IMG/VR virus record: IMGVR_UViG_3300017917_002108
Location: 64,001-128,000 of that record
DNA from: a virus
Reading direction: 5' to 3' (one strand)
Length of the DNA: 64,000 bases
Shown here: piece by piece, positions 1 to 64,000 of the stretch
How the letters are laid out: every line of letters starts with the position of its first letter
Numbering within the stretch: the first letter of the stretch is position 1
Translations under genes and position numbers: made by a program
The notes under the pieces: model-generated
What the model was told of the DNA's origin: nothing
The model's input: only the letters and a program-made list of their open reading frames with translations
Database searches by the model: none

Positions 1-407
1 ATCATGTTAGTTATTTCTTTAGCATTATAATTTTCGGCGAAGACATCCATTATAGGCTTAGTCCACGGCTCCATCTTTTGATTAAGATCGCCCGGTAGGA
101 AACCGTGCTGTTCATCTACTGAAACGGCTGGTCTTGTAATTACGATTTTGCTGGCTTCTCCATACTTTAGTTGATCTATAGCCCATTGTACCGCTAGCAT
201 TGTTTTACCTGTACCTGCAGGACCTATAGCGAAAATGATCATTTTTTGCTGATCATTTAGCTTAAGTAGGTATGATTCTTGGTTGAGGTTTTTAGGATAG
301 ATTTGGACTCTAGGTCTTCTTTGATGGTTTTTGTCTACTAATTTAATTACATTAGACTCTTCTTGAAACGAGTTAGCCTTCAGTGCTGCTGCTCTTCGTC
401 TTTTCAT
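1..407 (-). CDS. phoH: PhoH-like ATPase (5' part; runs off the window edge; not in the supplied ORF track)
   Basis: Manual translation from ATG at 407: MKRRRAAALK...IFAIGPAGTGKTMLA...KIVITRPAVSVDEQHGFLPGDLNQKMEPW. It has Walker A GPAGTGKT plus the PhoH motifs RPAV and GFLPG, with SD AAGGAGG upstream. Confidence 0.93.
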   Translation of the reverse strand, partial: MKRRRAAALKANSFQEESNVIKLVDKNHQRRPRVQIYPKNLNQESYLLKLNDQQKMIIFAIGPAGTGKTMLAVQWAIDQLKYGEASKIVITRPAVSVDEQHGFLPGDLNQKMEPWTKPIMDVFAENYNAKEITNM

Positions 408-430
408 ATAAGGTTAGCCCTCCTTTTTAA

Positions 431-473
431 GTGCTAGGCACGGACCTTTAACCGTTGTGCCCGTACCGAGCAC
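431..473 (-). promoter_or_regulatory. GC-rich 5'-leader hairpin of phoH
   Basis: Minus strand GTGCT-C-GGTACGGGC[13-nt loop]GTCCGTGCC-T-AGCAC: 14 bp including two G:U pairs that form only on the phoH-sense strand. It lies between a TAAATA motif (479-484) and the SD. Confidence 0.7.
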
Positions 474-478
474 AAAAG

Positions 479-484
479 TATTTA
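479..484 (-). promoter_or_regulatory. T4-late-like promoter motif TAAATA (phoH)
   Basis: TAAATAC upstream of phoH. The same motif recurs just before many operon starts (531, 8504, 8885, 13470, 13667, 32887, 33621 on +; 46005, 48742, 55485 on -). Confidence 0.6.
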
Positions 485-530
485 ACATAGAGGGCAAAAA
501 TTTAAATGATATGTTTAAGTTTTTGACTGA

Positions 531-536
531 TAAATA
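531..536 (+). promoter_or_regulatory. T4-late-like promoter motif TAAATA
   Basis: GATAAATAC, 15 nt before ATG 552 with SD GGGAG; divergent from the phoH motif. Confidence 0.65.
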
Positions 537-551
537 CATTTGGGAGAAATC

Positions 552-1082
552 ATGGCTGACATCAAAGACATTATTAACAACATAGAACAGATCTACGGCT
601 CTAACAACAGCTTAAATATGCTCAAAGACTTCGAAAGAGTCATTGATGAGCTAGATATCTACGTTTACGACAACTGGCTCGACGGAGAATTAGTAAGCGG
701 ACCGAAAGAATCACGCTATTTTGTAGAGTGTACTTTTATGTGGCCGAAAGATCGTATGCCCGAACCTCAGGGCGGAGTAAGGTTATTAGATTATGGATGT
801 AAAGTCCAAGTAGCTGAATCAAGATTAGCCAAGGTACGTAGAATTAAAAAACCAGACGATATTCGTCCTGGGACTAAAAAAGGAAAGATTGATCACGAAG
901 ATATTTGGATGGTAAAAATAACTATTCCTAAAAAATTGATGAACGATATTAATCGTGGTTACAAAAATCTAGATAAGAATAAAGTTGAAGATATATTAAA
1001 CCTCAGTGGCGTGGTAGCTCAGGCCAATGATCAAAATGCACCAGCACAGGATACAGCAAATGCCGAACAACCAGCAGCTTAA
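552..1082 (+). CDS. hypothetical phage protein (late operon)
   Basis: ORF with SD GGGAG before ATG 552 (preferred over the TTG at 540); no recognisable motif. Confidence 0.8.
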   Translation: MADIKDIINNIEQIYGSNNSLNMLKDFERVIDELDIYVYDNWLDGELVSGPKESRYFVECTFMWPKDRMPEPQGGVRLLDYGCKVQVAESRLAKVRRIKKPDDIRPGTKKGKIDHEDIWMVKITIPKKLMNDINRGYKNLDKNKVEDILNLSGVVAQANDQNAPAQDTANAEQPAA

Positions 1083-1800
1083 CGAAGGTCTTAGATCTAG
1101 AGATCTAGAAAACATGATCAAACCTGTATTGTCTATCGATACTTTTAGATCTAAGATGGGAGAAGATCGAGACGTCTGTGTTGTCAGCGTCGTGGCCAAA
1201 GATAGAAATCCTGCCAAGGATCTCATGGAGTTCTTAGAAAAAGGTTATAACTTTGTTCTAGATTCAGATGTGAGTTCGGGCGAAAACACCGACGGCGAAT
1301 ATGTAGTCTTTATTGAACTATCAAGAACTCCTGAGTTAGCCGAGCAGATAAGAGAACTCACGTATGGTATAAAGAAGTTAACAGGCATTAATGAATTTAA
1401 ATTTAAATATCATAAAAGAGATGGTGTTCACGACCTAACAGAAGAAAGTTTGAAATCAATCATACCTTCTACTCCTAGCTTGTATGATAGTTTTCTTAGC
1501 GATGTGAAAACAGAGGAAATAAAAAAGTTTTTTAGTAAGACATTGATGGACGACCTTAGGTTAGACAAAGATATTATTACTATATACAAACCATTTGACA
1601 AGATTTTGAAATTTAAAATCGTGGGCGAATCTGATTCTGTCTTAGAGAATATCACAGGACCAGTGTCGATCGATGACAAGTCAATGAGCGAAGTTTTTTG
1701 GTTAACTAAAGTACTAGGTGATTATGGTATTAATAAAGTTGATCAAAATTTTGTTTTTCAAAACGGAAAACAAACTATGTTATTACAAAGGATCGAATAA
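1060..1800 (+). CDS. hypothetical phage protein
   Basis: Long ORF; probable start MPNNQQLNEGL at 1060; translationally coupled to the endolysin (TAATG). Confidence 0.75.
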   Translation: MPNNQQLNEGLRSRDLENMIKPVLSIDTFRSKMGEDRDVCVVSVVAKDRNPAKDLMEFLEKGYNFVLDSDVSSGENTDGEYVVFIELSRTPELAEQIRELTYGIKKLTGINEFKFKYHKRDGVHDLTEESLKSIIPSTPSLYDSFLSDVKTEEIKKFFSKTLMDDLRLDKDIITIYKPFDKILKFKIVGESDSVLENITGPVSIDDKSMSEVFWLTKVLGDYGINKVDQNFVFQNGKQTMLLQRIE

Positions 1801-2429
1801 TGAGTTTTACATTTAATTTCAATAAAAATCAATTAAAAGAAATGATACCAAAGAATCCATATGTGGATCATTGGTTCGAAGCTCTGTCAGAAATATTACC
1901 AGAATATGAAATAAACACTCCACAGCGTGTGGCAGCATTCCTAGCACAGTGCGCTCACGAAAGTGGGGGATTCATTTTCTTAAAAGAGAATTTAAATTAC
2001 AAGGCTGCTAGCCTACGCAAAGTATTTCCTAAATACTTCCCCGATGACGCTACGGCAGCTCATTATGCAAATAGACCAGAAATGATCGCAAATAGAGTCT
2101 ATGCTAACCGTATGGGCAATGGGGATGAACACAGCGGCGATGGTTGGAAATACTGCGGTAGGGGATTGATCCAGTTAACCGGTAAGGACAACTATACATT
2201 TTTCGCTGCTAGTTTAGATATTCCGGTAGAAGAAGCCAGTGAATATCTTCAAACATTTGAAGGTGCGGTTCAATCCGCTTGCTTCTTTTGGGAACAAAAT
2301 GGTCTAAATCAATGGGCAGATAAAGGAGATATCCTTACATTGACTAAACGTATTAATGGTGGGACCATTGGATTAGAAGATCGAATCAAGCACTATAATC
2401 ACGCCTTGCATATATTCGGAGCACATTAA
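1800..2429 (+). CDS. glycoside hydrolase family 19 endolysin
   Basis: GH19 motifs AAFLAQCAHESGGF, ENLNY, YCGRGLIQLTG, TKRINGG; sits in a lysis cassette. Confidence 0.92.
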   Translation: MSFTFNFNKNQLKEMIPKNPYVDHWFEALSEILPEYEINTPQRVAAFLAQCAHESGGFIFLKENLNYKAASLRKVFPKYFPDDATAAHYANRPEMIANRVYANRMGNGDEHSGDGWKYCGRGLIQLTGKDNYTFFAASLDIPVEEASEYLQTFEGAVQSACFFWEQNGLNQWADKGDILTLTKRINGGTIGLEDRIKHYNHALHIFGAH

Positions 2430-2431
2430 TT

Positions 2432-2899
2432 ATGTGGCAATTTCAATGGATGCTTAGTTTAATTCCAGATAGTTTGTTTATCTGGATCACTTACATACTT
2501 ATGGCCATTGGGGTGACTTTGTATGTGGTCAGTAAACTAGTTACCTGGCTTCCTTTGATACAGCAATATAAACTACCTGCCGAACTAGCCGGAATCGTAG
2601 GTATGATTATAGGAGCATTCTTATTTGGCGGGTATGGCGTTGAGATGTCGTGGCGAGACAAAGTTCGACAACTAGAAGAAAAACTTAGAGCAGCCGAATC
2701 TCAAAGCCAAGAAGTAAAGATAAAAATACAGGAAAAAATCATTTATAAAACTAAGATTGTAAAAGAAAAAGAAACTGTATATGTAGATCGTGTCAAGGAG
2801 ATAGCCAAAGAAGTTGATGCCAAATGTGAGGTTGATCCAAGAATTATAGATATAATGAACAAAGCAGCCGAAGATCCTACAAAGGAGCAGACAAAATGA
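2432..2899 (+). CDS. putative i-spanin (Rz-like membrane protein with coiled coil)
   Basis: N-terminal hydrophobic segments then a coiled-coil region; follows the endolysin and overlaps a lipoprotein gene. Confidence 0.65.
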   Translation: MWQFQWMLSLIPDSLFIWITYILMAIGVTLYVVSKLVTWLPLIQQYKLPAELAGIVGMIIGAFLFGGYGVEMSWRDKVRQLEEKLRAAESQSQEVKIKIQEKIIYKTKIVKEKETVYVDRVKEIAKEVDAKCEVDPRIIDIMNKAAEDPTKEQTK

Positions 2900-3159
2900 A
2901 ATATATTGTTCTAGCATTAGCAATATTCATAACCGGCTGTAGTACTGCACCTGTAGTAATGAAATTTCCTGAAGTACCACAAGCATTGATGGAAAAATGC
3001 GAAGATTTAGAAAAAGTTGCACCGGGCACAAAGCAGTTGAGTACCACTACCGAAGTAGTAATTCGCAATTATAGTAAGTATCATCAATGTCGAATCAAAG
3101 TTGAAGAATGGCAAGAATGGTACAACTCAAACAAAAAAATTTACGAAAACGTTAAATAG
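2896..3159 (+). CDS. putative o-spanin (Rz1-like lipoprotein)
   Basis: Signal peptide with lipobox FITG|C, Pro-rich start and two further Cys. Confidence 0.72.
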   Translation: MKYIVLALAIFITGCSTAPVVMKFPEVPQALMEKCEDLEKVAPGTKQLSTTTEVVIRNYSKYHQCRIKVEEWQEWYNSNKKIYENVK

Positions 3160-3182
3160 CGTATTAATTAAGAGGAGCGCAA

Positions 3183-3746
3183 ATGGCATTACACGATTCG
3201 ATCTTAAAGATCTTAAATAAAGAACCTAAAGATTCCGATGCACCTAAACCGGCACCGGGCAGTCGTTCAGAACGTGAAGCAAAAATCAAAGACAAAGCAG
3301 GTATGGTGATTTCTGTGTTCGCTTTGTTTCTAGCGGTCAATAGTTGGTATGGCGGTAAACTATCTGGTACAGTATTAACAAATACCCTAGGTGCCAACAA
3401 CGCATGGGCACAGTATCAGGCTAAAAATAATCGACTAGTTAGTTATGAGATCGCCAGCAAGACAACTAGTGATCCCGCTCTAAAGAAAGAATTTAAAGCA
3501 GAAGCAGAACGCATGGATGCTGACAAAAAAGAGATTGCTGTCAATGCTCGTAAGATGGAGGCTGATCGTGAACTGGCTAAAAAGTCTAGTCCGTGGATAG
3601 GATATGCGAGTACAGCCTATCAACTAGCCATTGTTGTTCTTTCAGCTAGCATTCTCGCTGTAAGTATGCCAATGTTCTGGGCAAGTTTTGCAGTAGCAGG
3701 TATTGGACTAGTACTAAGCCTTAACGGTTTATTCCTCTGGTTCTAA
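3183..3746 (+). CDS. membrane protein (DUF4337-like)
   Basis: One N-terminal and two C-terminal TM segments, motif NAWAQYQAK, coiled-coil loop; SD GAGGAG. Confidence 0.6.
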   Translation: MALHDSILKILNKEPKDSDAPKPAPGSRSEREAKIKDKAGMVISVFALFLAVNSWYGGKLSGTVLTNTLGANNAWAQYQAKNNRLVSYEIASKTTSDPALKKEFKAEAERMDADKKEIAVNARKMEADRELAKKSSPWIGYASTAYQLAIVVLSASILAVSMPMFWASFAVAGIGLVLSLNGLFLWF

Positions 3747-3765
3747 CAGATAATAGGAGCGAAAA

Positions 3766-4299
3766 ATGACAGATTATAAAGATATGAGCGATGCTGAAAA
3801 GAAAAAAGAGGATTGGATGAATAGTAAATGGCGTCCAATGATGGGGTGGATGTACATGCTGGTCTGTACTATGGACATGATTGTATTTCCTATACTATGG
3901 AGTTTATTACAGACCATAACACATACTCCCATCACACAATGGAATCCTTTAACTCTACAAGGTGCCGGTTTATTTCATATTGCCATGGGTGCAGTACTAG
4001 GATTAGCCGCATGGGGTCGTACACAAGAAAAACTAGGAGGAGCGAATAATGGCGGATTACAGACAGCACCTAGCACTCCAGCATTTGGCTCTGCTCCGGC
4101 AGCACCAAGCAGTTTCTCGACACCAGCTGCGCCAAGTGGATTCGGAGCATCAACCGCACCAAGTAGCTTTGGCGGAAGCGGCTTTGGAAGCACACCTAGT
4201 CCGTCGCAGAGTTTCGGAGCAACGGTTGCTCCTGCAAGTCCCGTAATGAGCAGTACTGGCAAACCAATGCCTGTACAACCAACACAACCAGAACTATAA
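3766..4299 (+). CDS. putative holin (GTA-type 3TM holin-like) with low-complexity C-terminal tail
   Basis: KWRPMMGWMY motif, TM helices and LGLAAWGRTQEK ending typical of this holin group; lysis cassette context. Confidence 0.7.
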   Translation: MTDYKDMSDAEKKKEDWMNSKWRPMMGWMYMLVCTMDMIVFPILWSLLQTITHTPITQWNPLTLQGAGLFHIAMGAVLGLAAWGRTQEKLGGANNGGLQTAPSTPAFGSAPAAPSSFSTPAAPSGFGASTAPSSFGGSGFGSTPSPSQSFGATVAPASPVMSSTGKPMPVQPTQPEL

Positions 4300-4310
4300 A
4301 GGAAACTAAA

Positions 4311-4526
4311 ATGAAAACATCATTGGCAATTTTTCTGTTAACCAGCGTGTTAGCACTACCTGTATCTGCTGCTGACCAACCACCTGCTACCAAGCAGGTA
4401 TGTGTAGACGTCATGAAAGACGGTAAGCCAGTAGTAGATCCAAAAACTAAAAAAACCAAACAAAATTGTAAGACAGTAAAGGTACATAAAAAACACGAAG
4501 GCACTGAAGTTCCACAAAAAAAATAA
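4311..4526 (+). CDS. small secreted protein with signal peptide and two Cys
   Basis: MKTSLAIFLLTSVLALPVSA|A signal peptide; basic mature part; last gene before a terminator. Confidence 0.7.
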   Translation: MKTSLAIFLLTSVLALPVSAADQPPATKQVCVDVMKDGKPVVDPKTKKTKQNCKTVKVHKKHEGTEVPQKK

Positions 4527-4551
4527 ACAGTAGTTGGTAGACATTAAATAC

Positions 4552-4574
4552 AAGGCCGCTAGACGCGGCCTTTG
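4552..4574 (+). terminator. intrinsic terminator-like hairpin
   Basis: AAGGCCGC-TAGAC-GCGGCCTT followed by TGTCTT, at the end of the lysis operon. Confidence 0.7.
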
Positions 4575-4588
4575 TCTTCATGTATAAT
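4560..4588 (+). promoter_or_regulatory. sigma70-type promoter for dnaJ
   Basis: TAGACG-17 nt-TATAAT; ATG only 7 nt downstream and no SD. Confidence 0.65.
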
Positions 4589-4595
4589 ATAAATT

Positions 4596-5438
4596 ATGGA
4601 TTATTATAATATTTTAGGTGTAGCTAAAAACGCTAGTCAGGACGAAATTAAATCAGCCTATCGGAAGATGGCCATGAAGTTTCATCCCGATAGAGGTGGG
4701 GACGAAAAGAAATTCAAAGAAATAGAAGAAGCTTACCGAACACTTAGCGATCCTCAGAAAAAACAGATATTTGATTTAGGCGGTGATCCGAATAATCAAA
4801 ACGGCGGATTTTACAATCAAGGACCGTTCGAGTTCCATTTTGGAACTAACAACATGAATGATGTATTTGGAAACTTTGGTTTTGGAGGACCGTTTGGATT
4901 TGGTGCTAGGCAAAGAAATAAATCGATAAACATCGTAGTAGAACTGACCTTGGAAGAAGTTCTTGTCGGCAAGGATATAGATGCCGAGATATCTATCCCT
5001 GGCGGGAAAAAGAAAATCATTAACATCAGTGTTCCGCCCGGAATAGAGGAAGGACAACAGATTAGATATCAAGGTATGGGAGATAATAGTATCCCTCATA
5101 TTCAACCCGGAGACCTGTTAGTCAATATCCGTATACTACCGCATGCAGAATTTAGGCGAGAAGGATCTAATATTATTTTAGATAAAACAGTGTCTGTATG
5201 GGACGCTATACTCGGCTGTTCTTTGACTATCAAAACTTTAGATCATAAGACTTTACAAATTTCTGTGCCTGCTGGTACACAACCAGAGACTGTACTCAGC
5301 TGTAAAAATGAAGGATTACCATTAATGAGAAATCAAAGACGAGGTAATCTTCTAATTAAAATTAAAGTGGAAATTCCTAAAAATATCGGTCATCAGATGA
5401 AAGCCGCTGTAGAAAAACTAAAGAATAATGATGTATGA
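4596..5438 (+). CDS. dnaJ: DnaJ/CbpA-type co-chaperone (no zinc finger)
   Basis: J domain DYYNILGV...HPD, G/F-rich linker, C-terminal substrate-binding domain (GDLLV, GNLLIKI). Confidence 0.93.
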   Translation: MDYYNILGVAKNASQDEIKSAYRKMAMKFHPDRGGDEKKFKEIEEAYRTLSDPQKKQIFDLGGDPNNQNGGFYNQGPFEFHFGTNNMNDVFGNFGFGGPFGFGARQRNKSINIVVELTLEEVLVGKDIDAEISIPGGKKKIINISVPPGIEEGQQIRYQGMGDNSIPHIQPGDLLVNIRILPHAEFRREGSNIILDKTVSVWDAILGCSLTIKTLDHKTLQISVPAGTQPETVLSCKNEGLPLMRNQRRGNLLIKIKVEIPKNIGHQMKAAVEKLKNNDV

Positions 5439-5461
5439 TCACTTAGATGGTATATGTTTAG

Positions 5462-5491
5462 TTGACAAAGTGAGTCAGCTGGAATTAAACT
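5462..5491 (+). promoter_or_regulatory. sigma70-type promoter for clpA
   Basis: TTGACA-18 nt-TAAACT in the intergenic region. Confidence 0.6.
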
Positions 5492-5522
5492 TAGATATAA
5501 AGAAACTTAGGAAAAAGAAATA

Positions 5523-7862
5523 ATGATAGAACCAAGCTCAAATCTGCAACAAATATTTGATAATGCAGTTGAACATGCGAAAAAATTAAATCACGAATAT
5601 ATCACAATTGAGCATTTAGTATATGCTATAGTCTGTGACGGTCCCTCATTTCAAATCATAGAAAATTATGGAGCAGATGCAAATTTTATCAAGACTAATT
5701 TAGAACATTATATCAGAAATAATTTGAACGACATCAAAGCTTCTGATCCTAATCAGAAGCCAAAAAAGACCAGTTCAGTTGAAAGAGTTCTAAATCGTTG
5801 TTTTACGCAGGTATTGTTCAGTGGTAGGCAACGTATGGAAGTTGCTGATATCATTATCAGTATTCTAAGTGAAAAAAATAGCTTTGGTTTTTACTTCTTA
5901 AGTAAAGGTGGTCTGACCAAAGAAAAATTTATCCAGTATTTCCAAGAAAATCTAGAGATAGAAGAAGAAGAACCGTCTACTCAAATTGCGACTAATTCAC
6001 AGATGGAAAGAATCATTAATCAATTTTGTACCAATCTCAGCCTACTAGCCAAACAACGTAAGATTGATCCAGTCATTGGCAGAGATGAAGAATTAGAAAA
6101 AATTCAATTGATTCTGGCACGTAGAAATAAATGTAATGTTCTAATGGTAGGAGATCCTGGCGTGGGCAAAACTGCCATTGCAGAAGGCCTGGCTCGTAAG
6201 ATCTTTGAAAAGAAAGTTCCTAAGTTCATCCAAGATCATCAAGTCTATACATTAGATATCAGCTCTTTACTGGCAGGTTCTAAGTATCGAGGTGACTTCG
6301 AAGAGAGGATCAAAGCAGTACTAGCATCGTTAGAGAAAAAAGGCAAGATCATATTGTTCATCGATGAAGCACATATGATGCAAGGAGCAGGTGCAGCTAA
6401 TCAAAGCTCAAACGATCTAGCTAACATTCTTAAGCCTATACTGACCAAAGGTATCATAAAACTTATCGCATCAACCACATGGGAAGAATATCGCAAACAT
6501 TTCGAAAGCGATAGAGCATTAATGCGTAGATTCCAACGTGTAACGGTCGATGAACCTAGCCAAGAGATGACTGTTAAAATTATCAAAGGTATTAGAAAAT
6601 ATTATGAAAAACATCATAATGTTAAAATTACCGATGCAGGAATTGATCAAGCAGTAAAGTTATCAATCAAATATATGGCTGATAAAAAATTGCCGGATAA
6701 AGCCATTGATATCATAGACTGTGCCGCGGCTAGATATAAACTCAAAGATGATCCCACCGAAGAAGGCATCGAACAGTTAGTTGACGTTGAACAGGTCACA
6801 TATGAACTCAGCAAAATGATCAACATGCCATTGGAAACTGTGGCTCAGAAAGAAAGTAAAAATCTAACCGGTCTTGAAAAAGGTATGAAGGCTGCTGTAT
6901 ACGGACAAAATGAAGCTGTTGATACCTTGCTTGATAAGATTTTTGTCGCCCAAGCAGGCATGAAGCAACCAAATAAACCCATTGGGTCTTTCCTATTCCT
7001 TGGACCCACAGGCACAGGCAAGACCGAAACTGCTAAGACATTGGCAGATAAGATGGGCATGCAATTGGTAAGATTTGACATGGGAGAATATCAAGAGAAG
7101 CATAGCGTGGCAAGGCTAATCGGTGCGCCTCCCGGATATGTGGGCTATGAAGATAACGCAGGTCAGCTGATTACCAAACTTCAAGAACATCCTAACAGTA
7201 TTATTTTACTAGATGAGATTGAAAAAGCTCATCCAGATGTTAGTAATATTTTATTAGCATTTATGGATAATGGATTTATCACAGGCAGCAATGGAAAACA
7301 GGCAGATGGCAGGAACTGTATCCTCATTATGACATCTAATCTAGGAGCCAGAGACAACGAAAATAATGCCATTGGATTTGGTGATCTAGATAAAGACGGT
7401 GAAGATGACAAAGCGGTCAAGAAATATTTTGCTCCTGAATTCCGCAATCGTTTAGATGCAGTAATTAAATTTGATAAGCTAGGACTAGATGTAGTTATAC
7501 AAATTGTCAATAAATTTATATCAGAATTAAATTCTCAGCTGAAAGATAAAAATATTGAAATCGTATTGACCCATAAGGCTCAAAATTGGTTAGCAGAAAA
7601 AGGCTACGATAAAAAAATGGGTGCAAGACCGTTATCTCGATTGATAGATAATAAGATCAAATCTCCGTTGAGCCGCAGAGTATTGTTTGGAGATCTATCT
7701 AACGGTGGTAAGGTAACTGTTGATATTGAAAATGACGAACCGATATTTGCCGTCGAAGACTATATCAAAACATTGACCAGAGCTGCCAAAAGAAAACTAG
7801 GCATAGTTGATGAAATCCTAGAAGCTAAGACCGATGATATCAAAGAAGAAAATAACCAATAG
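5523..7862 (+). CDS. clpA: ATP-dependent Clp protease ATP-binding subunit, ClpA type
   Basis: Clp N-domain (HEYITIEHL); two AAA+ modules (GDPGVGKT/FIDEAH; GPTGTGKT/LLDEIEKAH); GYVG pore loop; IGF ClpP-docking loop at 7371-7379; no long ClpB middle domain. Confidence 0.92.
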   Translation: MIEPSSNLQQIFDNAVEHAKKLNHEYITIEHLVYAIVCDGPSFQIIENYGADANFIKTNLEHYIRNNLNDIKASDPNQKPKKTSSVERVLNRCFTQVLFSGRQRMEVADIIISILSEKNSFGFYFLSKGGLTKEKFIQYFQENLEIEEEEPSTQIATNSQMERIINQFCTNLSLLAKQRKIDPVIGRDEELEKIQLILARRNKCNVLMVGDPGVGKTAIAEGLARKIFEKKVPKFIQDHQVYTLDISSLLAGSKYRGDFEERIKAVLASLEKKGKIILFIDEAHMMQGAGAANQSSNDLANILKPILTKGIIKLIASTTWEEYRKHFESDRALMRRFQRVTVDEPSQEMTVKIIKGIRKYYEKHHNVKITDAGIDQAVKLSIKYMADKKLPDKAIDIIDCAAARYKLKDDPTEEGIEQLVDVEQVTYELSKMINMPLETVAQKESKNLTGLEKGMKAAVYGQNEAVDTLLDKIFVAQAGMKQPNKPIGSFLFLGPTGTGKTETAKTLADKMGMQLVRFDMGEYQEKHSVARLIGAPPGYVGYEDNAGQLITKLQEHPNSIILLDEIEKAHPDVSNILLAFMDNGFITGSNGKQADGRNCILIMTSNLGARDNENNAIGFGDLDKDGEDDKAVKKYFAPEFRNRLDAVIKFDKLGLDVVIQIVNKFISELNSQLKDKNIEIVLTHKAQNWLAEKGYDKKMGARPLSRLIDNKIKSPLSRRVLFGDLSNGGKVTVDIENDEPIFAVEDYIKTLTRAAKRKLGIVDEILEAKTDDIKEENNQ

Positions 7863-8514
7863 AAAGTTTTACGGTAAATGGTTATATAAAATTACCTTAA
7901 AAATCAATGGTGTGTCTATTATAAGGACGAATTCCTTAGAGGACACCATTGATTTTATGATGAATCCAGAGACACATATATTAAAAAACTATTCTTACAA
8001 CAGACGTTCCTTAGGAAGATCAGAAGAAATCATCAATCTCTGTAGATTCCTACTGCCTTTAGGGCTAGAAGATTACACCAAAAGATTAGAATCCAATCTC
8101 ATAGACATTTACACCAACGACGAAACCATTTATAAAAATGCCTGCTCGTTGTTTTATGATCAAATAGTACATCACTTCGAACCCGAACAAAGTTCAGTTA
8201 ATCTATTATCCAAATCCAATTTCATTGTAGTTAAGAAACTACCGCACGACAAGTTTAGATATAAGGTTTTTCTAACTCCTCATAGGCTCAAACACGATAA
8301 AGAAAAAAAACAACAATTTTTATCTTGGCTAGACACACAAAATGACCGGATAAGAATATCAGGAACAGTAAAAGATTGGTTTATTAGAACTGACTGGAAC
8401 TGGGATCGCAGATATGTGCTCGTCACAGACGAAGCGACTCTGCTGATGATGAAGATGGCTAATCCTGATGCAGTGGGCAAAGTATATGAGCACGTGGTGT
8501 TGATAAATACTTGA
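7834..8514 (+). CDS. hypothetical protein
   Basis: 226-aa ORF overlapping the clpA end. Confidence 0.7.
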   Translation: MISKKKITNRKFYGKWLYKITLKINGVSIIRTNSLEDTIDFMMNPETHILKNYSYNRRSLGRSEEIINLCRFLLPLGLEDYTKRLESNLIDIYTNDETIYKNACSLFYDQIVHHFEPEQSSVNLLSKSNFIVVKKLPHDKFRYKVFLTPHRLKHDKEKKQQFLSWLDTQNDRIRISGTVKDWFIRTDWNWDRRYVLVTDEATLLMMKMANPDAVGKVYEHVVLINT

Positions 8515-8870
8515 TGTCCAACGAAATTCGAACACTACTAGCAAATATCGGTCTAGAATCAGCAGATTCTACATTTGTTTACGGCAATAAAAGTCCAGGA
8601 GCAGGATATCACAAAAGCAATAATTCAATACATACGGTAATTTATCAGGTTTCGGATTTCGTAGGTACTATAAAAATACAGGCTACACTAGCTCTGGATC
8701 CGGCAGATTCGGATTGGTTTGATGTAGATGATACCACGATTGGAATAGGATCAGACAGTTCAGCGTGGACCACTAGTAATACCTTCAATTTTTCAGGTAA
8801 TTTTGTATGGATTCGCGCTGCATATAACATACAAAACGGTTCTATTACCTCGATTACTTATCTAGTCTAA
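8514..8870 (+). CDS. hypothetical, probably virion-associated beta-rich protein
   Basis: ORF directly after GATAAATAC (8502-8510); beta-strand-rich composition. Confidence 0.6.
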   Translation: MSNEIRTLLANIGLESADSTFVYGNKSPGAGYHKSNNSIHTVIYQVSDFVGTIKIQATLALDPADSDWFDVDDTTIGIGSDSSAWTTSNTFNFSGNFVWIRAAYNIQNGSITSITYLV

Positions 8871-8884
8871 GATTTCAAAAGCGA

Positions 8885-8917
8885 TAAATATAGTATCATC
8901 TTACGGAAGATACTATG
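8885..8917 (+). promoter_or_regulatory. late motif TAAATA overlapping a hairpin that occludes the ribosome-binding site and start codon
   Basis: TAAATA at 8885-8890; ATAGTATC (8890-8897) pairs with GATACTAT (8909-8916), enclosing GGAAG and the AT of the start codon. Confidence 0.6.
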
Positions 8918-10354
8918 AGAGACCTATTATCTAAATTAGACGCTATTGTTAGCGAAACAGAATTAAAAGACAAAGAAGATCTTGCTGCTAAACGCAAGGC
9001 CTTACAGGATTTAGAAAACGATCCTGTAGCTACGGAAGATCCGCAAATCAAACAGGCCATTGATCAACGAAAAAATGACCTAGAAAAAGAAGCCAAAATC
9101 AAGGGATTCTCTGAAAGTATTCAATTAGGAGATGAGTTTGGTATAAGTTTTAATGAAGATTTTGAGATAGGTTCATCCGTAGTAGGCTTTGTCAAAGATG
9201 GAATCGTTATAGAACTAGACCAATTCGCATTGGATCTATTAGAAGGACAGGGATTCGATTTCATTGATGGATATCTTAAAGAATCAGAAAAACAAAAAGG
9301 CGTAGACGGTAAAGCCTGCTGGAAAGGCTATAGACGCATGGGCACCAAAAAGAAAGGTGGCAAGACTGTAGACAACTGCGTCAAGGTCAGTGAAGGCTTT
9401 GGTTCTTTAGAAGATGAAGTTATGAAACTTCTAAAAAAGTTCGATGAAGATATGAATGAGATAGGCGGATATGGTGATCCTGATATCAAAGAAATCGTAC
9501 AACATTTAAAAAACGGTGATGCTGAATCAGCAGCTGAAGTAGTATGGTATGCCTACAGCGATCAAGATGGCGGTGAAATTAGAAACATGGAACCGTATGT
9601 CGATGATCTCCAAGCAGAATTTGAAGAACTTGCAGGCGGCGGAGATGAGGATAACGAACCTAGCGGATCATATGATAGTAGCGACGATGCTGATGCTCTG
9701 GCATCAGCAGGACACGGTTCAGACGAAGACTACGGCGATTATGGTTTTGAAGAAGATCATTCAGAAGACCCCAATTCTCCCGAAAACCATTCAGAATATG
9801 ACAACGAAGGCGATATGGCCAAAGACGATCTACGCACCATCAATGATGCTGCACAAGAATTGTATGGCATGCTAGACGTAGATGATAATTTACCGGAGTG
9901 GGTTCAAAGCAAAATCAACAAGGCAGCTGATTATATAGATACTGCCAGAGATTATATGAAATCAAACCATTATGCAGAGGGTAAATATCCTTTTGCAGGA
10001 AAGAAGGTTGGACAAAAAGAAGGGCCAGCAGGACAACTAAAAGGCCGAGACCCGGCAGGATATCCCAAAGGAAAACTTGTAGGTGGCAGTGAAAGTATTG
10101 AGCATGACCTCGACGAAGCAGACTATCAAGGAAGAAAAGTTCAATTAGGCAAGAAGATGTCCGGTGACGTCAAGAAATATAAAGTATATGTACGTAAACC
10201 AAACGGTAATATCGTTAAAGTAAACTTTGGCGATAAGAAAATGCGTATTAAGAAATCTAATCCTGCACGTAGACGCAGTTTCCGTGCAAGACATAACTGT
10301 GCTAATCCGGGACCAAGATGGAAGGCACGTTATTGGAGCTGCAGGAACTGGTAA
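8915..10354 (+). CDS. modular acidic/basic protein, putative internal head (polyprotein) component
   Basis: Short modules (CWKGY...NCVK; EGDMAK...LPEWVQSKI; C-terminal FRARHNC...ARYWSC) separated by hydrophobic-X-E motifs; under a late promoter. Confidence 0.6.
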   Translation: MRDLLSKLDAIVSETELKDKEDLAAKRKALQDLENDPVATEDPQIKQAIDQRKNDLEKEAKIKGFSESIQLGDEFGISFNEDFEIGSSVVGFVKDGIVIELDQFALDLLEGQGFDFIDGYLKESEKQKGVDGKACWKGYRRMGTKKKGGKTVDNCVKVSEGFGSLEDEVMKLLKKFDEDMNEIGGYGDPDIKEIVQHLKNGDAESAAEVVWYAYSDQDGGEIRNMEPYVDDLQAEFEELAGGGDEDNEPSGSYDSSDDADALASAGHGSDEDYGDYGFEEDHSEDPNSPENHSEYDNEGDMAKDDLRTINDAAQELYGMLDVDDNLPEWVQSKINKAADYIDTARDYMKSNHYAEGKYPFAGKKVGQKEGPAGQLKGRDPAGYPKGKLVGGSESIEHDLDEADYQGRKVQLGKKMSGDVKKYKVYVRKPNGNIVKVNFGDKKMRIKKSNPARRRSFRARHNCANPGPRWKARYWSCRNW

Positions 10355-10355
10355 T

Positions 10356-10694
10356 ATGCTACTAAAAGAAATGTTTAGTCCTATAGGGGCTCCTAAATCT
10401 GAGGAAGACGATATCGACTGGTTAGGCGATTTAAAATTTTTCATCGACAACGACAACGAAATGTTGAATAGATATTTTTTTCCTGCTGTCGAAAGACATA
10501 AAAAACATATAGGAAATCCCCATGCCTATAAAATCTACATCAGACCTTTAGAAAGTTGCCTAGAACAATATTGCGAAAAATACGAAGTTGAAGAACCGGA
10601 AACTAAATTTCCCAAAGAAAAAATCATCGAACTAGCAAAAAAAATTGCAGGTCAACAAGATTCTTTCCTAAACAAAGGCGATTATAAAAAATGA
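10356..10694 (+). CDS. hypothetical protein (MLLKEMF start)
   Basis: Start reassigned from 10227 to ATG 10356, just after the upstream stop. Confidence 0.7.
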   Translation: MLLKEMFSPIGAPKSEEDDIDWLGDLKFFIDNDNEMLNRYFFPAVERHKKHIGNPHAYKIYIRPLESCLEQYCEKYEVEEPETKFPKEKIIELAKKIAGQQDSFLNKGDYKK

Positions 10695-11935
10695 AACTGT
10701 TACAGTTATTCGAGGCTGAGACCGGAGGAAAACACATTACTTTCTGTTTTGGAAGATTGAATCCTCCGACTATAGGTCACGAACAACTGCTCGACACCGC
10801 ATCGAAGGTCGGGGGTGACTATAAGATTTTTGTAAGCCAAAGCCAGGATGCGAAAAAAAATCCGTTAGACTATGCAACAAAAATTAAATTTATCAAGTCT
10901 ATGTTTCCTCAACATGCAGCGCATGTGGTCGAAGACACTAGTTTAAATACCATAGTAAAAATTGCATCGTATCTATATGATCTAGGTTATAGAGATGCTA
11001 CCTATGTAGCAGGTAGTGATCGATTAGAAGATATGAAAAAACTTCTAACCCAGTACAATGGTGTAGAAGGTAAGGCACACGGTTATTATAAATTTGAAGT
11101 TCTTGATTTTGTTTCAAGCGGTGAAAGAGAAGATGGTGCTGAAGGTGTTGCTGGTGTCAGTGCATCTGGTGCTAGAGCGGCAGCGGCCAATAATGATCTA
11201 GCAGCATTTCAAGAGGCCACAGGTGCTGGAGATTTGGCTAAACCTTTATTTGATGCGGTACGAAAAGGTATGAAGATAGGAGAAAATATTTCAGAAGCTC
11301 CTATAGAAATGGATCCTGCTGACCCAATGGATCCTATGATCCATAGTCATGATAAGGCCAATCCTGCAAAACTAAAGTATAGGATGTTAAGAGCGGCAGG
11401 ACAGATAAAAGATCTTGCCAGCAGAGTCGACAACGCAAGCCCTAGCGAATGGCAATTAATGACTCGTCAATTTGACGAACTAAAAATGAATGTTGAACAA
11501 ATCCGACATGCTCTAGAAGAATTAGCCAAAGTACGTAAGAAAGGCGGTGTTCGCAGTCGCGGTATAGACAAATTTATCGATAGCGTAGAAGAAGGTTGGA
11601 AAAGTAAAGTGGCCGGTGCTGCATTAGCAGCGGCTAATCTTATTGCTCCTTCTGCTCAAGCAGAGGAACCAGAGAAACCAATTACTATTGCCTATGTTAA
11701 AATTGACGGCGAAGTAAGGAAATATAATTTAGGTGATAGATTCGCCAATGCTAAAGAAGCAGAAGAATTTATCAGCGGAGTATTATCTAAACAAGGCTTA
11801 CAAGGATATCAATTAGATATAAGACACGGATATCCTAAAAAGAAAGAAGTCAAAGAAGGATACGGACGTTATTGGTGCTCAACAGATAAGAAATGGAAAA
11901 CTCGTAAGGGTCCTAAACAGAGTAGAAAATCATGA
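10691..11935 (+). CDS. HIGH-family nucleotidyltransferase (cytidylyltransferase/NMNAT-like) fused to extra C-terminal modules
   Basis: FGRLNPPTIGH (HIGH-like), KNPL, VAGSDR and SAS motifs in the first ~195 aa; unrelated modules follow after ISE, VEE and VKE. Confidence 0.8.
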   Translation: MKLLQLFEAETGGKHITFCFGRLNPPTIGHEQLLDTASKVGGDYKIFVSQSQDAKKNPLDYATKIKFIKSMFPQHAAHVVEDTSLNTIVKIASYLYDLGYRDATYVAGSDRLEDMKKLLTQYNGVEGKAHGYYKFEVLDFVSSGEREDGAEGVAGVSASGARAAAANNDLAAFQEATGAGDLAKPLFDAVRKGMKIGENISEAPIEMDPADPMDPMIHSHDKANPAKLKYRMLRAAGQIKDLASRVDNASPSEWQLMTRQFDELKMNVEQIRHALEELAKVRKKGGVRSRGIDKFIDSVEEGWKSKVAGAALAAANLIAPSAQAEEPEKPITIAYVKIDGEVRKYNLGDRFANAKEAEEFISGVLSKQGLQGYQLDIRHGYPKKKEVKEGYGRYWCSTDKKWKTRKGPKQSRKS

Positions 11936-12729
11936 AAGCAAAAGAATTTATACCAGCAAGCAAGCCGCGTAATTTTGTAGCCAAGAATCAAAAAACTGCA
12001 GGTGCTGGCGCACACCGTGATAAAAAGAAAGAACAAAAGCAAGGCTACGAAAAACATAAAAAGCAAGGTGTGGCGGAAGGCTCAGAAGAGGATAGAGTTT
12101 TTTATGCTGTACAAGACCCTGACAAATCCTATCACATTTATTCAATAACAGGTAACATTACTGATTTAGATGAATTTCAAGGTAAGTTTGGTCGCAAGTT
12201 ATGGATAGAAGGTCCATTGTTTAATGTAGACAAGGCTCACCAAGCAGTTCATATGCATAAACAGAAGCAAGGTGTGGCGGAAGGCTCGGAAAATCTCGTA
12301 GCTGTCATCGATGGCGTGCGTAGCGATAGAACCTACAACGATAAAGACCATGCTCATAATTCACTAGGAAAGTTAGTAGCTTACGGCAAAGCCAAAGTAG
12401 CAGAATTATATATCGATGGCGAAAAAGTAGAACACTTTGAAATAGGTAAAAAATATTTAGATTTCGAACCAAAACAGTTAGAATCAAAGATGGCAGAAAG
12501 AATAAGAGATCCCGAAGACTGGGACGAAGGTAATACAGAACCACCGAATAATTTTGCTGTTTATATCAACGGTAAAAAATGGAAGGTATTTCAAGGCAAC
12601 GGATACTACGCTGACGACGAGCGTGAAATGCGTCAGTATTATAAACTACAAGATTGGGCTCGTAAAAAATCAGAAGCTACCGGTAAGAAGTGGGAAGTAT
12701 CACGCACCGGCGAACCGGCCACAGCATAA
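11932..12729 (+). CDS. modular protein with two KQGVAEGSE repeats
   Basis: 265-aa ORF; repeat visible in both protein and DNA. Confidence 0.75.
   Translation: MKAKEFIPASKPRNFVAKNQKTAGAGAHRDKKKEQKQGYEKHKKQGVAEGSEEDRVFYAVQDPDKSYHIYSITGNITDLDEFQGKFGRKLWIEGPLFNVDKAHQAVHMHKQKQGVAEGSENLVAVIDGVRSDRTYNDKDHAHNSLGKLVAYGKAKVAELYIDGEKVEHFEIGKKYLDFEPKQLESKMAERIRDPEDWDEGNTEPPNNFAVYINGKKWKVFQGNGYYADDEREMRQYYKLQDWARKKSEATGKKWEVSRTGEPATA
12061..12287 (+). repeat. 23-bp perfect direct repeat AAGCAAGGTGTGGCGGAAGGCTC (12061-12083 and 12265-12287)
   Basis: Two identical in-frame copies 204 bp apart; the sequences following each copy are unrelated. Confidence 0.95.
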
Positions 12730-12959
12730 TGGACGAATTAGCACAAATTAAACGTCTAGCCGGTATCAATGAATTTAAAGGCTATCAGCCTTATAATATC
12801 GAACAAGGTAGTAATATTAGTCTAACCGGAAATGAAAAAGGCGAACTAATGAAAAAACACGATATCAGACCAGGAACTCCGGAATGGTTTAAGTTATGGT
12901 TCAGCCTACCCTATCTAACCGGTGAGAAACCTATTGGGAACGATGAATGGTTACGATAA
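12729..12959 (+). CDS. hypothetical protein ([15 protein letters not shown] start)
   Basis: Start reassigned to ATG 12729 (TAATG coupling); [13 protein letters not shown] motif. Confidence 0.7.
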
Positions 12960-13270
12960 GTCCTTCTGCCAAGATAAAAATCACAGATCTTCTAGACGAA
13001 GAAAACAATCCAGATCTAAAATTACGAACATTTGTTCAGGGCGGTGGATGTTCAGGATTTCAATACGGTTTTACTTTCGATAATGAGCAAAATGACGACG
13101 ATTTCGAAATTATATTAGGACGTTGGAAAATATTAGTAGATGCTATGAGCATGCAATATATGACTGGTGCAGAAATAGATTATGTCGAAGATCTGCAGGG
13201 CAGTCAATTTGTTATTAGAAATCCCAACGCACAGACTACCTGTGGCTGCGGCAGCAGTTTTTCAGTATGA
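12947..13270 (+). CDS. erpA: A-type Fe-S cluster carrier ErpA/IscA (HesB family)
   Basis: [17 protein letters not shown] and [14 protein letters not shown] signature motifs. Confidence 0.93.
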
Positions 13271-13476
13271 GAATTAGAGAATTTATTTTAGATCTCAATG
13301 AAAATTTTGCTGACGGTCGTGTCAAAGGCAAAAGTCGTCCGGGTAGAGTAAAGCGTTCCGGTGCTAGCTGTAACGGGTCCGTAACTGATTTACGCAAACG
13401 TGCTAAAAATGCATCAGGAGAACGAGCTAAAATGTATCATTGGTGTGCTAATATGAAAAGCGGGCGCAATAAATAA
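13267..13476 (+). CDS. small basic hypothetical protein
   Basis: [12 protein letters not shown]|NFADG start; coupled to erpA (ATGA). Confidence 0.7.
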
Positions 13477-13480
13477 TACT

Positions 13481-13669
13481 ATGAAAATACGCGAGTTATT
13501 AGAAACAGCCACAGCAGGAGCAACATCTGCGGGCAATGTTTCAGTTGGAGTTGTTTATCCTAATAAGCCCGGAAAACAGCCCAAAAAGAAAAAAGATGGT
13601 ACTGCGCCTAATGCTTTAGATTTACCAGGGGTAAATCTGCTATCTGGCGGTTCTATTGTCAAAAGATAA
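13481..13669 (+). CDS. small hypothetical protein
   Basis: MKIRELLE|TATAGATSAG start; TAAATA 5 nt upstream. Confidence 0.7.
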   Translation: MKIRELLETATAGATSAGNVSVGVVYPNKPGKQPKKKKDGTAPNALDLPGVNLLSGGSIVKR

Positions 13670-13705
13670 ATACAATATGACTCTTTAAGATCAAGGATTT
13701 TTAAC

Positions 13706-14584
13706 ATGGACTTCAAATCATTAATTACTAAAATCAGCGAAATGGACGATAAAATCAATACCATCGCTGCTCCAGAATTACCAAAAGCGGTGCAACTCAA
13801 CGAAGATGCACAACTTCGTGTATTAGCTGGAACTTCAACTATCTTGGAAGAAGCCAAGAAAATGAAGAAAGATGAGAAAAAAGAAGAAAAGGTCGACGAA
13901 GGTCAAGAAGATCTTAAGAAAGTAGGTGATAAGGTCAAGACCCAACACGGTACAATGACTAAAACAGCCACTGGTGTCAAGCACGAACGTTCCTATGGTA
14001 AAGACAAGGACGACGAAGACGATGAGCCAAAATCCAAAAAGAAAGCAAAAAAAGAATCTCTTGATCCTGAACTATTCAAGTCTAAATTCTTAAAAATGGT
14101 TGAAGCTAAAAAATCAGATGCTGATAAGAAAAAAGCTGACAAAAAGAAAAAGATGGACGAAGCTGCTAAACCAGATTTCTTAGATCTAGACAAAGACGGT
14201 AACAAAAAAGAACCAATGAAGTCTGCTGCTAAAGGCAAAGACGGCGAAAAGAAGGACAGCGGCAAGAAAGGCATGAGTGCTGCACAGGAAAAATACTTCG
14301 GCAAGAAAAATGAAAGCAAAATGATGCCGAAAGGTAAAAAGCGTCCTGTCAAAGAAAGTATCGAACAAAAACTTTCTTTCCGTGACATGATGAAATTAGT
14401 AGTCGAAAGCGGTGGACAACAACAGATCGATCCGCTAGACAAAGAATTGTTTGCATGGGCCGAACGTGTTGCTAAGACCAAATTAGGTGAAAATATGAAA
14501 GCTGAAGTCTATGCAGGTATGGTCTACGAACGCATGGGCGGCAGGTTCGAAATGTACGATGTTCTAAGCGAAGATCAAAACTAA
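13706..14584 (+). CDS. Lys/Glu/Asp-rich protein, putative prohead core/scaffold-like
   Basis: Highly charged, with many hydrophobic-X-E motifs (LNE, LEE, VDE, VKE) and an EF-hand-like DLDKDGNKKE; late motif TAAATA at 13667. Confidence 0.55.
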   Translation: MDFKSLITKISEMDDKINTIAAPELPKAVQLNEDAQLRVLAGTSTILEEAKKMKKDEKKEEKVDEGQEDLKKVGDKVKTQHGTMTKTATGVKHERSYGKDKDDEDDEPKSKKKAKKESLDPELFKSKFLKMVEAKKSDADKKKADKKKKMDEAAKPDFLDLDKDGNKKEPMKSAAKGKDGEKKDSGKKGMSAAQEKYFGKKNESKMMPKGKKRPVKESIEQKLSFRDMMKLVVESGGQQQIDPLDKELFAWAERVAKTKLGENMKAEVYAGMVYERMGGRFEMYDVLSEDQN

Positions 14585-14602
14585 ATTTAACATTTGGTAA
14601 AC

Positions 14603-14634
14603 AAAAGCCAGTCATTAGTTGACTGGCTTTTTTA
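14603..14634 (+). terminator. intrinsic terminator
   Basis: AAAAGCCAGTC-ATTAGTT-GACTGGCTTTT followed by a T-tract. Confidence 0.88.
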
Positions 14635-14647
14635 TTGACTATATAAT
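14619..14647 (+). promoter_or_regulatory. sigma70-type promoter for the replication operon
   Basis: TTGACT-17 nt-TATAAT; SD AAGGAG downstream. Confidence 0.8.
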
Positions 14648-14668
14648 AGTCCTATAAGGAGAGATTAT

Positions 14669-14935
14669 ATGGCAAAAATGTACGGTCCAGAAGAAAAGGC
14701 CAAACTAGAACGTTTGATCAATGAGGGCGGTAATGTTCTAAGAGAGATAGAAGATCTTCAAGAAGGTCTTAAAGAAACTGTCAAGGCTGTAGCAGAAGAA
14801 CTACAGGTTAAACCTAGTATCATTAACAAAGCTATCAAAATAGCACATAAAGATAATTGGAAATCTCATGAAGAAGAATGGGATGAAATTGAAATGATTC
14901 TCGGTGTAACTAAAAAATTGCCAGAGAAAGATTAA
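14669..14935 (+). CDS. small dsDNA-binding protein (T4 DsbA/GapR-like)
   Basis: 88-aa helical protein, pattern LREIEDLQEGLKETVKAVAEELQVKPSIINKAIKI. Confidence 0.55.
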   Translation: MAKMYGPEEKAKLERLINEGGNVLREIEDLQEGLKETVKAVAEELQVKPSIINKAIKIAHKDNWKSHEEEWDEIEMILGVTKKLPEKD

Positions 14936-15229
14936 ATGATCAATGATTTATTCAGACCAACTCTAGAATGGATTAAAGATGATTGGAACAGTAATCCTGG
15001 GAGGTTTATTGTTGAGCTTGTGGCTTGGGCTATTAGTATCGGTTGTAGCATCACTATGGCCCTTACAGTTCCCAATCCGCCTCTTTTGGTTCTTTATCCT
15101 ATCTGGATTAGCGGCTGTGCCATGTATGCTTGGGCTGCTTATACTAGGCAATCGTTTGGCATGTTGGCTAACTACATCTTGCTAACCACTATAGATAGTA
15201 TAGGGCTAGTAAGGATGATAATTAGTTAA
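14936..15229 (+). CDS. small membrane protein
   Basis: About three hydrophobic helices. Confidence 0.7.
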   Translation: MINDLFRPTLEWIKDDWNSNPGRFIVELVAWAISIGCSITMALTVPNPPLLVLYPIWISGCAMYAWAAYTRQSFGMLANYILLTTIDSIGLVRMIIS

Positions 15230-15239
15230 ATAAAGTTAG

Positions 15240-15300
15240 ATGGTAGGCGAGGCCATAAACCGCATGTTAGGTATTTGCAAGCCCTAAATTGCATATGGAG
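15240..15300 (+). promoter_or_regulatory. candidate structured leader (tandem pseudoknot-like units) upstream of the DNA polymerase
   Basis: ATGGT/GCCAT with GCG/CGC, then TTAGG/CCTAA with TGCAA/TTGCA, ending at SD GGAG. Confidence 0.45.
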
Positions 15301-15304
15301 ATAT

Positions 15305-17974
15305 ATGAGTTACGTTGACGCATTCTACGATCGCGACGACGACACAATCCGTGTTGTTGAACGTGATGACAAGGGTCAGAGGCATTTCAAAGATTACCCT
15401 GCCAAACATCTATTCTATTATAGAGATCCCAAAGGTAAATTCCAAAGCATTTATGGAGAACCGTTATCTAGGGTTTCATGTAAGAACATCAAAGAACTTC
15501 GCAAAGAACTTGCGATACATTCAAATAAAAAATTATACGAATCCGATATAAATCCTATCTATCGGTGTCTCGAAGATCATTATCTAAATCAAGATGCTCC
15601 TAAACTTAATGTAGCATTTTTTGACATCGAGGTAGACTTTGATCCAGAACGTGGTTATGCATCACCAGACGATGCATTCATGCCTATTACCGCTATCGCT
15701 GTTCATTTGCAATGGATGGATACTCTTGTATGCTTGGCTATTCCGCCTAAAACACTTTCCATGCAAGAAGCTAAAAAAGCCGTAGAAGAATTCCCCAATA
15801 CCATGTTGTTCGATAACGAAGCAGACATGTTAGACACATTCTTAGATCTCATACAAGATGCAGATGTATTAAGCGGTTGGAATTCAGAAGGCTTTGATAT
15901 TCCCTATACTGTTAATCGTGTTACCAAAGTTCTAAGCAAAGAAGACACACGTAGATTCTGTCTTTGGAATTGCTATCCCAAAAAACGTGAATATGAAAAG
16001 TATGGCAAAACTGCTGTTACCTATGATCTCATAGGTCGAGTACATCTAGACAGTCTCGAACTTTATAGAAAATATACCTATGAAGAACGACATACCTATC
16101 GATTAGATGCCATCGGTGAGATGGAAATTGGAGAAAATAAAACTGTCTATGAAGGCACATTAGATCAATTATACAATAATGACTTCAAAAAGTTTATTGA
16201 ATATAATAGACAAGATTGTGCATTGTTAGATAAACTTGATAAGAAACTAAAATTTTTAGATTTGGCCAATACACTGGCTCATGAATGTACTGTTCTACTA
16301 CAAACTACCATGGGGGCTGTGGCTGTTACTGAGCAAGCAATTATCAATGAAGCTCATAAACGAGGGATGATCGTTCCTAATCGTAAGAAGATGGATGAAC
16401 AAGGTGATACACAGGCCGCCGGTGCCTATGTGGCATATCCTAAGAAAGGCATACATGAGTGGATTGGTTCTCTTGATATTAATAGTCTTTATCCTTCTGC
16501 TATTAGAGCTTTGAATATGGGTCCAGAAACCATCGTAGGCCAATTGCGTCAAGACGGTACTAAGGCGCATATCGAATCCGAAATGGCCAAGGGAAAATCA
16601 TTTGCTGCTGCGTGGGAAGGGATGTTTGGTAGCGTAGAATACACATCGGTGATGTCTAAAGAAGTGGGTAGAGAAATTACTATCGATTGGGAAGAAGGTA
16701 ATCATGATACCCTAAGTGCTGCTCAAATTTATAATCTTATATTTGAATCAAATCAGCCGTGGATGATCTCCGCTAACGGTACTATCTTTACCTATGAGAA
16801 AGAAGGAATCATTCCAGGTCTGTTGAAACGTTGGTACGCTGAACGTAAAGACATGCAGAAGAAACTTAAAGAATCTATTGCAGCCGGTAATAAGATCGAA
16901 GAAGAATATTGGGACAAACGTCAGTTGGTCAAGAAAATTAACTTGAACAGTTTATATGGTGCTATTCTTAATCCTGGCTGTCGTTTCTTTGATAACAGAA
17001 TTGGACAATCAACAACATTGACAGGTCGAGCTATTGCTAAACATATGGCTGGTAAAGTCAATGAAATCATCACAGGTACATTTGATCATATAGGCAAGGC
17101 GATTATCTATGGTGACACTGACTCATGTTACTTTTCAGCATACAACACTCTTAAAAAAGACATAGACAAAGGTTCCATACCTTGGAGTAAAGAGAATATT
17201 ATTGAGCTCTATGATACCATAGGCGAAGAAGTAAATTCAACATTCCCTAAATTTATGCAGGATGCGTTTCATTGTCCTAAGACTCGAGGAGAAGTGATCA
17301 AGGCCGGTCGAGAAATTGTCGCATCAAAAGGACTTTTCATTACCAAGAAACGTTATGCTGTTCTTTACTATGACAAAGAAGGCAAGCGTCAAGATGTAGA
17401 CGGAAAGACTGGTAAGATCAAAGCCATGGGACTTGATCTCAAACGTTCGGATACTCCTGTGGTCATTCAAGACTTTTTAAGTGATGTACTGACTCGTGTT
17501 CTTAATGGTGAGAATCGAGATGATATTCTTACCTATATCACGGATTTCCGCACTGAGTTCAAGACCAGACCCGGTTGGGAGAAGGGTTCGCCTAAACGTG
17601 CCAACAACATTACAGAATACGCTGCCAAGGAAAAGAAAGCAGGCAAAGCCAATATGCCAGGGCATGTTCGTGCAAGTCTTAACTGGAATACTTTGAAACG
17701 TATGATGGATGACAAGTACTCAATGAACATAGTCGATGGTATGAAGGTCATTGTCTGTAAGATCAAAGACAATCCCATGGGCTATACTTCAGTGGCATAT
17801 CCTGTAGACGAACTTAGATTACCTCAGTGGTTCAAAGATATGCCGTTCAACGACGCAGAGATGGAAAATGCGATCATTGACGAAAAACTAGAAAACTTAA
17901 TTGGCGTTCTAGAATGGGACATCGGTTCGACAAGATCCGATAATAATTTCAACAAATTATTTGATTTTGAGTGA
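15305..17974 (+). CDS. polB: family B DNA polymerase (T4 gp43-like)
   Basis: Exo motifs FDIE, WNSEGFD, YNRQD; polymerase motifs DINSLYP, KKINLNSLYG, YGDTDS, KKRY. Start taken at ATG 15305 with SD GGAG. Confidence 0.96.
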   Translation: MSYVDAFYDRDDDTIRVVERDDKGQRHFKDYPAKHLFYYRDPKGKFQSIYGEPLSRVSCKNIKELRKELAIHSNKKLYESDINPIYRCLEDHYLNQDAPKLNVAFFDIEVDFDPERGYASPDDAFMPITAIAVHLQWMDTLVCLAIPPKTLSMQEAKKAVEEFPNTMLFDNEADMLDTFLDLIQDADVLSGWNSEGFDIPYTVNRVTKVLSKEDTRRFCLWNCYPKKREYEKYGKTAVTYDLIGRVHLDSLELYRKYTYEERHTYRLDAIGEMEIGENKTVYEGTLDQLYNNDFKKFIEYNRQDCALLDKLDKKLKFLDLANTLAHECTVLLQTTMGAVAVTEQAIINEAHKRGMIVPNRKKMDEQGDTQAAGAYVAYPKKGIHEWIGSLDINSLYPSAIRALNMGPETIVGQLRQDGTKAHIESEMAKGKSFAAAWEGMFGSVEYTSVMSKEVGREITIDWEEGNHDTLSAAQIYNLIFESNQPWMISANGTIFTYEKEGIIPGLLKRWYAERKDMQKKLKESIAAGNKIEEEYWDKRQLVKKINLNSLYGAILNPGCRFFDNRIGQSTTLTGRAIAKHMAGKVNEIITGTFDHIGKAIIYGDTDSCYFSAYNTLKKDIDKGSIPWSKENIIELYDTIGEEVNSTFPKFMQDAFHCPKTRGEVIKAGREIVASKGLFITKKRYAVLYYDKEGKRQDVDGKTGKIKAMGLDLKRSDTPVVIQDFLSDVLTRVLNGENRDDILTYITDFRTEFKTRPGWEKGSPKRANNITEYAAKEKKAGKANMPGHVRASLNWNTLKRMMDDKYSMNIVDGMKVIVCKIKDNPMGYTSVAYPVDELRLPQWFKDMPFNDAEMENAIIDEKLENLIGVLEWDIGSTRSDNNFNKLFDFE

Positions 17975-17982
17975 TTTCTAGG

Positions 17983-18011
17983 TTGCTTTTTACTCACGAT
18001 CTAAATATAAT
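17983..18011 (+). promoter_or_regulatory. sigma70-type promoter overlapping a TAAATA late motif
   Basis: TTGCTT-17 nt-TATAAT; TAAATA at 18002-18007. Confidence 0.6.
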
Positions 18012-18036
18012 CTTAATATACATGGAGACTCTCTAA

Positions 18037-18774
18037 ATGAAGGACATTTTACAAGACATCGTAAGCCATACACAAAATCTAGGCTTCTTAACCACAGTCA
18101 AAGTCACAGGCTCAGATGATAAGACACAGATCTTTTCTATGGCTGATGACAGATCGGTTATCATGGAGGCAGAAACTGCTAATCCATATTCGGATATGAT
18201 TGGTACTTTTGGTATGCCGCAGTTACAAAAGTTGAAATATCTCGTAGACGGTGCTGAATATCGTGACGAAGCTAAGATCAATATTACTTTTGCCGAAAGG
18301 AATGGCGAAACTATTCCTGTGGGTATTCACTTTGAAAACAAAGACGGCGACTTCAAGAACGACTATCGCTTTATGAATCAGGAAATCATCAACGAAAAGA
18401 TGAAGACCGTTAAGTTCCGCGGTGTTAAGTGGGACGTAGAGATTGAGCCAACTGTGGCAGCGGTACAGCGTTTTAACTTTCAAGCAGGTGCGCACAACGA
18501 ACATCCGACTTTTCTTGCCAAAACTGAGAATAGTAATCTAAAATTTATTTTTGGTGATGCATCAACTCATGCAGGTGAATTTATTTTTGCGCAGAATGTA
18601 GTAGGCAAACTGGACAGAGGTTGGACCTGGCCAGTGTTACCTATTCTAAGCATCCTTAAAATTGCCGATGTTAATAACACTAAAATGTCATTGAGTAACG
18701 AAGGTGCTATTCAGATCACTCTAGACAGCGGTCTTGCTACTTACAAATACATTATTCCAGCACAGGCGGCCTAA
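18037..18774 (+). CDS. putative sliding clamp (gp45/PCNA-like)
   Basis: 245 aa directly after polB; alternating beta/alpha pattern and C-terminal YKYIIPA typical of clamps. Confidence 0.62.
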   Translation: MKDILQDIVSHTQNLGFLTTVKVTGSDDKTQIFSMADDRSVIMEAETANPYSDMIGTFGMPQLQKLKYLVDGAEYRDEAKINITFAERNGETIPVGIHFENKDGDFKNDYRFMNQEIINEKMKTVKFRGVKWDVEIEPTVAAVQRFNFQAGAHNEHPTFLAKTENSNLKFIFGDASTHAGEFIFAQNVVGKLDRGWTWPVLPILSILKIADVNNTKMSLSNEGAIQITLDSGLATYKYIIPAQAA

Positions 18775-19142
18775 TGATTAATAACATTAGTAGTTCTAGC
18801 CAGCATCTCTATGCCGCAGGAGGTAGTTCAATGCCCTATGTGTCAGTGAATCATAATAATCCTTCATCAGGCATGTTACGTCTCAATGGTTCCGATATGG
18901 AAGTGTTTGACGGCAATACATGGATGAAAATTTATGCCAGTTCTGCCAACGTCGGCCTAAATAGTGATGCGGAACAGGCTGTTTCTTGGGCCATCAAACG
19001 TATGAAACAAGAAAAAGAGTGGTATGAGTTGGCTACAACTAATGAAGCAGTTCGTATAGCATTAGATCAGTTAGAACAGGCAAAGACAAGATTAGAACTC
19101 ACAACAATATTGGCAAAAGAACATGAACAGACAACCAGTTAA
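18774..19142 (+). CDS. hypothetical protein
   Basis: Coupled ORF (TAATG); GMLRLN..MEVFDG..W short motif. Confidence 0.7.
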   Translation: MINNISSSSQHLYAAGGSSMPYVSVNHNNPSSGMLRLNGSDMEVFDGNTWMKIYASSANVGLNSDAEQAVSWAIKRMKQEKEWYELATTNEAVRIALDQLEQAKTRLELTTILAKEHEQTTS

Positions 19143-20664
19143 TTTAACACCTTTACAGAAAGACTATGCCGTTTATCTACCTGCGATAAGTTGTTTCTTT
19201 TCTACCTATATCAGTAAACAGAGATTTGATAAATTTGTACCGGACGATAGGATTCCTCAGGGATTTGATCGTGGTATCGAAGGTATGAATTTTCTAAATC
19301 CTGAACAAGGGTATTTTACCTACAAGTATGGTCTGTATTCTGCGGGTCATGCACAATTAGATCTTGAAAAAACAATAATTCAAGATGCAATGATCCAAGA
19401 TAGAGATCGTAATAATACGGTAATCGTTGGCGATTCAGGTGGTTATCAAATTGGTAAAGGCGTTCTTAAATTTGATTGGCACAACTTCGAAGGCACAAGC
19501 GCCAATGCTACTAGAGATAAGATCCTCAATTGGCTCGAGCTGACCGCAGATTGGAGTATGTTGCTGGACGTCCCTACTTGGGCTAGTGATCACATACATA
19601 GTCCAAAAACCGGATTGAAAAGTTTTGAAGATTGTCTAAATAAGACTCTACACAATAATGACTACTTTATTCGTAATAGACTAGGACAGACTAAGTTTCT
19701 CAATGTCTTACAAGGCAGTGATTGGGAAACTGCACAAACTTGGTACGAAGCAGTAAAACATCTACCAACTGAAGGTTGGGCCATGGGTGGTAAGAACATG
19801 TGTGACATGGAAGTCGCACTCAAAAGACTTATCATCCTTCGTGATGACAAACTGTTAGATGATAGAAATTGGATGCACTTCTTAGGAACAGCTCAATTAG
19901 ATTGGAGTTGTTATCTAACCCTGATTCAAAGACAGATTAGGAAACATGTTAATGAAAACTTTACCATTTCTTTTGACTGCGCATCACCCTTCATTGCAAC
20001 CGCACACGGACTTGTCTACACCAACGCCCAACACACTAACAAACGCTGGTCAGTCATCATGGACAAAGCCCCAGACAACAAAGCCCTTAGCCAGGCTTTT
20101 AATGTCCCCTTTCCGTTCGAATCAGAAATCGGACGTAGATTGTCAATCGGAGACATTTGCTGGTATAAACCGGGCATGTTGAATAAGGTTGGCAAAGAAG
20201 GTAAGACATCGTGGGATAGTTTTGGTTATGCGCTAATGATGGCACATAATACATACTGCCATATTGTTGCTGTACAACGTGCTAATCAATTGATGGATAT
20301 CGAAACAACAAAGATCAGTCCTAACTGGCGCCAATGGAAGAATCTCAAAGACATGGACAAAAGCGATGAATATTCCGAATGGGTTCCTCGCAATATTCTA
20401 TACTTCCATAATTTTGTAGAAGAATTATTCAAGAGCGAAACTCCTATGCAGATGATTGAAGATGCTAGACCCATGTTGAATAAAATGATGGGCATGCGCC
20501 TACGTGGTGGTAACGCTAATAACACTTTTAACAAACATTTTGAAAGTGAAGAAATCGTACTAGATAAGTCAGTGTCACAGGTATCGGCCATGCCAGTACT
20601 AGATGAAGATAAATTGGATGAGCTTGCTCATGAGTTTTTAGAACAGGAGGCTAATAATGTATGA
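19123..20664 (+). CDS. dpdA: TGT-fold transglycosylase, DpdA-like 7-deazaguanine insertion enzyme
   Basis: TGT motifs GDSGGYQ, LDVP, VLQG, HFLG, SFDCASPF, HN; located near folE, queE, a queD-like gene and polB. Confidence 0.75.
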   Translation: MNRQPVNLTPLQKDYAVYLPAISCFFSTYISKQRFDKFVPDDRIPQGFDRGIEGMNFLNPEQGYFTYKYGLYSAGHAQLDLEKTIIQDAMIQDRDRNNTVIVGDSGGYQIGKGVLKFDWHNFEGTSANATRDKILNWLELTADWSMLLDVPTWASDHIHSPKTGLKSFEDCLNKTLHNNDYFIRNRLGQTKFLNVLQGSDWETAQTWYEAVKHLPTEGWAMGGKNMCDMEVALKRLIILRDDKLLDDRNWMHFLGTAQLDWSCYLTLIQRQIRKHVNENFTISFDCASPFIATAHGLVYTNAQHTNKRWSVIMDKAPDNKALSQAFNVPFPFESEIGRRLSIGDICWYKPGMLNKVGKEGKTSWDSFGYALMMAHNTYCHIVAVQRANQLMDIETTKISPNWRQWKNLKDMDKSDEYSEWVPRNILYFHNFVEELFKSETPMQMIEDARPMLNKMMGMRLRGGNANNTFNKHFESEEIVLDKSVSQVSAMPVLDEDKLDELAHEFLEQEANNV

Positions 20665-20866
20665 AAATCGAATCAAGCATTTACAAGAATCACATCGACT
20701 TCTTGACAATCAAATTGAAACATTGATGAAAAATGGACTCTATGAAGATCTAAAACTAGAAGAATTGAAGAAACAAAGGTTGCTTTTCAAGGACGAAATT
20801 GCTAGACTTACTAGACTGCAATGGGAACATGATCACGAAACCGTAGATTATGACGAAGAAAGATAA
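20657..20866 (+). CDS. DUF465/YdcH-like small coiled-coil protein
   Basis: H..LD.QI...LKKQRL.FKDEI pattern; SD GGAGG. Confidence 0.65.
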   Translation: MYENRIKHLQESHRLLDNQIETLMKNGLYEDLKLEELKKQRLLFKDEIARLTRLQWEHDHETVDYDEER

Positions 20867-21059
20867 TATGATTTTACTTAGAAAAGATATAACACAGATT
20901 CAAAATATCCTAGATAAATTTCCCAACATATCTAGTTTTGAAATCAATCAAGACAATAGCAGTGGCATTGGCTCAGTAGTCACCATGACATTCGATCATC
21001 AGATAGAAGATATTCAAGGATCTTTTACTGTAGAAATTTCAGGCATAGAAAGTTGGTAA
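20850..21059 (+). CDS. hypothetical protein
   Basis: Overlapping ORF in the operon. Confidence 0.6.
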   Translation: MTKKDNMILLRKDITQIQNILDKFPNISSFEINQDNSSGIGSVVTMTFDHQIEDIQGSFTVEISGIESW

Positions 21060-21061
21060 TC

Positions 21062-21469
21062 ATGTATACAGAAGAACAATACGAAGAATTTCAAAATCGT
21101 ATGCACGAACGTTTTCCTAAAATGTTTGCGGGAAAATATGGCGGCTTTGCCTGTGCACCAGGTTGGTGGCCTATGCTAGAAAATCTTTGCGAAGTTATAC
21201 AATCTCATATTGATCATAAAAAGGGCGAATGCTCTCAGGTTATCGTAGAACAAATCAAAGAAAAGTTTGGCACACTAAGATTTTATGTCAGCGGCGGTGA
21301 CGAATATACCAACGGTGCTATTTCTCTAGCAGAAAGCCTAAGCGGACATATGTGTGAGGAATGCGGTGCTCCTGGTAAGCGTGTCAGCGGAGGCTGGATT
21401 AAAACACTGTGCGAATTTCATATAGCCGAAAAAGAAGCACTTAAGGCTAATACTGTTAAGGAAGATTAA
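21062..21469 (+). CDS. hypothetical protein with C-terminal zinc-ribbon-like motif
   Basis: QIKEKFGTLRFY and CEECG...TLCEFH motifs. Confidence 0.7.
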   Translation: MYTEEQYEEFQNRMHERFPKMFAGKYGGFACAPGWWPMLENLCEVIQSHIDHKKGECSQVIVEQIKEKFGTLRFYVSGGDEYTNGAISLAESLSGHMCEECGAPGKRVSGGWIKTLCEFHIAEKEALKANTVKED

Positions 21470-22026
21470 TGAAAAGAGATTACTCGTCCGGAGTATCTGA
21501 CAATATCACCTTCTTTACAGGTGTTGAAATTGAACGGACTCCTGCATATCAAATGAAAACTCTATTTGTTGTAGGAGTTCATGATCCGTACGACATCCTA
21601 GAAATAGTAACAGAAAGTAGATCATATTTAGACGAGTCTAAGCATATTCGTCATATCTATTTTGGTGCCAACCAAAGTTTTAAGACCAGCGGTGTAAACG
21701 ATGTCGAAACTTGGCGTTCGTGGGAAAATATGATTTATGTATGTCTAGATTCTAAATATGATCTTTGGTGTACTCTAGATTTTGATGTATCCGAAACGGA
21801 GGGATTGCTAGAAAGCGGTCTTACCGAAAAGCGTAGATTTATTCCGCAAATTAGTGTAAAATTACCTTATATTAATCAACTAGGCTATAACGCTACACTG
21901 AAGATAGACGACAAAGATTTTTGTGCAACTAATCCTGGGGTATGGTGCCATAACCTACAGGATCTAATGGGTAGAGATAAGTTTACCGATTGGGATCAAT
22001 ATGGCAAGGACGAGATAATCAAATGA
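21469..22026 (+). CDS. conserved hypothetical protein in the deazaguanine cluster
   Basis: 185 aa; FTGVEIE, HIYFGANQSF, KIDDKDF.ATNPGVWCH; lies between dpdA and the queD-like gene. Confidence 0.72.
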   Translation: MKRDYSSGVSDNITFFTGVEIERTPAYQMKTLFVVGVHDPYDILEIVTESRSYLDESKHIRHIYFGANQSFKTSGVNDVETWRSWENMIYVCLDSKYDLWCTLDFDVSETEGLLESGLTEKRRFIPQISVKLPYINQLGYNATLKIDDKDFCATNPGVWCHNLQDLMGRDKFTDWDQYGKDEIIK

Positions 22027-22376
22027 GTGGTTATGGACAAGCGATAGGTTATACTAATCAGGCAAAAGTGTCTGCGATTAGACCTGCTCGTAAAGTGAGG
22101 AAACAAAAAGTGAAACTTACATTGAAACAACGATTTCGCAATTGGTTAAATGACACTGAAGAGGCCGATGTTCCTCAATTAGTAGAGTCAGATAGATTGT
22201 CTAGTGAAGGTATGCGTCTGCAGGTTCATAGAGCCAATGGCGGTTATGTTATAGAAACTCGTCACTATGACCATCAAAAAGATCGACACTATAATAATAT
22301 CCATATCATCACAGACAGCGACGATCTAGGAAATAAATTAGGTCAAATCATAATGATGGAGGCATTGAAGCGATGA
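22023..22376 (+). CDS. hypothetical protein
   Basis: ATG 22023 overlapping the upstream stop. Confidence 0.65.
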   Translation: MSGYGQAIGYTNQAKVSAIRPARKVRKQKVKLTLKQRFRNWLNDTEEADVPQLVESDRLSSEGMRLQVHRANGGYVIETRHYDHQKDRHYNNIHIITDSDDLGNKLGQIIMMEALKR

Positions 22377-22576
22377 AAGAATTTACAGTAAAAGAAAATC
22401 AGGGTTTTAGATTACGTGTAAAGAGTTGGAAGTGTCTCAGTCCTTCTAATCTAAATAGCATCGAATTTATAAATGAATCTCTAAACGAAGAGGGAGAAGT
22501 AACAACTGCATCAACATATAATTTCTTTATGGATGACATAGAAATCAAAACTCTGTGCGAAGGAATGCTTAAGTGA
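22373..22576 (+). CDS. hypothetical protein
   Basis: Coupled ORF; SD GGAGG. Confidence 0.6.
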   Translation: MKEFTVKENQGFRLRVKSWKCLSPSNLNSIEFINESLNEEGEVTTASTYNFFMDDIEIKTLCEGMLK

Positions 22577-22968
22577 TTATCAGACAAGATGTACGCCCAC
22601 ATAAAATGATTTGGGTGACCTTTCGAAAAGAAGGTATCCACAAATATCCGGCAGCCGCAACAGATCCTAATCTAGCAACAGGAGATGAATATGATGTTTC
22701 GTTTTTGGCTAATCCTCATCGCCATATTTTTCACTTTAGGGTTTGGCTTAGTGTCACCCACAATGATAGAGATGTGGAATTTATACAATTCAAGCGATGG
22801 CTCGAAAAACTGTATTCTAGCAACGAAGGTGTACTGTCGCTAGATTATAAAAGTTGTGAGATGATGAGCGACGATTTATATGCTCAGATTCACGCAAAGT
22901 ATCCAGATCGTGAGGTTTGGATTGAGGTCTCCGAAGACGGAGAAAATGGTTCGTTTATCAAATACTAA
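22573..22968 (+). CDS. QueD-like T-fold protein with LxxxHRHxF motif (DpdL-like candidate CDG decarboxylase)
   Basis: H near the N-terminus (EGIH); LANPHRHIF in place of QueD CxxxHGH; SCE and VSEDGEN T-fold motifs. Confidence 0.7.
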   Translation: MIIRQDVRPHKMIWVTFRKEGIHKYPAAATDPNLATGDEYDVSFLANPHRHIFHFRVWLSVTHNDRDVEFIQFKRWLEKLYSSNEGVLSLDYKSCEMMSDDLYAQIHAKYPDREVWIEVSEDGENGSFIKY

Positions 22969-22981
22969 TAAGGAAATAAAA

Positions 22982-23236
22982 ATGGCTCGTAACTACAAGG
23001 ACATCGATTATTTTGCAAGTCGTCCTGATGTTGTGAAAGTCTGGGATGATCTAGACGCCTATCTCGACTATTGTCGATTTGAACTCTGTGAGTTCAACCC
23101 TGCAGATCTTTATCGTAAGGATTCTGCTAATTACCAATCTTACCTAGCAAGTAAGCGACCACGTAGGCCATATCAAGGTAACAAGCCTCGCTGGGATAAC
23201 AACGGAAGACGCAATGGTCAAAGTTTTTCTCGTTGA
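22982..23236 (+). CDS. hypothetical protein
   Basis: ATG 22982 with SD AAGGA; Arg-rich C-terminus. Confidence 0.7.
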   Translation: MARNYKDIDYFASRPDVVKVWDDLDAYLDYCRFELCEFNPADLYRKDSANYQSYLASKRPRRPYQGNKPRWDNNGRRNGQSFSR

Positions 23237-24314
23237 TCTAGAAGCTGTTGAAACAAGGTACACAGGCGAGTGGAAAAACCACTTGCCTGCCCTGTTAAGA
23301 AAGAGAGGACACGATGTTCAAATTATCTCTGGTCCTACGGACATTCCTAGTGCCACTACTCCTGGCGCCTTTCTTAATTTTGGCGGGACTAATATCTATA
23401 AGTCTAGCCAAGTTGAGCAGATGGGCCGTTTATTTTGTGACGGAGCCATTCATCCCGGCGATCACTTTATTTTTACTGATGCTTGGCATCCTGGTATCAT
23501 AAATCTAAAGTACATGAGTGAATTACTTGGCATTCCTGTCAAGATTCACGCACTATGGCATGCCGGTAGTTATGATCCCCAAGACTTCTTAGGACGACTC
23601 GTTGGCAACAAGCCTTGGGTGAGACATGCTGAGAAATCTTTCTTTTCAGCTATCGACTATAATTATTTTGCCACAAATTTTCATATCGAACTCTTTGTGA
23701 GAAATTTACTCAACGACGGAACCTGTGAAAATCCATATCTCAACGAGGATCTAGAAGAAATCATCGACGGAGGGTGGCCAAATATTGTAAGAAGTGGATG
23801 GCCGATGGAATATATGGCAGATGCATTAGCCATGTATAAAAATATGCCGAAGCGAAATCTAATACTTTTTCCGCATAGGCTGGCTCCTGAAAAACAATTA
23901 CCGATATTTCAAGATCTAAAAGAGCATCTTCCTCAATATGAATTCAAAATCTGTCAAGAATATCCTTTGACAAAAAATGAATATCATAATATGTTAGGAG
24001 AAGCTAAATTAGTGTTCTCAGCTAATCTACAGGAAACACTAGGTATCAGTTGGTATGAAGGTGCTCTAGTAGATGCTATCCCAATGGTTCCGAACAGACT
24101 CAGCTATAAAGAAATGGCTTTGGACACATTTGTTTATCCCAGCGAATGGACTGAATCTTTCGAAGCATATACCGTATACAGGAAAGAAATCTGTCATAAG
24201 ATAATCCAGTATATGGAAAATTATGAAAAATTTTTACCAAGCCTAAATAAACAGGTAGATATATTAACTAAAAATTTCTTTAGTTGCGATAATCTATTAG
24301 AGATGTTAAAATAA
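23214..24314 (+). CDS. GT-B fold glycosyltransferase (GT4-like)
   Basis: FPHRLAPEK and ETLGISWYE (EX7E) motifs. Confidence 0.8.
   Translation: MVKVFLVDLEAVETRYTGEWKNHLPALLRKRGHDVQIISGPTDIPSATTPGAFLNFGGTNIYKSSQVEQMGRLFCDGAIHPGDHFIFTDAWHPGIINLKYMSELLGIPVKIHALWHAGSYDPQDFLGRLVGNKPWVRHAEKSFFSAIDYNYFATNFHIELFVRNLLNDGTCENPYLNEDLEEIIDGGWPNIVRSGWPMEYMADALAMYKNMPKRNLILFPHRLAPEKQLPIFQDLKEHLPQYEFKICQEYPLTKNEYHNMLGEAKLVFSANLQETLGISWYEGALVDAIPMVPNRLSYKEMALDTFVYPSEWTESFEAYTVYRKEICHKIIQYMENYEKFLPSLNKQVDILTKNFFSCDNLLEMLK
24284..24312 (+). promoter_or_regulatory. sigma70-type promoter for folE
   Basis: TTGCGA-17 nt-TAAAAT with extended -10 TGn. Confidence 0.6.
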
Positions 24315-24349
24315 TATGTCATCCACGACTATAACTCGGAGAATAACAA

Positions 24350-25183
24350 TTGACAAAATTCATACCAGATCCTGTGCTTAACACAGAGATTAACAGAGAA
24401 TTTAAAAAAGATGAATACGAGCCGCTAGGCAAACCGGTATATGTAAAAAAAGAAACTGCTCTAGATGCTATGGCAGGTGATGGTGGATATGAAGAAGCAT
24501 ATCTCGGTGACCATTTGCGTTTTAAAATGAAACGTGAAGGTAAGCGTTTTTGGGCCGGTGACAACATCAGTGACTTTTTACGCGAAGGTGATAAAGAGCG
24601 TCTAATCGACGAAGCAACAGAGGCATTTGAACTAGTGCTTGATCGTTTACTGATTGATCGAGAAAACGATCCCAACAGCAAAGGTACAGCACGTAGATTG
24701 GCTAAGATGTATTTTAATGAAATCATGTCAGGAAGATATGATTCTCTACCGGACGCAACTGCGTTCCCTAATGATACCGAGGAAAGATATGAAGGCATGT
24801 TGGTTGTTCGTAGTGAGTTGCGTAGTATGTGCTCTCATCATCACCAGCCCGTGGTTGGTGTTGCTTATATTGGCATTATTGCCGCTAGTAAACTTATCGG
24901 CCTATCTAAGTACACACGTATCGCACAGTGGTGTGCAAGACGTGGTACTCTCCAGGAGGAGCTTTGTAATGATATTGCTAGGGAGATCGAACGTGCCACA
25001 GGAGCCAAAGACCTAGGAGTCTATGTTCAGGCCACACATGGTTGTTGCGAGAATAGAGGTATTATGGCACATAGTAGTCTAACACAAACTACTGTGTTAA
25101 AAGGCGCCTTCAAAGAAGATGCAGGTACAAAGAAAGAATTCTTTGATAATATTAAAATGCAACAGGAGTTTGCCCCAAGATGA
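24350..25183 (+). CDS. folE: GTP cyclohydrolase I
   Basis: TARRLAKM, SMCSHH, IGLSK..RI, LQE, HGCCENRG motifs; TTG start with SD GGAG; N-terminal extension. Confidence 0.94.
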   Translation: MTKFIPDPVLNTEINREFKKDEYEPLGKPVYVKKETALDAMAGDGGYEEAYLGDHLRFKMKREGKRFWAGDNISDFLREGDKERLIDEATEAFELVLDRLLIDRENDPNSKGTARRLAKMYFNEIMSGRYDSLPDATAFPNDTEERYEGMLVVRSELRSMCSHHHQPVVGVAYIGIIAASKLIGLSKYTRIAQWCARRGTLQEELCNDIAREIERATGAKDLGVYVQATHGCCENRGIMAHSSLTQTTVLKGAFKEDAGTKKEFFDNIKMQQEFAPR

Positions 25184-25383
25184 GAAAAGAAATGATCGGT
25201 GTTTTGAAACAACATTTTGAAGCACATATTTTAAAACACAAAATGAATGTAGATATTATGCTAGGCAACCCTAGAGCTATTCCAGAACATACAGATCTTA
25301 TGGATGCTATAGAAAAAGAAGTTGCACAGATTGCCGAGTACATGGATAAACTAGAAGTAATGGAAAAGTACTTTAAGGATTAA
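25180..25383 (+). CDS. hypothetical protein
   Basis: Coupled 67-aa helical ORF. Confidence 0.65.
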   Translation: MRKEMIGVLKQHFEAHILKHKMNVDIMLGNPRAIPEHTDLMDAIEKEVAQIAEYMDKLEVMEKYFKD

Positions 25384-25385
25384 TC

Positions 25386-25604
25386 ATGGCCACTGCAAAA
25401 GACCTAATGGATAATCTTATATATAGAGCTAAAAACATTCAAGAATTTATTGTAGAACGAGAGTGGGAGTTGATTCCCAGCGGAGTGGTAAGATATAATA
25501 TTCAACATACCCAAGGCGAACTAGCTAGAATTTTCGTTCATGCAATGACACAAGATGAAGCAGAAAGATTAGTCGATGATTGGTTCGAAGAGGCAGAAGA
25601 ATAA
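25386..25604 (+). CDS. hypothetical protein
   Basis: SD AAGGA; 72 aa. Confidence 0.65.
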   Translation: MATAKDLMDNLIYRAKNIQEFIVEREWELIPSGVVRYNIQHTQGELARIFVHAMTQDEAERLVDDWFEEAEE

Positions 25605-26029
25605 TGCGATTCTTTTCTCCTCTACGCGATGACCTTATGGTCCAACAACAAGTAGATGATGCATGGCAACATTTTGTAGGTGTCATTATGCTCAATCAAA
25701 CAGGAAGGAAGGCAGTAAAGACTACACTTCCAGAATTCCTATATTGGTTTCCTACTCCTCATTCTTTATTACAGGCCAACGAAGAATTCGTAAAAAGCAT
25801 AATCGCTCCATTAGGTATGGTCAATATAAGATATAAGAGATTAAGAGGCATGTCCGAAGATTATCTATTATGGAATGGTGATAACGCTACCAAATTATAC
25901 GGTATCGGAAAATATGGCAGTGACAGCTATGAAATATTTTTCAAAGAAAATTACAGCGTAGAGCCAACAGATAAAGAACTTAAGCGATATCTTAACGAGG
26001 AGATCTTCAATGTTGTTAAAGTTACTTGA
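25604..26029 (+). CDS. HhH-GPD DNA glycosylase, MBD4-like
   Basis: IMLNQT, PLGM...R, LYGIGKYGSDSYEIF, and DKELKRY with the catalytic Asp position. Confidence 0.8.
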   Translation: MRFFSPLRDDLMVQQQVDDAWQHFVGVIMLNQTGRKAVKTTLPEFLYWFPTPHSLLQANEEFVKSIIAPLGMVNIRYKRLRGMSEDYLLWNGDNATKLYGIGKYGSDSYEIFFKENYSVEPTDKELKRYLNEEIFNVVKVT

Positions 26030-26480
26030 AAGATTAGGTCGAAAACGAATCATATTTGATCGTGTGCATAACGAACCGTATCTAGAAAGATATTATCTCT
26101 TTTTAAAAGAGCGTGAACGTTTTCCCTTTAATGTATTCTTGCATAAGTTCTTAAAGGGAGATCCAGACGATGTCCATGATCATCCATGGCCATACGCAAC
26201 ATTGATATTGAAAGGTGGGTATTATGAATGGGTTCCACAGTTTGATGATCAAGGCCTTAAATCTTGTGAGGTGCGAAAGTGGCGCGGTCCTGGTCATTTT
26301 CGTATATGTAGTCCTAACTCGTATCACCGCATTGAGCTTAAACCTGGCGTAACTGCATGGACATTGTTTATGCCTGGTCCTCACAAACGTGATTGGGGAT
26401 TTCTTGTAAACAACAAATGGATACAACACGAACAGTATCTAAAGGAGAGATATGAACAAGCTCGTAATCGACCAGCGTGA
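26010..26480 (+). CDS. cupin-fold protein
   Basis: HDHPW...GGYYE...HRIEL metal-binding pattern. Confidence 0.65.
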   Translation: MLLKLLERLGRKRIIFDRVHNEPYLERYYLFLKERERFPFNVFLHKFLKGDPDDVHDHPWPYATLILKGGYYEWVPQFDDQGLKSCEVRKWRGPGHFRICSPNSYHRIELKPGVTAWTLFMPGPHKRDWGFLVNNKWIQHEQYLKERYEQARNRPA

Positions 26481-27036
26481 ACTTCAAGGACTGGTTGCAA
26501 AAATATGTAGAGACATAACACAAAGTAATTGGAAACCAGATTATATCGTAGGAATCACTCGTGGTGGGCTGATTCCTGCTGTCATGATCAGTCAATATTT
26601 GAATATTCCAATGTGGACTCTTAATGTCAGTCTCAGAGACAACAACGAAGGCGAAAGTAACCTATGGATGGCCGAAGATGCTCTCGGACCTAATAGTAGA
26701 GATAGATTCATAGACGATCCAGACGATGTTGCAGGTGTCTTGAAGGCTGCAAGCGAGTTATTAGAAGCTGGCACATTCAAAGAAATATTATTAGTAGACG
26801 ATATCAACGACACAGGCTCCACATTTAATTGGATTATAAACGATTGGAAATCTAGTTGCTTTCCCGAAGATCCAGCTTGGGATGAAGTTTGGAATCAAAA
26901 TGTTAGATTCGCTGTTTTAATAGATAATCTTTCCAGTGACTGTGAATACAGTATGGATTATGTGGGTAAAGAAATTAATAAATCGGAAAACAATGTGTGG
27001 GTAGATTTTCCATGGGAAGAATGGTGGACAAAATGA
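26452..27036 (+). CDS. type I phosphoribosyltransferase (xanthine-guanine PRTase-like)
   Basis: VGITRGGLIPA, PRPP loop LLVDDINDTGST, C-terminal WVDFPWE. Confidence 0.88.
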   Translation: MNKLVIDQRELQGLVAKICRDITQSNWKPDYIVGITRGGLIPAVMISQYLNIPMWTLNVSLRDNNEGESNLWMAEDALGPNSRDRFIDDPDDVAGVLKAASELLEAGTFKEILLVDDINDTGSTFNWIINDWKSSCFPEDPAWDEVWNQNVRFAVLIDNLSSDCEYSMDYVGKEINKSENNVWVDFPWEEWWTK

Positions 27037-27416
27037 TTAAAGTAGTACAAGAACAACCAAATGATATCGATGAATCTAAGGCCCCTTGGACTGAACTTGT
27101 TGAAGAAGATTATCATGTGAAAGTATTTCAAGACAAATATCCAGTCACTGAAGGTCATCTATTATTTGTGCCTAAATATAACACAGTACATGTTCTAATG
27201 GATGCTATGGAAGATGCTGTAAGATATGGATTACAAAAAGTAGAAACCAAAGAGTGGGATGGGTTTAATCTAGGTATCAACATAGGACAAGCAGCAGGTC
27301 AAACTGTTGGTTGGCCGCATGTTCATCTAATTCCAAGACGCCAAGGCGATATGGAAGATCCCACAGGTGGTGTCAGACATGTAATACCAGAAAGAGGTAA
27401 TTATAGAAAGTGGTAA
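27033..27416 (+). CDS. HIT-family nucleotide hydrolase
   Basis: DKYPVTEGHLLFVP and AAGQTVGWPHVHLIPR (first His of the triad replaced by Trp). Confidence 0.85.
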   Translation: MIKVVQEQPNDIDESKAPWTELVEEDYHVKVFQDKYPVTEGHLLFVPKYNTVHVLMDAMEDAVRYGLQKVETKEWDGFNLGINIGQAAGQTVGWPHVHLIPRRQGDMEDPTGGVRHVIPERGNYRKW

Positions 27417-28249
27417 TGAACAAAAGAACTTTATTCATCGGTGATAGTCATACTATGGGGTATAAATCTGTTCCGGATAAAAATGGGCTGGGCAGTTTTA
27501 CTCAATGGAATGATAATAACTATGCAGAAATTTATTCAGAATACAATAAAAAACCTGTAGTCATCTATGCTTTATCGGGAGCAACAAATAGATTGTATAC
27601 CGATTGGCTAAAGTCTATGTTTGAAAAGTACGATGACATTGACGATGTGTTTATATGCCTTTCATCGTTTAATAGATTTATCATTGCCATTGATGATTTA
27701 ACTAACGAAGAAACTCTGCCCATTGATTGGTTTCAATACAAACTTGATAATTCAACAGATACTGTACATAGGTATATGGATGGCATAGTAAGAGACAAAA
27801 CTATGCAACTGTTGAATAAATCAACTTTTGCAGATTATGATAATTTTCCAGGAATAGAATTCAGTGGAGAAGATGGATTAATCACCCCCGATATAAGAAA
27901 ACATACCTATATGCAGGTTAAATTGTTTTTTGAACTAAACACATATCTCGAAAAGAGAGAATTTTTGAATAGTGTCTATACCTGGGATAATATTTGCAAA
28001 GATCACGGTGCTCAGCTCCATTTGTTCAATTTTACTAATAGATTAAAATTTCCCAGCGATTTAAGCTATTACGGGAAACTCAAAAATACTAAAGTAGCTA
28101 CTAAGACTGTAGAAACCTTTTTATCAGGCCTAGGAATAAATCATAAAGATTATTTAATAGAAGATAAAGAACATTACAATACCGAATATCATGAGTTAGT
28201 GGCAAAAAATTATATACCATGGTTAAAAACATTAAAAAATTACTCATAA
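27416..28249 (+). CDS. SGNH/GDSL-like protein
   Basis: FIGDSHT near the N-terminus, C-terminal DKEH (DxxH). Confidence 0.6.
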   Translation: MNKRTLFIGDSHTMGYKSVPDKNGLGSFTQWNDNNYAEIYSEYNKKPVVIYALSGATNRLYTDWLKSMFEKYDDIDDVFICLSSFNRFIIAIDDLTNEETLPIDWFQYKLDNSTDTVHRYMDGIVRDKTMQLLNKSTFADYDNFPGIEFSGEDGLITPDIRKHTYMQVKLFFELNTYLEKREFLNSVYTWDNICKDHGAQLHLFNFTNRLKFPSDLSYYGKLKNTKVATKTVETFLSGLGINHKDYLIEDKEHYNTEYHELVAKNYIPWLKTLKNYS

Positions 28250-28812
28250 CTGGAGATAGTTTTGCTGCTGTTTGGCCGGATTCAACTAATGGTTGGGTTA
28301 ATCTATTGGCGAGAGAATATGAAGTTTGCAATCTGGCTAAAGCAGGAGTTGGCGAATATAAGATCCTAAAACAAATAGAAAATATCAACATAAACAATTT
28401 CGATTGTGTGATCGTAAGTCATACCAGCCCTAGTAGAATTCATACTAAAAATCATCCTTTGCATACCACAGGTTTTCATAACGAATGTGATCTAATAGTC
28501 ACAGATTTAATGGCACATTGGAATCCCTTGAATAAAAATTTATCAGGGGCCAAATCATTCTTCAAATACCACTATGACGAACAATATCAGTTAGATATCT
28601 ATAAATTGTTGAGGACCAAAATAAATGATCTAATAAACATACCCTATATTAGTGTCTCCCATGTAGAAATAGCTAATCAATTACGAATTGAATCTCGGCA
28701 TATTGATTTCAGTGACCTCTGGAAAACAGAAAGAGGTAATGTGAATCACTACACTGACGCAGGGAATAAAATTGTTTACAATCAAATTAAAAATATAATA
28801 GAAACCATATGA
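28219..28812 (+). CDS. SGNH/GDSL-like protein
   Basis: ITGDSFA, NLAKAG, C-terminal NHY...GN. Confidence 0.62.
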   Translation: MVKNIKKLLITGDSFAAVWPDSTNGWVNLLAREYEVCNLAKAGVGEYKILKQIENININNFDCVIVSHTSPSRIHTKNHPLHTTGFHNECDLIVTDLMAHWNPLNKNLSGAKSFFKYHYDEQYQLDIYKLLRTKINDLINIPYISVSHVEIANQLRIESRHIDFSDLWKTERGNVNHYTDAGNKIVYNQIKNIIETI

Positions 28813-29009
28813 ACGATATACATGTAAATTGGAATCCTAAAAAAATCGATCATCTAGGATGGAACGAAATATGTTGCAGAATAACAGAACAATTTGGTCT
28901 CCCCGGAGATCGGTATGTGACTGAGGTCAGCGAAAATTATATGAAATTTAAATTTAGAGATGACCAAGATAGTCTGATGTGTAGGATGCTGTTAAGCGAA
29001 TACCTATGA
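28809..29009 (+). CDS. hypothetical protein
   Basis: Coupled ORF; FGLPGDRY motif. Confidence 0.65.
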   Translation: MNDIHVNWNPKKIDHLGWNEICCRITEQFGLPGDRYVTEVSENYMKFKFRDDQDSLMCRMLLSEYL

Positions 29010-29245
29010 TAAAATTTATTTTAGGATTCTTAGCTGCATGTTTGATTTGGGTTTGGGTATTGTCTAATGTTGATATACCCACATATAAAATCTATGACTG
29101 TGGTATGGCAGAATGGCATCCTGATACACCTCCCGAAGTGAAAGAAGAGTGTAGGAAAAGACGTTATCAAGAATGGATCAATCGACATGAAAGACAAATT
29201 AAAACACGCATACATGCAGACAGCATTTATTTTTTCAAGACTTAG
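29006..29245 (+). CDS. small membrane-anchored protein
   Basis: N-terminal TM, YDC..AEWHPD.P..VKEECR. Confidence 0.6.
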   Translation: MIKFILGFLAACLIWVWVLSNVDIPTYKIYDCGMAEWHPDTPPEVKEECRKRRYQEWINRHERQIKTRIHADSIYFFKT

Positions 29246-29714
29246 TCATGCTCGTAGATTACACGTTGGCGCTATCATTGTAAAGGATGATAGGATTATT
29301 TCTATTGGGTATAACGGCATGCCAGCAGGATGGGACAACGATTGTGAAAATAAAGATTATATGTCTAGTGATGCTGGTGGTTGGCTTGATCCTGATGAGA
29401 TAGAAGAACGCTGGCCTTATCAAGAACAGCAACTTCCAAAAGATTCTAATATATGGAGACGATATGCTCTCAAAACTAAACCGGAGGTATTACATGCTGA
29501 AACGAATGCGATCGCTAAACTTGCTAGAAGCACTGAGTCTGGGCTCAATGCTACTATGTTTATTACTCATAGTCCTTGCCTTGATTGTGCAAAGCTCATT
29601 TATCAAAGTGGCATTAATGCTGTCTATTATGCTCATGCTTATCGTAACGAAGATGGAATATCGTTCCTCAAAGCATCGGGAGTAGATGTTGAAAAATTGG
29701 ACGTTAACAGTTAA
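29187..29714 (+). CDS. dCMP deaminase
   Basis: VGAIIV, GYNG, HAETNAI and SPCLDC zinc motifs. Confidence 0.92.
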   Translation: MKDKLKHAYMQTAFIFSRLSHARRLHVGAIIVKDDRIISIGYNGMPAGWDNDCENKDYMSSDAGGWLDPDEIEERWPYQEQQLPKDSNIWRRYALKTKPEVLHAETNAIAKLARSTESGLNATMFITHSPCLDCAKLIYQSGINAVYYAHAYRNEDGISFLKASGVDVEKLDVNS

Positions 29715-29877
29715 CGACGACGGAGTAATTGTTCTTCCAGATGATCTGTTAACAGACCTAGGATGGACAGAAGGGGATACTCTTAAATGGATTGACAATC
29801 ATAATGGTTCGTGGAGTATTGTCAAGGAAGAAGACTTGACAAACTTTATTAAAAAAGGTATAATAAGTAATGAGTAA
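29686..29877 (+). CDS. AbrB/MazE/SpoVT-like DNA-binding protein
   Basis: IVLPDDLLTDLGWTEGDTLKW pattern. Confidence 0.7.
   Translation: MLKNWTLTVNDDGVIVLPDDLLTDLGWTEGDTLKWIDNHNGSWSIVKEEDLTNFIKKGIISNE
29836..29864 (+). promoter_or_regulatory. consensus sigma70 promoter for queE
   Basis: Perfect TTGACA-17 nt-TATAAT inside the upstream ORF; ATG 5 nt downstream. Confidence 0.85.
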
Positions 29878-30724
29878 AATAAAAATCGCAGAGCTGTTTT
29901 ACAGCATCCAAGGTGAAGGACGCTATATGGGGGTGCCCAGTGTGTTCCTTAGAACCTTTGGCTGTAACTTTAAATGTGCTGGGTTTGGAATGCCTAGGGG
30001 TGAACTAAGCTCAGAAGTAGAAGCCATTGCTGCTAGAGTATCGGAGTTTAAGAAGTATGAAGAACTTCCATTGGTTTCTACTGGTTGTGATAGCTATGCT
30101 AGCTGGGATCCTCGCTTTAAGGATCTTAGTCCAATGCTTACTATTGACGCCATCGCAGAAAGAATCTGCGAAATTTTACCATTCAACGGATGGCGAGAAG
30201 AGCACTTGGTTATTACAGGAGGAGAACCGTTGCTTGGGTGGCAACGTGCTTACCCAGAATTGCTGAGACATCCTAAGATGCAAGGCCTTAAAGAAATCAC
30301 ATTTGAAACAAATGGTACTCAACCTCTAACAGAAGAATTTAAAGATTACTTATTGGAATGGTTGATGCCTCATCCAGAATATCAAAAAGAAATCACATTC
30401 AGCGTCAGTGCCAAACTAAGTTGTAGTGGCGAGGAAAGGCATGAAGCCATACGTCCAGAAGTAGTATGCGGATATCAAGACTGGGGACATACTTATCTTA
30501 AATTTGTTGTAGCCACAGAAGAAGACGTAGAAGAAGCTATTGAAACAGCAGATATCTATCGTGCAGAAGGATTTACTGGTTCAATTTACTTGATGCCTGT
30601 GGGCGGTGTTGAAAGTGTGTACACACTAAATAATCGTCGCGTAGCAGAACTAGCGATGAAGAACGGACTAAGATATAGCGACAGATTGCAGGTGCCGCTG
30701 TTTAAAAATGAATGGGGAACTTGA
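29870..30724 (+). CDS. queE: 7-carboxy-7-deazaguanine synthase (radical SAM)
   Basis: ELFYSIQGEG, VFLRTFGCN, GCDS, ITGGEP, ETNGT, SAK, KFVV, RLQ motifs. Confidence 0.92.
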   Translation: MSKIKIAELFYSIQGEGRYMGVPSVFLRTFGCNFKCAGFGMPRGELSSEVEAIAARVSEFKKYEELPLVSTGCDSYASWDPRFKDLSPMLTIDAIAERICEILPFNGWREEHLVITGGEPLLGWQRAYPELLRHPKMQGLKEITFETNGTQPLTEEFKDYLLEWLMPHPEYQKEITFSVSAKLSCSGEERHEAIRPEVVCGYQDWGHTYLKFVVATEEDVEEAIETADIYRAEGFTGSIYLMPVGGVESVYTLNNRRVAELAMKNGLRYSDRLQVPLFKNEWGT

Positions 30725-31188
30725 TGTTTACAAAAATAATTAAAAAAATTACAGGTATTGATAAACTTGAAGCCAGTATTGCTGAGATGCAGGCCAAAGA
30801 ACTAGAAGTGGTTGAGAAATTAGCTGCCAATCAACGAGAAGTAGAAAGAGCAAGACAGGCCGTAGAAGCAGCCAAAGAAGAAGAAGAATTAGCCAAACTT
30901 AATCCAAAAGAACGTGCTACCAGAAAAAAAGAACCGTGGGTAGCTGTGCTTAACACACATGTTAATAAAGACAATATCAGGAATGGATTCTTTGAGCTTG
31001 ACTGGAATGAGTATTTCGTGCTAAAATTAAAGCAAGAAGGATACGGTTTTGACGGGGACAAAGACGAAGAAATCGTAGATCGGTGGTTCAGAGAGCTCTG
31101 TGCTAATGTGGTAGTTGACGAAGGTGGCAACTTACCTGTTAATACAGGGGTTATTGATATTCAAAGTGTGAAAAAGAATAACCTATGA
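30724..31188 (+). CDS. hypothetical coiled-coil protein
   Basis: ATG 30724 coupled to the queE stop; GFFELDWN motif. Confidence 0.7.
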   Translation: MFTKIIKKITGIDKLEASIAEMQAKELEVVEKLAANQREVERARQAVEAAKEEEELAKLNPKERATRKKEPWVAVLNTHVNKDNIRNGFFELDWNEYFVLKLKQEGYGFDGDKDEEIVDRWFRELCANVVVDEGGNLPVNTGVIDIQSVKKNNL

Positions 31189-32171
31189 CATATATTTTAG
31201 TTGATACTGCTAACACATTCTTTCGTGCTAGGCATGTTATTAACGGCGATGCCGATATCAAGCTGGGTATGGCATTTCATATTACTCTAAACTCTATTCG
31301 TAAAGCATGGCAGCAATTCCATGGCAGTCATGTTATTTTCTGTTTAGAGGGAAGATCTTGGCGCAAGGACTACTACGAACCATATAAACGCAATCGTGCA
31401 GAAGCCCGTGCTGCACATACAGAAAAAGAACAAGAAGAAGATCGTGTATTCTGGGAAGCTTTTGATACATTCAAAGAGTTTATCACAGACAAGACTAATT
31501 GTACAGTTCTACGAAATGATCAGCTAGAAGCAGATGATCTCATAGCAGGTTGGATACAAAGTCATCCGGACGATAATCACGTTATCATTTCGACAGACAC
31601 AGATTTCGTGCAACTTATCGCACCTAATGTAAAACAGTATAACGGTGTAATGGAATATACAATTACACACGAAGGAATCTTTGATGACAAAGGTAAACCG
31701 GTCATTGACAAAAAAACCAAAGAACCAAAAGCAGCCCCAAACCCGGAATGGCTCTTATTCGAAAAGTGTATGCGTGGTGATACCAGTGATAATGTCTTCT
31801 CAGCGTATCCGGGTGTGCGTACTAAAGGCACAAGCAAAAAAGTGGGTCTTGCTGAAGCGTTCGAAGATCGTGGCACCAAAGGATTTGCGTGGAACAATCT
31901 CATGCTTCAGAGATGGACTGACCACGAAGGCAAAGAACATAGGGTCCTAGAAGATTATGAACGCAATCGTCGACTAATCGATCTTAGCTATCAGCCAGAC
32001 CACATAAGAGAAATAATCTCTTCAACTATTTCTACAGCAATTACATCAAACAAAAATATCAGCCAAGTGGGAATCAGATTAATTAAATTCTGTAATCTCT
32101 ATGATTTGAAAAAGATTTCAGAACAGGCACAATCATATGCCGAACCATTAAATGCGAGGTATACAATATGA
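31185..32171 (+). CDS. rnh: T4-type RNase H / 5'-3' exonuclease (FEN family)
   Basis: ILVD, SWRK.YY.PYKRNR, EADD, STDTDF.QL, GDTSDN motifs. Confidence 0.9.
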   Translation: MTYILVDTANTFFRARHVINGDADIKLGMAFHITLNSIRKAWQQFHGSHVIFCLEGRSWRKDYYEPYKRNRAEARAAHTEKEQEEDRVFWEAFDTFKEFITDKTNCTVLRNDQLEADDLIAGWIQSHPDDNHVIISTDTDFVQLIAPNVKQYNGVMEYTITHEGIFDDKGKPVIDKKTKEPKAAPNPEWLLFEKCMRGDTSDNVFSAYPGVRTKGTSKKVGLAEAFEDRGTKGFAWNNLMLQRWTDHEGKEHRVLEDYERNRRLIDLSYQPDHIREIISSTISTAITSNKNISQVGIRLIKFCNLYDLKKISEQAQSYAEPLNARYTI

Positions 32172-32644
32172 CAGAGTTACATGCAAAACCAATCATTAAA
32201 GATAAATTTTGGATAGTAGAAAAAGACGGAGAAAAATTTGCTACGTTGCGTAAAAACGAAGATGACAGATTTATCATGAGTAATGAATTAGGTATTAAAA
32301 TATATGATAATCAAGAAAGTCTAACTCGTCAGTTTGGTAAAGATTTTTTTATTGCTAAAATTGTTCAAGAATCCGATGACAATCTACCTAACGAAGTTCA
32401 CGGTTATCAGGCCAGTACCACACCGTTCAACTCAATGTTCGATATAAAAAGAAAGCTGCCGTTGTTTACTAAAAGTGATGACAGCAAAAGTTTATATTGT
32501 GCTGGTTACTATGTTATTCGTTTCGATAAAGGTTGGGTAAAAAGTTTTTGTCCCAAACTCATTACTCTACAACGATATGAATATCGAGGTCCGTTTAAAA
32601 CAGAACTTGAAATGAAACAGGTGCTATCTAATGTCTCAAAATAA
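32168..32644 (+). CDS. hypothetical protein
   Basis: Coupled 158-aa ORF. Confidence 0.72.
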   Translation: MTELHAKPIIKDKFWIVEKDGEKFATLRKNEDDRFIMSNELGIKIYDNQESLTRQFGKDFFIAKIVQESDDNLPNEVHGYQASTTPFNSMFDIKRKLPLFTKSDDSKSLYCAGYYVIRFDKGWVKSFCPKLITLQRYEYRGPFKTELEMKQVLSNVSK

Positions 32645-32879
32645 TATTCCTAATAATTTACCCACTGTAGAAAAATTAATTCAGCGAGTTAATATGGCTG
32701 AAAAAAGTCAGCAGAAAGAGATTAGAATCACTGTACAAGAAGCCAGAGATTTAACTAACGAATTAGCTGTTATAACTTCTAAACTAGGTAGAACTATCCA
32801 AGAAATACATCAAACGCTAAATGAGATTAAGCAGTCTACATCTCAAATAGACATTAAATTCGACGGCGGAACATTCTAA
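32631..32879 (+). CDS. hypothetical coiled-coil protein
   Basis: Overlapping 82-aa ORF. Confidence 0.65.
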   Translation: MSQNNIPNNLPTVEKLIQRVNMAEKSQQKEIRITVQEARDLTNELAVITSKLGRTIQEIHQTLNEIKQSTSQIDIKFDGGTF

Positions 32880-32886
32880 AAAGACA

Positions 32887-32922
32887 TAAATATATACGTG
32901 GTTAATTAGGAACACGTATATA
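32887..32922 (+). promoter_or_regulatory. late motif TAAATA overlapping an SD-occluding hairpin
   Basis: TAAATA at 32887-32892; TATATACGTG(G)TT pairs with AACACGTATATA (12 bp, one bulge) around AGGA and ends at ATG 32923. Confidence 0.75.
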
Positions 32923-33207
32923 ATGAGCAGACCAAAACCCAAGGTTATTCTTGAATACGCAAATAAGGAAACTTACAAGGTCGAACAGATACTTGAAAGT
33001 GAGGCCATATGGGCTGTATTCTACAAGGGTCAACCGTTTAATTTGAAAAGCGGTAGTCTCTTGGCATCATACCCTGGTCCAAAATACAAGAAAGTAAGTT
33101 TTAGTAATCCCGGACATGCACACAATCTAGCTAAGAAACTAAACAGATTATTTAAAACCAAAGACTTTTCTGTATATAAACTGAACCAAGGTGAGAGAAT
33201 AGAATAA
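32923..33207 (+). CDS. conserved hypothetical basic protein
   Basis: MSRPKP start, YPGPKYKKVSFSNPGHA motif. Confidence 0.75.
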   Translation: MSRPKPKVILEYANKETYKVEQILESEAIWAVFYKGQPFNLKSGSLLASYPGPKYKKVSFSNPGHAHNLAKKLNRLFKTKDFSVYKLNQGERIE

Positions 33208-33208
33208 T

Positions 33209-33598
33209 ATGAATATCAAGGATACCTATACAACGGTATTCCTAAGAGCGGCAGGACAACCGTTTACAGAGCAAACTGTTAAAAGTCTCAAGGGAAAATG
33301 GTGGTACAGTACCAGAGATAAAGAAGTTGGCGGCCTTCGCATAACTGACGATTGCTTGCAATTTGTCCGTGATAATGCTAAAATAAAAACATATGAAATC
33401 GATCTACCCAAGGATCTTATTCTTGGCCCGCAGGTCTTATTATGGTTGGATCAATTTTTAAATTCACCATTTCATTTAACCAAAAAAAATATCACAGTGT
33501 TGTCAGAAAAAACTGCTTTTGAACTGTATTTGTTTTCAGGTGATGTGAAAAAAATGGGTTCTGCAAAGGCAATGAATAAAAGACTTAATCAAGAATAA
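33209..33598 (+). CDS. hypothetical protein
   Basis: 129-aa ORF in the operon. Confidence 0.7.
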   Translation: MNIKDTYTTVFLRAAGQPFTEQTVKSLKGKWWYSTRDKEVGGLRITDDCLQFVRDNAKIKTYEIDLPKDLILGPQVLLWLDQFLNSPFHLTKKNITVLSEKTAFELYLFSGDVKKMGSAKAMNKRLNQE

Positions 33599-33633
33599 GC
33601 CCTTAAATTTTTCACACAAGTAAATAATTCGCT

Positions 33634-33906
33634 ATGATTGAAATTAATGCCCTAGACGTACTTAATCGTAGAAAAGTTGATTATATTCCTAATCATTTTT
33701 CTAGAATGAAGGTCAACGACAGCGAAGCCAATATTGTCGAAACTGAATTTTGGATTAAGAATAAGCTACGAGGACGATATTTTTTACTTAAAATTCCTGC
33801 TATTTCGCATGATGGAAAATTAAAAAATAATACTGTCGTGGGATTTGAAAATCATAAAGAGCTAACGTATTTTATGTTGGCCTGTCCACATTTAAGGAGA
33901 ACATGA
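33634..33906 (+). CDS. hypothetical protein
   Basis: TAAATA (33621) 7 nt upstream of the ATG. Confidence 0.68.
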   Translation: MIEINALDVLNRRKVDYIPNHFSRMKVNDSEANIVETEFWIKNKLRGRYFLLKIPAISHDGKLKNNTVVGFENHKELTYFMLACPHLRRT

Positions 33907-34136
33907 TGACTGACGAAATTAAACAAGAAACAGCACCAGCACCTGAAACCGCTGCACCGCAAGCTGCCGCACCACAGGGTCCAGATTTAAATCTAAGCGA
34001 TCTATCTGCACTAAGAAGTATCGTAGATGTAGCTAGTCAAAGAGGAGCATTCAAAGCGGGAGAATTAGAATCAGTAGGTAAAGTTTACAATAAACTTTCA
34101 AACTTTCTAGACTCTGTCGCTAAGAAGGAGGCTTAA
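33903..34136 (+). CDS. hypothetical protein
   Basis: SD AAGGAG; RGAFKAGE motif. Confidence 0.72.
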   Translation: MMTDEIKQETAPAPETAAPQAAAPQGPDLNLSDLSALRSIVDVASQRGAFKAGELESVGKVYNKLSNFLDSVAKKEA

Positions 34137-34138
34137 TC

Positions 34139-34792
34139 ATGGCCGCTCCTTTAAAACACATAGGTAGAATTAAATCAAATAACAGCAAAGTTCTAACAAT
34201 TTTTAGAACATTACCCGGCGAATCAAATATGGCCTTAGTATTGCCAGTAGCCAATCTTTCAGATTCGTATCACGATTCTGTGATGAAATTAGTAGAAACC
34301 GAACAGGCTCAAGAAGCATTTGAGTTTGGAGAAATTATGTTCACCAGAACATTTCCAGATGGAAGACCTATGTTACAGGCCATGCAGGTAGATAACCAAC
34401 TTCTACGAGTTCCTACAGATACTGTTGAGATGATTCCTACTCCAGGCAGCAGTATTGATCTTCATCAATTAAATATCCTGATCGCAGAACAAAAAAACTG
34501 TGCGGTTGACGATCTTTATACATTCGTTTCCGGTGCACCTAAAAAAACTGATGCGGTAGTAGAAGATGTGGCCAAAATAGAGAATCTAGGCAGAGATGTA
34601 GGTGAACCGAATATTCCTAAACCATTAAAGGCTAAAGAAAATGAAGTTTTATCAGATCTTGATCTAGCCAAATCATATCGTAGCCAAGCAGATGCCATGT
34701 ATAAAGAGGCTGCAAGATTACGTAAACAAGCAGATGAATTAGATCCGCCAAAAAAGAAAACTGTAAAGGCAGCCGAAACCGCCGATGCCTAA
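34139..34792 (+). CDS. hypothetical protein
   Basis: SD AAGGAGG; 217 aa. Confidence 0.75.
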   Translation: MAAPLKHIGRIKSNNSKVLTIFRTLPGESNMALVLPVANLSDSYHDSVMKLVETEQAQEAFEFGEIMFTRTFPDGRPMLQAMQVDNQLLRVPTDTVEMIPTPGSSIDLHQLNILIAEQKNCAVDDLYTFVSGAPKKTDAVVEDVAKIENLGRDVGEPNIPKPLKAKENEVLSDLDLAKSYRSQADAMYKEAARLRKQADELDPPKKKTVKAAETADA

Positions 34793-35093
34793 GCCTTTAT
34801 TTAAACCTCCAAAACATTTAGTACAAGAATGGCCGGAGGTATTTGAAGATCTCTACATGAATACTATGCCTGTACACTATCTAGAAAGTGTAAGGTTAGA
34901 ATTTCAGAATGGAAGAGTATGGGAAATAAATGTTGCTGATCAACTGAATCTTTCAGCCAGCGAAATAATTGCCGATAGATTAATAGAGACCTTTGCAGAA
35001 TATAAAGATGATATCAAGAAAATTGATTTTAAAATCAATATACTAAAATTAAAAGACGATATACAAAGTCAATCAAATAATATATTGAACTAA
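34785..35093 (+). CDS. hypothetical protein
   Basis: Overlapping 102-aa ORF. Confidence 0.68.
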   Translation: MPKPLFKPPKHLVQEWPEVFEDLYMNTMPVHYLESVRLEFQNGRVWEINVADQLNLSASEIIADRLIETFAEYKDDIKKIDFKINILKLKDDIQSQSNNILN

Positions 35094-35094
35094 T

Positions 35095-36714
35095 GTGGAC
35101 AAAAAAATCAAATTTTACGATAAGAATTTTCATAGTATCAGAGAGACGATTAATGAAATAAGCGATTCGTTCTGTGCTGCAAAATGGCTTCAGGTCAGCT
35201 TACATCTTACCAACGGTAAAACTCATAGTTGCTATCACCCCCCTACACATGATATTGACAGGCAGGATCTAGAAATAGATCCTGCTTCTTTGCATAATAC
35301 CAAACAAAAATTCATAGAAAGAAAAATGATGCTGGAAGGTCAAAGACCTCCGGGCTGCGAATATTGTTGGAAGATAGAAGATTCAGGACATATCAGTGAT
35401 AGGTATTATCGCAGCAGCGAACATTGGGCGGTTGATAAAATAGAATATATAAAAAATCTGCCCTATGATTTTTCTATCAATCCCACATATGTTGAAGTCA
35501 ATTTTAATCAGACCTGCAATTTTAAATGTTGTTATTGTAGTCCTCATCTAAGCAGCACATGGCAAGAAGAGGTCGAAGAATATGGTCCTTATAAGATAAA
35601 TTCTTCATTACATAATCACATAGCTACGTTACAAAATGCAGGACTCATGCCTACAGGATCAGCAACAAAAGATAATCCGTATTTAGAATCTTTCTGGAAA
35701 TGGTGGCCTGATTTATATCCCAATCTAAAAGTATTTCGCATGACCGGTGGAGAACCGTTAATGGATGCAAATACTTTTAAAGTTTTAGATTATGTTATAG
35801 AGCATCCTAATAAAGAATTAGAATTAAGTGTTACATCTAACCTTTGCCCGCCAAAAGAACTTTTTGAAAAATTCTTGACAAAAGTTAAACAATTAGATTG
35901 TGTAGACCATCGGGTAGAATGTTATGTTCCAGATCCTAAAAACGGAAAGCCTTGGCAAGAATGGCCGCACTATATTATTGGTGCAAAGAACAAAGAATAT
36001 CACAGAAGCAATTTACCTTCCATAGAACGAAATGATATACCAGAGACCTTTGAAGGCATAGGTCATGCAAAAGAAAACGGAAGTTTTACATATCTATATT
36101 CTTATAAAGATTTTGCCTGCAAACATTTTACATTATATGTAAGCCTAGATAGTGTTGATTCTCAAGCAGAATATATCAGAAATGGTTTAAATTTTTCTAC
36201 CCTAGAATATAACATAGATAAATTTCTTTCAGAAACAGAGAATACTAGTATTAGTTTTATCAACACATTTAATCGATTAAGTATTCCCGGATTACGAAAA
36301 TATTTAGAATTGATGTTAAAGTTACGTAGAAAATTTTCTGGATCTGCTCAGAGATTTAAAGGAACCAAGAGATTCCAGCGTATATGGTTTGATATTCCTT
36401 TATTACGTAAACCTGAATGGTTAAGTGTATTGAATTGCGGTCCAGAAGAAATAACAGAATTAAAGAATATTCTTATCTGGATGGAAGAAAACAAGAGCAG
36501 TAAATATGAGAAAAATTTACAAGGTTTTAGACCCTACGAAATTGAGAAGCTGAAAAGAAACATAGACGTTATAGAAAATAACAAATTTGATGAGATAACT
36601 AAATTAAATAACAACAAAAATTTTAAAGAATTTTTCACCGAACACGATAAAAGAAGAAATACTAATTTTGAAATCAGTTTTCCAGAATTAGCAGAATGGT
36701 ATAGGAATTTATAA
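35095..36714 (+). CDS. radical SAM protein with N-terminal twitch/SPASM-like Cys cluster
   Basis: CNFKCCYC, TGGEP; N-terminal FC..KW/SCYH/CEYCW. Confidence 0.88.
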   Translation: MDKKIKFYDKNFHSIRETINEISDSFCAAKWLQVSLHLTNGKTHSCYHPPTHDIDRQDLEIDPASLHNTKQKFIERKMMLEGQRPPGCEYCWKIEDSGHISDRYYRSSEHWAVDKIEYIKNLPYDFSINPTYVEVNFNQTCNFKCCYCSPHLSSTWQEEVEEYGPYKINSSLHNHIATLQNAGLMPTGSATKDNPYLESFWKWWPDLYPNLKVFRMTGGEPLMDANTFKVLDYVIEHPNKELELSVTSNLCPPKELFEKFLTKVKQLDCVDHRVECYVPDPKNGKPWQEWPHYIIGAKNKEYHRSNLPSIERNDIPETFEGIGHAKENGSFTYLYSYKDFACKHFTLYVSLDSVDSQAEYIRNGLNFSTLEYNIDKFLSETENTSISFINTFNRLSIPGLRKYLELMLKLRRKFSGSAQRFKGTKRFQRIWFDIPLLRKPEWLSVLNCGPEEITELKNILIWMEENKSSKYEKNLQGFRPYEIEKLKRNIDVIENNKFDEITKLNNNKNFKEFFTEHDKRRNTNFEISFPELAEWYRNL

Positions 36715-38105
36715 TGGGTACAAAATACATAGAGATTATTAAAGACACCAGAGACCAACTAAACACCGTAGGCAAAGGATTTTGTTTGGCTAAATGGAAT
36801 ATGGAAACTCTGTATCTTCATATGGGGGATAACCATAGTTGCTACCATCCCAGACCTCATAAAATTGATAAATCTCTACTGGAATCTAATCCTAGTGCCC
36901 TACACAATACTCCGTGGAAGAAAGAGCAAAGAAAACTTATGTTAGAGGGCGGAAGGCCAGAAGAATGTTATTACTGTTGGAACATCGAAGATCTACCCGG
37001 AGATCATATCAGCGACAGAATGAAACACAGCTCAAATCATATTCAAACATTAAAACAGATAGTAGATGCTGGATGGGAAGCAGATTACAATCCAAGGCAT
37101 CTAGAAGTTAGTTTTGGTAACGGATGTAATTTTAGATGCGGATATTGCTGTCCTCAGGCCAGCAGTTCATGGATGGAAGAGATTAAAAAACACGGTAACT
37201 ATGATATAACTTATAATCAATACGGTATTGATTTTTTAGGATATAGTGAATTTTATAATAAAGATGATCCGAATCCTTATGTAGATGCGTTCTGGAAATG
37301 GTGGCCTGATCTACAAAAAGATCTCAAGGTTCTTAGGATAACAGGCGGAGAACCGTTAATGAATCCTAATACATTTAATCTCTTAGAGATGTTAGAAAAA
37401 GAACCTGCTCCGCATCTGCAGATACATGTGAATAGTAATCTAGGTGTGACTCACCGGTTGGTTGTGAAATTAGTAGATCATGTTAAAAGATTGCTTGAAA
37501 AGAAAGCGATAAAAGATTTTAAATTGTATACAAGCATAGACACATGGGGTCCTCAGGCAGAGTATATCAGAACAAATTTAGATATCAAACTGTGGGAACA
37601 GAACCTAAGCTATTACTTAGATAATCTTCCTCAACAAGATATAAGTTTTATGATCACGTTCAACGTACTTACGGTGACTAACTTTAGAAATTTATTAGAA
37701 AAAATATTAGAACTTAGAACAAAATTTAAAGGTTCTCCCTGGCATCAAAGAGTACAATTCGATACACCATATTTAAAAGAGCCCCCTCATTGGATGATTA
37801 ATATACTTCCAGAGTCATTCAACACCTATATGGATCAGCACCTCGAGTTCATCAAAGACAATCTTATTAGAGACCCGGGAGACATCGGATTTAACGAAAT
37901 AGAATACGAAGTGTTCAAAAGAGTTAGAGACTATATGAAAGAAAATCCAGTTGATCCTAAAAAAATCTCTCAAGGACGTAGAGATTTCTATGTGTTCTTT
38001 AATGAAACTGATAAACGCAACGGTACAAAGTTTCACGAAGTATTTCCAGAGTACATAGAATTCATGGAACTTTGTAAACAAGAATATTTAAATTATGACA
38101 AATAA
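36714..38105 (+). CDS. radical SAM protein with N-terminal twitch/SPASM-like Cys cluster (paralog of upstream gene)
   Basis: CNFRCGYC, TGGEP, shared NPY..FWKWWPDL. Confidence 0.88.
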   Translation: MGTKYIEIIKDTRDQLNTVGKGFCLAKWNMETLYLHMGDNHSCYHPRPHKIDKSLLESNPSALHNTPWKKEQRKLMLEGGRPEECYYCWNIEDLPGDHISDRMKHSSNHIQTLKQIVDAGWEADYNPRHLEVSFGNGCNFRCGYCCPQASSSWMEEIKKHGNYDITYNQYGIDFLGYSEFYNKDDPNPYVDAFWKWWPDLQKDLKVLRITGGEPLMNPNTFNLLEMLEKEPAPHLQIHVNSNLGVTHRLVVKLVDHVKRLLEKKAIKDFKLYTSIDTWGPQAEYIRTNLDIKLWEQNLSYYLDNLPQQDISFMITFNVLTVTNFRNLLEKILELRTKFKGSPWHQRVQFDTPYLKEPPHWMINILPESFNTYMDQHLEFIKDNLIRDPGDIGFNEIEYEVFKRVRDYMKENPVDPKKISQGRRDFYVFFNETDKRNGTKFHEVFPEYIEFMELCKQEYLNYDK

Positions 38106-39264
38106 AACGCCTATATACTGTGTAAATGCATATCATACTCTAAGTATTAATTCGGTTGGCACCTGTAAAAGTTGCTGTATGGCAGACGGTGGAACTGAAT
38201 GGGGTCAAAGAGTATCCGATACACCGTTAGATGTTATATGGGAAGATCCTTATTTCTTGGATATAAGGAAGTCTCTTGCAGAAGGAATAAGACATCCTGC
38301 ATGTAAGAAATGTTGGGAAGAAGAGGATGCTGGAAGACATAGTAAACGTATAAGAGATAACGATAAAAAATTTGGATTTACGCCCTCTGATAAGATCAAG
38401 ATAGTTGAACTCAATCTAGGAAATACCTGTAATATACAATGTCGTACATGCCACCCTTACAGCAGTAGCAAATGGCTCAAAGAATATTATGTGACAAATA
38501 ATATAGATATTACTTACAAAAAATTTCTAACCAATGCAAAGGTCTATAACGACTGCTGGGAAGACGATAGCCTGGTATGGTCAGAACTAAACAAGATCGG
38601 TAAAGATATAGAAAGAATAGAATTTTATGGCGGTGAACCTTTCCTTTTAAAACAACAATGGAAATTTTTACAAAAATGTGTAGATGAAGGTTGGTCAAAA
38701 AATCAAATGATACATTACAATACCAACGGTACTACATGGCACGAAGAGAATATTAAATTATTCGAACATTTCAAATATGTGGATGTAGGTTTTAGTATAG
38801 ATGGTGTGGGCGAACAATTTGAATTTATGCGATATCTGGCCAAATGGGATGTTGTTTTAGAGAATTTACAAAAAGCTAAAAAATTTCAAGAAGGCAAATC
38901 AAATGTTTGGTTTGACATCTGTCATACTATCAGTTCATTGAATGTTTACTACATACCAGAATTCATAGAATATTTTGGTAAAGATTGGCGTATATATCTT
39001 AATCTTGTTCATTGGCCTGACTATTATGCCATCACCATCTTTCCAGATGCTATCAAAGAATTAATTATAAAAAAATTAGATTCAATTAGTGAAATAGATC
39101 ATAATCAAATTGTTGGAATTAAAAATCTTGTGGCCAACGGAAAATTTGATCCGAAAATCTGGGAAGAATTCAAAAACAGAATCACAATCCATGACGAATT
39201 TAGAGGACAAGATTATTATAAAACATTTCCTGAATTTGGATCGATTATAAGGAATCACGGATGA
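38095..39264 (+). CDS. radical SAM protein with N-terminal twitch/SPASM-like Cys cluster
   Basis: CNIQCRTC, YGGEP, YNTNGT, SIDG; N-terminal YC/SCC/CKKCW. Confidence 0.88.
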   Translation: MTNKTPIYCVNAYHTLSINSVGTCKSCCMADGGTEWGQRVSDTPLDVIWEDPYFLDIRKSLAEGIRHPACKKCWEEEDAGRHSKRIRDNDKKFGFTPSDKIKIVELNLGNTCNIQCRTCHPYSSSKWLKEYYVTNNIDITYKKFLTNAKVYNDCWEDDSLVWSELNKIGKDIERIEFYGGEPFLLKQQWKFLQKCVDEGWSKNQMIHYNTNGTTWHEENIKLFEHFKYVDVGFSIDGVGEQFEFMRYLAKWDVVLENLQKAKKFQEGKSNVWFDICHTISSLNVYYIPEFIEYFGKDWRIYLNLVHWPDYYAITIFPDAIKELIIKKLDSISEIDHNQIVGIKNLVANGKFDPKIWEEFKNRITIHDEFRGQDYYKTFPEFGSIIRNHG

Positions 39265-40499
39265 AATTTTGGACTACAGATAATGTCATACAAGTACATG
39301 TAGAATTATCAACATTTTGTAATGCCGCATGTCCTAAGTGTCCTAGGTATATTGATGGAACGATGGTTCTACGTCCAGGATTAGAACTTGAACAAATTAC
39401 CTTAGAAAAATTTAAAAAATATTTTAATGAAACATTCATAAGGCAGACCACTCAATGGTTATTCTGTGGTACACACGGAGATCCAATGATGGCCAAGGAC
39501 GCCATAGACATATTTGAATATTTGTACTCTATTAATAATGATCTTCAAATCAGAATCAATACCAATGGCGGGATGCGCAATGAGAAAGACTGGAGACGAT
39601 TAGGAGAGCTTTCTAAGAAAGTTAATAATAGATTTACCATAACTTTCAGCATTGATGGTCTAGAAGATACAAATCATTTATATCGCAGAAATGTTGATTG
39701 GGCCACGCTAATTAGAAATGTTAAATCTTATATAAATGCTGGCGGTAGGGCCACTTGGGATTTTTTAGTTTTTAAGCATAATCAACATCAGATCGAAGAA
39801 GCAAAACAATTAGCAGCAGATTGGGGCTTTTCGGAGTTCGCTCCTAAAAGAGCATTAGGTTTTGAGTATGACGGAAATATAAGAGATGTGCCTGTATGGG
39901 ACGAAAATGGCAATTACACCCATACATTAGAAGCATCTACAAATCCGGAATTTACCAATCATACACCTGATCAAATTAAATCTGTGGTCAAAATGCCCAC
40001 AGAAAGTCTAGTTACATTTTATAAAAATAATAGAGATATACTTAAAGAAAAACATATCAACGAAATGAAACAATGGGATGGATTAAATTGGAACGACCAA
40101 ATATACGATTATTCCAAGTATAACGAAAAAGTTATAAATTGCAAATCAAACATTGTTTCTATGCATAAAGGAAAAGTTATCTACGGTTCAGAGATTTTCT
40201 TAACGGCAGGCGGTATTGTTGGTCCATGCTGTTATATAGGTACTCAGTTCGATGTTACCTATAGAACTGTAGAAGTACATCAATTACAAAAAAAGATATA
40301 TGAGTACGGAGTTGATAATTTTAATCTAAACAAAAAAACTCTTCACGATATCCTCGAAGAAGGTCATCTAAACAATTTGTATGCTTCGTCGTGGGATAAA
40401 CAAAATAATCAAAGAATATTATATTGTTCGCATACTTGCGGTGAAAATAGTCATATCGATCGAATCTGGAACGAAGAAGCTCGTGCTAAGTTCGATTAG
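39261..40499 (+). CDS. radical SAM protein with C-terminal SPASM/twitch-like cluster
   Basis: CNAACPKC, GTHGDP, NTNGG, FSIDG; C-terminal C/PCC/CSHTC. Confidence 0.88.
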   Translation: MKFWTTDNVIQVHVELSTFCNAACPKCPRYIDGTMVLRPGLELEQITLEKFKKYFNETFIRQTTQWLFCGTHGDPMMAKDAIDIFEYLYSINNDLQIRINTNGGMRNEKDWRRLGELSKKVNNRFTITFSIDGLEDTNHLYRRNVDWATLIRNVKSYINAGGRATWDFLVFKHNQHQIEEAKQLAADWGFSEFAPKRALGFEYDGNIRDVPVWDENGNYTHTLEASTNPEFTNHTPDQIKSVVKMPTESLVTFYKNNRDILKEKHINEMKQWDGLNWNDQIYDYSKYNEKVINCKSNIVSMHKGKVIYGSEIFLTAGGIVGPCCYIGTQFDVTYRTVEVHQLQKKIYEYGVDNFNLNKKTLHDILEEGHLNNLYASSWDKQNNQRILYCSHTCGENSHIDRIWNEEARAKFD

Positions 40500-42486
40500 C
40501 GTTTTCTAATTCGAACTGTTGATATAACCAATCAAAATCGTTGATCTTTCTTAATTGATCAGGATTGTCTAAATTATCTATACCAAACTTCTTTCCTGCT
40601 CTAGCACCCGATATGGCATACTCCCCGTAAGGCATATTCTTTCCCACAATACACCAGATATCTATTCTATCATCTGTTTCTTCTTGATAATTTCTATCAA
40701 TCGATTTACTGACTAGTTTACAGACTTCTCTGAAAGCAGATTTCCATGTATTGAAGGGATCTGTATTAAATGCAGTATAGTTGCTGACTTCTTTCATAAT
40801 ACGAATTTTTTCGCTTATACTGGTGGTCATATCAACACTATTCATATTCATATCTAACACAGCCTGCTTAGGTAGCAACTTGACTCCACCATAACCGTAT
40901 TCTAATCCGTTAATAGGATTTCTACTATGCCAGATATGTACTATATCTCTATCCCATTTGTGTAATAATAAATCAAATTTGAATTCGTCAATGATATCAG
41001 CGTCGCCGTCGACTACATAAAACATAGGTGTAGTTGACAATTTCGCAGCTTCTCTATGAGCATTGTGAATTCCTTTAACTCCGTGAACACGCTTTGCTCT
41101 AGGAAATCTAGATATTAATTTATCGTAGTTATAATCCGCATTTGGTTCATTGTAACTAATAAAAATTATGTCATAGGGCTTAAGTTCACTGGCAACGATG
41201 TCGTGCTCTTTTTTATCAATTAGATATCTATGGTCAATCTCTTTAGCGGTTACAGGAATATTTTTAGACACCAACATAAGACCGCTGTATTTGATTTCAC
41301 TCACATCTCGATTCAGAAAAACATGATTAAATTTTCTTTCGCTGCTGTTGTGAGAAAATAATGAATTAAAATCAAAATCTTCTAAAGGTTGAATTTCATT
41401 AGGGATAATCCAAAATAATTCAGTTCTTGTTTTTTCGCAAGCTGAAAGATAATCTTGATAACTTTCAATTTCAAATCGATCAAACGGTATTGTTTGAGAA
41501 CAAACGATGTTGTGTTCTTTCTTATCGATAAAAAATCTATGATCAAACTCTTTTTTAGAGACGGGTTTCTCAGTGGTAAAAAGAACTATACCACTGACAT
41601 ATGATTCTTCTTCGACAACTTTATTTTTGAAAATATGATTAATAGATCTATCAAAATCGTATTCACCATTAAACGGATCGTAGTACAAATCAAATATATC
41701 TGTATTATTGACTTCGACATCTTCCCACACGCACCAGAAAAGAGGTTGTTGTTCTTGAGCAATTATTTTTAAATAGTCTTCATAATTTTTAATCGTATAC
41801 CTATTATATCGATACCTGCTTGCGACAGAATCGTATTCTTTTTTATTGATTAAAAATCGATGATCAATTTCTTTCTTTGATGCTGGCTTATTTTTTGAAA
41901 ATAATACTGGACCGCTTACAAAAGATTCAGTGGTCATGCATAGATTTTTAAAAACATGATTTTCATTTCTATCATAGCTGTTATGATGACTAAAATAGAT
42001 TTTGAAAATCTGCTCATTTATAATTTCTGTATTGTTCCATATCGCCCAAAACATGTCGGTACTAGATGTATCCAATGCTCGAATATAATCATCATAATTT
42101 CCTATCTTAAAAACTTCGTATTTTTTAGGACGGCTAGCAACAACATTGAATTCTTTCTTATTAATATAAAATCTATGATTAAATTCTTTTTGTGTGATTT
42201 TGGTTTCTTTGGAAAATAGCCCGATACCATCATAGCTGTCCCCGTTCAACCAAAGATGTATGTAGCTCTCATCCCATTTAGATACTCTATGATCAAAATT
42301 AAATGTATTTTCGACAACTAGATCGTCCCATACTATCCAAAAAAATCTAGTAAAGGCCTTGTTCCTAATATCTTCGAATGATGCAACATTTTCTATTTTT
42401 TGAGCAGATGGAAATCTCGAACGAAACTGTTGCCAATCGTTATCATTGATTTCTTTTTTGCTGGTATAAAATATATCGTAAATCAT
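40486..42486 (-). CDS. glycosyltransferase-like protein with tandem degenerate GT-A repeats
   Basis: C-terminal domain (FISYNEPNAD, HGVKGIHNAH, VVDGDA, YGYGGVK) paralogous to the adjacent GT; four degenerate upstream repeats. Confidence 0.78.
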   Translation of the reverse strand: MIYDIFYTSKKEINDNDWQQFRSRFPSAQKIENVASFEDIRNKAFTRFFWIVWDDLVVENTFNFDHRVSKWDESYIHLWLNGDSYDGIGLFSKETKITQKEFNHRFYINKKEFNVVASRPKKYEVFKIGNYDDYIRALDTSSTDMFWAIWNNTEIINEQIFKIYFSHHNSYDRNENHVFKNLCMTTESFVSGPVLFSKNKPASKKEIDHRFLINKKEYDSVASRYRYNRYTIKNYEDYLKIIAQEQQPLFWCVWEDVEVNNTDIFDLYYDPFNGEYDFDRSINHIFKNKVVEEESYVSGIVLFTTEKPVSKKEFDHRFFIDKKEHNIVCSQTIPFDRFEIESYQDYLSACEKTRTELFWIIPNEIQPLEDFDFNSLFSHNSSERKFNHVFLNRDVSEIKYSGLMLVSKNIPVTAKEIDHRYLIDKKEHDIVASELKPYDIIFISYNEPNADYNYDKLISRFPRAKRVHGVKGIHNAHREAAKLSTTPMFYVVDGDADIIDEFKFDLLLHKWDRDIVHIWHSRNPINGLEYGYGGVKLLPKQAVLDMNMNSVDMTTSISEKIRIMKEVSNYTAFNTDPFNTWKSAFREVCKLVSKSIDRNYQEETDDRIDIWCIVGKNMPYGEYAISGARAGKKFGIDNLDNPDQLRKINDFDWLYQQFELENANRT

Positions 42487-43361
42487 TTTAGATATGTGTT
42501 TGTTAACTTAATGGTTTCGTTATACAACTCTAATGTATATTTGCTTTGACGAGAATCTAACCAAGGATAATCTAATCCTAATTCTGTTTTAATTTTAACG
42601 GCAAGGTCCTGGGCATCTTCTTCTACAAAGGTATGATTAACCTTTGTTTCATATATCTCTCTTAACATTTCAAAATCTCTAACATCGACATAGTTCCAAT
42701 CTGTACAATTAGTCATCCATGTTCCCATTCGAGCACCAAGAATAGCATACTTCCCATTTTCTTCATGTGCGCCTATAGTTGACCAAATCTTTAATCTATG
42801 AAGATTATGCCACCATATGCGTTCTTTAATTTCATCTGCGGGAATTCTTACCCCGTCAAGCAGAGTCATTTTGACACCTTCACGGAATCCTGCTCGCCAT
42901 GCTTGGAATGGACTGCCTGTTATAACTGTATCACTATACGACTCTTTAAATTGTACGTATCCATCTTCCCAACAAAAATCTACTTGAGCTCTGTCAGTAT
43001 CACTGGCTTCATGAGTCTTCATATTGAGTATGAAATCTTTTTTCCATATTTTTACTCCGCCATTCCCATACAATAGACCATTTAATCGATTTCTTCCTAA
43101 CCAACTATAGACCTGTATCTTGGGATCAGAAAAATCTAATTCTAAATTAAAAAATTTATTGTCTACAATATTATCTGCGTCTATGGTAATTACCCAATCT
43201 GTTTCGGATGACTGAGCCGCTGCCTTATGGGCTGCGTCGCTGCCTTTTACTCCGTGAATGCGTTTAGCCCAAGGTACCTTATTACATAGATCCGCATAAT
43301 GCAGATCTGCATTAGGTTCGTCGTAACTCAAAAAGAATAGATCTAACTCAACAGCTTTCAT
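42483..43361 (-). CDS. GT-A (GT2-like) glycosyltransferase
   Basis: FLSYDEPNAD, HGVKGSDAAH, DxD motif IDADN, YGNGGVK. Confidence 0.8.
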   Translation of the reverse strand: MKAVELDLFFLSYDEPNADLHYADLCNKVPWAKRIHGVKGSDAAHKAAAQSSETDWVITIDADNIVDNKFFNLELDFSDPKIQVYSWLGRNRLNGLLYGNGGVKIWKKDFILNMKTHEASDTDRAQVDFCWEDGYVQFKESYSDTVITGSPFQAWRAGFREGVKMTLLDGVRIPADEIKERIWWHNLHRLKIWSTIGAHEENGKYAILGARMGTWMTNCTDWNYVDVRDFEMLREIYETKVNHTFVEEDAQDLAVKIKTELGLDYPWLDSRQSKYTLELYNETIKLTNTYLK

Positions 43362-43948
43362 AGTTTTTCAAAAATATAATTATCAAAAATTCTTCGTGTA
43401 TAAAGACTAAATTTTTCAGTCGGTGCTATCTTTACATGTTTTGGCCTATCGATAAGATCGCCTATTCTTAGACTGATCATTTCTAATAAAATATTAGGAT
43501 CATTATATCCTGTTACTAGAAATATCATTTCAGTTTCACCCGACCAAATAAATTTAGTGTGTTTAGGATCTATTGAAAAAATTAACTCTTGATCTTCCTC
43601 GATATATTGTACCAATATGTCAGGATCTTGCACAGTAGACCATTGTTTTTCTATAATTCTATGTAACACATCATCTATTTTTATAAGATTATGGGTGGCA
43701 AATTTACTTAATTTAAAAAACTTTTTGGTCGGAATATCTACTCTATAGGAAAACAGACTTTCTTGACCAGTCAAAATTTTATGTGCTTCTTCTTCATCTA
43801 TTTTGATTTTATCTAAAAGATCTATACTGCCCTTATGAGGAATAACCGACGTGACGAATCCGTCCTCGTTGAAAATAGCATAAAATTCAGTAGGTGTTGA
43901 TTCTTGGATCAATATCCATTCGTCAAAATCCATTAGTTCTTGTTCCAT
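43358..43948 (-). CDS. hypothetical protein
   Basis: Coupled ORF in the GT operon. Confidence 0.7.
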   Translation of the reverse strand: MEQELMDFDEWILIQESTPTEFYAIFNEDGFVTSVIPHKGSIDLLDKIKIDEEEAHKILTGQESLFSYRVDIPTKKFFKLSKFATHNLIKIDDVLHRIIEKQWSTVQDPDILVQYIEEDQELIFSIDPKHTKFIWSGETEMIFLVTGYNDPNILLEMISLRIGDLIDRPKHVKIAPTEKFSLYTRRIFDNYIFEKL

Positions 43949-44775
43949 GCTATGTCCTCTAATAAACTAATAATTTCGTCTGTGATTAAATCCTTCTCTA
44001 CATAATGAACTAAATCGGTCTGATTATAATTACCGATTTTGAGTTCGCCTGTGGGTTTGAAATAAAAACCTGCATGTTCTGTAACACGATCTGCCGACCA
44101 AGGCCAATTCTGTACCATAGGCTTGAGATGAACTACCTTAGGAAAATCTAAATCATAAGATATTTCGTCCGTGATATCTAGAAGTTTTGATGATAAAGCG
44201 AATGCCTCGTCAGTTCCTACAATTTTAGGTTTCAATTTATCTAAAAATATATTTTTAAATTCTAAAGGATTAGAAATTATAAATCTTCCCAATTCAAAAA
44301 ATTCTCTAGAGATAGTGCTGTCTTTTTTAAAATATGTATAAAGAGAATATAGATTAGGTAATTCATTGGCCGTAAAAGTTTTTCTATAAAAATCGTCTGA
44401 TATTATTTCGCCTCTATATGTATAAGATTTATTGCATATATACAATTCGCAATTTTCTACAAAATAATCAACCCAATGACTATAATCTCTAATAAAGATC
44501 ATATCGGCATCAATACAAATTGTATGTTCGAAAGGAGATAATTGATCCATCCAAGATCTACCATTCCAAAAAGTCTGCTCTCTCCATTCGATTACATGAT
44601 CAAACACCCAAGGACTTTTTATTTTATCTAGTTGACTTTTATCATCTATAACTAAAGCTACTTTATCATAGCCTTCTTTTTGTGTATTTTTAATACTGAG
44701 TGCGGCAGCATAGGCACACTTTAGATAATCAAAATCTTGATGAGCAGAGACAATAATCAAATAACCAAAGTTCAT
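43933..44775 (-). CDS. nucleotide-diphospho-sugar transferase (GT8-like)
   Basis: LSPFEHTICIDADM (DxD), DEAF, HLK motifs. Confidence 0.75.
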   Translation of the reverse strand: MNFGYLIIVSAHQDFDYLKCAYAAALSIKNTQKEGYDKVALVIDDKSQLDKIKSPWVFDHVIEWREQTFWNGRSWMDQLSPFEHTICIDADMIFIRDYSHWVDYFVENCELYICNKSYTYRGEIISDDFYRKTFTANELPNLYSLYTYFKKDSTISREFFELGRFIISNPLEFKNIFLDKLKPKIVGTDEAFALSSKLLDITDEISYDLDFPKVVHLKPMVQNWPWSADRVTEHAGFYFKPTGELKIGNYNQTDLVHYVEKDLITDEIISLLEDIAWNKN

Positions 44776-45632
44776 ATAATTTCCATTAGTCTCTCTTTGT
44801 TTCTAATTATACTTTGTTTATTCATAACATGTATATCGATTCCTTCGGTAGCTGCCGCCCAAAAACTACCGCAATCGTTGGGTTTATCAATTAAATGTAC
44901 AAGTTTATTTCCATCCACCGATAATAAAATATCTTTATCATAAACAGACAGCACAGGAGGTAATGAATATATCTGATCTACTTCGTATCCGTTCATAATA
45001 TGACGGGCCACACTAAATGCTATATCATTTCTAAACTGTCTGGGATCAAATCTATAAAGATCTGCATAGTACCTATAATTGTCTCTGACAAAGTTTACCA
45101 AGTGAAAAAAGAATTTACTTTCTTGACTTTTATCGAACATAACAGTTGTGGCCCAAAACATATGAATACCTGTCTCCGAGACTCTACGATCTAAAACGCC
45201 AATGCGTTCTCCTGTTATATCATTTATGGTTTGACCCATGATTACTGGCGAATCAACATTCCAGTATTCATTTAGGCTATTTGAAAAAATTAAAAAATCA
45301 GAATCGATCAAAAGTGTTTTATCATAGGGACTTAGGTCCCATGCTGAATATCTATTAGAATTTTCAAATGGAATGTTCTGGCTATCGAATCCGTCGTGTA
45401 GTTTTCTATAATTTTTTGTTACCGGTTTTTCTACTTCTATTATCTTGTCAAATATTTCTAATGCTTTATCTTTATTTCCAGACTCGGTCATCCATTCAAG
45501 GGTATACTTGTCAGTTACTAGGCTGACCGGAACATTTAAATTTTTCTTAGCCAACCCTCCGGCTATAATCGCCATTAATCCGTAATCCACACTAGGATTG
45601 TTATGAGCGAAGATCAATACACCGTTGTTCAT
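44772..45632 (-). CDS. nucleotide-diphospho-sugar transferase (GT8-like)
   Basis: LSPYDKTLLIDSDF (DxD), RNDIAFS, HVMNK. Confidence 0.75.
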   Translation of the reverse strand: MNNGVLIFAHNNPSVDYGLMAIIAGGLAKKNLNVPVSLVTDKYTLEWMTESGNKDKALEIFDKIIEVEKPVTKNYRKLHDGFDSQNIPFENSNRYSAWDLSPYDKTLLIDSDFLIFSNSLNEYWNVDSPVIMGQTINDITGERIGVLDRRVSETGIHMFWATTVMFDKSQESKFFFHLVNFVRDNYRYYADLYRFDPRQFRNDIAFSVARHIMNGYEVDQIYSLPPVLSVYDKDILLSVDGNKLVHLIDKPNDCGSFWAAATEGIDIHVMNKQSIIRNKERLMEII

Positions 45633-45979
45633 AGATCAAGTAATTTTTCAACTGTTCTGCTATTTTTAATTTTTTGATATTCTTCGTAATATTCGTAGGT
45701 AGATGTAAAATACCTATCAAGTATTTCATCTCTAAATTTGGTAAGATCGGGGATTAATATAGGATTGTCGTTTTGATCTACTAGGGGAACATTTTCGGTT
45801 CGATCCTGATCAATTAACATCTGTACAAAAACTATCAATGATCGATCTATTTTAAATAGACCTCCTTGATAGCCGTAGGTTAATTTAGCATTTATTTTTT
45901 CTTTTAGAGTTTTTCTCTGGATAGACAATGTCTGTCTATAATTGGAAAAGTCTAACGCCTTTTTTAGACGCTCGTCCAT
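45629..45979 (-). CDS. hypothetical protein
   Basis: First gene of the GT operon; SD AGGAG. Confidence 0.72.
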   Translation of the reverse strand: MDERLKKALDFSNYRQTLSIQRKTLKEKINAKLTYGYQGGLFKIDRSLIVFVQMLIDQDRTENVPLVDQNDNPILIPDLTKFRDEILDRYFTSTYEYYEEYQKIKNSRTVEKLLDL

Positions 45980-45983
45980 ACCG

Positions 45984-46030
45984 TCTCCTATAAAATACGC
46001 ACATTATTTATGTGGGATAAAATAGGAAGA
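45984..46030 (-). promoter_or_regulatory. late motif TAAATA (46005-46010) at the apex of an imperfect hairpin that pairs the SD
   Basis: Minus strand TCTTCCTAT...CACAT-AAATA-ATGTG...ATAGGAGA. Confidence 0.55.
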
Positions 46031-46036
46031 AAAAAT

Positions 46037-46954
46037 TTAACTACCGGTAATAGACGAAATGACTGTTGAACTTGGGCCCGAAACGGCAAAACTACCCGAA
46101 GTTCCGGTGGGCTGTAGAACTCCATAGGCTCTAACCGAGTCTACTGTAAGCGAAAGTGTACCATCGACTAGATCGCCCGGAGCAGGAAGTCCGGGATCAG
46201 AATAATTGTCTATCCAGGTAATTCTAAATGTGATAACATTAGCAGTACCTGTTGAATTATTGGCTGTATTGCAAAGAGCTTCTAGTCTCCAATTATTGGC
46301 ACTATAAGGGCTGCTAGAAGATAATGAATAAAATTGCTGATAACTAGATGTCAACGAATAAAAATTTACGGCACCTGTATTACCACCAAACGGCTGAACT
46401 CCTGCCGAAGATAATAAATTACTCCAAGCAGTATTTTGTGCCACCGAAGTTCCACCTGTCCTCGAACTTGCAAATCTTATTTTGCCACCTGCATTGAAAA
46501 AATTTCTAGCCTTTTCAGCATCGGAAAAAGACACTGTAACTGTACAAGACAAAGAATTTGACCAAGATGCAGATGTAGATTGAGATCCCAGTGCATCTGT
46601 TACATATTGTCCAGCACCAATATCAAATCTATTAGTTTGTGTTGTTGATGCTAGAGTATCATACTGAGTGTTAGGATTTCCGGCACCGTATCTAATTACA
46701 TCTGTATTCTGTACTGTAACCATAGAAGTTGGAGCAGTACCGGTTTGATGCAACAGTGCATTGTAGATGTCGTATCGTAATTGATCCCATTGGGTTTTTG
46801 TAATTTGATTTCCTACAGACACCGCAGAACTAAAAGTAGTTTGACCATATCCGTAACTAGCGTCTGCACCTGAATACGAAGTACTCATCACTCTAATAAT
46901 CTTACTTCTTATAGAATTATAATCCGTAGCCGAAATTAAATCACCGATTGCCAT
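46037..46954 (-). CDS. putative tail/virion structural protein
   Basis: Ser/Thr/Gly-rich; ARNFFNAGGKIRF motif; last gene of the tail fibre block. Confidence 0.62.
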   Translation of the reverse strand: MAIGDLISATDYNSIRSKIIRVMSTSYSGADASYGYGQTTFSSAVSVGNQITKTQWDQLRYDIYNALLHQTGTAPTSMVTVQNTDVIRYGAGNPNTQYDTLASTTQTNRFDIGAGQYVTDALGSQSTSASWSNSLSCTVTVSFSDAEKARNFFNAGGKIRFASSRTGGTSVAQNTAWSNLLSSAGVQPFGGNTGAVNFYSLTSSYQQFYSLSSSSPYSANNWRLEALCNTANNSTGTANVITFRITWIDNYSDPGLPAPGDLVDGTLSLTVDSVRAYGVLQPTGTSGSFAVSGPSSTVISSITGS

Positions 46955-46964
46955 AATTTATACC

Positions 46965-48719
46965 TTACAATATTACTGCTTCAATTAGTTTTAAACCTAC
47001 ATCATCGCTGCTTTCTAGAGCAATAGCAAACACATCATTCGCATGCGGAACAGCGGCGGTAGCAGCACCATCATTAGATGCTATTAATCTTTGACCTTTT
47101 TTCACAGATCCAATTACTTTGACCGGAACACGTCCCTTGAGAGCAACATAAACACCCCCTTCGAGATCTTTATTCATCATAAACGCAGGATTAGCACTGA
47201 TAACACCTATAGCTCTGTCGCCCCAACTGCTGGCTGTGATTTCTTTTTCGCCGCCTATTACAACAACAGTACCTGGTTGATATTCAGCATCTGGTAGATA
47301 TTTTTCTGCTAGGTCGGCATATCTTGCAGCAGTAGCAGTTCCATTGAACAATGTAGCAGTTAGATTGCCAGATCCATCTCTAGCTGCAATAGTATCAGCA
47401 GTCGCGGTAGTTTTTGCAGATTTATAAGCAGAAGAATCATCTATCGCGGCATCGTCGATTTTTAGTTTATCTGTTTTGTCTGTGGTGCCAATAAATCTAT
47501 TAGCTGTAATATTAGCAGAGGTGTCTCTTAAGGCAATAGATGTTGCTACAGCACCAAGTTCTCCCACTAGACTATTGAGTGTAGTAGCGTTTGAAGCTGT
47601 TCCTGTAACTGAACCGATAACATTTCCGTTTAATGTCCCAGTAAAACTACCTATAAAGGTCTGTGTGGCTGCATTAAATGCCACCGTGTCGTCGTTGGCT
47701 CTAACATTTCCCTTATGGATACCTGTGCTATTTCCTGTGATATTTCCTGTGACATTACCGATAAGTGTGGTTGCATATATATTAGCATACTTACTAGCGG
47801 TACTTCCGATATTAAAAAAGTCTGTTGTACCTGGTAATATAGCACTAGGAGTGAATATAGCAACGTTTCTTAGATCGCTATCACTTACACGTATTCTTAT
47901 AGCTATAGTATTACCTAAACGATTCTCTATTACAGGTTCATCACCATTTTCTACCCTAAATCGTATATCGTTTTGATCACCTAGTGTGAAACCTGCATCA
48001 TTAAATGAAATTTCTTGTTCAAATGCAACTTCGCCTAGTCTGACAAAATCACTGGCTAGGTATCCGCCTAGTCTTGCTGAGTTTGATGCAGTACCCCAAA
48101 AATAATGATCGGTACTAGTAACACCAGTACTACCATTAGTATTAACTAGATTAAAACCTTTTTTGAGGATAGTGAAACCTGTGATAGGATTGATATCACT
48201 GTCTAGTGTAAATGCATCTTTACTGACTATTCCGATAACCTCGCCGCCCGAAAACAGCTTCATAATAGTGTGGTTAGTGCCTACATTATCTTTAACAACC
48301 TGAGAAGCAACTGTACTAGCACCCAAATCAGGTGCTGCTTCTGGTCCGATGAGAATGAATTCTGTACCGTTATAGGTATATAATTGTTCTGCACTGGTGT
48401 CAAACCACATATCACCTAGTTGTAAACCAGTAGGAGCGGTTGGTCCTACTTCTGCACCGCTGGCTGTTCTATATCTAATACCGTCGTAGAAACGCAGTTT
48501 TTTAGTACCGCTATCAAACCAAATCTGTCCAGAAAGAGATTTAGGTGGTTGTGTAGTGTTTGAAAAATTCTCTAGTAGATGTAGGAAGTTTTCGTTCTGT
48601 ACTTCACCATATCCGGCGTAATTTTTACCTACAAATCGTAGATCAGTAGTGGTGTCAATGGTGCCGTCGTCTACAGAGACTAAAAACGTTCCATTATATC
48701 TGTCTACTTGATATGCCAT
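46965..48719 (-). CDS. tail fibre protein with C-terminal auto-cleaving chaperone-like domain
   Basis: Shared N-terminal module (GKNYAGYGEVQNENFLHLLENF), G-N-V-T-G repeats, ARYADLAEKY...VALKGRVPVKV. Confidence 0.78.
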   Translation of the reverse strand: MAYQVDRYNGTFLVSVDDGTIDTTTDLRFVGKNYAGYGEVQNENFLHLLENFSNTTQPPKSLSGQIWFDSGTKKLRFYDGIRYRTASGAEVGPTAPTGLQLGDMWFDTSAEQLYTYNGTEFILIGPEAAPDLGASTVASQVVKDNVGTNHTIMKLFSGGEVIGIVSKDAFTLDSDINPITGFTILKKGFNLVNTNGSTGVTSTDHYFWGTASNSARLGGYLASDFVRLGEVAFEQEISFNDAGFTLGDQNDIRFRVENGDEPVIENRLGNTIAIRIRVSDSDLRNVAIFTPSAILPGTTDFFNIGSTASKYANIYATTLIGNVTGNITGNSTGIHKGNVRANDDTVAFNAATQTFIGSFTGTLNGNVIGSVTGTASNATTLNSLVGELGAVATSIALRDTSANITANRFIGTTDKTDKLKIDDAAIDDSSAYKSAKTTATADTIAARDGSGNLTATLFNGTATAARYADLAEKYLPDAEYQPGTVVVIGGEKEITASSWGDRAIGVISANPAFMMNKDLEGGVYVALKGRVPVKVIGSVKKGQRLIASNDGAATAAVPHANDVFAIALESSDDVGLKLIEAVIL

Positions 48720-48763
48720 TGATCAACTCCATTATAATAGTTATTTATCGGAAATAATATCTT

Positions 48764-50854
48764 TTAAATCCTGCCCACTACTACTTCAATAATACCCGAA
48801 AAACCCTCAAAATCTTCTAGTGCCTTGCCTATAACTGACCCTATTTTAGGGTCTTGTGCAGATTTGGCCTGTCCAAGTCCTGCACTTACTAGCATATCTC
48901 CCTTGCATATCTTTCCTGTTACCTTGCAAAACACTCTACCCTGTAGTGCTAGGGGGACTACTGTTTGCCCTTGGAGCATGCTGTTCATTAAATATGCAGG
49001 ATTACTCGATACTACACCTGCAATTTTTCTAGTCTCGTTGGCGGCTAAAGTTACTTCTTGATCACCACCAAATTCTAATACAGTTCCAGCTTCATATATG
49101 TTATCGGCCAGATAATTTTCTGCTAAATCTGCATATCTTGCCGATGTAGCTGTACCTATAAAACTATTTGCACCAACATCAATGTCTTTATTTGCTACCC
49201 ATTTATCACCAGAAGTAGCATAAACAAAAGAAGCATTAGAACCTGCTATGAAAATACCTGCTCCATTTGCATCAGCATTATTATTAGAACCATTGGCCAG
49301 TGTGATTGTCTTGTCAGCTATTTCAACCTGTGTTGACGAAACTGTTGTTGTAGTTCCTTGTACGGTAAAATTACCAGAAACCACAAAATTTCCGTTGGCT
49401 GTTATAGTTGCTCCGCCAGTAGTTGGATATAATGCGCTGGCTCTTAGTTCAGATCCATAATAAGAAGTAGCATAAATTTTATTAAAACCTGAGGTATTAG
49501 TACCTATATTGATCGGACTTCCCGAAGGAACTAATGCCGTGGTATTTTCAGCTCCCTGTAATAATGCTGTCGCAGCATTAATAAAGGAAATGTCGGGCCC
49601 GGAAGATCCTAGATCAAAATTCAATGTGCCTGTAGTTGATCTTATAGTAGGAACCGTAGAATCTAGATATATTTTAAGAGGTGCTGTGCCACCAGGATTT
49701 CCTATGTTGATCGAACCACTGTCACTGACATTAATATAGGACAATGTTCCTAATGTGGTCAGTGCAGAACTTAATATATTTGATGCTAATGATGTACCTG
49801 TTAGAGTATTAGCTGCGGCAGGTACTGTGATGTCTTGTGTTCCATCAAATACAACGCCATTTATACTATGAGAAGATGATAATCTTGTAGCTGAAAATGC
49901 ATTACCGCTAAGTGTGGCTCCCACGAACTCGGTAGCAATTACAGTGTTAAAGGTACTCACACCATTACTAGTTATATCTCCAGCAACATTTCCTATTAAA
50001 TCTGCGGTTATAGTTCCTGCAGAAAAATCTCCGGCACTATCTCTTGCAACTACTTTTCCAATTTGATTGCTTGGCGTGGCATCTACTGTCCATGTTATTG
50101 TTGTAGATCCATCAAAATTATTACCGCTTAGATATTCTCCAGCTACAAGATTAGCAGTGGTGCTGGCTTTGATTGTTATGTTGTTCTCTCCGTTAAAGAA
50201 AACACCATTTATATTTCTGCCTGGTTCTAATTTATTAGCAGAGCTTGCATTGCCTAAGAGATTTCCAACAAAATTTCTATAATTAGTTACGTTAAATCCA
50301 CCTGTAATGGTAGGAAATCCAGGTAATAAATTAGAAGAACCCGGCGTAAATGTATCTTTAGATGCAATAGCAATTACTAGATCATCGACAGATAATTCTA
50401 AAATCGCATGATTTACTCCGCTGGTATCTAGCACTCCTCTGGATCTTATTTTTGTAAGGCCAAAACCTTCTACAGCTTCGGGTCCTATCAATTTCCATAC
50501 TCCAGTATCATATACGAATAACTGTTCTGTGGTATTTTTATACCACAGATATCCGTCATAACCTTCAGGTTCAGTGTCGGAAAATGATGCGGAACCTACA
50601 GGTGCCCAAACAGTTCCATCATAGACGTTTAGAGTTTTATTAGAAGTGTCGTACCATATTTGACCAGAAATAGGACGCGATGGTGGAGAACTGTTAGCAA
50701 AATTTTCTAGGATGTGTACAAAATTTTCGTTTTGTACTTCTCCATATCCTGTGTAATTTCTACCAACAAGACCTAAACTTGTGCTAGTATCTAATGTGCC
50801 ATCTTCTAGTACTACAAGTTCAGTCCCATCATATCTATTAATTAAATATGCCAT
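48764..50854 (-). CDS. tail fibre protein with C-terminal auto-cleaving chaperone-like domain
   Basis: Same N-terminal module, R.INGV.F.G..I fibre repeats, ARYADLAENY...LQGRVFCKV. Confidence 0.78.
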   Translation of the reverse strand: MAYLINRYDGTELVVLEDGTLDTSTSLGLVGRNYTGYGEVQNENFVHILENFANSSPPSRPISGQIWYDTSNKTLNVYDGTVWAPVGSASFSDTEPEGYDGYLWYKNTTEQLFVYDTGVWKLIGPEAVEGFGLTKIRSRGVLDTSGVNHAILELSVDDLVIAIASKDTFTPGSSNLLPGFPTITGGFNVTNYRNFVGNLLGNASSANKLEPGRNINGVFFNGENNITIKASTTANLVAGEYLSGNNFDGSTTITWTVDATPSNQIGKVVARDSAGDFSAGTITADLIGNVAGDITSNGVSTFNTVIATEFVGATLSGNAFSATRLSSSHSINGVVFDGTQDITVPAAANTLTGTSLASNILSSALTTLGTLSYINVSDSGSINIGNPGGTAPLKIYLDSTVPTIRSTTGTLNFDLGSSGPDISFINAATALLQGAENTTALVPSGSPINIGTNTSGFNKIYATSYYGSELRASALYPTTGGATITANGNFVVSGNFTVQGTTTTVSSTQVEIADKTITLANGSNNNADANGAGIFIAGSNASFVYATSGDKWVANKDIDVGANSFIGTATSARYADLAENYLADNIYEAGTVLEFGGDQEVTLAANETRKIAGVVSSNPAYLMNSMLQGQTVVPLALQGRVFCKVTGKICKGDMLVSAGLGQAKSAQDPKIGSVIGKALEDFEGFSGIIEVVVGRI

Positions 50855-50878
50855 AATCGCCCCTTGAATATTCGTTCA

Positions 50879-52717
50879 TCATGATATAAAAGTCCATGAA
50901 CCGCTGATAATTTGATAGGTCTTTACTATTCTTGATACTGATAGATTAGGAGCAGCGATAGTTGCGGTAGAAAAACTAATGTTGTTTAGACCGAATGCTG
51001 TGCCGGTTGGTGTAACAAATTCAGTAGAACTGGTGGCAGTTAAAGGATTAATTTCTAAATTAGTTGTATTGTTCACTAATAGAGAACATAAAATTCTAGC
51101 TACTGTTCCGTTTCTGTATTCAGCAACAGGTGCTATTTGTTCTAACCATGCTGCAATTCCAGAATTTGAAATACCATCCGATATATCAAAAGTAAAAGCC
51201 AATGATCGTGTTTCTGTTACACTATCTACATATTCTTTGGTAGCAGCATCCTGAGCTAAGGTGGGATCAGCGAGATTAGAAATTTTCTTAGAACCTAAAT
51301 TCAATGTTCCCGTACCATTTATATCTAGTGTAAGATCTGTGTTTGATGCTGTTACCTGGATAGTAGCATCATTCATAAAAATATCATCTACTGTAAATTG
51401 GGTTTGAGCACCAAAAGATGTTACTCCAGGAATACTTGTAATTCCAGGTCCCAATGCTGTTGCAGATAATACAGTAACACCATTAATTTTAAATTCTTTA
51501 CCAGATGCTAGATTGAAATGTTCAGTACTGGTCCATGCTTGGCTAGCCAATGCAGGCAAAGAATCATTGTAACCCGCTGCCAGAGCTTCCGGAGAGGATG
51601 ATGTAGCAGCTTGGCCAACATCGTGCCATAAAAGCACATGACTCGATGCTCCTTGTAAGATCAGGCCGCCGCCTGCTGCATTAGAGTCTGTGGGAGTTAT
51701 TCCTGTTTGTTTTGCTAATACTAGATTTTTATCTTCTATGGTAACTGTGCTAGTATTGACTGTGATCATATCGCCGTTAACTGTTAGATCTCCATCAACT
51801 ACTAAGCTTCCTCCCATATAAACTTCGCTGTCGGCGTAACCATCATACATGACTATACGTCTAGCAAGGGATTCGATCTGGAAAGCAGGTTCAGCAATAA
51901 CATCTCGTCTAACATTAAGAATCATATTCTTATTAGAAGCGATGTTGGCTAAGATTAAGTTTCCGTCTTGAACTTGAAACTGCCCTTGATTAGCATCACC
52001 AATGATCAAACCTAGATTCGAGGAAATAATAATCTGACCATTAATAATATTGGAAGTGTCATTTCTTACATAGGAACTAGCTGACTGATTACCTAATTTG
52101 TCTGAGTTGGTTGCGGTTACATTAAACTTGATTCCTTCCAAGGTGCCGGAATTAAAACCTGGTTGGATACTGCCGCTGAATCCCTCAATAGGCAATTTAG
52201 GAGTAAATGTATCCTTAGAAAAAATACCAATCAATATTCCGTTTGTGTATAAAGATGTTATAACTCTGTTTTGATTTAAGGTATCCAATATGTTTACTAC
52301 CTTAAGACCACTTACACCTTGGCTGGCTGAATAATCAGGTCCTAATAAAATCGTGCTTGTGCCGTCAAAGAAATATAATTGCTTGTCAACATCATTAAAC
52401 CACATGTCTCCAACACCTAATGTCAAAGGTTGAGAACTTGCGATTGTAGCCGAGCTCACCGGAACAAAACCGCTACCATTATAAACTTTAAGTTTTAGCT
52501 CTGAAGTATCAAACCATATCTGCCCACGTATAGGATGAACGGGTGCCGACGAATTAGAAAAATTCTCTAATAACTTGATAAGATTTTCATTAAACGCTTC
52601 ACCAAATCCACTATAATTTTTTCCGATAAGTGTGATATCTGACGAAAGGCTATCAACCTGACCATCTGCTACCGTTGCTAATATTGTTCCGTCTGTTTTA
52701 TTGATTGTATATGCCAT
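50879..52717 (-). CDS. tail fibre-like structural protein
   Basis: Same N-terminal module; GDLTVNG...IEDKNLVL; KISNLADPT..QDAATKEYVD stalk motif. Confidence 0.75.
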   Translation of the reverse strand: MAYTINKTDGTILATVADGQVDSLSSDITLIGKNYSGFGEAFNENLIKLLENFSNSSAPVHPIRGQIWFDTSELKLKVYNGSGFVPVSSATIASSQPLTLGVGDMWFNDVDKQLYFFDGTSTILLGPDYSASQGVSGLKVVNILDTLNQNRVITSLYTNGILIGIFSKDTFTPKLPIEGFSGSIQPGFNSGTLEGIKFNVTATNSDKLGNQSASSYVRNDTSNIINGQIIISSNLGLIIGDANQGQFQVQDGNLILANIASNKNMILNVRRDVIAEPAFQIESLARRIVMYDGYADSEVYMGGSLVVDGDLTVNGDMITVNTSTVTIEDKNLVLAKQTGITPTDSNAAGGGLILQGASSHVLLWHDVGQAATSSSPEALAAGYNDSLPALASQAWTSTEHFNLASGKEFKINGVTVLSATALGPGITSIPGVTSFGAQTQFTVDDIFMNDATIQVTASNTDLTLDINGTGTLNLGSKKISNLADPTLAQDAATKEYVDSVTETRSLAFTFDISDGISNSGIAAWLEQIAPVAEYRNGTVARILCSLLVNNTTNLEINPLTATSSTEFVTPTGTAFGLNNISFSTATIAAPNLSVSRIVKTYQIISGSWTFIS

Positions 52718-52727
52718 AGTTTATACC

Positions 52728-54803
52728 TTAGAATGCCGGTGGTCCTGAACGAATAATATAGTTCAATGTAAGGAATGGATTCATCACTGAAAATTCTTGT
52801 CCCAACGAACCAGATGTTTTAACTCCACCCGAAGATGGTAGATATTGACTTTGTCCTATAGTCGTTGGACCTTTATCTGATAGAGAACCAGTATCACTAG
52901 GAATGGCGCTATCTACTCTAGTAGAATAATATTGTTGCCCAGTTGACCCTTTCATGCTGTGTTCATGTTCAGGTAAATTATTAACTGTTAAACTATTAGA
53001 ACTCTGGCCTCCACTGTCTCCAAGGTTATCTGGTGCTGTTCCTGCTACTCTATCTATGTTGCCGCCTCCGGCATCAATATAGCTACCCAACGAATTCGGA
53101 ACAGTATTATTGTTATCCATATTGTCTTTGCCCAAAGGAAATCTTCCTCTTAAATCAGGCAATCTAAACGTACCAACACCATTGAGTGCTATAGAATTAT
53201 ATCTGTTTCCTAAAACGTCATACAAATCCGGAAACTTTGATCTTTCTACTTCGCTACCATCGCACAAAAGATAACCATATGGTGCTTCTGTACCTGCATA
53301 TGGTAATATCCCCCCAATCGGCACTGCTAAATCAGAAACAAATGTATTCCTTGTTTGTTTTAGTAGACCTTCCGTTGATCTGTATACTAAAACATAATCA
53401 TTCTTTTTCGATAAGTTAGGTGAAGGTTCGTTTTTAGAACTGATCAACGCAGAAGTTAATGTAGTATTAAAAGTTTTAGTGAGTCCACCGACTTGTCCGT
53501 CAAATGTGAAACTAGGAGATGTCACATCCCCTTCCATCTTGAAAGTTGTGACAAATTTAAGATTAGTAGAAGTTGCCGAATTTCCTGTAATGTTTCCAGA
53601 AAGCACTCCCTGAAGGGTTTCAGCAACGACAGTCTTAGCATGGACTGTGTTCCATCGTTTTAATTCTGACCCGACATCATATGTGTCTTTGAGTTTAGGT
53701 TGTATATTATGGAATTGTGATGTACCTGTGACATCTATTCCATCTCCGACTAATAGGTTTTTAGTAATAGCTGCACCACCGGCGGTAATCAAAGTGCCGT
53801 TTTCAAAATTGGTGCTAGCGGTAGTATCTGTTAATATCAACGATCCATTAGATTTAATATTTCCATCAACGTCTAATGCTTCTGTTGGAGCTGCGACATT
53901 TATACCTACAGTATTTTCTAAAACTCTAAGAATCGTATTAGGAATGCCATCTCGATTGACCTGTAAATCAATACTAGATCCGGGACTGGCATTATAAATT
54001 TTTCCTGCTATATCGCTGTTAGAAATACTGAAAGTACCGTTAACACCTAAAGTAATGCCTTGATTGTTCCTGACGTTAATTCCGTATTCTGTAGTATTGA
54101 CAATGTCAGATCTTAAAAATTTACTGGCTGCTATCTCTACATTATTAATTGTAAGAGATTCTGCAGAAGTATTGGTTCCCCAAATTTTTGTATCTAATCC
54201 TCCCGTACCAATTTCATTACTGGTAAGATTCATACCTGATTTGATGGAGGTGAATCCACTGATCGATACCTTAGGTGTAAAACTATCTTTACTGAAAATA
54301 ATTACAGGTATGTCTTCAATATAAAAAGTTAAGACCACACGCGAAATATTATCAGAATCTATAATCTGTTCTACCAACGGTCCGCTTCTTAGACCTGTTG
54401 AAAAATTAGGCCCTACTAAAATCCAACGTGTTCCAGAGAATACATATAACTGTTGATTAGTTGTATCTACCCATAACTCGCCAACTTTAGATGAAGCTAC
54501 TGCAGGTTCTACACTGCTCTTCTGGATCTGAGATGCTGCTTTCCAAGTAGTACCATCAAAAACTTGTAGAGACGACACAGCTTCTGAAGAATCATACCAT
54601 AGTTGTCCTTCTACTGGGTTTACTGGTGCAGTGCTCTTTGCAAAATTTTCTAATATCGCTAAAAAATTTTCGGCAATGGTTTGACCATATCCCGTAACAT
54701 TTCGGCCTGGAAATGTCAAACTGGTATCTGTACTTGATGTATTGTCATACACCGTGATCGGTAATTTATTATCTTTGTCTGTAAAGTTTACGATATATGG
54801 CAT
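52728..54803 (-). CDS. tail fibre protein with tail collar domain
   Basis: Same N-terminal module; PIGGILPYAG...GYLLCDG...FRLPDLRGRF collar motif, LPEHEH, PFLTLNYII. Confidence 0.83.
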   Translation of the reverse strand: MPYIVNFTDKDNKLPITVYDNTSSTDTSLTFPGRNVTGYGQTIAENFLAILENFAKSTAPVNPVEGQLWYDSSEAVSSLQVFDGTTWKAASQIQKSSVEPAVASSKVGELWVDTTNQQLYVFSGTRWILVGPNFSTGLRSGPLVEQIIDSDNISRVVLTFYIEDIPVIIFSKDSFTPKVSISGFTSIKSGMNLTSNEIGTGGLDTKIWGTNTSAESLTINNVEIAASKFLRSDIVNTTEYGINVRNNQGITLGVNGTFSISNSDIAGKIYNASPGSSIDLQVNRDGIPNTILRVLENTVGINVAAPTEALDVDGNIKSNGSLILTDTTASTNFENGTLITAGGAAITKNLLVGDGIDVTGTSQFHNIQPKLKDTYDVGSELKRWNTVHAKTVVAETLQGVLSGNITGNSATSTNLKFVTTFKMEGDVTSPSFTFDGQVGGLTKTFNTTLTSALISSKNEPSPNLSKKNDYVLVYRSTEGLLKQTRNTFVSDLAVPIGGILPYAGTEAPYGYLLCDGSEVERSKFPDLYDVLGNRYNSIALNGVGTFRLPDLRGRFPLGKDNMDNNNTVPNSLGSYIDAGGGNIDRVAGTAPDNLGDSGGQSSNSLTVNNLPEHEHSMKGSTGQQYYSTRVDSAIPSDTGSLSDKGPTTIGQSQYLPSSGGVKTSGSLGQEFSVMNPFLTLNYIIRSGPPAF

Positions 54804-54805
54804 TT

Positions 54806-55477
54806 TTATACCTCAACAAAACTTGTGAGACTTTGAATTCTAATAGTGTAATCTATTTGAATTAAACGATTTAAAGATTTTTGTACGGGATGGAATATCA
54901 CATGAGTCAATAATTTTCCATCTCCGCTAGGATTGTATGATTTTAATCCTAATTCATCGAAAATAAAATCGCCATTCATAGTCTGGCTGTTATCAAATGC
55001 TTCTTGACCGTCAGGTTCGCCGTAGTCTAAAATACAGGAAATTAAGATGTCGCTGTATGTGGCTCCGCTAATATGTCTTATTTCCATCTTATTTCTTACT
55101 GGATCTAAATTTGCATCTGCATTCTGATCAATTATTTTAAAATAAGTTTGATTATATAAACTTGTATTAATACCAACAGTATTTGGAGTCAAATAGGTGA
55201 TTAATCCTGTCGGGTCAACGGTTGTGCCTCCGTTTCCAAATACCATTTCATAGATGGTACCCTGTCCTTGATTGGACAAAGCATTTACCATGGCTATACT
55301 CATATTTTCATAATGTATAGCATTGCGTTTATCTATAAAAACTTCTTGTGTTTCTGGGTCAAAAATCTTAATATGCCCTTCAAAATGGACTCCTCCGATC
55401 TCGTTAGGGCGTTTTTCGGCGATTTTTGCTTGTTCCGATTCAATATTTTTGGGCATATTAGTCTCTGGCTTTGTCAT
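54806..55477 (-). CDS. putative baseplate/tail fibre anchoring protein
   Basis: MVFGNGG, FDELGL, HPVQKS motifs; between the giant baseplate gene and the fibres; TAAATA at 55485-55490. Confidence 0.6.
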   Translation of the reverse strand: MTKPETNMPKNIESEQAKIAEKRPNEIGGVHFEGHIKIFDPETQEVFIDKRNAIHYENMSIAMVNALSNQGQGTIYEMVFGNGGTTVDPTGLITYLTPNTVGINTSLYNQTYFKIIDQNADANLDPVRNKMEIRHISGATYSDILISCILDYGEPDGQEAFDNSQTMNGDFIFDELGLKSYNPSGDGKLLTHVIFHPVQKSLNRLIQIDYTIRIQSLTSFVEV

Positions 55478-55487
55478 AATAGTGTAT

Positions 55488-58400
55488 TTATTCTGGTAAT
55501 TCTGTTGTCTTAGCCGCTATGAATCTTGCGATAGGCGTATCGTTAGACAACAAACTTATTCCTTTGCTGGCAGTAACTTGGCCTCTTTCGTACCAAATTC
55601 TTCCTACTTTCCTTACGATTGTTATTCTAGTTCCGGCTGCAACTTTTTCTGTTAACCTAATATACGGAGTAAGTCCGTCGACTGAAAATTCAGCTTCTTC
55701 TATAGTATCTGATGTTGGACTGGTAGCTCCTAGTGTTTGGTCATACAAGCTGACAGAATTCTTTCTTAATCTACGGCCGCCTACAAATACTTCTATCTCA
55801 TCGCAGCAGTAATAATTATTAGGAATAGAATTTCGAATCCATCCAGATCTGTTAGAATTTTTAGGGGTATAATCTAACGGACCAATGATAAGACTACTAC
55901 CATCACTGACGAAATCTGTTTTCTCTTGAGATTCTAAATATGGAAGTGTTTCGTCTGCTCCAACACTTACCACATAACTATCTTTAGCATGAGATTCTTT
56001 AATTGAAGTTCCCAGACATCCTCTTCTTAATTGGCTAACAATATTACCTTGGATCACAAAATATTCTATTCTTTCATTGTTAATAATCACAACACCTGGA
56101 ATATTTCTCAATTGGTCAGGTATCGATAGAGTGCTGGTATCAGTTAATTCCATTGAAGTATCATAATATTTCAATTCCTTGGCCAATAAAATTTGATTAG
56201 ATTTTGAATATCTCTTATAATGGTAATTATTCAACATATCCTTATGAATTTCAAAAGCTCTGGGAGATTCGTATACAATATTACCGAATTCGATAATCTT
56301 GATTTTATCGTTGACTGATGTTTCGTCATTTAGATACACTATAGATCTAGCAGGATCAAGATAATAATCTCTGTCTCTTGTGAGACGATAACCATTTTTA
56401 TAGACCCACAGATAATTTACATCAACAGGAGTTCTAGCTAATTTATAATTGATTTGACCTCCTGCGAATTCGTCGGAAATCAAATTCATAGTAGGATACT
56501 CGGAGAACCAAGTAACAATTATTTCATCTGTTTGATTTAATACTAAAGACGGACTGAATAGTAGATTGTAATTATCAACAAAGTATTCTGCTCTGGTATC
56601 AGTGGTTATTCTAATGATATCACCAATTTCTAAATTACTCTGAGGAACATTGATTAAGTTTAGATTACCATTATAGGTATAATCTATAACGAATCTCTGT
56701 AGAACATTATTAATATAAACCTTAATAGAGCCAGACACGATAGTACCTATAGCTTCATTAGGATCAACACCTACTTCGATATTATTATTTGTTCCATCGT
56801 ACACCACATATGTTGTATCGACACCAACTAAAACTCTACCATTGATTTCTACAATGATATTAGAAACTGCCGAAGCTTTAGATAAAACTACGAACCTGTC
56901 TAAGTCATAAGACCTAGAACTACCGTCATAAACAATCACTTGCTTGTTGATTCGAGTAAACGGCACATTAGTAGAATCGGTTTCTTCAGAAGCTCCAAAA
57001 CAAATTATCTTAACAACTTTTCTAAATTCAGGAGCAGTTCCAAATTGCACTATTGTCTTATCCTTAGTCTCAATAAAATCAGTGCTATCGGCGAATCCGA
57101 CATTTATAATTTCACCATCAACAGTGACTAATACCGATGATGTTTGATTGTATAAGGCCTTAGTTAGGAATAAATTCGTAGTACCGTCGGCAACGAACTC
57201 TTGATAATCTAAAAGTTGTATACCTCCAATTCCTATAGAAATAATCTCAACTATTGACCCCAATGCTGGTGCAACATTAAATTCTACGGTATTTGTGATA
57301 AAATTAATTGAATAATTTATAGAGCTATCGCCTGTGTATTCTTGTTTTATTTTATCAATATAAACCATTACAGAACTAGCTTCAAAAATCGTCAATCCGA
57401 TATCGTATGTTAAAGTATGACCATCTCCTATAACCACTTTGTTTTGTATTGCAGATGCTCCTGGACTAGTTAACGTAAAGACCTTGAAGCTTAGACTGTC
57501 TAATACTTGACCAGGAAGATTTTCTTCTGGAGCAGGAACATTATCCGGTGTTATAAATTTATCACCGTCAATTACAATCTCTTCCGGAGTCAGTCCAGCT
57601 GCTGTTACGTATGCTCCACCAATTGCTGCAAGACTGCCTCCACTGATTCTAGTATCTAGTAAGTTCACGTCAGTAATTGTTACCGATCCATCACTGTCTA
57701 ATTTTCTAAAAATCAGTGTATCACCCGGATTGGTGCTGATATAATCATGTATTTCTACAATATTAGTAGAACCGTCGCCGACAAAAGTCGGTAGCAGAGC
57801 ATTATTAGGTGCTAGAGTTCTTCCATTGGGCTGTGGCGTTGAACCGTCATATGCTAAGAAATACGGATCATCTACTCTTATAGGTCGATTTTCATTGACT
57901 CTTCTCAAATATATAGATATAGGTTGATTATTTTCTGGAACATAAGGCAAGACCACAAATGTAGTACTACCATCGGCTACATAATAAAAATCAGAATTAC
58001 TCTCAACACTGTCCCAGTTATCGGTAAACCACGGTAAGGCGTCCCATCCTCCTGTTACATCAAAGGTTGTTCCTTGAACTTGCACTCCTCCGTAATCTAT
58101 TCCGGTCATGAGTTGATTGATTTCTTTACCCAGCATACCAGCAGTTGGTTGATAATATTTTTCAATTCTATTAACACTATCTAATAACTGATCATTCTTA
58201 TCATATTCGATGACTATGATATCGCCTGCTATTGGAGCAACAAAAAATCTAACTTTACCTTTTAATACTGTATAACCACTTTCTTTAACTGTATAAAGAT
58301 TTATTTCATATTCGTTAGGTAAAACTAATTGATTATTTTTTACTATATGGATCTTAGTTTTATCTGTGCTAGGCGGATAGTTTAAATTAAACATTGCACT

Positions 58401-61400
58401 ATATCCTGTAGCAGTAAAAGTTTGTGTATTTGTAAAACTATTATATAGACCCTGTTTCGCTATTCTATCAAATTTTATCCCTAGATCAAAACTTCTTATC
58501 TTAGTGTTACCTAATATAGCAACAGCATTGGCAATATCTGTATTGGTTCCGTTACCCCCGACAAGAGATATTGACGGCGTTTTTGTATAACCGTATCCTT
58601 GATTGTCTACTCTGATTCCAGATACTCGTCCACTAGATATAAAAGCTGTAGCAGAAGCTCCGATACCGTTACCTTCTATAAGAACTATAGGAGGAGTTTT
58701 ATATCCCGAACCTGGATTGTTTATCTGGATATCGACGATTGAGAAACCGTTGTTCTCTGCCCAGGATTTCCAAGGATATTCATCAAATCTATTATAAGTT
58801 GAACCAACTGGCAATATTTTTCCGTCTCTAACTGACCAAGCGGCAGGAAGATCAAAATCTGTTAGGGCCGAACCATAATTGTTTTTATCAGTATATCTTG
58901 ATGTATATTCTCTGACCGTGGTCCTATATGGTTTGACTTCGTCTATGTAATTTCTGAATTGATCTAAATTATCATTTTTATAATTAGGACGTTGATCTAA
59001 ATCGCCAACATTATGTATTGCATTTAAAAAGCTGGTCTTAAATGCCCAATCTATATATTGTTGTTCTGAGTAAGCATATTTTATCGAACTAAAGAATAAT
59101 TTATTCCATTCTACACTTAGATCATCAACAAAAATGTCTTCTTTTGCTGCTTTGAGAATCATTCGTAATTCTTTGATAGGTTGTAGATCATATAATACAG
59201 AATCATAAGATCCTATATTGTCATATCCTAAAGACGCTGTAACCGCATTGTATAAAGATTCTTTAATACTGATAGTTCCATTTTGTCTACCTATCAAATT
59301 ATAGTTGTTTAGAATAGACCCCATGCCGGTTTCAGTTCTTTCTAAGACTGCCCATCCGCCGCTGCCAAATTCTTTGATTCTTAATAGAGATCCTTGTGTT
59401 ATAGTAATTGATGGTTCTTGGTACAGATAATTAATTTCTTTGAATATTTTAGATTTTTCATCAAATCCGGTTGCCCACCAATCAGTATATTCCCAATACA
59501 AGCTGGTATTATAACCTTGAGATTTTCTTCTGTAGAATATTTTTCTCAATTGGTCCCAACCGTATAAGCTCCAGAAATTCTTATCTGTAGAATCTGTTCT
59601 AACTAACACTGAGAAAGGTCTTATTTTCACTATAGCAGTAGTGTATTTTCTACCTTTTGTCAAGACTGTACAAGTTGCCACACGACCTTGGGTATCTAAA
59701 GTCACGGCGGCCTTTGCGCCAGTGCCGGTGCCTTCAATTTCTATAAACGGCACTGTTCTATATCCGAATCCAGAATCAATAATATCTATAGTGTCAATTT
59801 GACCATTGATGATATTAGCTCTGAATTCTGCTTTTCTAATCTTAGCTGTCCCTACCTGTTCTAGATCGATATATTCATCTACAGCAATATCATATTCGTT
59901 GAGCTCTTCGCTAGGCAACGGATCTACACTATTAAGATTTTCAAAATTAATTAAATCAGTAAAGGGTCTGGTTTTTAATATACTGTTAATGTTATCAATT
60001 ACAATCTTAAGTGCTTTGTTTCTATTAACAAACATAGTTTGTCTAGGTCTAAAACCAAGTCCATATCTTTGGTTACTTGACAAACTGAAATCTGGTACGG
60101 TATTACCTGCCTGATCAAAACCCACAAGACTGTCTAACCACTTTCTCTCAAGGGTATCAGCAGGCAACGAATCCGCAACTCCTTCGGTCAATAATTGATA
60201 TTCTCTGTGTACAGGATTTAGATTTAATTTGGCTAAATTGTATTCGATATTAATTCTTGCGGTATCGCTGTTTAGAATTGTTTTGAAATTATAGAAAGCG
60301 AACTTATCAGAATCTAGAATTGCTACAAAAGGAATCCCTGTTCCGATAGGATTATTAATATAGGAATTTATAGATGCAGTAGATAATCTTCTATTCGCAG
60401 CATCGGGCAATGTAGTTTTATTTTTCACCCAATAATAATATAATGTTCCTGTAGGATTTCCTGTTGAAGGATTGACCAGCACCTTGGTGTTATATACTGT
60501 GTCATCGGCATTTTTTGGTTGCCCAGAAATTCCTTCGGCGAGTCCTTCAACAGTATCAGCTAGAATACTCCATTCTGATGGTAACAGAGGAGTCTCTACC
60601 CATTCATAAACATCAATGCTGGAACCCGTTGCCTGATTATTCCAGTTTCCTATTCTATAGCTTAGATCGTCTTGTTCATAATTAATAAACTTTACGGTAC
60701 TTAGATTCCACCATACTTCACCTACTTGATCCTCAAACCATGCTTGAGATTCATCTACCGTAACTGTATCATCACCTAGCATATAAATGGCAGGATCATA
60801 GATTGTTTTGTATTTTATATCTTGGTCGGCAATCGACAAAGTTTTTAATTTATAATGATCTACAATATCTAAATCAGCTAATTTAATATTTTTCTTATCA
60901 TCATAAATTTCTATATTCTTGATAGAATCTATATCAACCTGCTGTGCTTGTTGTCTAATAACAGCAAGACTGTTTACTGCTGAATCTTTTTTAAATAGTC
61001 GAACCATCCCAACTTCTATATTATTAACTTTATATGTTGGGGAACCAACTACGATAGTAGAGCTTGTACAATCGACCGAATTACCAAAAGATTCGAAAGA
61101 AACAAAATCAGCTTCTAGTTTTTCGGCTAACAAGTAACCTTGATCTTTTCTTTCAAACACGTACACCTGTCCAGGATATCCCAATTTAGTACTGTAGGTA
61201 GTGCGTCTACTATCAAATGTACTGGTGCCAGAATCGAATGTTGTTAATAAATCATAACCAGAATTTTTTGCTCCGACAACTATTCTTTCAGTGGCCGCAC
61301 TAATCGACACGCTAGATCCAAAATACTCATTGGTATAATTTTCAAAACTCTCAAGTTTCTGTACTAGTCTGAACTGGGATTCGGTAGAACTATTTTTCCT

Positions 61401-64000
61401 AAATATATATACTGCGCCCTGATTTTGTTTTATAATGTCTGCAAGAGGGCTACTTACAATAATGGTGGTTCCCGAAGCATCTATGTCTACAGAATATCCG
61501 AACTGATCGCCCGAACTTATTTCAGCCGAAGTAACAGTGCTATCATTTATTTCATCTAAATTAGAAGCAGCTATTGTCTGTGTAAGTTCGTAAACACCAT
61601 AGATATTTTTTTGATATATGAATACCTTTCCTGTATTAGTTACAGAACTATCTCCTATATTACTCCAAGGTTCTCCATCATCAGGTTTTTCGTTCAAACT
61701 GGTGCTGGTTGAGCCGTCATTGAGATTAAGATCTAAAAGTATATGATATCCGGATTGATACTTGACAACATCGCCGGCAAGGTACTCTTGATAAGGACTC
61801 CAAATTCCTTTGTAATTTGCAAAATATTGTGCATCGCCATTTGGAATTCCTACCACTAGTATTGAACTGTCTCTAGACATAGCTAGGCTATGACCGAACT
61901 GATCGCCGTCTTTGATTAATTCTGCAAGCTGTGATTGATCTAACAATCCCAAGGCCAATGTTGATCCATCGTCATCTAAGGCAACACTGCTTGGTAAAGA
62001 ATTGTTAGTGGCTATTGGATCTAATTTGATCCAGTCAACTGTAGACAGTGTAAGAGAACTTCCGTCATAGACATTATCCGATAATGCTTTCCAGAGACTG
62101 CCATCAGACCATACTATACTGCCCTCGGGATATTCAGTATAAGGTGACAGGATAGGATCATAAGGTCCGTATATGCCCAGATACTTGGTGCTTTCGTAGT
62201 GCTTCCATTTTGTACCATCAAATTCGTATAGATAGACTCTTCCTTTGCCTGTACTAGAACCAATTTGGACATCGCACAATGATCCTTTTGCAGCCACTGC
62301 CATGACATAGCCCGATTCGGATATCGATATGGTAATAGAGCTGCCAAATAGTTCGTAGGTTCTAGGTCTAGGACTTACAATGTTGGTTTGATTTTCCCAT
62401 TGCCCGTTGACAAATTTATAAAGAGATATCATACCTTGGTTAACATAACCTGTTCCCAATCCAACTGCGGATGCTTCTACTAATGTAGCAGGTTGCCAAT
62501 CTTCGGTTGTGAAATTAATGGTACTGCCGTCTCCGGCGGAAACATTGTTTACCGCTTCCCACAATTTTCCTTTGTGTAAGACAATATCTCCTGCCAAATA
62601 ACTAGAAGTAGAAAGTTCTCCTCTAAATTTACTAGGTACTGCACTGGCCATAGGAGTTCCTATAGCTAACCATATACCATCAGGAGATACTGCTAATGTT
62701 TCCCCGAAGACACCGTTCACTGCTGTTTCAAAACCATCTGCAGGAGGTATGATTTGTGTTAACAATAAAGAACCATTTATGCTAGATCTATCAGAATATA
62801 CCATCACAAATTCTGATGCAGGTATACTGGTAATTACATGCTTTCTCTGTTCTACGTATATTACGGTAGATCCTAAATTAATCGGAGCTGTTATTCCATA
62901 ATCTTTGAGTTCATGAGATTTATACTGTTTGGTTTTTTCAATAACTTCCCATTGTTCGCTACCGTTATTATTGATCCATAGTCTAGCACCTTGTTGCAAC
63001 ATGGCCAATGTCTGAGGATCAACGCTTGAATAATCATCAAACTTGGCTTCTGTGAATAGACCAATAATTGCATGAGTACTGTCCTCTATAACAGGATCAT
63101 CTGATGAAGTAGGAGTTACTGTAAAGGTAGTGAGTGTCACTGCAGAAATTTTAAAGAATCCTGTGAGATTTAAAACTTTAGTGATGCCGATGATGTCATC
63201 TACGGCCAGACCATGAGATCTATTCGTGGTAACAACAACCACCGAATCGACCTTTTCTACAGCTACTATTCTTAATGACAATTCTTCGTTGTACCTTAAA
63301 ACTGTCCAAGAATAATTATTAAATGTTATCCATATGTGAGAATTGTCATCGACTTGACTGATGTCTATATCAAGAATACCATCTTTATTATAAACAATAA
63401 AATCGACATCGGACGTATGAACGAATCCAGCTGATCGAGAATTTCCTGTATAAAAACTAATAGGATTTATATCAGTAGTAAAAGTTCTCGGTCTTATAGT
63501 AAACATCGACGAATCTATTCTTAGATTCTGGTCAACTATAACATTGCTCTTAGACGATGTGATAATCACAGGCTGAGGATTGATAACTAAAGAATCTTTG
63601 GTGATAGAAAATTCAATTTCTTTTATCTGTTCGGTGCCGCCAAACTCACCTATCTTAAAGGCCCATTCTTCGTTTAGAACAACACTATCGTCGGTGCTTC
63701 TGCTGAGCTTATCAAATACCTTAACGATCGAATTAGCTGTGCCTTTTTCTCTTATGAATCCTTGATAAAGTCTAAATTGACTTACATCGTCTTCGGCCAA
63801 TGCCTGTAGATATTCTCTGGGTTGATATCCGATAGCATGTCTAGCTAGATCTCTTTGACTAGATCCCACACCGTCTGCTTCAACTTCGTAATAATCATTA
63901 AATTGATTTATTCTATAATCGAAATTAGCTACTAATCCCTTGGTAGGCACTGAGTCTAGTTTTGACCATTTGGTTTCGTCAATGTTTTCGACACCTAATT
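55488..64000 (-). CDS. giant baseplate wedge-like structural protein (5' end outside the window, >2830 aa)
   Basis: Frame stays open to the window edge; FG-GAP-like propeller repeats (FG.S....G.P), Y..GD.V...G..W carbohydrate-binding-like repeats, GSGY..P repeats, VKPYRT motif. Confidence 0.75.
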   Translation of the reverse strand, partial: LGVENIDETKWSKLDSVPTKGLVANFDYRINQFNDYYEVEADGVGSSQRDLARHAIGYQPREYLQALAEDDVSQFRLYQGFIREKGTANSIVKVFDKLSRSTDDSVVLNEEWAFKIGEFGGTEQIKEIEFSITKDSLVINPQPVIITSSKSNVIVDQNLRIDSSMFTIRPRTFTTDINPISFYTGNSRSAGFVHTSDVDFIVYNKDGILDIDISQVDDNSHIWITFNNYSWTVLRYNEELSLRIVAVEKVDSVVVVTTNRSHGLAVDDIIGITKVLNLTGFFKISAVTLTTFTVTPTSSDDPVIEDSTHAIIGLFTEAKFDDYSSVDPQTLAMLQQGARLWINNNGSEQWEVIEKTKQYKSHELKDYGITAPINLGSTVIYVEQRKHVITSIPASEFVMVYSDRSSINGSLLLTQIIPPADGFETAVNGVFGETLAVSPDGIWLAIGTPMASAVPSKFRGELSTSSYLAGDIVLHKGKLWEAVNNVSAGDGSTINFTTEDWQPATLVEASAVGLGTGYVNQGMISLYKFVNGQWENQTNIVSPRPRTYELFGSSITISISESGYVMAVAAKGSLCDVQIGSSTGKGRVYLYEFDGTKWKHYESTKYLGIYGPYDPILSPYTEYPEGSIVWSDGSLWKALSDNVYDGSSLTLSTVDWIKLDPIATNNSLPSSVALDDDGSTLALGLLDQSQLAELIKDGDQFGHSLAMSRDSSILVVGIPNGDAQYFANYKGIWSPYQEYLAGDVVKYQSGYHILLDLNLNDGSTSTSLNEKPDDGEPWSNIGDSSVTNTGKVFIYQKNIYGVYELTQTIAASNLDEINDSTVTSAEISSGDQFGYSVDIDASGTTIIVSSPLADIIKQNQGAVYIFRKNSSTESQFRLVQKLESFENYTNEYFGSSVSISAATERIVVGAKNSGYDLLTTFDSGTSTFDSRRTTYSTKLGYPGQVYVFERKDQGYLLAEKLEADFVSFESFGNSVDCTSSTIVVGSPTYKVNNIEVGMVRLFKKDSAVNSLAVIRQQAQQVDIDSIKNIEIYDDKKNIKLADLDIVDHYKLKTLSIADQDIKYKTIYDPAIYMLGDDTVTVDESQAWFEDQVGEVWWNLSTVKFINYEQDDLSYRIGNWNNQATGSSIDVYEWVETPLLPSEWSILADTVEGLAEGISGQPKNADDTVYNTKVLVNPSTGNPTGTLYYYWVKNKTTLPDAANRRLSTASINSYINNPIGTGIPFVAILDSDKFAFYNFKTILNSDTARINIEYNLAKLNLNPVHREYQLLTEGVADSLPADTLERKWLDSLVGFDQAGNTVPDFSLSSNQRYGLGFRPRQTMFVNRNKALKIVIDNINSILKTRPFTDLINFENLNSVDPLPSEELNEYDIAVDEYIDLEQVGTAKIRKAEFRANIINGQIDTIDIIDSGFGYRTVPFIEIEGTGTGAKAAVTLDTQGRVATCTVLTKGRKYTTAIVKIRPFSVLVRTDSTDKNFWSLYGWDQLRKIFYRRKSQGYNTSLYWEYTDWWATGFDEKSKIFKEINYLYQEPSITITQGSLLRIKEFGSGGWAVLERTETGMGSILNNYNLIGRQNGTISIKESLYNAVTASLGYDNIGSYDSVLYDLQPIKELRMILKAAKEDIFVDDLSVEWNKLFFSSIKYAYSEQQYIDWAFKTSFLNAIHNVGDLDQRPNYKNDNLDQFRNYIDEVKPYRTTVREYTSRYTDKNNYGSALTDFDLPAAWSVRDGKILPVGSTYNRFDEYPWKSWAENNGFSIVDIQINNPGSGYKTPPIVLIEGNGIGASATAFISSGRVSGIRVDNQGYGYTKTPSISLVGGNGTNTDIANAVAILGNTKIRSFDLGIKFDRIAKQGLYNSFTNTQTFTATGYSAMFNLNYPPSTDKTKIHIVKNNQLVLPNEYEINLYTVKESGYTVLKGKVRFFVAPIAGDIIVIEYDKNDQLLDSVNRIEKYYQPTAGMLGKEINQLMTGIDYGGVQVQGTTFDVTGGWDALPWFTDNWDSVESNSDFYYVADGSTTFVVLPYVPENNQPISIYLRRVNENRPIRVDDPYFLAYDGSTPQPNGRTLAPNNALLPTFVGDGSTNIVEIHDYISTNPGDTLIFRKLDSDGSVTITDVNLLDTRISGGSLAAIGGAYVTAAGLTPEEIVIDGDKFITPDNVPAPEENLPGQVLDSLSFKVFTLTSPGASAIQNKVVIGDGHTLTYDIGLTIFEASSVMVYIDKIKQEYTGDSSINYSINFITNTVEFNVAPALGSIVEIISIGIGGIQLLDYQEFVADGTTNLFLTKALYNQTSSVLVTVDGEIINVGFADSTDFIETKDKTIVQFGTAPEFRKVVKIICFGASEETDSTNVPFTRINKQVIVYDGSSRSYDLDRFVVLSKASAVSNIIVEINGRVLVGVDTTYVVYDGTNNNIEVGVDPNEAIGTIVSGSIKVYINNVLQRFVIDYTYNGNLNLINVPQSNLEIGDIIRITTDTRAEYFVDNYNLLFSPSLVLNQTDEIIVTWFSEYPTMNLISDEFAGGQINYKLARTPVDVNYLWVYKNGYRLTRDRDYYLDPARSIVYLNDETSVNDKIKIIEFGNIVYESPRAFEIHKDMLNNYHYKRYSKSNQILLAKELKYYDTSMELTDTSTLSIPDQLRNIPGVVIINNERIEYFVIQGNIVSQLRRGCLGTSIKESHAKDSYVVSVGADETLPYLESQEKTDFVSDGSSLIIGPLDYTPKNSNRSGWIRNSIPNNYYCCDEIEVFVGGRRLRKNSVSLYDQTLGATSPTSDTIEEAEFSVDGLTPYIRLTEKVAAGTRITIVRKVGRIWYERGQVTASKGISLLSNDTPIARFIAAKTTELPE

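Follow-up and report, generated by a model that had tools for sequence, protein, structure and literature searches.

What function is served by an operon whose products are mostly strings of small modules behind short related leaders? Nine genes on the plus strand, g1 to g9, form such an operon at positions 8915-14584 of the window, the 64,000-nucleotide stretch that was analyzed (positions 64,001 to 128,000 of IMG/VR record IMGVR_UViG_3300017917_002108). The DNA is part of an uncultured T4-type jumbo phage from water, about 350 kb in size, and the record analyzed covers 146.6 kb and is 41% complete. Its DNA polymerase is closest to those of Phosso and Atu_ph07, the capsid proteins of the clade share 65-70% identity with their counterparts in PA5oct, GAP32 and Vibrio phage 2.275.O, and the clade head genes are similar to those of PA5oct and RaK2. 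The operon is flanked by DnaJ/ClpA on one side and dsbA/gp43 on the other. It adjoins replication and chaperone genes and is located outside the head module, and separate core genes are present in the clade head modules. Of the functions encoded in the operon, only those of a nucleotidyltransferase fold and of an IscA-like protein can be recognized. We consider it slightly better than an even bet that the operon is a late unit encoding precursors of proteins that would be loaded into the prohead, cleaved there and ejected.

The signals around the operon support late expression. The late-promoter-like sequence GATAAATA was found on the plus strand at 8883..8890, ending 24 nt upstream of the g1 ATG, and again at 13665..13672, ending 33 nt upstream of the g9 ATG; the motif NATAAATA lies 25 nt 5' of g1 and 34 nt 5' of g9. 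The motif is conserved: 28 of 33 distinct relatives have it about 24 nt before g1, and 29 of 40 have it 23-38 nt before g9. ATAAATA is depleted genome-wide, with 21 occurrences in the 146.6 kb compared to about 85 expected, and 17 of the 21 copies are located at most 40 nt upstream of an ATG on the same strand. The open reading frames preceded by it include long ones with tail-fibre-like N-termini in the structural-gene blocks of the record. A gp55-like late sigma factor is also encoded in the record, and together with the motif before g1 and g9 this supports the prediction of a late operon made in the earlier note. An intrinsic-terminator-like hairpin followed by a U-run (14604..14637, plus strand; 11-bp stem, -19.4 kcal/mol, z=-5.46) closes the unit after g9. 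Of the sigma-70-like promoters in this region, the best (14619-14647, 11/12) follows the terminator and precedes dsbA.

Most genes had been said to start with related short leaders. Eight of the nine genes (g1, g2, g3, g4, g5, g7, g8, and g9) indeed have the quoted leaders as their true N-termini, g6 being the exception, and orthologues on dozens of IMG/VR contigs retain them. When N-termini were scored for likeness to that of the small core protein of the clade, the cluster held four of the six best-scoring among the 167 open reading frames of the 146.6-kb record (Mann-Whitney p=0.001). The leaders resemble the N-termini of small core proteins of the clade (MLLNEFFYFNE, MKLLEFFYFND, and MILNEFFNKE) and of PA5oct (MKINDIITE). 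Among T4 sequences they resemble the capsid-targeting MKTYQEFIAE, the first residues of gp24 (MAKINELLRE), and a LIE motif close to the start of gp21. Their description as capsid-targeting-like therefore stands as a resemblance to T4 propeptides and to clade prohead-core proteins. In four genes the tag of about 10 residues ends in (L/I)-x-E, namely LFE/A in g3, INE/F in g5, LNE/N in g7, and LLE/T in g8 (the slash marks the predicted cut), while the g1 tag ends in VSE/T and has a Val where the T4 rule has L/I. The leader ends of g2, g4, and g9 in the window are not conserved as cleavable.

Two leaders resemble the termini of specific head proteins. The g8 N-terminus is identical to a clade capsid protein (G008) at 13 of 18 positions (BLASTP, E=2e-5) and is a putative copy of the predicted maturation site of the clade major capsid protein; it also resembles the T4 gp24 N-terminus MAKINELLRE/STTT. 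The capsid protein of RaK2 was found to have a gel size below prediction (PMC3622015). The N-terminus of g5 appears to mimic the extreme C-terminus of the clade scaffold protein, [IL][KR][KR]LAGL (the RLAGL motif), although as a pairwise match this similarity is weak (E=0.055).

The first gene, g1 (8915..10354), encodes 479 aa, starting with the leader MRDLLSKLDAIVSE/T followed by the modules 1b, 1c (CWKGY), 1d (acidic), 1e (PEWVQ), 1f, and 1g (RRRSFRARHNC...YWSC), which are found piecemeal in cyanomyoviruses, pelagiphages, roseophages, and archaeal spindle viruses. Module 1f is an insertion within a junction that reads EEGVAEGDVDEA in one related locus (L041). The acidic 112-aa product of g2 (10356..10694) has the leader MLLKEMF, which resembles the small prohead-core protein MLLNEFFYFNE and is without a conserved cleavable end. 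The third gene, g3 (10691..11935, 414 aa), has the leader MKLLQLFE/A, an HxGH nucleotidyltransferase domain (residues 12-197), a helical module 3b, an alpha/beta module 3c with a signal-peptide-like segment, and a YGRYWC tail, 3d. The domain scored at the cut-off of Pfam PF01467 and matched a PHROG cytidyltransferase with E=5e-46; in its PPTIGH motif G29 and H30 are invariant and T27 is nearly so, and the best Foldseek matches of the model were NadM NMNAT and PPAT (prob 1.0). Its (H/T)xGH motif and predicted Rossmann-like fold place it among the HxGH nucleotidyltransferases (NMNAT/PPAT/cytidylyltransferase-like). The g3 orthologues are 194-498 aa long with varying module strings and the conserved leader M..xELFE.

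The g4 gene (11932..12729, 265 aa) has the leader MKAKEFI, a DUF7230 domain (Pfam PF23876), and modules 4b, 4c, and 4d; among the fetched loci 4b had no match and 4c a single one. Some variant orthologues of g4 carry cleavable-type leaders such as MRAKEFIIE/N. In g5 (12729..12959, 76 aa) the cut is predicted after an N-terminus of 15 residues ending in I-x-E, and I-x-E precedes FKGY in all 29 distinct orthologue contexts. The g6 gene (12947..13270) encodes an IscA/ErpA-like Fe-S protein (Pfam PF01521, E=1e-17) without a leader; it occurs in only some relatives and is outside the cargo grammar. A basic two-Cys module follows the 12-residue leader of g7 (13267..13476; 69 aa, pI 11; next residue N). 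Its relatives read MRAKEFVIE/NFADGKVKG, with E-N ahead of FADG in 52 contexts. The product of g8 (13481..13669; 62 aa, pI 10) begins MKIRELLE/TATAGATSAGNV; hydrophobic-x-E is found ahead of its module in 25 of 25 contexts, and in two loci (L039 and L082) the module is fused behind other modules via IKE/T or FDE/T. Finally, g9 (13706..14584) encodes 292 Lys/Glu/Asp-rich residues behind the leader MDFKSLITKISE (type MDFKSLI.KI), the Glu of which is not conserved in relatives. Both g9 and part of g1 are of low complexity and charged.

The modules had been described as joined at hydrophobic-X-E-(G/S/A) motifs. All the quoted motifs are present and located at real module boundaries, namely VSEG, YAEG, and LDEA in g1, ISEA, VEEG, and VKEG in g3, together with VAEG (twice) and VKES in the operon; they correspond to GV[AS]E[GAS] in orthologues. 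The proposed module size of 30-90 aa was too narrow, as the modules span from about 24 aa up to about 200 aa. The operon proteins contain 28 copies of hydrophobic-x-E-(small) compared to 11.9 in composition-matched shuffles, and the density of this motif is 1.58 per 100 aa in the operon and 0.67 in the rest of the genome. In the AF2 model of g3 (mean pLDDT 73) the joints are found in linkers of low pLDDT between folded modules, the stretches below 50 (8-11, 198-222, 285-305, and 383-391) being the junctions; in the g1 model the match between linker and joint is less clean. The same modules occur as stand-alone leader-plus-module open reading frames or fused behind others, and their starts retain a P1 Glu and a hydrophobic P3 regardless of the upstream sequence. 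Leader and junction occur together in IMG/VR open reading frames (51% vs. 20%, p=1e-8), and the joint often follows directly after the leader, as in MRINEILVEQGVAEG and MRATEFIIEGVAEG.

The P1 Glu and hydrophobic P3, which bear out the Glu cleavage-type motifs of the earlier note as a sequence pattern, would fit the S77 (gp21-type) protease of the clade, although the P3 of the canonical joint is Val and not Leu or Ile. No S77 prohead protease was found in the 41%-complete record, the head module being outside it. Of 30 related records searched, the 18 longest, which share the operon or junction, yielded a T4-type S77 protease in 11 cases and the 12 shorter fragments in none; a gp23-type capsid protein was present in each of five related records. 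With no head module in the record itself, both the protease and the capsid protein of this phage are predicted from these relatives.

Beyond what had been noted, conservation of the canonical joint extends to its DNA, and recombination breakpoints fall on it. Two copies of QGVAEG flank module 4b in g4. The first copy of the element (12061..12087, plus strand; AAGCAAGGTGTGGCGGAAGGCTCAGAA, encoding KQGVAEGSE) is followed 204 nt downstream by a direct repeat at 12265..12291 (plus strand) with 26 of 27 nt identical, and these are the only exact copies of the canonical element in the window. Its 17-mer is present in more than 120 IMG/VR loci, in which the QGVAEG codons are fixed even at silent DNA positions. 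Among related phages the joint coincides with razor-sharp breakpoints, which are compatible with short-homology recombination; inspection of the open reading frames listed in the operon revealed no recombinase-like product. A published description of this junction system was not found in the literature.

These features could be joined into one mechanism. Each protein would begin with a short propeptide of the type M(K/R)x(K/R)(E/D)(F/I/L)(I/L)xE, MxLxELFE, ...IKRLAGI(N/T)E, or MRDLLSKLDAIVSE, which would dock it on the scaffolding core in the manner of the T4 capsid-targeting sequence. The prohead protease, presumably the S77, gp21-type enzyme known from clade relatives, would then cut after Glu in hydrophobic-x-Glu, thereby removing the tag and separating the modules (canonically at QGVAE/G). 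The freed modules, small and often basic, and at least one enzyme (the HxGH nucleotidyltransferase) would remain in the head, from which they would probably leave with the DNA.

The proteins could instead be ordinary cytoplasmic late multidomain accessory proteins that are neither packaged nor cleaved. QGVAEG and its degenerate forms would then simply be flexible linkers that also act as recombination joints, and the N-terminal helices would have another purpose, such as expression, folding, or docking to DnaJ/ClpA, the chaperones encoded nearby. We find this unlikely, with several points in its favour. The DNA-level fixation and the sharp breakpoints indicate a joint acting at the nucleic-acid level, which could alone explain its conservation, and the operon does lie beside DnaJ, ClpA, and dsbA. 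Several modules are also present in podoviruses and archaeal spindle viruses, in which, to our knowledge, a T4-type prohead protease is not expected; nothing inherent in the modules therefore makes them head proteins. A crude leader pattern was moreover not enriched among PA5oct proteins positive by mass spectrometry (4 of 11 vs. 71 of 310, p=0.24), a virion list that also contains obvious non-structural enzymes. Against this, boundaries without the canonical DNA element keep the P1 Glu and the hydrophobic P3, which is a constraint at the peptide level, and leaders frequently run straight into the joint. A cytoplasmic role gives no reason for the precise mimicry of a capsid cleavage site and a scaffold C-terminus, and the late promoter motif fits packaging better. 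Chance is an extremely improbable origin for the leaders and motifs, even in genes that are Lys/Glu-rich and AT-biased: short motifs do recur in Glu-rich proteins, as the number obtained from shuffles illustrates, but conservation over dozens of relatives, significant motif enrichment, codon-level fixation, breakpoints, retention of the boundary Glu, and co-occurrence of leader and junction all contradict it.

T4-type core proteins such as gp22, gp67, and gp68 are processed to small peptides by cuts at several Glu sites; they are conserved and encoded between the portal and capsid genes in the head module. Their N-termini, and those of their counterparts in the PA5oct/RaK2 group, resemble the operon leaders, whereas the operon is located elsewhere, is highly variable in module content, and includes enzymes. 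It is quite unlikely that the operon proteins are accessory parts of this kind, targeted, cleaved, and then degraded and expelled before DNA packaging, with a role in head assembly or size and not as delivered effectors. Such a role would account for the leaders matching core-protein N-termini, for the match of g5 to the scaffold C-terminus, for the low-complexity, charged g9 and part of g1, and for a density of cleavage sites typical of T4 core proteins cut to short fragments (PMC5694885). It accounts poorly for a confidently folded enzyme domain and for many distinct, small folded modules that are rapidly swapped, which fits arms-race cargo better than assembly parts. A motif-bearing protein of PA5oct is, in addition, found in mature virions: EST35_0203 (MK797984; PMC7318152), which reads MFNINDILRLAGV...VEE/TASAGASSAGGIA...KLAGISNVEE and has motifs like those of the operon, namely an N-terminal ...ILRLAGV, the capsid-site mimic VEE/TASAGASSAGG, and the internal KLAGISNVEE. 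Its annotation records detection in virions by mass spectrometry, and the same holds for several other leader-bearing PA5oct proteins. It is the orthologue of no gene in the window, and the canonical GVAEG DNA element is absent from PA5oct.

Loading into the prohead would place the operon beside the T4 and T-even internal proteins IPI, IPII, IPIII, and Alt, which carry a capsid-targeting sequence and are processed by gp21 (PMC9026906, PMC3012670, PMC5694885), the T4 rules being a targeting sequence of 10 residues and cleavage at L/I-x-E (PMC9026906, PMC5694885). The likeness consists of a short N-terminal tag of the M-K-x-x-x-E-F-I-x-E type that closes with hydrophobic-x-Glu, an S77 prohead protease of T4 type in clade relatives, and varied cargo that follows a conserved tag; the ipII and ipIII tags of T4 agree in DNA at 30 of 30 nt. 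No match to the Pfam or PHROG families of IPI, IPII, IPIII, or Alt was found, and the resemblance is one of the tag only. The giant phages phiKZ and SPN3US also have head cargo with propeptides that a gp21-related protease cuts off behind Glu; these are ejection-protein propeptides, cleaved after A/S/G-x-E (PMC5694885, PMC10052503). The operon resembles these by its predicted cleavage and differs in phage lineage and in P3 preference. We know of no chained-module polyproteins or DNA-conserved joints described for phiKZ or SPN3US.

In contrast to the T4 internal proteins, the operon chains many cargo units per open reading frame, split by internal joints, and has several tag types, some of which appear to copy scaffold or capsid-protein termini. 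Its internal joint is also fixed at silent sites over hundreds of contigs and is a recombination breakpoint. A comparison of modules across relatives had been set beforehand as a test, and both content and order were found to vary; the refutation of the cargo reading by an invariant order therefore fails. At these joints in the DNA, the phages of the clade trade, acquire, and drop modules while the reading frame is kept.

The proposed cargo operon consists of nine tightly packed plus-strand genes, g1 (8915-10354), g2 (10356-10694), g3 (10691-11935), g4 (11932-12729), g5 (12729-12959), g6 (12947-13270), g7 (13267-13476), g8 (13481-13669), and g9 (13706-14584). The earlier note had described related short leaders and hydrophobic-x-Glu motifs between modules at 8915-14584. 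This observation was confirmed and was found to extend to a large clade of uncultured phages. The leaders quoted are the true starts of eight of the nine genes, the exception being g6. Matches to curated families were limited to three parts of the operon: the cytidylyltransferase-like N-domain of g3 (PF01467; PHROG E = 5e-46), residues 1-47 of g4 (DUF7230), and g6 (IscA/ErpA-like, PF01521). The leaderless g6, encoding an IscA/ErpA-like Fe-S cluster protein, was found in only some relatives, which suggests that an auxiliary metabolic gene was inserted into the cargo unit.

The window covers bases 64001-128000 of a 146.6-kb IMG/VR virus record. CheckV rated the record 41% complete, which corresponds to a genome of about 350 kb. 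Its T4-type core genes include a family-B DNA polymerase, closest to those of Sinorhizobium phage Phosso (50% identity) and Agrobacterium phage Atu_ph07 (45%), dsbA, a gp55-like late sigma factor (phrog_12791, E = 3e-82), DnaJ, and ClpA. Related contigs encode major capsid proteins that share 65-70% identity with their counterparts in the cultured jumbo phages Vibrio 2.275.O, PA5oct, GAP32, and Phosso. No match to S77, the gp21-type prohead protease family, was found in the record itself, since the record is incomplete. The order DnaJ, ClpA, EST35_0299 homologue is common to window positions 4596-8870 and PA5oct. This homologue (E = 1e-11) is the gene directly before the operon (8514-8870); in PA5oct, EST35_0299 is a mass-spectrometry-positive structural protein likewise encoded after ClpA. 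The window differs by an extra ORF of 226 aa (7834-8514) between ClpA and the EST35_0299 homologue, while PA5oct encodes a 2236-aa structural protein after EST35_0299, at the place of the cargo operon of this phage. The phage also appears to resemble the recently named "moraphages" in its phage-encoded DnaJ and ClpA (4596-7862), T4-like core and aquatic origin (PMC12619734). A 97-aa membrane protein with a weak YwiC-like match (14936-15229; N-terminus MINDLFRP) adjoins the operon. It had the top score of all ORFs against the core-protein leader, which is probably due to chance.

In orthologues the leaders read MRDL(L/I)SKLDAI(V/I)(S/N)E↓T for g1, M..xELFE↓A for g3, M.EL..(I/L)K(R/K)LAGI(N/T)E↓F for g5, MRAKEF(V/I)(I/T)E↓NFADG for g7, and MKI.(E/D)(I/L).E↓(S/T)A(T/S)AGATS for g8, where the arrow marks a predicted cut after Glu. 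The window leaders of g2 (MLLKEMF), g4 (MKAKEFIPA), and g9 (MDFKSLITKI) lack a conserved Glu end, and variant g4 orthologues carry one (e.g., MRAKEFIIE↓N). A leader-type N-terminus was found in 51% of joint-bearing ORFs compared to 20% of their neighbors (p = 1e-8), and in several ORFs the leader runs directly into a joint, e.g., MRINEILVEQGVAEG and MRATEFIIEGVAEG.

Head modules were fetched from clade genomes, and ten of these plus PA5oct were readable from portal to capsid protein. The clade modules encode a small prohead-core protein between the portal and protease genes, with the N-terminus MLLNEFFYFNE, MKLLEFFYFND, MILNEFFNKE, MFLREFIYFD or MIINELYEP; that of PA5oct starts MKINDIITE. These N-termini match the leader types of g2, g3, and g7. 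When the N-termini of the 167 ORFs of the record were ranked by similarity to the core protein, operon genes took four of the top six places (Mann-Whitney p = 0.001). The gp67-like N-termini showed weak similarity to the leaders (p = 0.017), with no operon gene in the top seven. The scaffold protein of the clade always ends in (I/L)(K/R)(K/R)LAGL, and g5 orthologues have this motif at residues 7-13, with I-x-E after it. The clade capsid protein reads ...RK(H/Y)LAE↓NATAGATSAGNVATL upstream of a conserved GVQPM, and the g8 start, MKIRELLE↓TATAGATSAGNV, was identical to this site at 13 of 18 residues (E = 2e-5). Neither g5 nor g8 matched cultured phages by tblastn. In one clade relative, G008, a shared C-terminal motif may be present in the head module (L209), where the portal and small core proteins end in ...AAPGL and ...GAPGL.

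Comparable sequences are found in T4, namely ...SFLTE↓AEIGG in gp23, the N-termini MAKINELLRE↓STTT of gp24 and MNEPQLLIE of gp21, and the targeting sequence MKTYQEFIAE of ipII and ipIII. The gp21 protease cleaves after L/I-x-E, and the first 10 residues of IPIII are enough for head targeting (reviewed in PMC9026906 and PMC5694885). The DNA of the ipII and ipIII tags is identical at 30 of 30 nt (NC_000866, 65689-65718 and 66386-66415; L239/L240), a small-scale precedent for fixation of a targeting or processing element at the DNA level.

We placed 23 segments of the proteins of the window on 200 related loci. The operon backbone was conserved, while modules 1d, 1f, 3c, 3d, and 4d (numbered by gene) together with g5 and g6 were variably present, and modules 3c, 1e, 1c, 1b, 1f, and 4d were found to shift position. 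Among the fetched loci module 4b had no match and 4c only one, and therefore both look specific to this genome. A module that is internal in one phage was found elsewhere as a stand-alone gene of leader plus module, e.g., MRIHEFIIEGVAG with module 1c, or fused behind other modules (...ESIKE↓TATAGATS, ...KFDE↓TATPGGTS, ...KVDE↓TELRNK). The residue before the g8 body was Glu in 25/25 distinct contexts, all with a hydrophobic residue at P3, two before the Glu. Before the g5 body I-x-E was present in 29/29 distinct contexts, and Glu preceded module 3c in 13/13; modules 3b, 3d, 1g, and the g7 body behaved in the same way. A protease-like site is thus kept at module boundaries regardless of the upstream neighbor. 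The degenerate motifs of the window, YAEG/LDEA, ISEA, and VKEG, occupy sites that read GV(A/S)E(G/A/S) in orthologues, and module 1f is inserted inside a joint that in a related locus (L041) reads EEGVAEGDVDEA. The hydrophobic-x-E-(small) pattern was enriched 2.3-fold over shuffles. AlphaFold models were built from orthologue alignments. The g3 model (mean pLDDT 73) contained a confident nucleotidyltransferase domain and three more folded units, with pLDDT falling below 50 at the predicted joints (residues 8-11, 198-222, 285-305, and 383-391). The g1 model (mean pLDDT 58.5) had the same pattern, less cleanly.

The canonical joint, QGVAE↓G, is also conserved as DNA. In g4 two copies of AAGCAAGGTGTGGCGGAAGGCTC(A/G)GAA, encoding KQGVAEGSE and identical at 26 of 27 nt, lie 204 nt apart and flank module 4b; the window contains no other exact copy. 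Among the matches listed, the 17-mer of the joint occurred at no fewer than 120 IMG/VR loci, often repeated 150-700 nt apart and in frame as QGVAEG. In 64 copies outside the query selection, Val was encoded by GTG in 81% (21% in the background) and Ala by GCG in 80% (10% in the background). CheckV rated nearly all joint-bearing contigs as fragments of genomes of about 350 kb. Pairs of loci were scored as one-sided when one side was at least 70% identical over 90 nt and the other at most 40%. At the joint element 60 one-sided pairs (up to 98% identity on the similar side) and one two-sided pair were found, compared to 5-13 and 6-11, respectively, when the comparison was shifted by ±150 and ±240 nt as a control. 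In the alignments the switch from similar to dissimilar sequence falls inside the element. The canonical joint is thus both a fixed DNA element and a breakpoint of recombination.

The joint flanks showed no conservation across 189 unique contexts, and exact copies numbered only two to four per genome. Internal translation starts, Shine-Dalgarno-like pausing and Chi-like sites were therefore dropped as reasons for the DNA fixation.

The region had been called a late operon, and promoter motifs, their conservation and a terminator support this at the level of sequence signals. The distance from the end of GATAAATA to the gene start is 24 nt for g1 and 33 nt for g9. Across the record ATAAATA was counted 21 times compared to about 85 expected, a four-fold depletion; in 17 of the 21 an ATG on the same strand follows within 40 nt, and the motif is nearly restricted to 5-34 nt upstream of start codons. 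These sites include long ORFs with tail-fiber-like N-termini in the structural-gene blocks, and the most frequent extended form is GATAAATAC. The exact T4 late-promoter octamer, TATAAATA, was absent from the window (9.6 expected). The late-promoter motif used instead was NATAAATA. In 28/33 distinct relatives the motif was retained at about 24 nt from the g1 start, and in 29/40 at 23-38 nt from the g9 start, upstream in both cases; it was not found upstream of g3, g4 or g7 in the relatives compared. Directly after g9, folding identified a hairpin of 11 bp with a U-run (z = -5.5) that the terminator scan had not flagged. The best sigma-70-like promoter of the region lies in front of dsbA (TTGACT-17-TATAAT, 11/12). 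This promoter overlaps the 3' end of the strong terminator hairpin (14604-14647 region), an arrangement that appears to mark a sharp late-to-early boundary.

Among cultured relatives PA5oct has the same head-module layout as the clade. According to the PA5oct annotation, ESI-MS/MS detected the small core protein and the gp67-like protein and not the scaffold, as expected if the scaffold is degraded. The annotation lists EST35_0203 of PA5oct (498 aa; MFNINDILRLAGV...KVEE↓TASAGASSAGGIA...ISKLAGISNVEE) as a structural protein with mass-spectrometric detection, and 0235 (RIKKLAGIS), 0205 (MKLFEVFTLYED), 0238 (MKIKDILVE), 0230, and 0237 are likewise annotated as detected. A crude leader regular expression was not enriched among the mass-spectrometry-positive proteins (4/11 compared to 71/310, p = 0.24), and the positives also include RNR, thymidylate synthase and other likely contaminants. 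The virion support for packaging that PA5oct may lend is therefore anecdotal. The GVAEG DNA element is absent from PA5oct. The RaK2 capsid protein migrates below its predicted mass (PMC3622015), which is consistent with N-terminal processing in the PA5oct/RaK2 group. The marine T4-like cyanophage S-WAM2 (L001) and pelagiphage HTVC008M (L002) have syntenic clusters around cytidyltransferase genes with shared modules and similar leaders (MKTFKQLREE, MKTLKELLRK, MKDFKKLREE), and a boundary reading ...EIDE↓TATAA is present in HTVC008M. The grammar of tag, joint and module may reach the Kyanoviridae. Virion proteomes exist for Kyanoviridae.

With respect to the cargo itself, the g3 domain is an HxGH nucleotidyltransferase, which fold comparison placed closest to NadM-type NMN adenylyltransferase and phosphopantetheine adenylyltransferase; a sequence search of the g3 N-domain against PDB gave no match. 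Both g7 and g8 are strongly basic (pI 10-11). Modules of g1 were found, alone or in a different context, in cyanomyoviruses, pelagiphages (podo- and myoviruses), roseophages, Flavobacterium and Methylophilales phages, and Nitrosopumilaceae spindle viruses. The cargo modules are thus general small viral domains, placed behind head tags by this clade. Module 1g matched only viral hypothetical proteins in the ESM Atlas, and Pfam found almost nothing in eight long junction polyproteins from IMG/VR (LysM, NT5C, and DUF6267 only). Residues 302-324 of g3 (11594-11662) form a signal-peptide- or TM-like segment, GWKSKVAGAALAAANLIAPSAQA, right after a VEE↓G joint, and AF2 modeled a helix at 296-317. At another locus (L060:9855-10703) a segment of this kind separates the leader MRAHEFVSE from a domain of GH19 chitinase/lysozyme type (Pfam E = 8.5e-14), which suggests a tagged, membrane-directed muralytic enzyme.

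These observations can be read in several ways. In a T4-type mechanism, the most likely one, the tag would load the protein into the prohead core, as in T4, and the S77 protease would then process it after Glu, the T4 scheme being elaborated here into chained, swappable modules. Because packaging, cleavage and ejection are each something we infer, we rate this mechanism only somewhat above an even chance. The same breakpoints would be expected of multidomain proteins that are not packaged and whose linkers are recombination joints only; given the leaders that copy the capsid cleavage site and the scaffold C-terminus, and the Glu kept at module boundaries, we consider this rather unlikely. The core-like leaders would also suit assembly proteins that are degraded and expelled in the manner of the core, an explanation that we find improbable and that the mass-spectrometry annotation of EST35_0203 speaks against.

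The T4-type mechanism could be taken further if the QGVAE↓G joint is dual-coded. As protein it would be a head-protease cut site releasing each module, and as DNA its 17-20 nt, kept letter for letter, would be a dedicated in-frame recombination site. The tags would be interchangeable, copying the termini of scaffold, core and capsid proteins. Giant aquatic phages would in this manner mix and match arrays of small effectors and then package and inject them, an integron-like system that we propose tentatively. A literature search on GVAEG, jumbo-phage polyproteins and propeptides of the RaK2/PA5oct group found no publication describing it.

With its exact breakpoints, the DNA-fixed joint is a clean natural case of domains being shuffled in frame at one defined sequence. 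If this reading is true, the grammar of tag, joint and module would make cargo readable straight from metagenomes, and hundreds of "hypothetical" mini-domains would become candidates for the early effectors that the earlier note proposed. Nature would also have supplied a design by which proteins of choice could be loaded into phage heads. Giant phages of a clade widespread in fresh and marine waters would then deliver fast-evolving small proteins at the onset of infection, the time when anti-defense factors count most.

Follow-up and report, generated by a model that had tools for sequence, protein, structure and literature searches.

Organization of the locus

We analysed a 64-kb window (64,000 nt) of a virus contig from IMG/VR that is 146.6 kb long and estimated to be 41% complete, and that would accordingly derive from a jumbo phage of roughly 350 kb. 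The DNA polymerase of the contig is nearest to those of PA5oct-type T4-related phages. The window contains a modular open reading frame (ORF) of 265 amino acids (Table 1) that follows a nucleotidyltransferase ORF (10691–11935; overlap at 11932–11935); on four other contigs (P0037, P0043, P0084 and P0115), the nucleotidyltransferase and the MKAKEFIP protein form a single fused ORF. An IscA/HesB-type Fe–S assembly gene lies at 12947–13270 within a cargo-like cluster, and is syntenic in G001 (L044 4067–4393), a near-complete relative of 353 kb.

The 265-aa ORF carries two exact plus-strand copies of the 23-mer AAGCAAGGTGTGGCGGAAGGCTC (window scan; Table 1), of which shuffled sequences predict none. 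The pair can be extended to a 27-nt match with one mismatch, and the spacing of 204 nt corresponds to 68 codons. Both copies are in frame and encode KQGVAEGS, and the segments 3′ of them are unrelated (BLASTP E = 4.1), as an earlier note on this DNA had described. The same note had called the GTG GCG codons of the repeat unusual for the genome, which contig codon usage confirmed (GTG, 15.8% of Val; GCG, 8.0% of Ala); the G+C content of the repeat is 61%, compared with 38.7% for the genome. If codons were drawn independently, the two copies of KQGVAEG would be spelt identically with P = 0.002. The repeat core (GG-TGT-GG-C-GG-AA-GG; 12064–12081 and 12268–12285) would fit a two-tetrad G-quadruplex pattern, and a putative Shine–Dalgarno-like AAGGTG lies inside both cores.

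ATAAATA occurs 14 times on the plus strand of the 146-kb contig compared with about 42 expected (three-fold depletion), and usually lies 12–40 nt upstream of an ATG, including those of ORFs 8915, 13481 and 13706. The 64-kb window lacks the canonical T4 late promoter, TATAAATA, of which 9.6 copies would be expected, and the shorter ATAAATA gives the better fit. Depletion and placement of ATAAATA together suggest a probable late-promoter variant, NATAAATA.

Table 1. Features of the modular ORF and its surroundings (window positions)
Feature	Position	Strand	Remarks
Modular 265-aa ORF	11932–12729	+	Start codon shares ATGA with the stop codon of the preceding nucleotidyltransferase ORF
N-terminal basic module DUF7230, aa 11–47	11962–12072	+	Pfam PF23876, E 1.3e-06
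Junction repeat copy 1, KQGVAEGS (K44–S51), predicted coil	12061–12083	+	pLDDT < 50, residues 42–54
Mobile cassette 1 body, aa 52–111	12084–12264	+	With one linker, the 204-nt unit
Junction repeat copy 2, KQGVAEGS (K112–S119), predicted coil	12265–12287	+	pLDDT < 50, residues 91–118
Module 2, aa 121–170, compact beta-beta-alpha-beta-beta	12292–12441	+	AF2 pLDDT about 84; common to P0001–P0006
Third junction, K-M-A-E↓R (AAG ATG GCA GAA), preceding the RDPEDWDEGN motif	12487–12498	+	
Conserved C-terminal module 3, aa 205–260	12544–12711	+	AF2 pLDDT about 90; invariant columns, alignment A2
ATAAATA boxes	8884, 13469, 13666 (also 530, 32886)	+	

Gene family and predicted structure

Database searches yielded 933 relatives of the 265-aa ORF at E ≤ 0.001. 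These have the N-terminal module (DUF7230) and a C-terminal module after RDPEDWDEGNTEPPNN in common, and differ in the number and kind of the middle inserts. Annotation of the N-terminal module returned only DUF7230 and two function-unknown PHROGs, and tblastn against 50,697 cultured-phage records gave no match to the ORF. At the junction after the N-terminal module, [VILM]-x-E is present in 89 of 120 relatives (74%, compared with 10.7% of random 12-aa windows), with VAE as the commonest form (41 of the 89); [VILM]-x-E-R precedes the RDPEDWDEGN motif in 67 of 116 homologues. An AlphaFold (AF2) model built from a 26-sequence alignment predicted three compact modules, with well-modelled residues 121–170 and 205–260 (Table 1) and low confidence for residues 55–110; both KQGVAEGS linkers fall in coil between the modules (pLDDT below 50). 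Foldseek searches against the PDB gave nothing significant (best match, the Dmd antitoxin, E = 0.77). For the small beta-beta-alpha-beta modules (12292–12711), the best, non-significant fold match was T4/RB69 Dmd (TM 0.50–0.57, target-normalised).

A junction word in other phages

The earlier note had proposed a search for further copies of the repeat, and these exist in other viruses and not scattered through its own fragment: no third copy was present in the 146.6-kb, 41%-complete contig with up to two mismatches allowed, and the 15-mer AAGGTGTGGCGGAAG was found in at least 120 viral contigs (viral contig scan). At 35 of the 120 loci listed, AAGGTGTGGCGGAAG is present in 2–5 copies on one strand. 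Among the matches listed, 96% of the copies fall in frames that stay open for 100 aa or more (median length, 548 aa). The copies translate as (K/E)(Q/E)GVAE(G/A/D) in highly diverse contexts, between unrelated modules. A control 15-mer specifying that peptide through the common codons GTA and GCA was found at 118 loci, all of them single copy. The consensus of 171 distinct contexts (AAG CAA GGT GTG GCG GAA GGC; K-Q-G-V-A-E-G) is exactly the window repeat; two of the codons in this 21-nt consensus, AAG and GGC, are minority choices, and its flanks are unconserved.

Spelling was fixed well beyond the level expected from codon usage. After one ascertaining copy per locus had been dropped, 58% of further GVAE sites had the GGTGTGGCGGAA spelling, compared with about 0.4% predicted; the share was 39% and 36% in loci ascertained otherwise (through the control word and protein homology, respectively). 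One-step neighbours of the word were also enriched (GMAE as ATG GCG GAA, 15 of 27; DVAE; and GVEE as GTG GAG), and the controls GVAD, GVAQ and AVAE showed no enrichment; these three and GLAE had ordinary codons. In 46 homologous-cassette alignments, for which subject loci had not been picked for the word, the four core silent sites were 88.6% identical compared with 69.7% at neighbouring third-codon positions. DPEDWDEGN, a strongly conserved peptide in the same proteins, is freely variable at silent sites. The DNA of the element is conserved beyond the requirement of the peptide, and these silent-site tests thus uphold the earlier view that the DNA sequence itself is conserved.

Near-complete relatives carry 0–8 copies of the word. 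Two jumbo contigs hold clusters of it, in each case on one strand: G002 (343 kb, 99% complete) has five copies at 162.9–181.2 kb and G005 has eight at 126–155 kb. In L152 (3029–7474), a polyprotein-like frame of more than 1480 aa combines GNAT acetyltransferase modules and many unknown modules with at least ten GVAE-type linkers.

Movement of the bracketed unit

Orthologues of the window ORF differ by whole repeat-bounded units, as had been anticipated from the two copies alone. Compared with the closest orthologues with DNA (L321 and L322, both of the single-linker form), the window ORF contains a clean 204-nt insertion. The cassette position is empty in P0001, P0002, P0004 and P0005, is occupied by a zinc-ribbon cassette between two GVAEGSE linkers in P0003 and holds a longer insert in P0006. 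In G001, the genes on either side of the syntenic orthologue are unchanged and the inner modules, with EEGVAEG and GMAEG as their boundaries, are wholly different. About 35 DNA alignments of relatives to the N-terminal module stop at 12026–12066 and alignments to orthologues restart at 12269, with breakpoints in the window at 12060–12066 and 12269; positions 12067–12268 were covered by none of the first 320 loci.

A word-indexed search with residues 52–111 recovered the cassette in P0124 (90% identity) and P0125 (75%), which are otherwise unrelated to the window ORF and in both of which the cassette is GVAE-bounded. DNA identity between the linkers is 89.7% (L330) and 82.6% (L332), and drops to 27–41% immediately outside; cassette 1 thus occurs in three or more genes that are unrelated to one another. 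An exhaustive profile search with this cassette had given only cadherin-repeat matches, which we judged to be spurious, and it was the word-indexed search that provided the true relatives. Across the fetched loci, 8.8% of alignment ends fell within 10 nt of the word compared with 0.6% for random positions, and 108 of 545 internal alignments ended at the word. L193 carries a 150-nt cassette twice, in separate ORFs, with identity that begins inside the upstream linker and ends with the downstream linker; this cassette retains only the 3′ half of the upstream linker, the remnant expected of a crossover within the motif. The window repeats bracket a 204-nt unit that is a movable cassette, and the gain, loss and exchange of modules among relatives occur exactly at the junction element.

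Proposed recombination at the junction element

Both window repeats are probably instances of an in-frame junction element that occurs throughout the family, joins small modules and has its spelling kept by short-homology exchange. In the mechanism that we propose, the element would join small, independently folding modules into cargo-like ‘beads on a string’ proteins, the carriers of which would be aquatic T4-related jumbo phages, and would give genes that are otherwise unrelated 15–21 nt of perfect homology that keeps the reading frame. The recombination and replication machinery of the phage itself could then join any two copies in frame, either by recombination over short homologies or by template switching; a recombinase of the RecA/UvsX type is encoded in relatives. 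If the window copies recombined with each other, exactly 68 codons would be lost with the cassette, giving the single-linker form of the nearest orthologues. Cassettes spelt according to the consensus would stay exchangeable, and the spelling would be kept fixed in this way; we infer that recombination at the word maintains the spelling of the word. Given that the contig has two copies only and near-complete relatives have 0–8, most exchange would have to take place from one genome to another. The pattern would fit recombination among the near-identical words of a pool, as far as such events can be read from sequence comparison. A length of 15–21 nt is short for efficient homologous recombination, which counts against this mechanism, and breakpoints at linkers would also be expected if selection retains only domain-preserving recombinants.

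The conserved spelling could also have arisen by other routes. A passive flexible linker may have been kept for the protein alone, with the shared spelling reflecting the common descent of recently copied linkers; the location of the linkers in low-confidence coil between compact modules (AF2) and the existence of one-step spelling variants, as expected for decay from a founder sequence, agree with such descent. However, the same rare-codon spelling recurs in 171 unrelated contexts with dissimilar flanks, the core silent sites change about three times less than neighbouring ones in the same alignments, and DPEDWDEGN in the same proteins is under no comparable constraint at its silent sites, and we regard a passive linker as unlikely. 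The spelling could instead be kept by a function in RNA or translation, such as a ribosome pause at module boundaries (through rare GTG GCG or AAGGUG) that would help folding. Two rare codons are indeed fixed, the motif appears always to lie just upstream of a predicted module start, and AGGUG can pair with the anti-Shine–Dalgarno sequence. The other codons of the element are common (GGT and GAA), which makes it a specific word rather than a cluster of rare codons; moreover, no stable local structure forms, and a pause leaves the coincidence of homology breakpoints with the word without explanation. We therefore consider a translational role of this kind quite improbable.

A dedicated site-specific system (integron- or homing-like), the enzyme of which recognises an element of roughly 21 nt and inserts or excises cassettes, would account for the sharp definition of the element, its fixed strand and frame, and the discreteness of the cassettes. 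Several results argue against it. The tyrosine recombinase family PF00589 was absent from the 146-kb fragment, whereas the positive control matched 14 of 14 control genomes; neither site formed an attC-like hairpin (z = 0.11 and 0.54 for the DNA folds) or contained an inverted repeat; and the half linker of the L193 cassette is what a crossover inside the motif leaves. Insertion left no duplication signature either: in 65 adjacent in-frame pairs, the linkers flanking a cassette share 5.0 nt beyond the 12-nt core, compared with 4.7 nt in random pairs from different contigs, and cassettes thus generally arrive without a duplicated target. The window pair itself shares 11 extra nt, within the top 1% of random pairs, and both copies simply match the consensus perfectly. 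On the basis of the random-like linker similarity, the lack of an integrase in the 146-kb fragment and the lack of a hairpin at the sites, we rejected target-site duplication and an integron mechanism, and a dedicated enzyme of any such kind is very unlikely. The earlier proposal of an integron-like array is therefore retained for its recombination site for in-frame cassettes, which the breakpoints on the repeats and the recurrence in other genes support, and dropped for its mechanism. Two exact copies 204 nt apart could also result from local tandem duplication or an assembly artefact within one gene. Tandem duplication was rejected on account of the unrelated segments that follow the two copies, and the same architecture is present in independent assemblies from ENA, Logan and IMG/VR; we give this explanation almost no weight.

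Possible cleavage at the linker

Beyond its role at the DNA level, the linker may be an exposed peptide that is cut by a T4-type prohead protease after Glu (V-A-E↓G), releasing the modules inside the head; we propose this only tentatively and lean slightly against it. Cleavage of V-A-E↓G by a protease like T4 gp21 is plausible by analogy, as the head proteases of T4-type and giant phages cleave after Glu at short motifs (PMC9026906, PMC5694885). In G001, G003 and G004, a Peptidase_S77 gene adjoins scaffold and gp23-type capsid genes, and the N-terminal region of the G001 capsid protein contains TLE33 and LAE41, both candidate sites near the position aligned with T4 Glu65. No Peptidase_S77 gene was found in the 146-kb, 41%-complete fragment. 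The N terminus of the window ORF (MKAKEFIPAS) has no Glu at positions 8–10, unlike the T4 capsid-targeting leader, which is about 10 aa long and finishes with hydrophobic-x-Glu; the first V-A-E corresponds to residues 47–49. G002 (99% complete) and G005 carry word arrays but had no S77 or gp23 match (Pfam), which counts against cleavage; the junction word seems to cross head-type lineages.

A junction of 21 nt that is dual-coded, serving both as an in-frame crossover point for strings of effector modules and as a cut site for release in the head, with the DNA word under selection in at least two jumbo-phage lineages, is a possibility that we consider doubtful; if true, it would amount to exon shuffling without introns for injected cargo.

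The small ORF at 13481–13669 begins with MKIRELLE-TATAGATSAGNV, which closely mimics LAE-SATAGATSAGNVATL, a segment in the N-terminal arm of the G001 capsid protein, which is of the gp23 type (L327, ORF 1345–2520). The small ORF may imitate the capsid arm or serve as a module for head targeting. Stretches of T/S-A-G-x-T-S-x-G-N/S-V and ends of the type ...GG(S/P)xxKR recur in the polyproteins of L095, L125, L193 and P0125.

Relation to known systems

We found no description of the junction element in the literature searched, and the closest known systems each share some of its properties. In T-even phages, the ‘His boxes’ of gp37 and the glycine-rich motifs of gp38 are conserved in-frame motifs at which recombination occurs (PMC3157838, Trojet et al. 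2011; Tetart et al. 1998, as cited in PMC3157838). As at the window locus, short conserved motifs separate variable segments that are exchanged between phages at the motifs. The adhesin motifs, however, belong to the structure of a single receptor-binding domain, in which versions of the same loops are swapped, whereas the junction word joins unrelated, independently folding modules in many genes and is fixed at silent sites with rare codons; its linker was modelled as low-confidence coil between modules and not as part of the structural core of one domain. The PeSL cassettes of T4-type phages, which recombine at promoter-early stem-loop repeats (Arbiol et al. 2010, PMC2839356; PMC4122927), are similar in that short repeated DNA flanks small units in hyperplastic regions, with gain, loss, replacement and excision between neighbours. 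PeSLs are intergenic and regulatory (a sigma70-like promoter and a terminator hairpin) and move whole genes; the junction element, in contrast, is coding, in frame and hairpin-free, and moves protein modules smaller than a gene. Integron cassettes resemble the window cassettes as discrete units with a recurring boundary site in variable arrays, but they are promoterless genes with an integrase and an attC hairpin, whereas here the units are in-frame modules within one ORF, with no integrase found in the 146-kb fragment and no attC hairpin at the sites.

On the protein side, the internal proteins IPI–III and Alt of T4 (PMC9026906) are likewise variable, non-essential cargo with a hydrophobic-x-Glu motif followed by a small residue. 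The leader of the window ORF (MKAKEFI) resembles the T4 internal-protein leader MKTYQEFIAE, and a T4-type protease is present in relatives. T4 internal proteins are, however, single proteins with one N-terminal cut (PMC9026906), whereas the window protein has several candidate internal sites and a leader without a terminal Glu. In phiKZ, 201phi2-1 and SPN3US, a large number of head and ejection proteins undergo cleavage after Glu at a short motif, sometimes at several sites (PMC5694885). The giant-phage motif, (S/A/G/T)-x-E, has a small residue at P3, whereas the window linkers have Val or Met; neither DNA-level conservation nor cassette exchange has been reported for the giant-phage sites.

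Recombination at conserved motifs was already known for tail-fibre segments and for whole small genes of T4-type phages. If unrelated modules are joined by one universal DNA word that keeps the frame, the modular evolution of phages would have a new layer below the gene. Among the matches listed, more than 100 contigs have the word with its silent sites fixed; it marks where modules move and offers a simple sequence handle for cataloguing them. Such a word would account for the assembly of diverse cargo-like proteins in large aquatic phages from one shared pool of mini-domains and, if it is also a head-protease site, would point to combinatorial sets of injected proteins.

Follow-up and report, generated by a model that had tools for sequence, protein, structure and literature searches.

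The window, a stretch of 64,000 nucleotides from an uncultured jumbo phage, probably carries a module of the DpdL type for modifying DNA with 7-deazaguanine; the phage would be PA5oct-like and its modified base possibly glycosylated. We assign this reading as a whole a probability of about 0.7; it would combine a known deazaguanine gene set with a possible sugar-decorated DNA base. It builds on what the sequences show, namely which genes are present, how their products fold, which catalytic residues are conserved and which genes co-occur in a set of 29 related loci; action on DNA, decarboxylation by DpdL, the sugar step with its acceptor and a salvage role are inferred from this. The contig is a 146.6-kb fragment that comprises approximately 41% of the genome, and the module is located between the genes for a DNA polymerase and RNase H. 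All genes named in an initial annotation of this DNA were recovered as open reading frames of the plus strand at the same coordinates, and each assignment is backed by profiles, homology or predicted folds (Table 1). The family B polymerase, which had been placed upstream of the cluster, was confirmed there and is 51% identical to the polymerase of PA5oct. The following 245-aa protein occurs in 28 of the 29 loci; among its homologues, the annotation as a sliding clamp is confined to the syntenic gene of Phosso, and that of PA5oct is listed as a structural protein.

Table 1. Features of the replication and modification block; positions refer to the window.
Feature	Coordinates	Strand	Evidence and remarks
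Family B DNA polymerase (PolB)	15275..17974	+	PF00136 5.6e-36, PF03104 5.2e-19; starts the co-oriented replication/modification block
245-aa protein, possible sliding clamp	18037..18774	+	match to phrog_12062, function unknown
TGT-fold DpdA-family transglycosylase, 513 aa, ACP17/X1 type	19123..20664	+	predicted fold and homology
185-aa protein, fold unknown	21469..22026	+	constant companion of transglycosylase and DpdL
DpdL, QueD-like T-fold protein, predicted CDG decarboxylase	22573..22968	+	phrog_17812; signature L-ANP-HRH-I-F
Small basic protein, ~84 aa from internal ATG (ORF callable from 22880)	22982..23236	+	pI 9.9
GT4-like (GT-B fold) glycosyltransferase, 366 aa	23214..24314	+	predicted fold, conserved residues
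FolE, GTP cyclohydrolase I, first pathway step	24350..25183	+	PF01227 2.4e-38; phrog_2197 6.8e-43
Type I purine phosphoribosyltransferase (PRTase), accessory	26452..27036	+	PF00156 4e-15
HIT-family nucleotide hydrolase/transferase, accessory	26997/27033-27416	+	PF01230 3.5e-10
QueE, 7-carboxy-7-deazaguanine synthase (radical SAM)	29870..30724	+	phrog_2076 6.5e-53

The conversion of GTP to 7-carboxy-7-deazaguanine (CDG) would be accomplished by FolE, by a canonical QueD whose gene lies elsewhere on the contig, beyond the window (PTPS, 2.5e-16), and by QueE. The profiles agree on the identities of FolE and QueE; for the latter, which is found in 26 of the 29 loci, QueE models were the five best of six NCBIfam matches. 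The protein initially described as QueD-like with an HRH motif is DpdL, as follows from its LxxxHRHxF signature and its homology to the proteins of phiST and ACP17. It comprises 131 residues and is present in all 29 loci. DpdL was described in 2023 as a predicted CDG decarboxylase; the phages reported to contain it are without QueC, and the DNA of phiST is fully dDG (Cui et al. 2023, Table 1, PMC10516641). The decarboxylating branch at CDG has thus been published and is not new. Of the two products that had been proposed, CDG and its decarboxylated form, the identity of DpdL favours the second: the pathway most likely branches off at CDG and ends in 7-deazaguanine, with DpdL as the presumed decarboxylase.

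The 513-aa protein gave no match in Pfam, PHROG and NCBIfam profile searches. With its AlphaFold model (pLDDT 89.9, pTM 0.90), the top 50 Foldseek matches were all TGT enzymes (E about 5e-8), and the VIA Z-scores were 17.3 for ArcTGT, 16.6 for QTRT2, 16.2 for TGT and 14.9 for bacterial DpdA, compared to at most 11.3 for generic TIM barrels. The sequence contains GDSGGYQ, and D104-S105-G107, D149 and D285 are invariant across 55 relatives. Hhalign yielded 96.8% to ACP17 gp123 and 94.9% to X1 DpdA. Fold, conserved Asp residues and homology therefore bear out the initial DpdA-like call. With respect to the distinction between DpdA and tRNA TGT, hhalign places the enzyme with the ACP17 and X1 proteins, whereas the VIA comparison of structures does not discriminate between transglycosylases that act on DNA and those that act on tRNA. 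The enzyme would act on DNA and exchange guanine for 7-deazaguanine after replication. PA5oct, whose cluster is syntenic with that of the window, has DNA that withstands G-site restriction enzymes and is a substrate for nucleases sensing modified G (PMC12191111).

Transglycosylase, DpdL and the 185-aa protein occur together in 29/29 loci. The 185-aa protein has about 20 invariant residues, and searches of Pfam, PDB, NCBIfam and PHROG gave no match. In cultured phages, its homologues are restricted to PA5oct-like phages and ACP17, where the gene abuts dpdA; as a constant partner of the transglycosylase, it may be a helper of undefined function. The small basic protein between DpdL and the glycosyltransferase occurs in 27 loci and gave no match in family searches.

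The GT-B/GT4 assignment of the glycosyltransferase is borne out by its model (pLDDT 82), which matched BA1558, BshA and MshA in Foldseek (E about 6e-10) and gave VIA Z-scores of 20-23 for GT4 enzymes and of 16.9 for T4 alpha-GT. The donor-binding residues R222 and K227 and the EX7E motif (E274-x7-E282) are conserved; PF00534 is matched by 6 of 30 relatives. The gene is present in 28/29 loci, the lone exception having another glycosyltransferase in the same place, and it adjoins DpdL in PA5oct, ACP17, Phosso, X1 and BUCT-ZZ01. The suspected co-occurrence with dpdA thus holds for this gene, also with respect to dpdL, and for the 185-aa protein, but less so for the PRTase (22/29). The nucleotide-sugar genes beside the glycosyltransferase vary among the relatives: 7 loci have a UDP-glucose/GDP-mannose dehydrogenase, L073 has an epimerase/4,6-dehydratase with clustered counterparts in L082 and L084, and the scanned locus L015 has a GFO/ADH oxidoreductase pair with clustered counterparts in L030 and L041. 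PA5oct also has a short epimerase-like gene. Because the glycosyltransferase travels with the deazaguanine gene set, and its linkage to DpdL and DpdA extends from this clade to five further lineages, the final base may differ from plain dDG in being a glycosylated deazaguanine. The enzyme would most likely transfer a sugar from a nucleotide sugar to the inserted base or to its precursor, although its acceptor could also be unrelated to deazaguanine. A sugar-bearing 7-deazaguanine DNA base of the predicted kind was not found described in the literature.

Two points count against the sugar step: 7-deazaguanine has no hydroxyl group that would evidently accept an O-linked sugar, and phiST attains full dDG with FolE, QueD, QueE, DpdL and DpdA3, having no homologue of this glycosyltransferase. 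It is a real possibility, albeit short of even odds, that the DNA contains plain dDG as in phiST, and that the glycosyltransferase, like the sugar genes found in relatives, is a mere neighbour acting on protein, host glycan or a small molecule. Homologues of the 366-aa enzyme are missing in 8 of ~14 DpdL-bearing cultured phage lineages, and its closest structural neighbours act on small molecules or glycans, not on DNA. A neighbour without a role in the modification is, however, difficult to reconcile with its adjacency to DpdL in six separate lineages despite otherwise shuffled gene orders, with its near-constant presence and its substitution in the one exceptional locus, and with the variable sugar-nucleotide genes at exactly its position. 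Furthermore, heterologous dpdL and dpdA of ACP17 alone yielded no dDG (PMC10516641), a result that also counts against the predicted decarboxylation by DpdL.

The purine PRTase (PF00156, NCBIfam and PDB matches agree) and the HIT-family protein were correctly identified at the outset; the roles proposed for them fared less well. The PRTase is missing from 7/29 loci and from a 99%-complete relative in which the core of DpdA-like protein, DpdL and glycosyltransferase is retained. It is therefore dispensable in this clade, and an obligatory function as loader for PolB is unlikely, the transglycosylase being present in all loci. The HIT protein occurs in 18/29 loci and has generic homologues among phages, so that nothing specifically supports a function as pool sanitiser. 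The simplest role of the PRTase, perhaps together with HIT, would be salvage, i.e. the recycling of the guanine released by the exchange to GMP/GTP, the substrate of the pathway.

A nucleotide-level route, in which the PRTase joins PRPP to CDG or 7-deazaguanine for conversion to a dNTP and incorporation by PolB, HIT trims or sanitises the pool, and the TGT-fold enzyme is secondary, has a precedent in TubE, a proven CDG-PRPP transferase; besides a decarboxylase and a nucleotide hydrolase, its QueC-less pathway has a GMP-reductase-like enzyme (PMC6112128). In agreement with such a route, PRTase homologues in 50,697 phage records are confined to deazaguanine phages (phiST group, PA5oct-like, BUCT-ZZ01 and immuto_2-6A, the latter with a short match of 52 residues only), and the phiST cluster holds P-loop kinase-like and MazG-like genes. 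MazG occurs in relatives, once beside QueD. In addition, an IMPDH/GMP-reductase-family gene is paired with the PRTase in two relatives, lying about 180 bp from it in L082 and ending just inside the PRTase frame in L084; this pairing also counts in favour of the reading preferred here. Nevertheless, we consider this route unlikely, given the loci without PRTase noted above. The best NCBIfam and PDB matches of the PRTase are xanthine/guanine PRTases, and a search of the 146.6-kb fragment for MazG, RNR and a dGTP-removing enzyme found none. Moreover, only some of the G-containing enzymes cut the DNA of PA5oct, from which the authors infer a motif-specific modification (PMC12191111).

The initial statement that QueC, QueF, ArcS and a canonical QueD are missing is true of the window; for QueF and ArcS it extends to the 146.6-kb fragment (~41% of the genome). 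The contig, however, encodes not only QueD but also a QueC-like PP-loop protein outside the window (PF06508, 30.1 bits at a cut-off of 22; phrog_1550, 2.5e-16). The designation "QueC-less" thus does not apply to this genome, although it does to the 99%-complete relative, and products of the preQ0/ADG type remain conceivable here. If the QueC-like protein completed the classical route, the DNA would contain preQ0, ADG or a product derived from them, with or without 7-deazaguanine beside it. The protein has SGGLDS and a C-terminal Cys cluster, and it recurs on 23 viral contigs, with DpdL on 3 of the 6 large ones. It is, however, strongly divergent (TIGR00364, 15.8 bits versus a cut-off of 150), its gene lies about 28 kb away from the cluster in a region of tail-fibre-like genes, 8 relatives, the complete one among them, lack it, and DpdL is reported in QueC-lacking phages (PMC10516641); this route is improbable. 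That the TGT-fold enzyme acts on phage or host tRNA is highly implausible: its fold is as near to tRNA transglycosylases as to bacterial DpdA, but none of the TGT zinc-site cysteines is invariant in the 55 relatives, the gene lies with DpdL between polymerase and replication genes, DpdL phages have modified DNA (PMC10516641), and G is modified in PA5oct DNA (PMC12191111).

The DpdL-type dDG system of phiST (PMC10516641) shares with the preferred reading, a DpdL-type module with a possibly glycosylated base, the QueC-independent branch from CDG, a DpdL of identical signature (33% identity), a TGT-superfamily protein in a cluster adjoining the polymerase, and a homologous PRTase. In contrast, its DpdA3 has 259 residues and no BLAST similarity to the 513-aa ACP17/X1-type enzyme (56% hhalign probability), the glycosyltransferase and the 185-aa protein are absent, and MazG-like and kinase-like genes are found instead. 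Tubercidin biosynthesis (TubE, TubD, TubG; PMC6112128) likewise pairs a PF00156 PRTase with a QueC-less CDG pathway that includes decarboxylation and a nucleotide hydrolase, and L082 and L084 add the GMP-reductase-family gene. Unlike the phage module with its dispensable PRTase, it is a secondary-metabolite pathway lacking a transglycosylase, the decarboxylase is of the UbiD type, and the hydrolase is a Nudix enzyme.

Acidovorax phage ACP17 and Pseudomonas jumbo phage PA5oct possess the same quartet of DpdA-type transglycosylase, GT4-like enzyme (35% and 42% identity, respectively), DpdL (54% and 55%) and 185-aa protein (27-28% and 43%), plus QueE. For neither phage was a nucleoside analysis found in the literature, and PA5oct is known only for some modified G. 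PA5oct has the same order from PolB to RNase H with the PRTase inside the cluster, whereas its 185-aa gene is about 26 kb away. The block in the window additionally holds FolE, HhH-GPD, cupin, HIT, two GDSL-like genes and dCMP deaminase. T4 alpha-GT is also a GT-B enzyme glycosylating phage DNA bases, but its likeness is by fold only, and the T4 DNA glucosyltransferases require a hydroxymethyl group. Huimycin and the dapiramicins are glycosylated 7-deazapurine natural products; in the case of huimycin, the glycosyltransferase HuiG acts on a 7-deazaguanine-type base and places GlcNAc on the 2-amino group (PMC7439116). Its substrate is the free O-methylated preQ0 base and its likeness to the enzyme studied here is by fold only, but because HuiG glycosylates such a base, the action of a glycosyltransferase on a deazaguanine has a precedent.

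The window covers bases 64001-128000 of a 146.6-kb IMG/VR phage fragment that is estimated to be approximately 41% complete. Between ~13.7 kb and ~40 kb of the window every long frame lies on the plus strand, and the genes of interest form one ordered block (table). The gene list of the initial annotation is correct, since all genes it had named were found at their coordinates, in order downstream of the family B polymerase. Comparison of the locus with 50,697 phage records by megablast gave no match. Isoelectric points did not separate DNA-binding from other proteins; the proteome is acidic. The polymerase is a single intact 899-aa frame, and its homologue in the Pseudomonas phage PA5oct (L003:7605-12831) is interrupted by a homing-endonuclease gene. 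With a 12-sequence alignment 80 related loci were fetched; the counts refer to the 29 of them whose sequence extends 9 kb or more beyond the transglycosylase gene on its downstream side.

Predicted genes of the modification block and a QueC-like gene of the same contig (L001), with their occurrence in 29 related loci
Gene product	Coordinates	Strand	Loci (of 29)	Position
Family B polymerase	15275-17974	+		upstream of block
245-aa protein, no family of known function		+		downstream of family B polymerase
Putative transglycosylase, 513 aa	19123-20664	+		several small frames follow
185-aa protein	21469-22026	+	29	
Putative DpdL, 131 aa	22573-22968	+	29	
Small basic protein			27	follows DpdL
Putative glycosyltransferase, 366 aa	23214-24314	+	28	
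FolE	24350-25183	+	22	HhH-GPD and cupin-like proteins follow
HhH-GPD protein	25580-26029		6	inside block
Cupin-like protein	26010-26480		22	
Putative PRTase	26452-27036	+	22	overlapped by HIT protein
HIT protein	26997-27416	+	18	
Two GDSL-like proteins	27410-28812	+	4-6	between HIT and QueE
dCMP deaminase		+		between GDSL-like proteins and QueE
Putative QueE	29870-30724	+	26	5'-3' exonuclease/RNase H follows
QueC-like protein	L001:1498-2528 (with overlapping 153-aa gene)	-		~9 kb upstream of window start

Sequence and structural model identify the 513-aa protein as a predicted transglycosylase of the DpdA family. The top 50 Foldseek matches of its AlphaFold model (pLDDT 89.9) are all TGT (E ~5e-8). 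VIA Z-scores were 13.4-17.3 for ArcTGT, QTRT2, TGT, bacterial DpdA (the DNA preQ0 insertase) and Cap10, compared to at most 11.3 for generic TIM barrels. In an alignment of 55 sequences with 27-53% identity, D104, S105 and G107 of the motif DSGG[FY]Q are invariant, as are D149, H252 and D285. The columns of D104-S105-G107, D149 and D285 align with those of DpdA from the Acidovorax phage ACP17 and the Xanthomonas phage X1; their reading as catalytic and substrate aspartates follows the Z. mobilis TGT numbering. The zinc-binding cysteine/histidine subdomain of tRNA-guanine transglycosylases proper was not recognised, as no cysteine is invariant or nearly so among the 55 relatives. The family is large, with at least 7,972 matches (953 clusters at 50% identity) and contigs of up to 384 kb.

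At gathering score, the Pfam TGT profile PF01702 matched neither this protein nor any of the six frames of the contig, and only two of the 55 relatives match it (E 0.007). The published DpdA2-4 likewise require HHpred-level searches. Neither single-sequence nor profile searches of PDB sequences with the transglycosylase, the glycosyltransferase and the 185-aa protein gave a significant match; matches to TGT were no better than E 1.8. The profile placement among DpdA subfamilies suggested by the initial annotation puts the protein closest to DpdA of ACP17 (96.8% in profile comparison) and X1 (94.9%). BLASTP detected no similarity to DpdA3 members (CGPG_00065 of the Cellulophaga phage phiST), and hhalign only a weak one to phiST DpdA3 (56% probability, E 1e-4, 83 columns); ACP17 gp123 also lacks BLAST similarity to DpdA3. 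DNA from PA5oct is refractory to several G-site enzymes, and nucleases that recognise modified G restrict it (PMC12191111). As evidence from context, the modified G of PA5oct, together with the polymerase block and DpdL, points to DNA rather than tRNA as the likely target of the putative transglycosylase.

In the description of Cui et al. 2023 (PMC10516641), DpdL has a T-fold and resembles QueD, but with LxxxHRHxF in place of the QueD motif CxxxHGH; it is a predicted decarboxylase of 7-carboxy-7-deazaguanine (CDG). The 131-aa protein carries this signature as L-ANP-HRH-I-F. It aligns with DpdL of ACP17 (gp125; 54% identity, 5e-35) and phiST (CGPG_00067; 33% identity, 2e-9), in both cases over >90% of the protein; the QueD encoded by the contig is a different protein. 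On these grounds the 131-aa protein is assigned to DpdL and predicted to decarboxylate CDG. The product of 29870-30724 is likewise assigned to QueE, the radical SAM CDG synthase: It matches phrog_2076 (6.5e-53, residues 2-283), the top five of its six NCBIfam matches are QueE models, albeit under the equivalog cut-offs, and its score for Pfam Radical_SAM is 29.0 compared to a cut-off of 29.5.

DpdL has been published as co-occurring with FolE, QueD, QueE and a DpdA, without QueC (Cui et al. 2023, PMC10516641). Here, FolE, QueE and DpdA are inside the window, QueD is outside of it, and the contig also has a divergent QueC-like gene. The core of the locus is a predicted DpdL/DpdA 7-deazaguanine DNA modification, a known kind of system. 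A product that stops at CDG or 7-deazaguanine, as the initial annotation had proposed, is therefore not undescribed, as the published DpdL/DpdA pathway covers it.

Two further genes of the contig, outside the window, encode the canonical QueD and a PP-loop protein of 197 aa with an SGGLDS motif and a C-terminal Cys cluster. For the latter, the Pfam QueC score lies above the cut-off and the phage QueC-like PHROG is matched, but the score remains far under the NCBIfam QueC equivalog. Its gene overlaps that of a 153-aa uncharacterised protein, and its neighbours are tail-fibre-like genes. A further 23 viral contigs have the QueC-like protein, in some cases together with DpdL, and eight close relatives lack it, among them a 99%-complete genome of 353 kb. 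The description of the cluster as QueC-less consequently applies to the window and to the clade's complete representative, but not to this genome. An equation of the protein with the PP-loop protein of the X1 cluster was rejected, because nothing beyond the PP-loop motif is common to both.

The published pathway does not account for the conserved GT4 protein, the 185-aa protein and the variable sugar genes. The 366-aa protein is predicted from sequence and model to be a GT4-type GT-B glycosyltransferase. Foldseek retrieved 2jjm, BshA, MshA and PimB' (E 6e-10 to 1e-7, TM 0.6-0.66), and VIA yielded Z-scores of 20-23 over 300-316 residues to GT4 enzymes (BshA, PimA/PimB', MshA, sucrose-phosphate synthase). 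In the C-terminal domain, R222, E226, K227 and E282 are invariant and E274 is conserved to at least 90% (30 sequences, down to 24% identity). The protein thus keeps E274-x7-E282, which corresponds to the EX7E motif, the hallmark of GT4, plus the donor-binding residues R222 and K227. At gathering score it does not match Pfam Glycos_transf_1. Of its relatives, 6 of 30 match PF00534 (best 3.8e-6), and ACP17 gp124 reaches 21.1 bits for Glycos_transf_1 (cut-off 26.4).

Co-occurrence with the dpdA-type gene is complete for the 185-aa protein, fails in a single locus for the glycosyltransferase, and is only partial for the PRTase. In the one locus without the glycosyltransferase, a different Glycos_transf_1 protein occupies the same position. 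Despite differing gene orders, the glycosyltransferase gene adjoins dpdL in PA5oct, ACP17, Phosso, X1 and BUCT-ZZ01. The 185-aa protein is found among cultured phages only in PA5oct-like phages and in ACP17, where it abuts dpdA. It matched no Pfam, NCBIfam, PHROG or PDB profile, and hhalign uncovered no hidden homologue among the neighbours in the X1, Phosso, BUCT-ZZ01, PA5oct and phiST clusters. The ESM Atlas returned sub-threshold leads only (0.89), among which was a Glyco_transf_6 cluster.

The sugar genes vary between loci. Directly after the glycosyltransferase, seven related loci have a UDP-glucose/GDP-mannose dehydrogenase, and L073 (scanned) as well as L082 and L084 (clustered homologues) have a full-length epimerase/4,6-dehydratase. 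L015 (scanned), L030 and L041 (clustered homologues) have a GFO/ADH oxidoreductase pair further upstream, where it separates the transglycosylase gene from that of the 185-aa protein. PA5oct carries a short epimerase-like gene at this place. A constant glycosyltransferase beside varying sugar genes is expected if the sugar is a part of the pathway that is under diversifying pressure. In two relatives, a putative 2OG-Fe(II) oxygenase directly follows the glycosyltransferase (L080:13796-14374, scanned, weak at 1.3e-4; L083:13787-14365); it could provide a hydroxyl handle for the sugar. The cupin-like gene was also considered as a hydroxylase for this handle, but is left outside the module because homologues of it are also widely distributed among phages that have no deazaguanine genes. 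One relative has a 675-aa subtilase-family gene inserted downstream of its glycosyltransferase-like gene (L074:12643-14670). The tandem proteins of 279 and 197 aa in the window both begin with a GDS motif, as GDSL/SGNH hydrolases typically do, and have weak Pfam support; acylation or deacylation of sugars is common among these hydrolases.

As the published pathway leaves these genes unexplained, a glycosylated deazaguanine is a serious possibility. We assign a probability of roughly 35% to the reading that the GT4 protein installs a sugar on 7-deazaguanine in the DNA of this abundant clade and of PA5oct, ACP17, X1, Phosso and BUCT-ZZ01, and that the sugar varies with the neighbouring nucleotide-sugar genes. 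Huimycin is a precedent for a glycosyltransferase that uses a 7-deazaguanine-type base (PMC7439116). In the literature searched, we found no description of a sugar on deazaguanine or of any glycosylated purine in DNA; the sugar bases of DNA surveyed there are all pyrimidines. If the glycosyltransferase decorates deazaguanine, this would be a purine-based sugar hypermodification. In phiST DNA, G is completely replaced as 2'-deoxy-7-deazaguanosine (dDG), and E. coli with dpdL and dpdA from phiST or ACP17 contained no dDG, for which the authors suspected missing enzymes (PMC10516641). A glycosylated deazaguanine could explain the latter result as well as the attack on PA5oct by nucleases that sense hypermodified DNA. 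Since cultured phages contain the same module, the idea is testable now.

The END nucleases of hosts sense hypermodified DNA via an inactive EndoIII domain (PMC12191111). The 149-aa HhH-GPD protein of the block is endonuclease III-like (PF00730, 1.4e-8), and is therefore a possible glycosylase or decoy.

The initial annotation had also proposed a nucleotide-level route, in which the PRTase loads the free base onto PRPP. The protein is by sequence a type I purine phosphoribosyltransferase (PF00156, 55.9 bits, cut-off 26.3; PRPP loop VDDINDTGST) that is nearest to xanthine and hypoxanthine-guanine PRTases, all of them under cut-offs. In the 50,697 phage records, its homologues are confined to phages with deazaguanine genes, namely the phiST group, immuto_2-6A (a short match of only 52 residues), PA5oct-like phages and BUCT-ZZ01. 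The DNA of immuto_2-6A has full fdPreQ1 (PMC10516641). TubE of the QueC-less tubercidin pathway is a proven CDG-PRPP transferase (PMC6112128). This restriction and the TubE precedent give the idea real standing, and reopen the question whether complete replacement of G takes place strictly after replication. However, seven of the 29 loci lack the PRTase, and so does the 99%-complete relative, which retains the transglycosylase, DpdL, the glycosyltransferase and the 185-aa protein; in this clade, the PRTase is therefore not an obligatory step on the way into DNA. In a simpler role, the PRTase would convert guanine released by base exchange to GMP/GTP, the substrate of FolE. A pool-sanitising function of the HIT protein has no specific support, because its homologues are common in unrelated phages.

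MazG, ribonucleotide reductase, thymidylate-synthase-family and QueF genes were not found on the 146.6-kb fragment; relatives carry MazG and thymidylate synthase. A MazG-family gene of the 99%-complete relative (G001, 162943-163717) lies ~200 bp after QueD. The phiST cluster also has a MazG-like gene, and between its DpdL and DpdA3 lies CGPG_00066 (L004:6332-6811), which matches P-loop kinase families (AAA_18, 9.4e-7). The combination of P-loop kinase-like, MazG-like and PRTase genes hints at nucleotide-level steps in phiST. Two relatives, and only these, carry an IMPDH/GMP-reductase-family gene (7e-67) beside the PRTase in the deazaguanine cluster (L082:16755-18581, L084:11808-13308). By analogy, the pair could serve a 7-deazaadenine-type nucleotide route or guanine disposal; TubD and TubE of the tubercidin pathway constitute the same gene pairing. 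That pathway comprises a CDG-specific PRTase, a UbiD decarboxylase, a GMP-reductase-like reductase and a Nudix hydrolase. Here a PRTase is present, and a HIT protein is located where a hydrolase would be expected.
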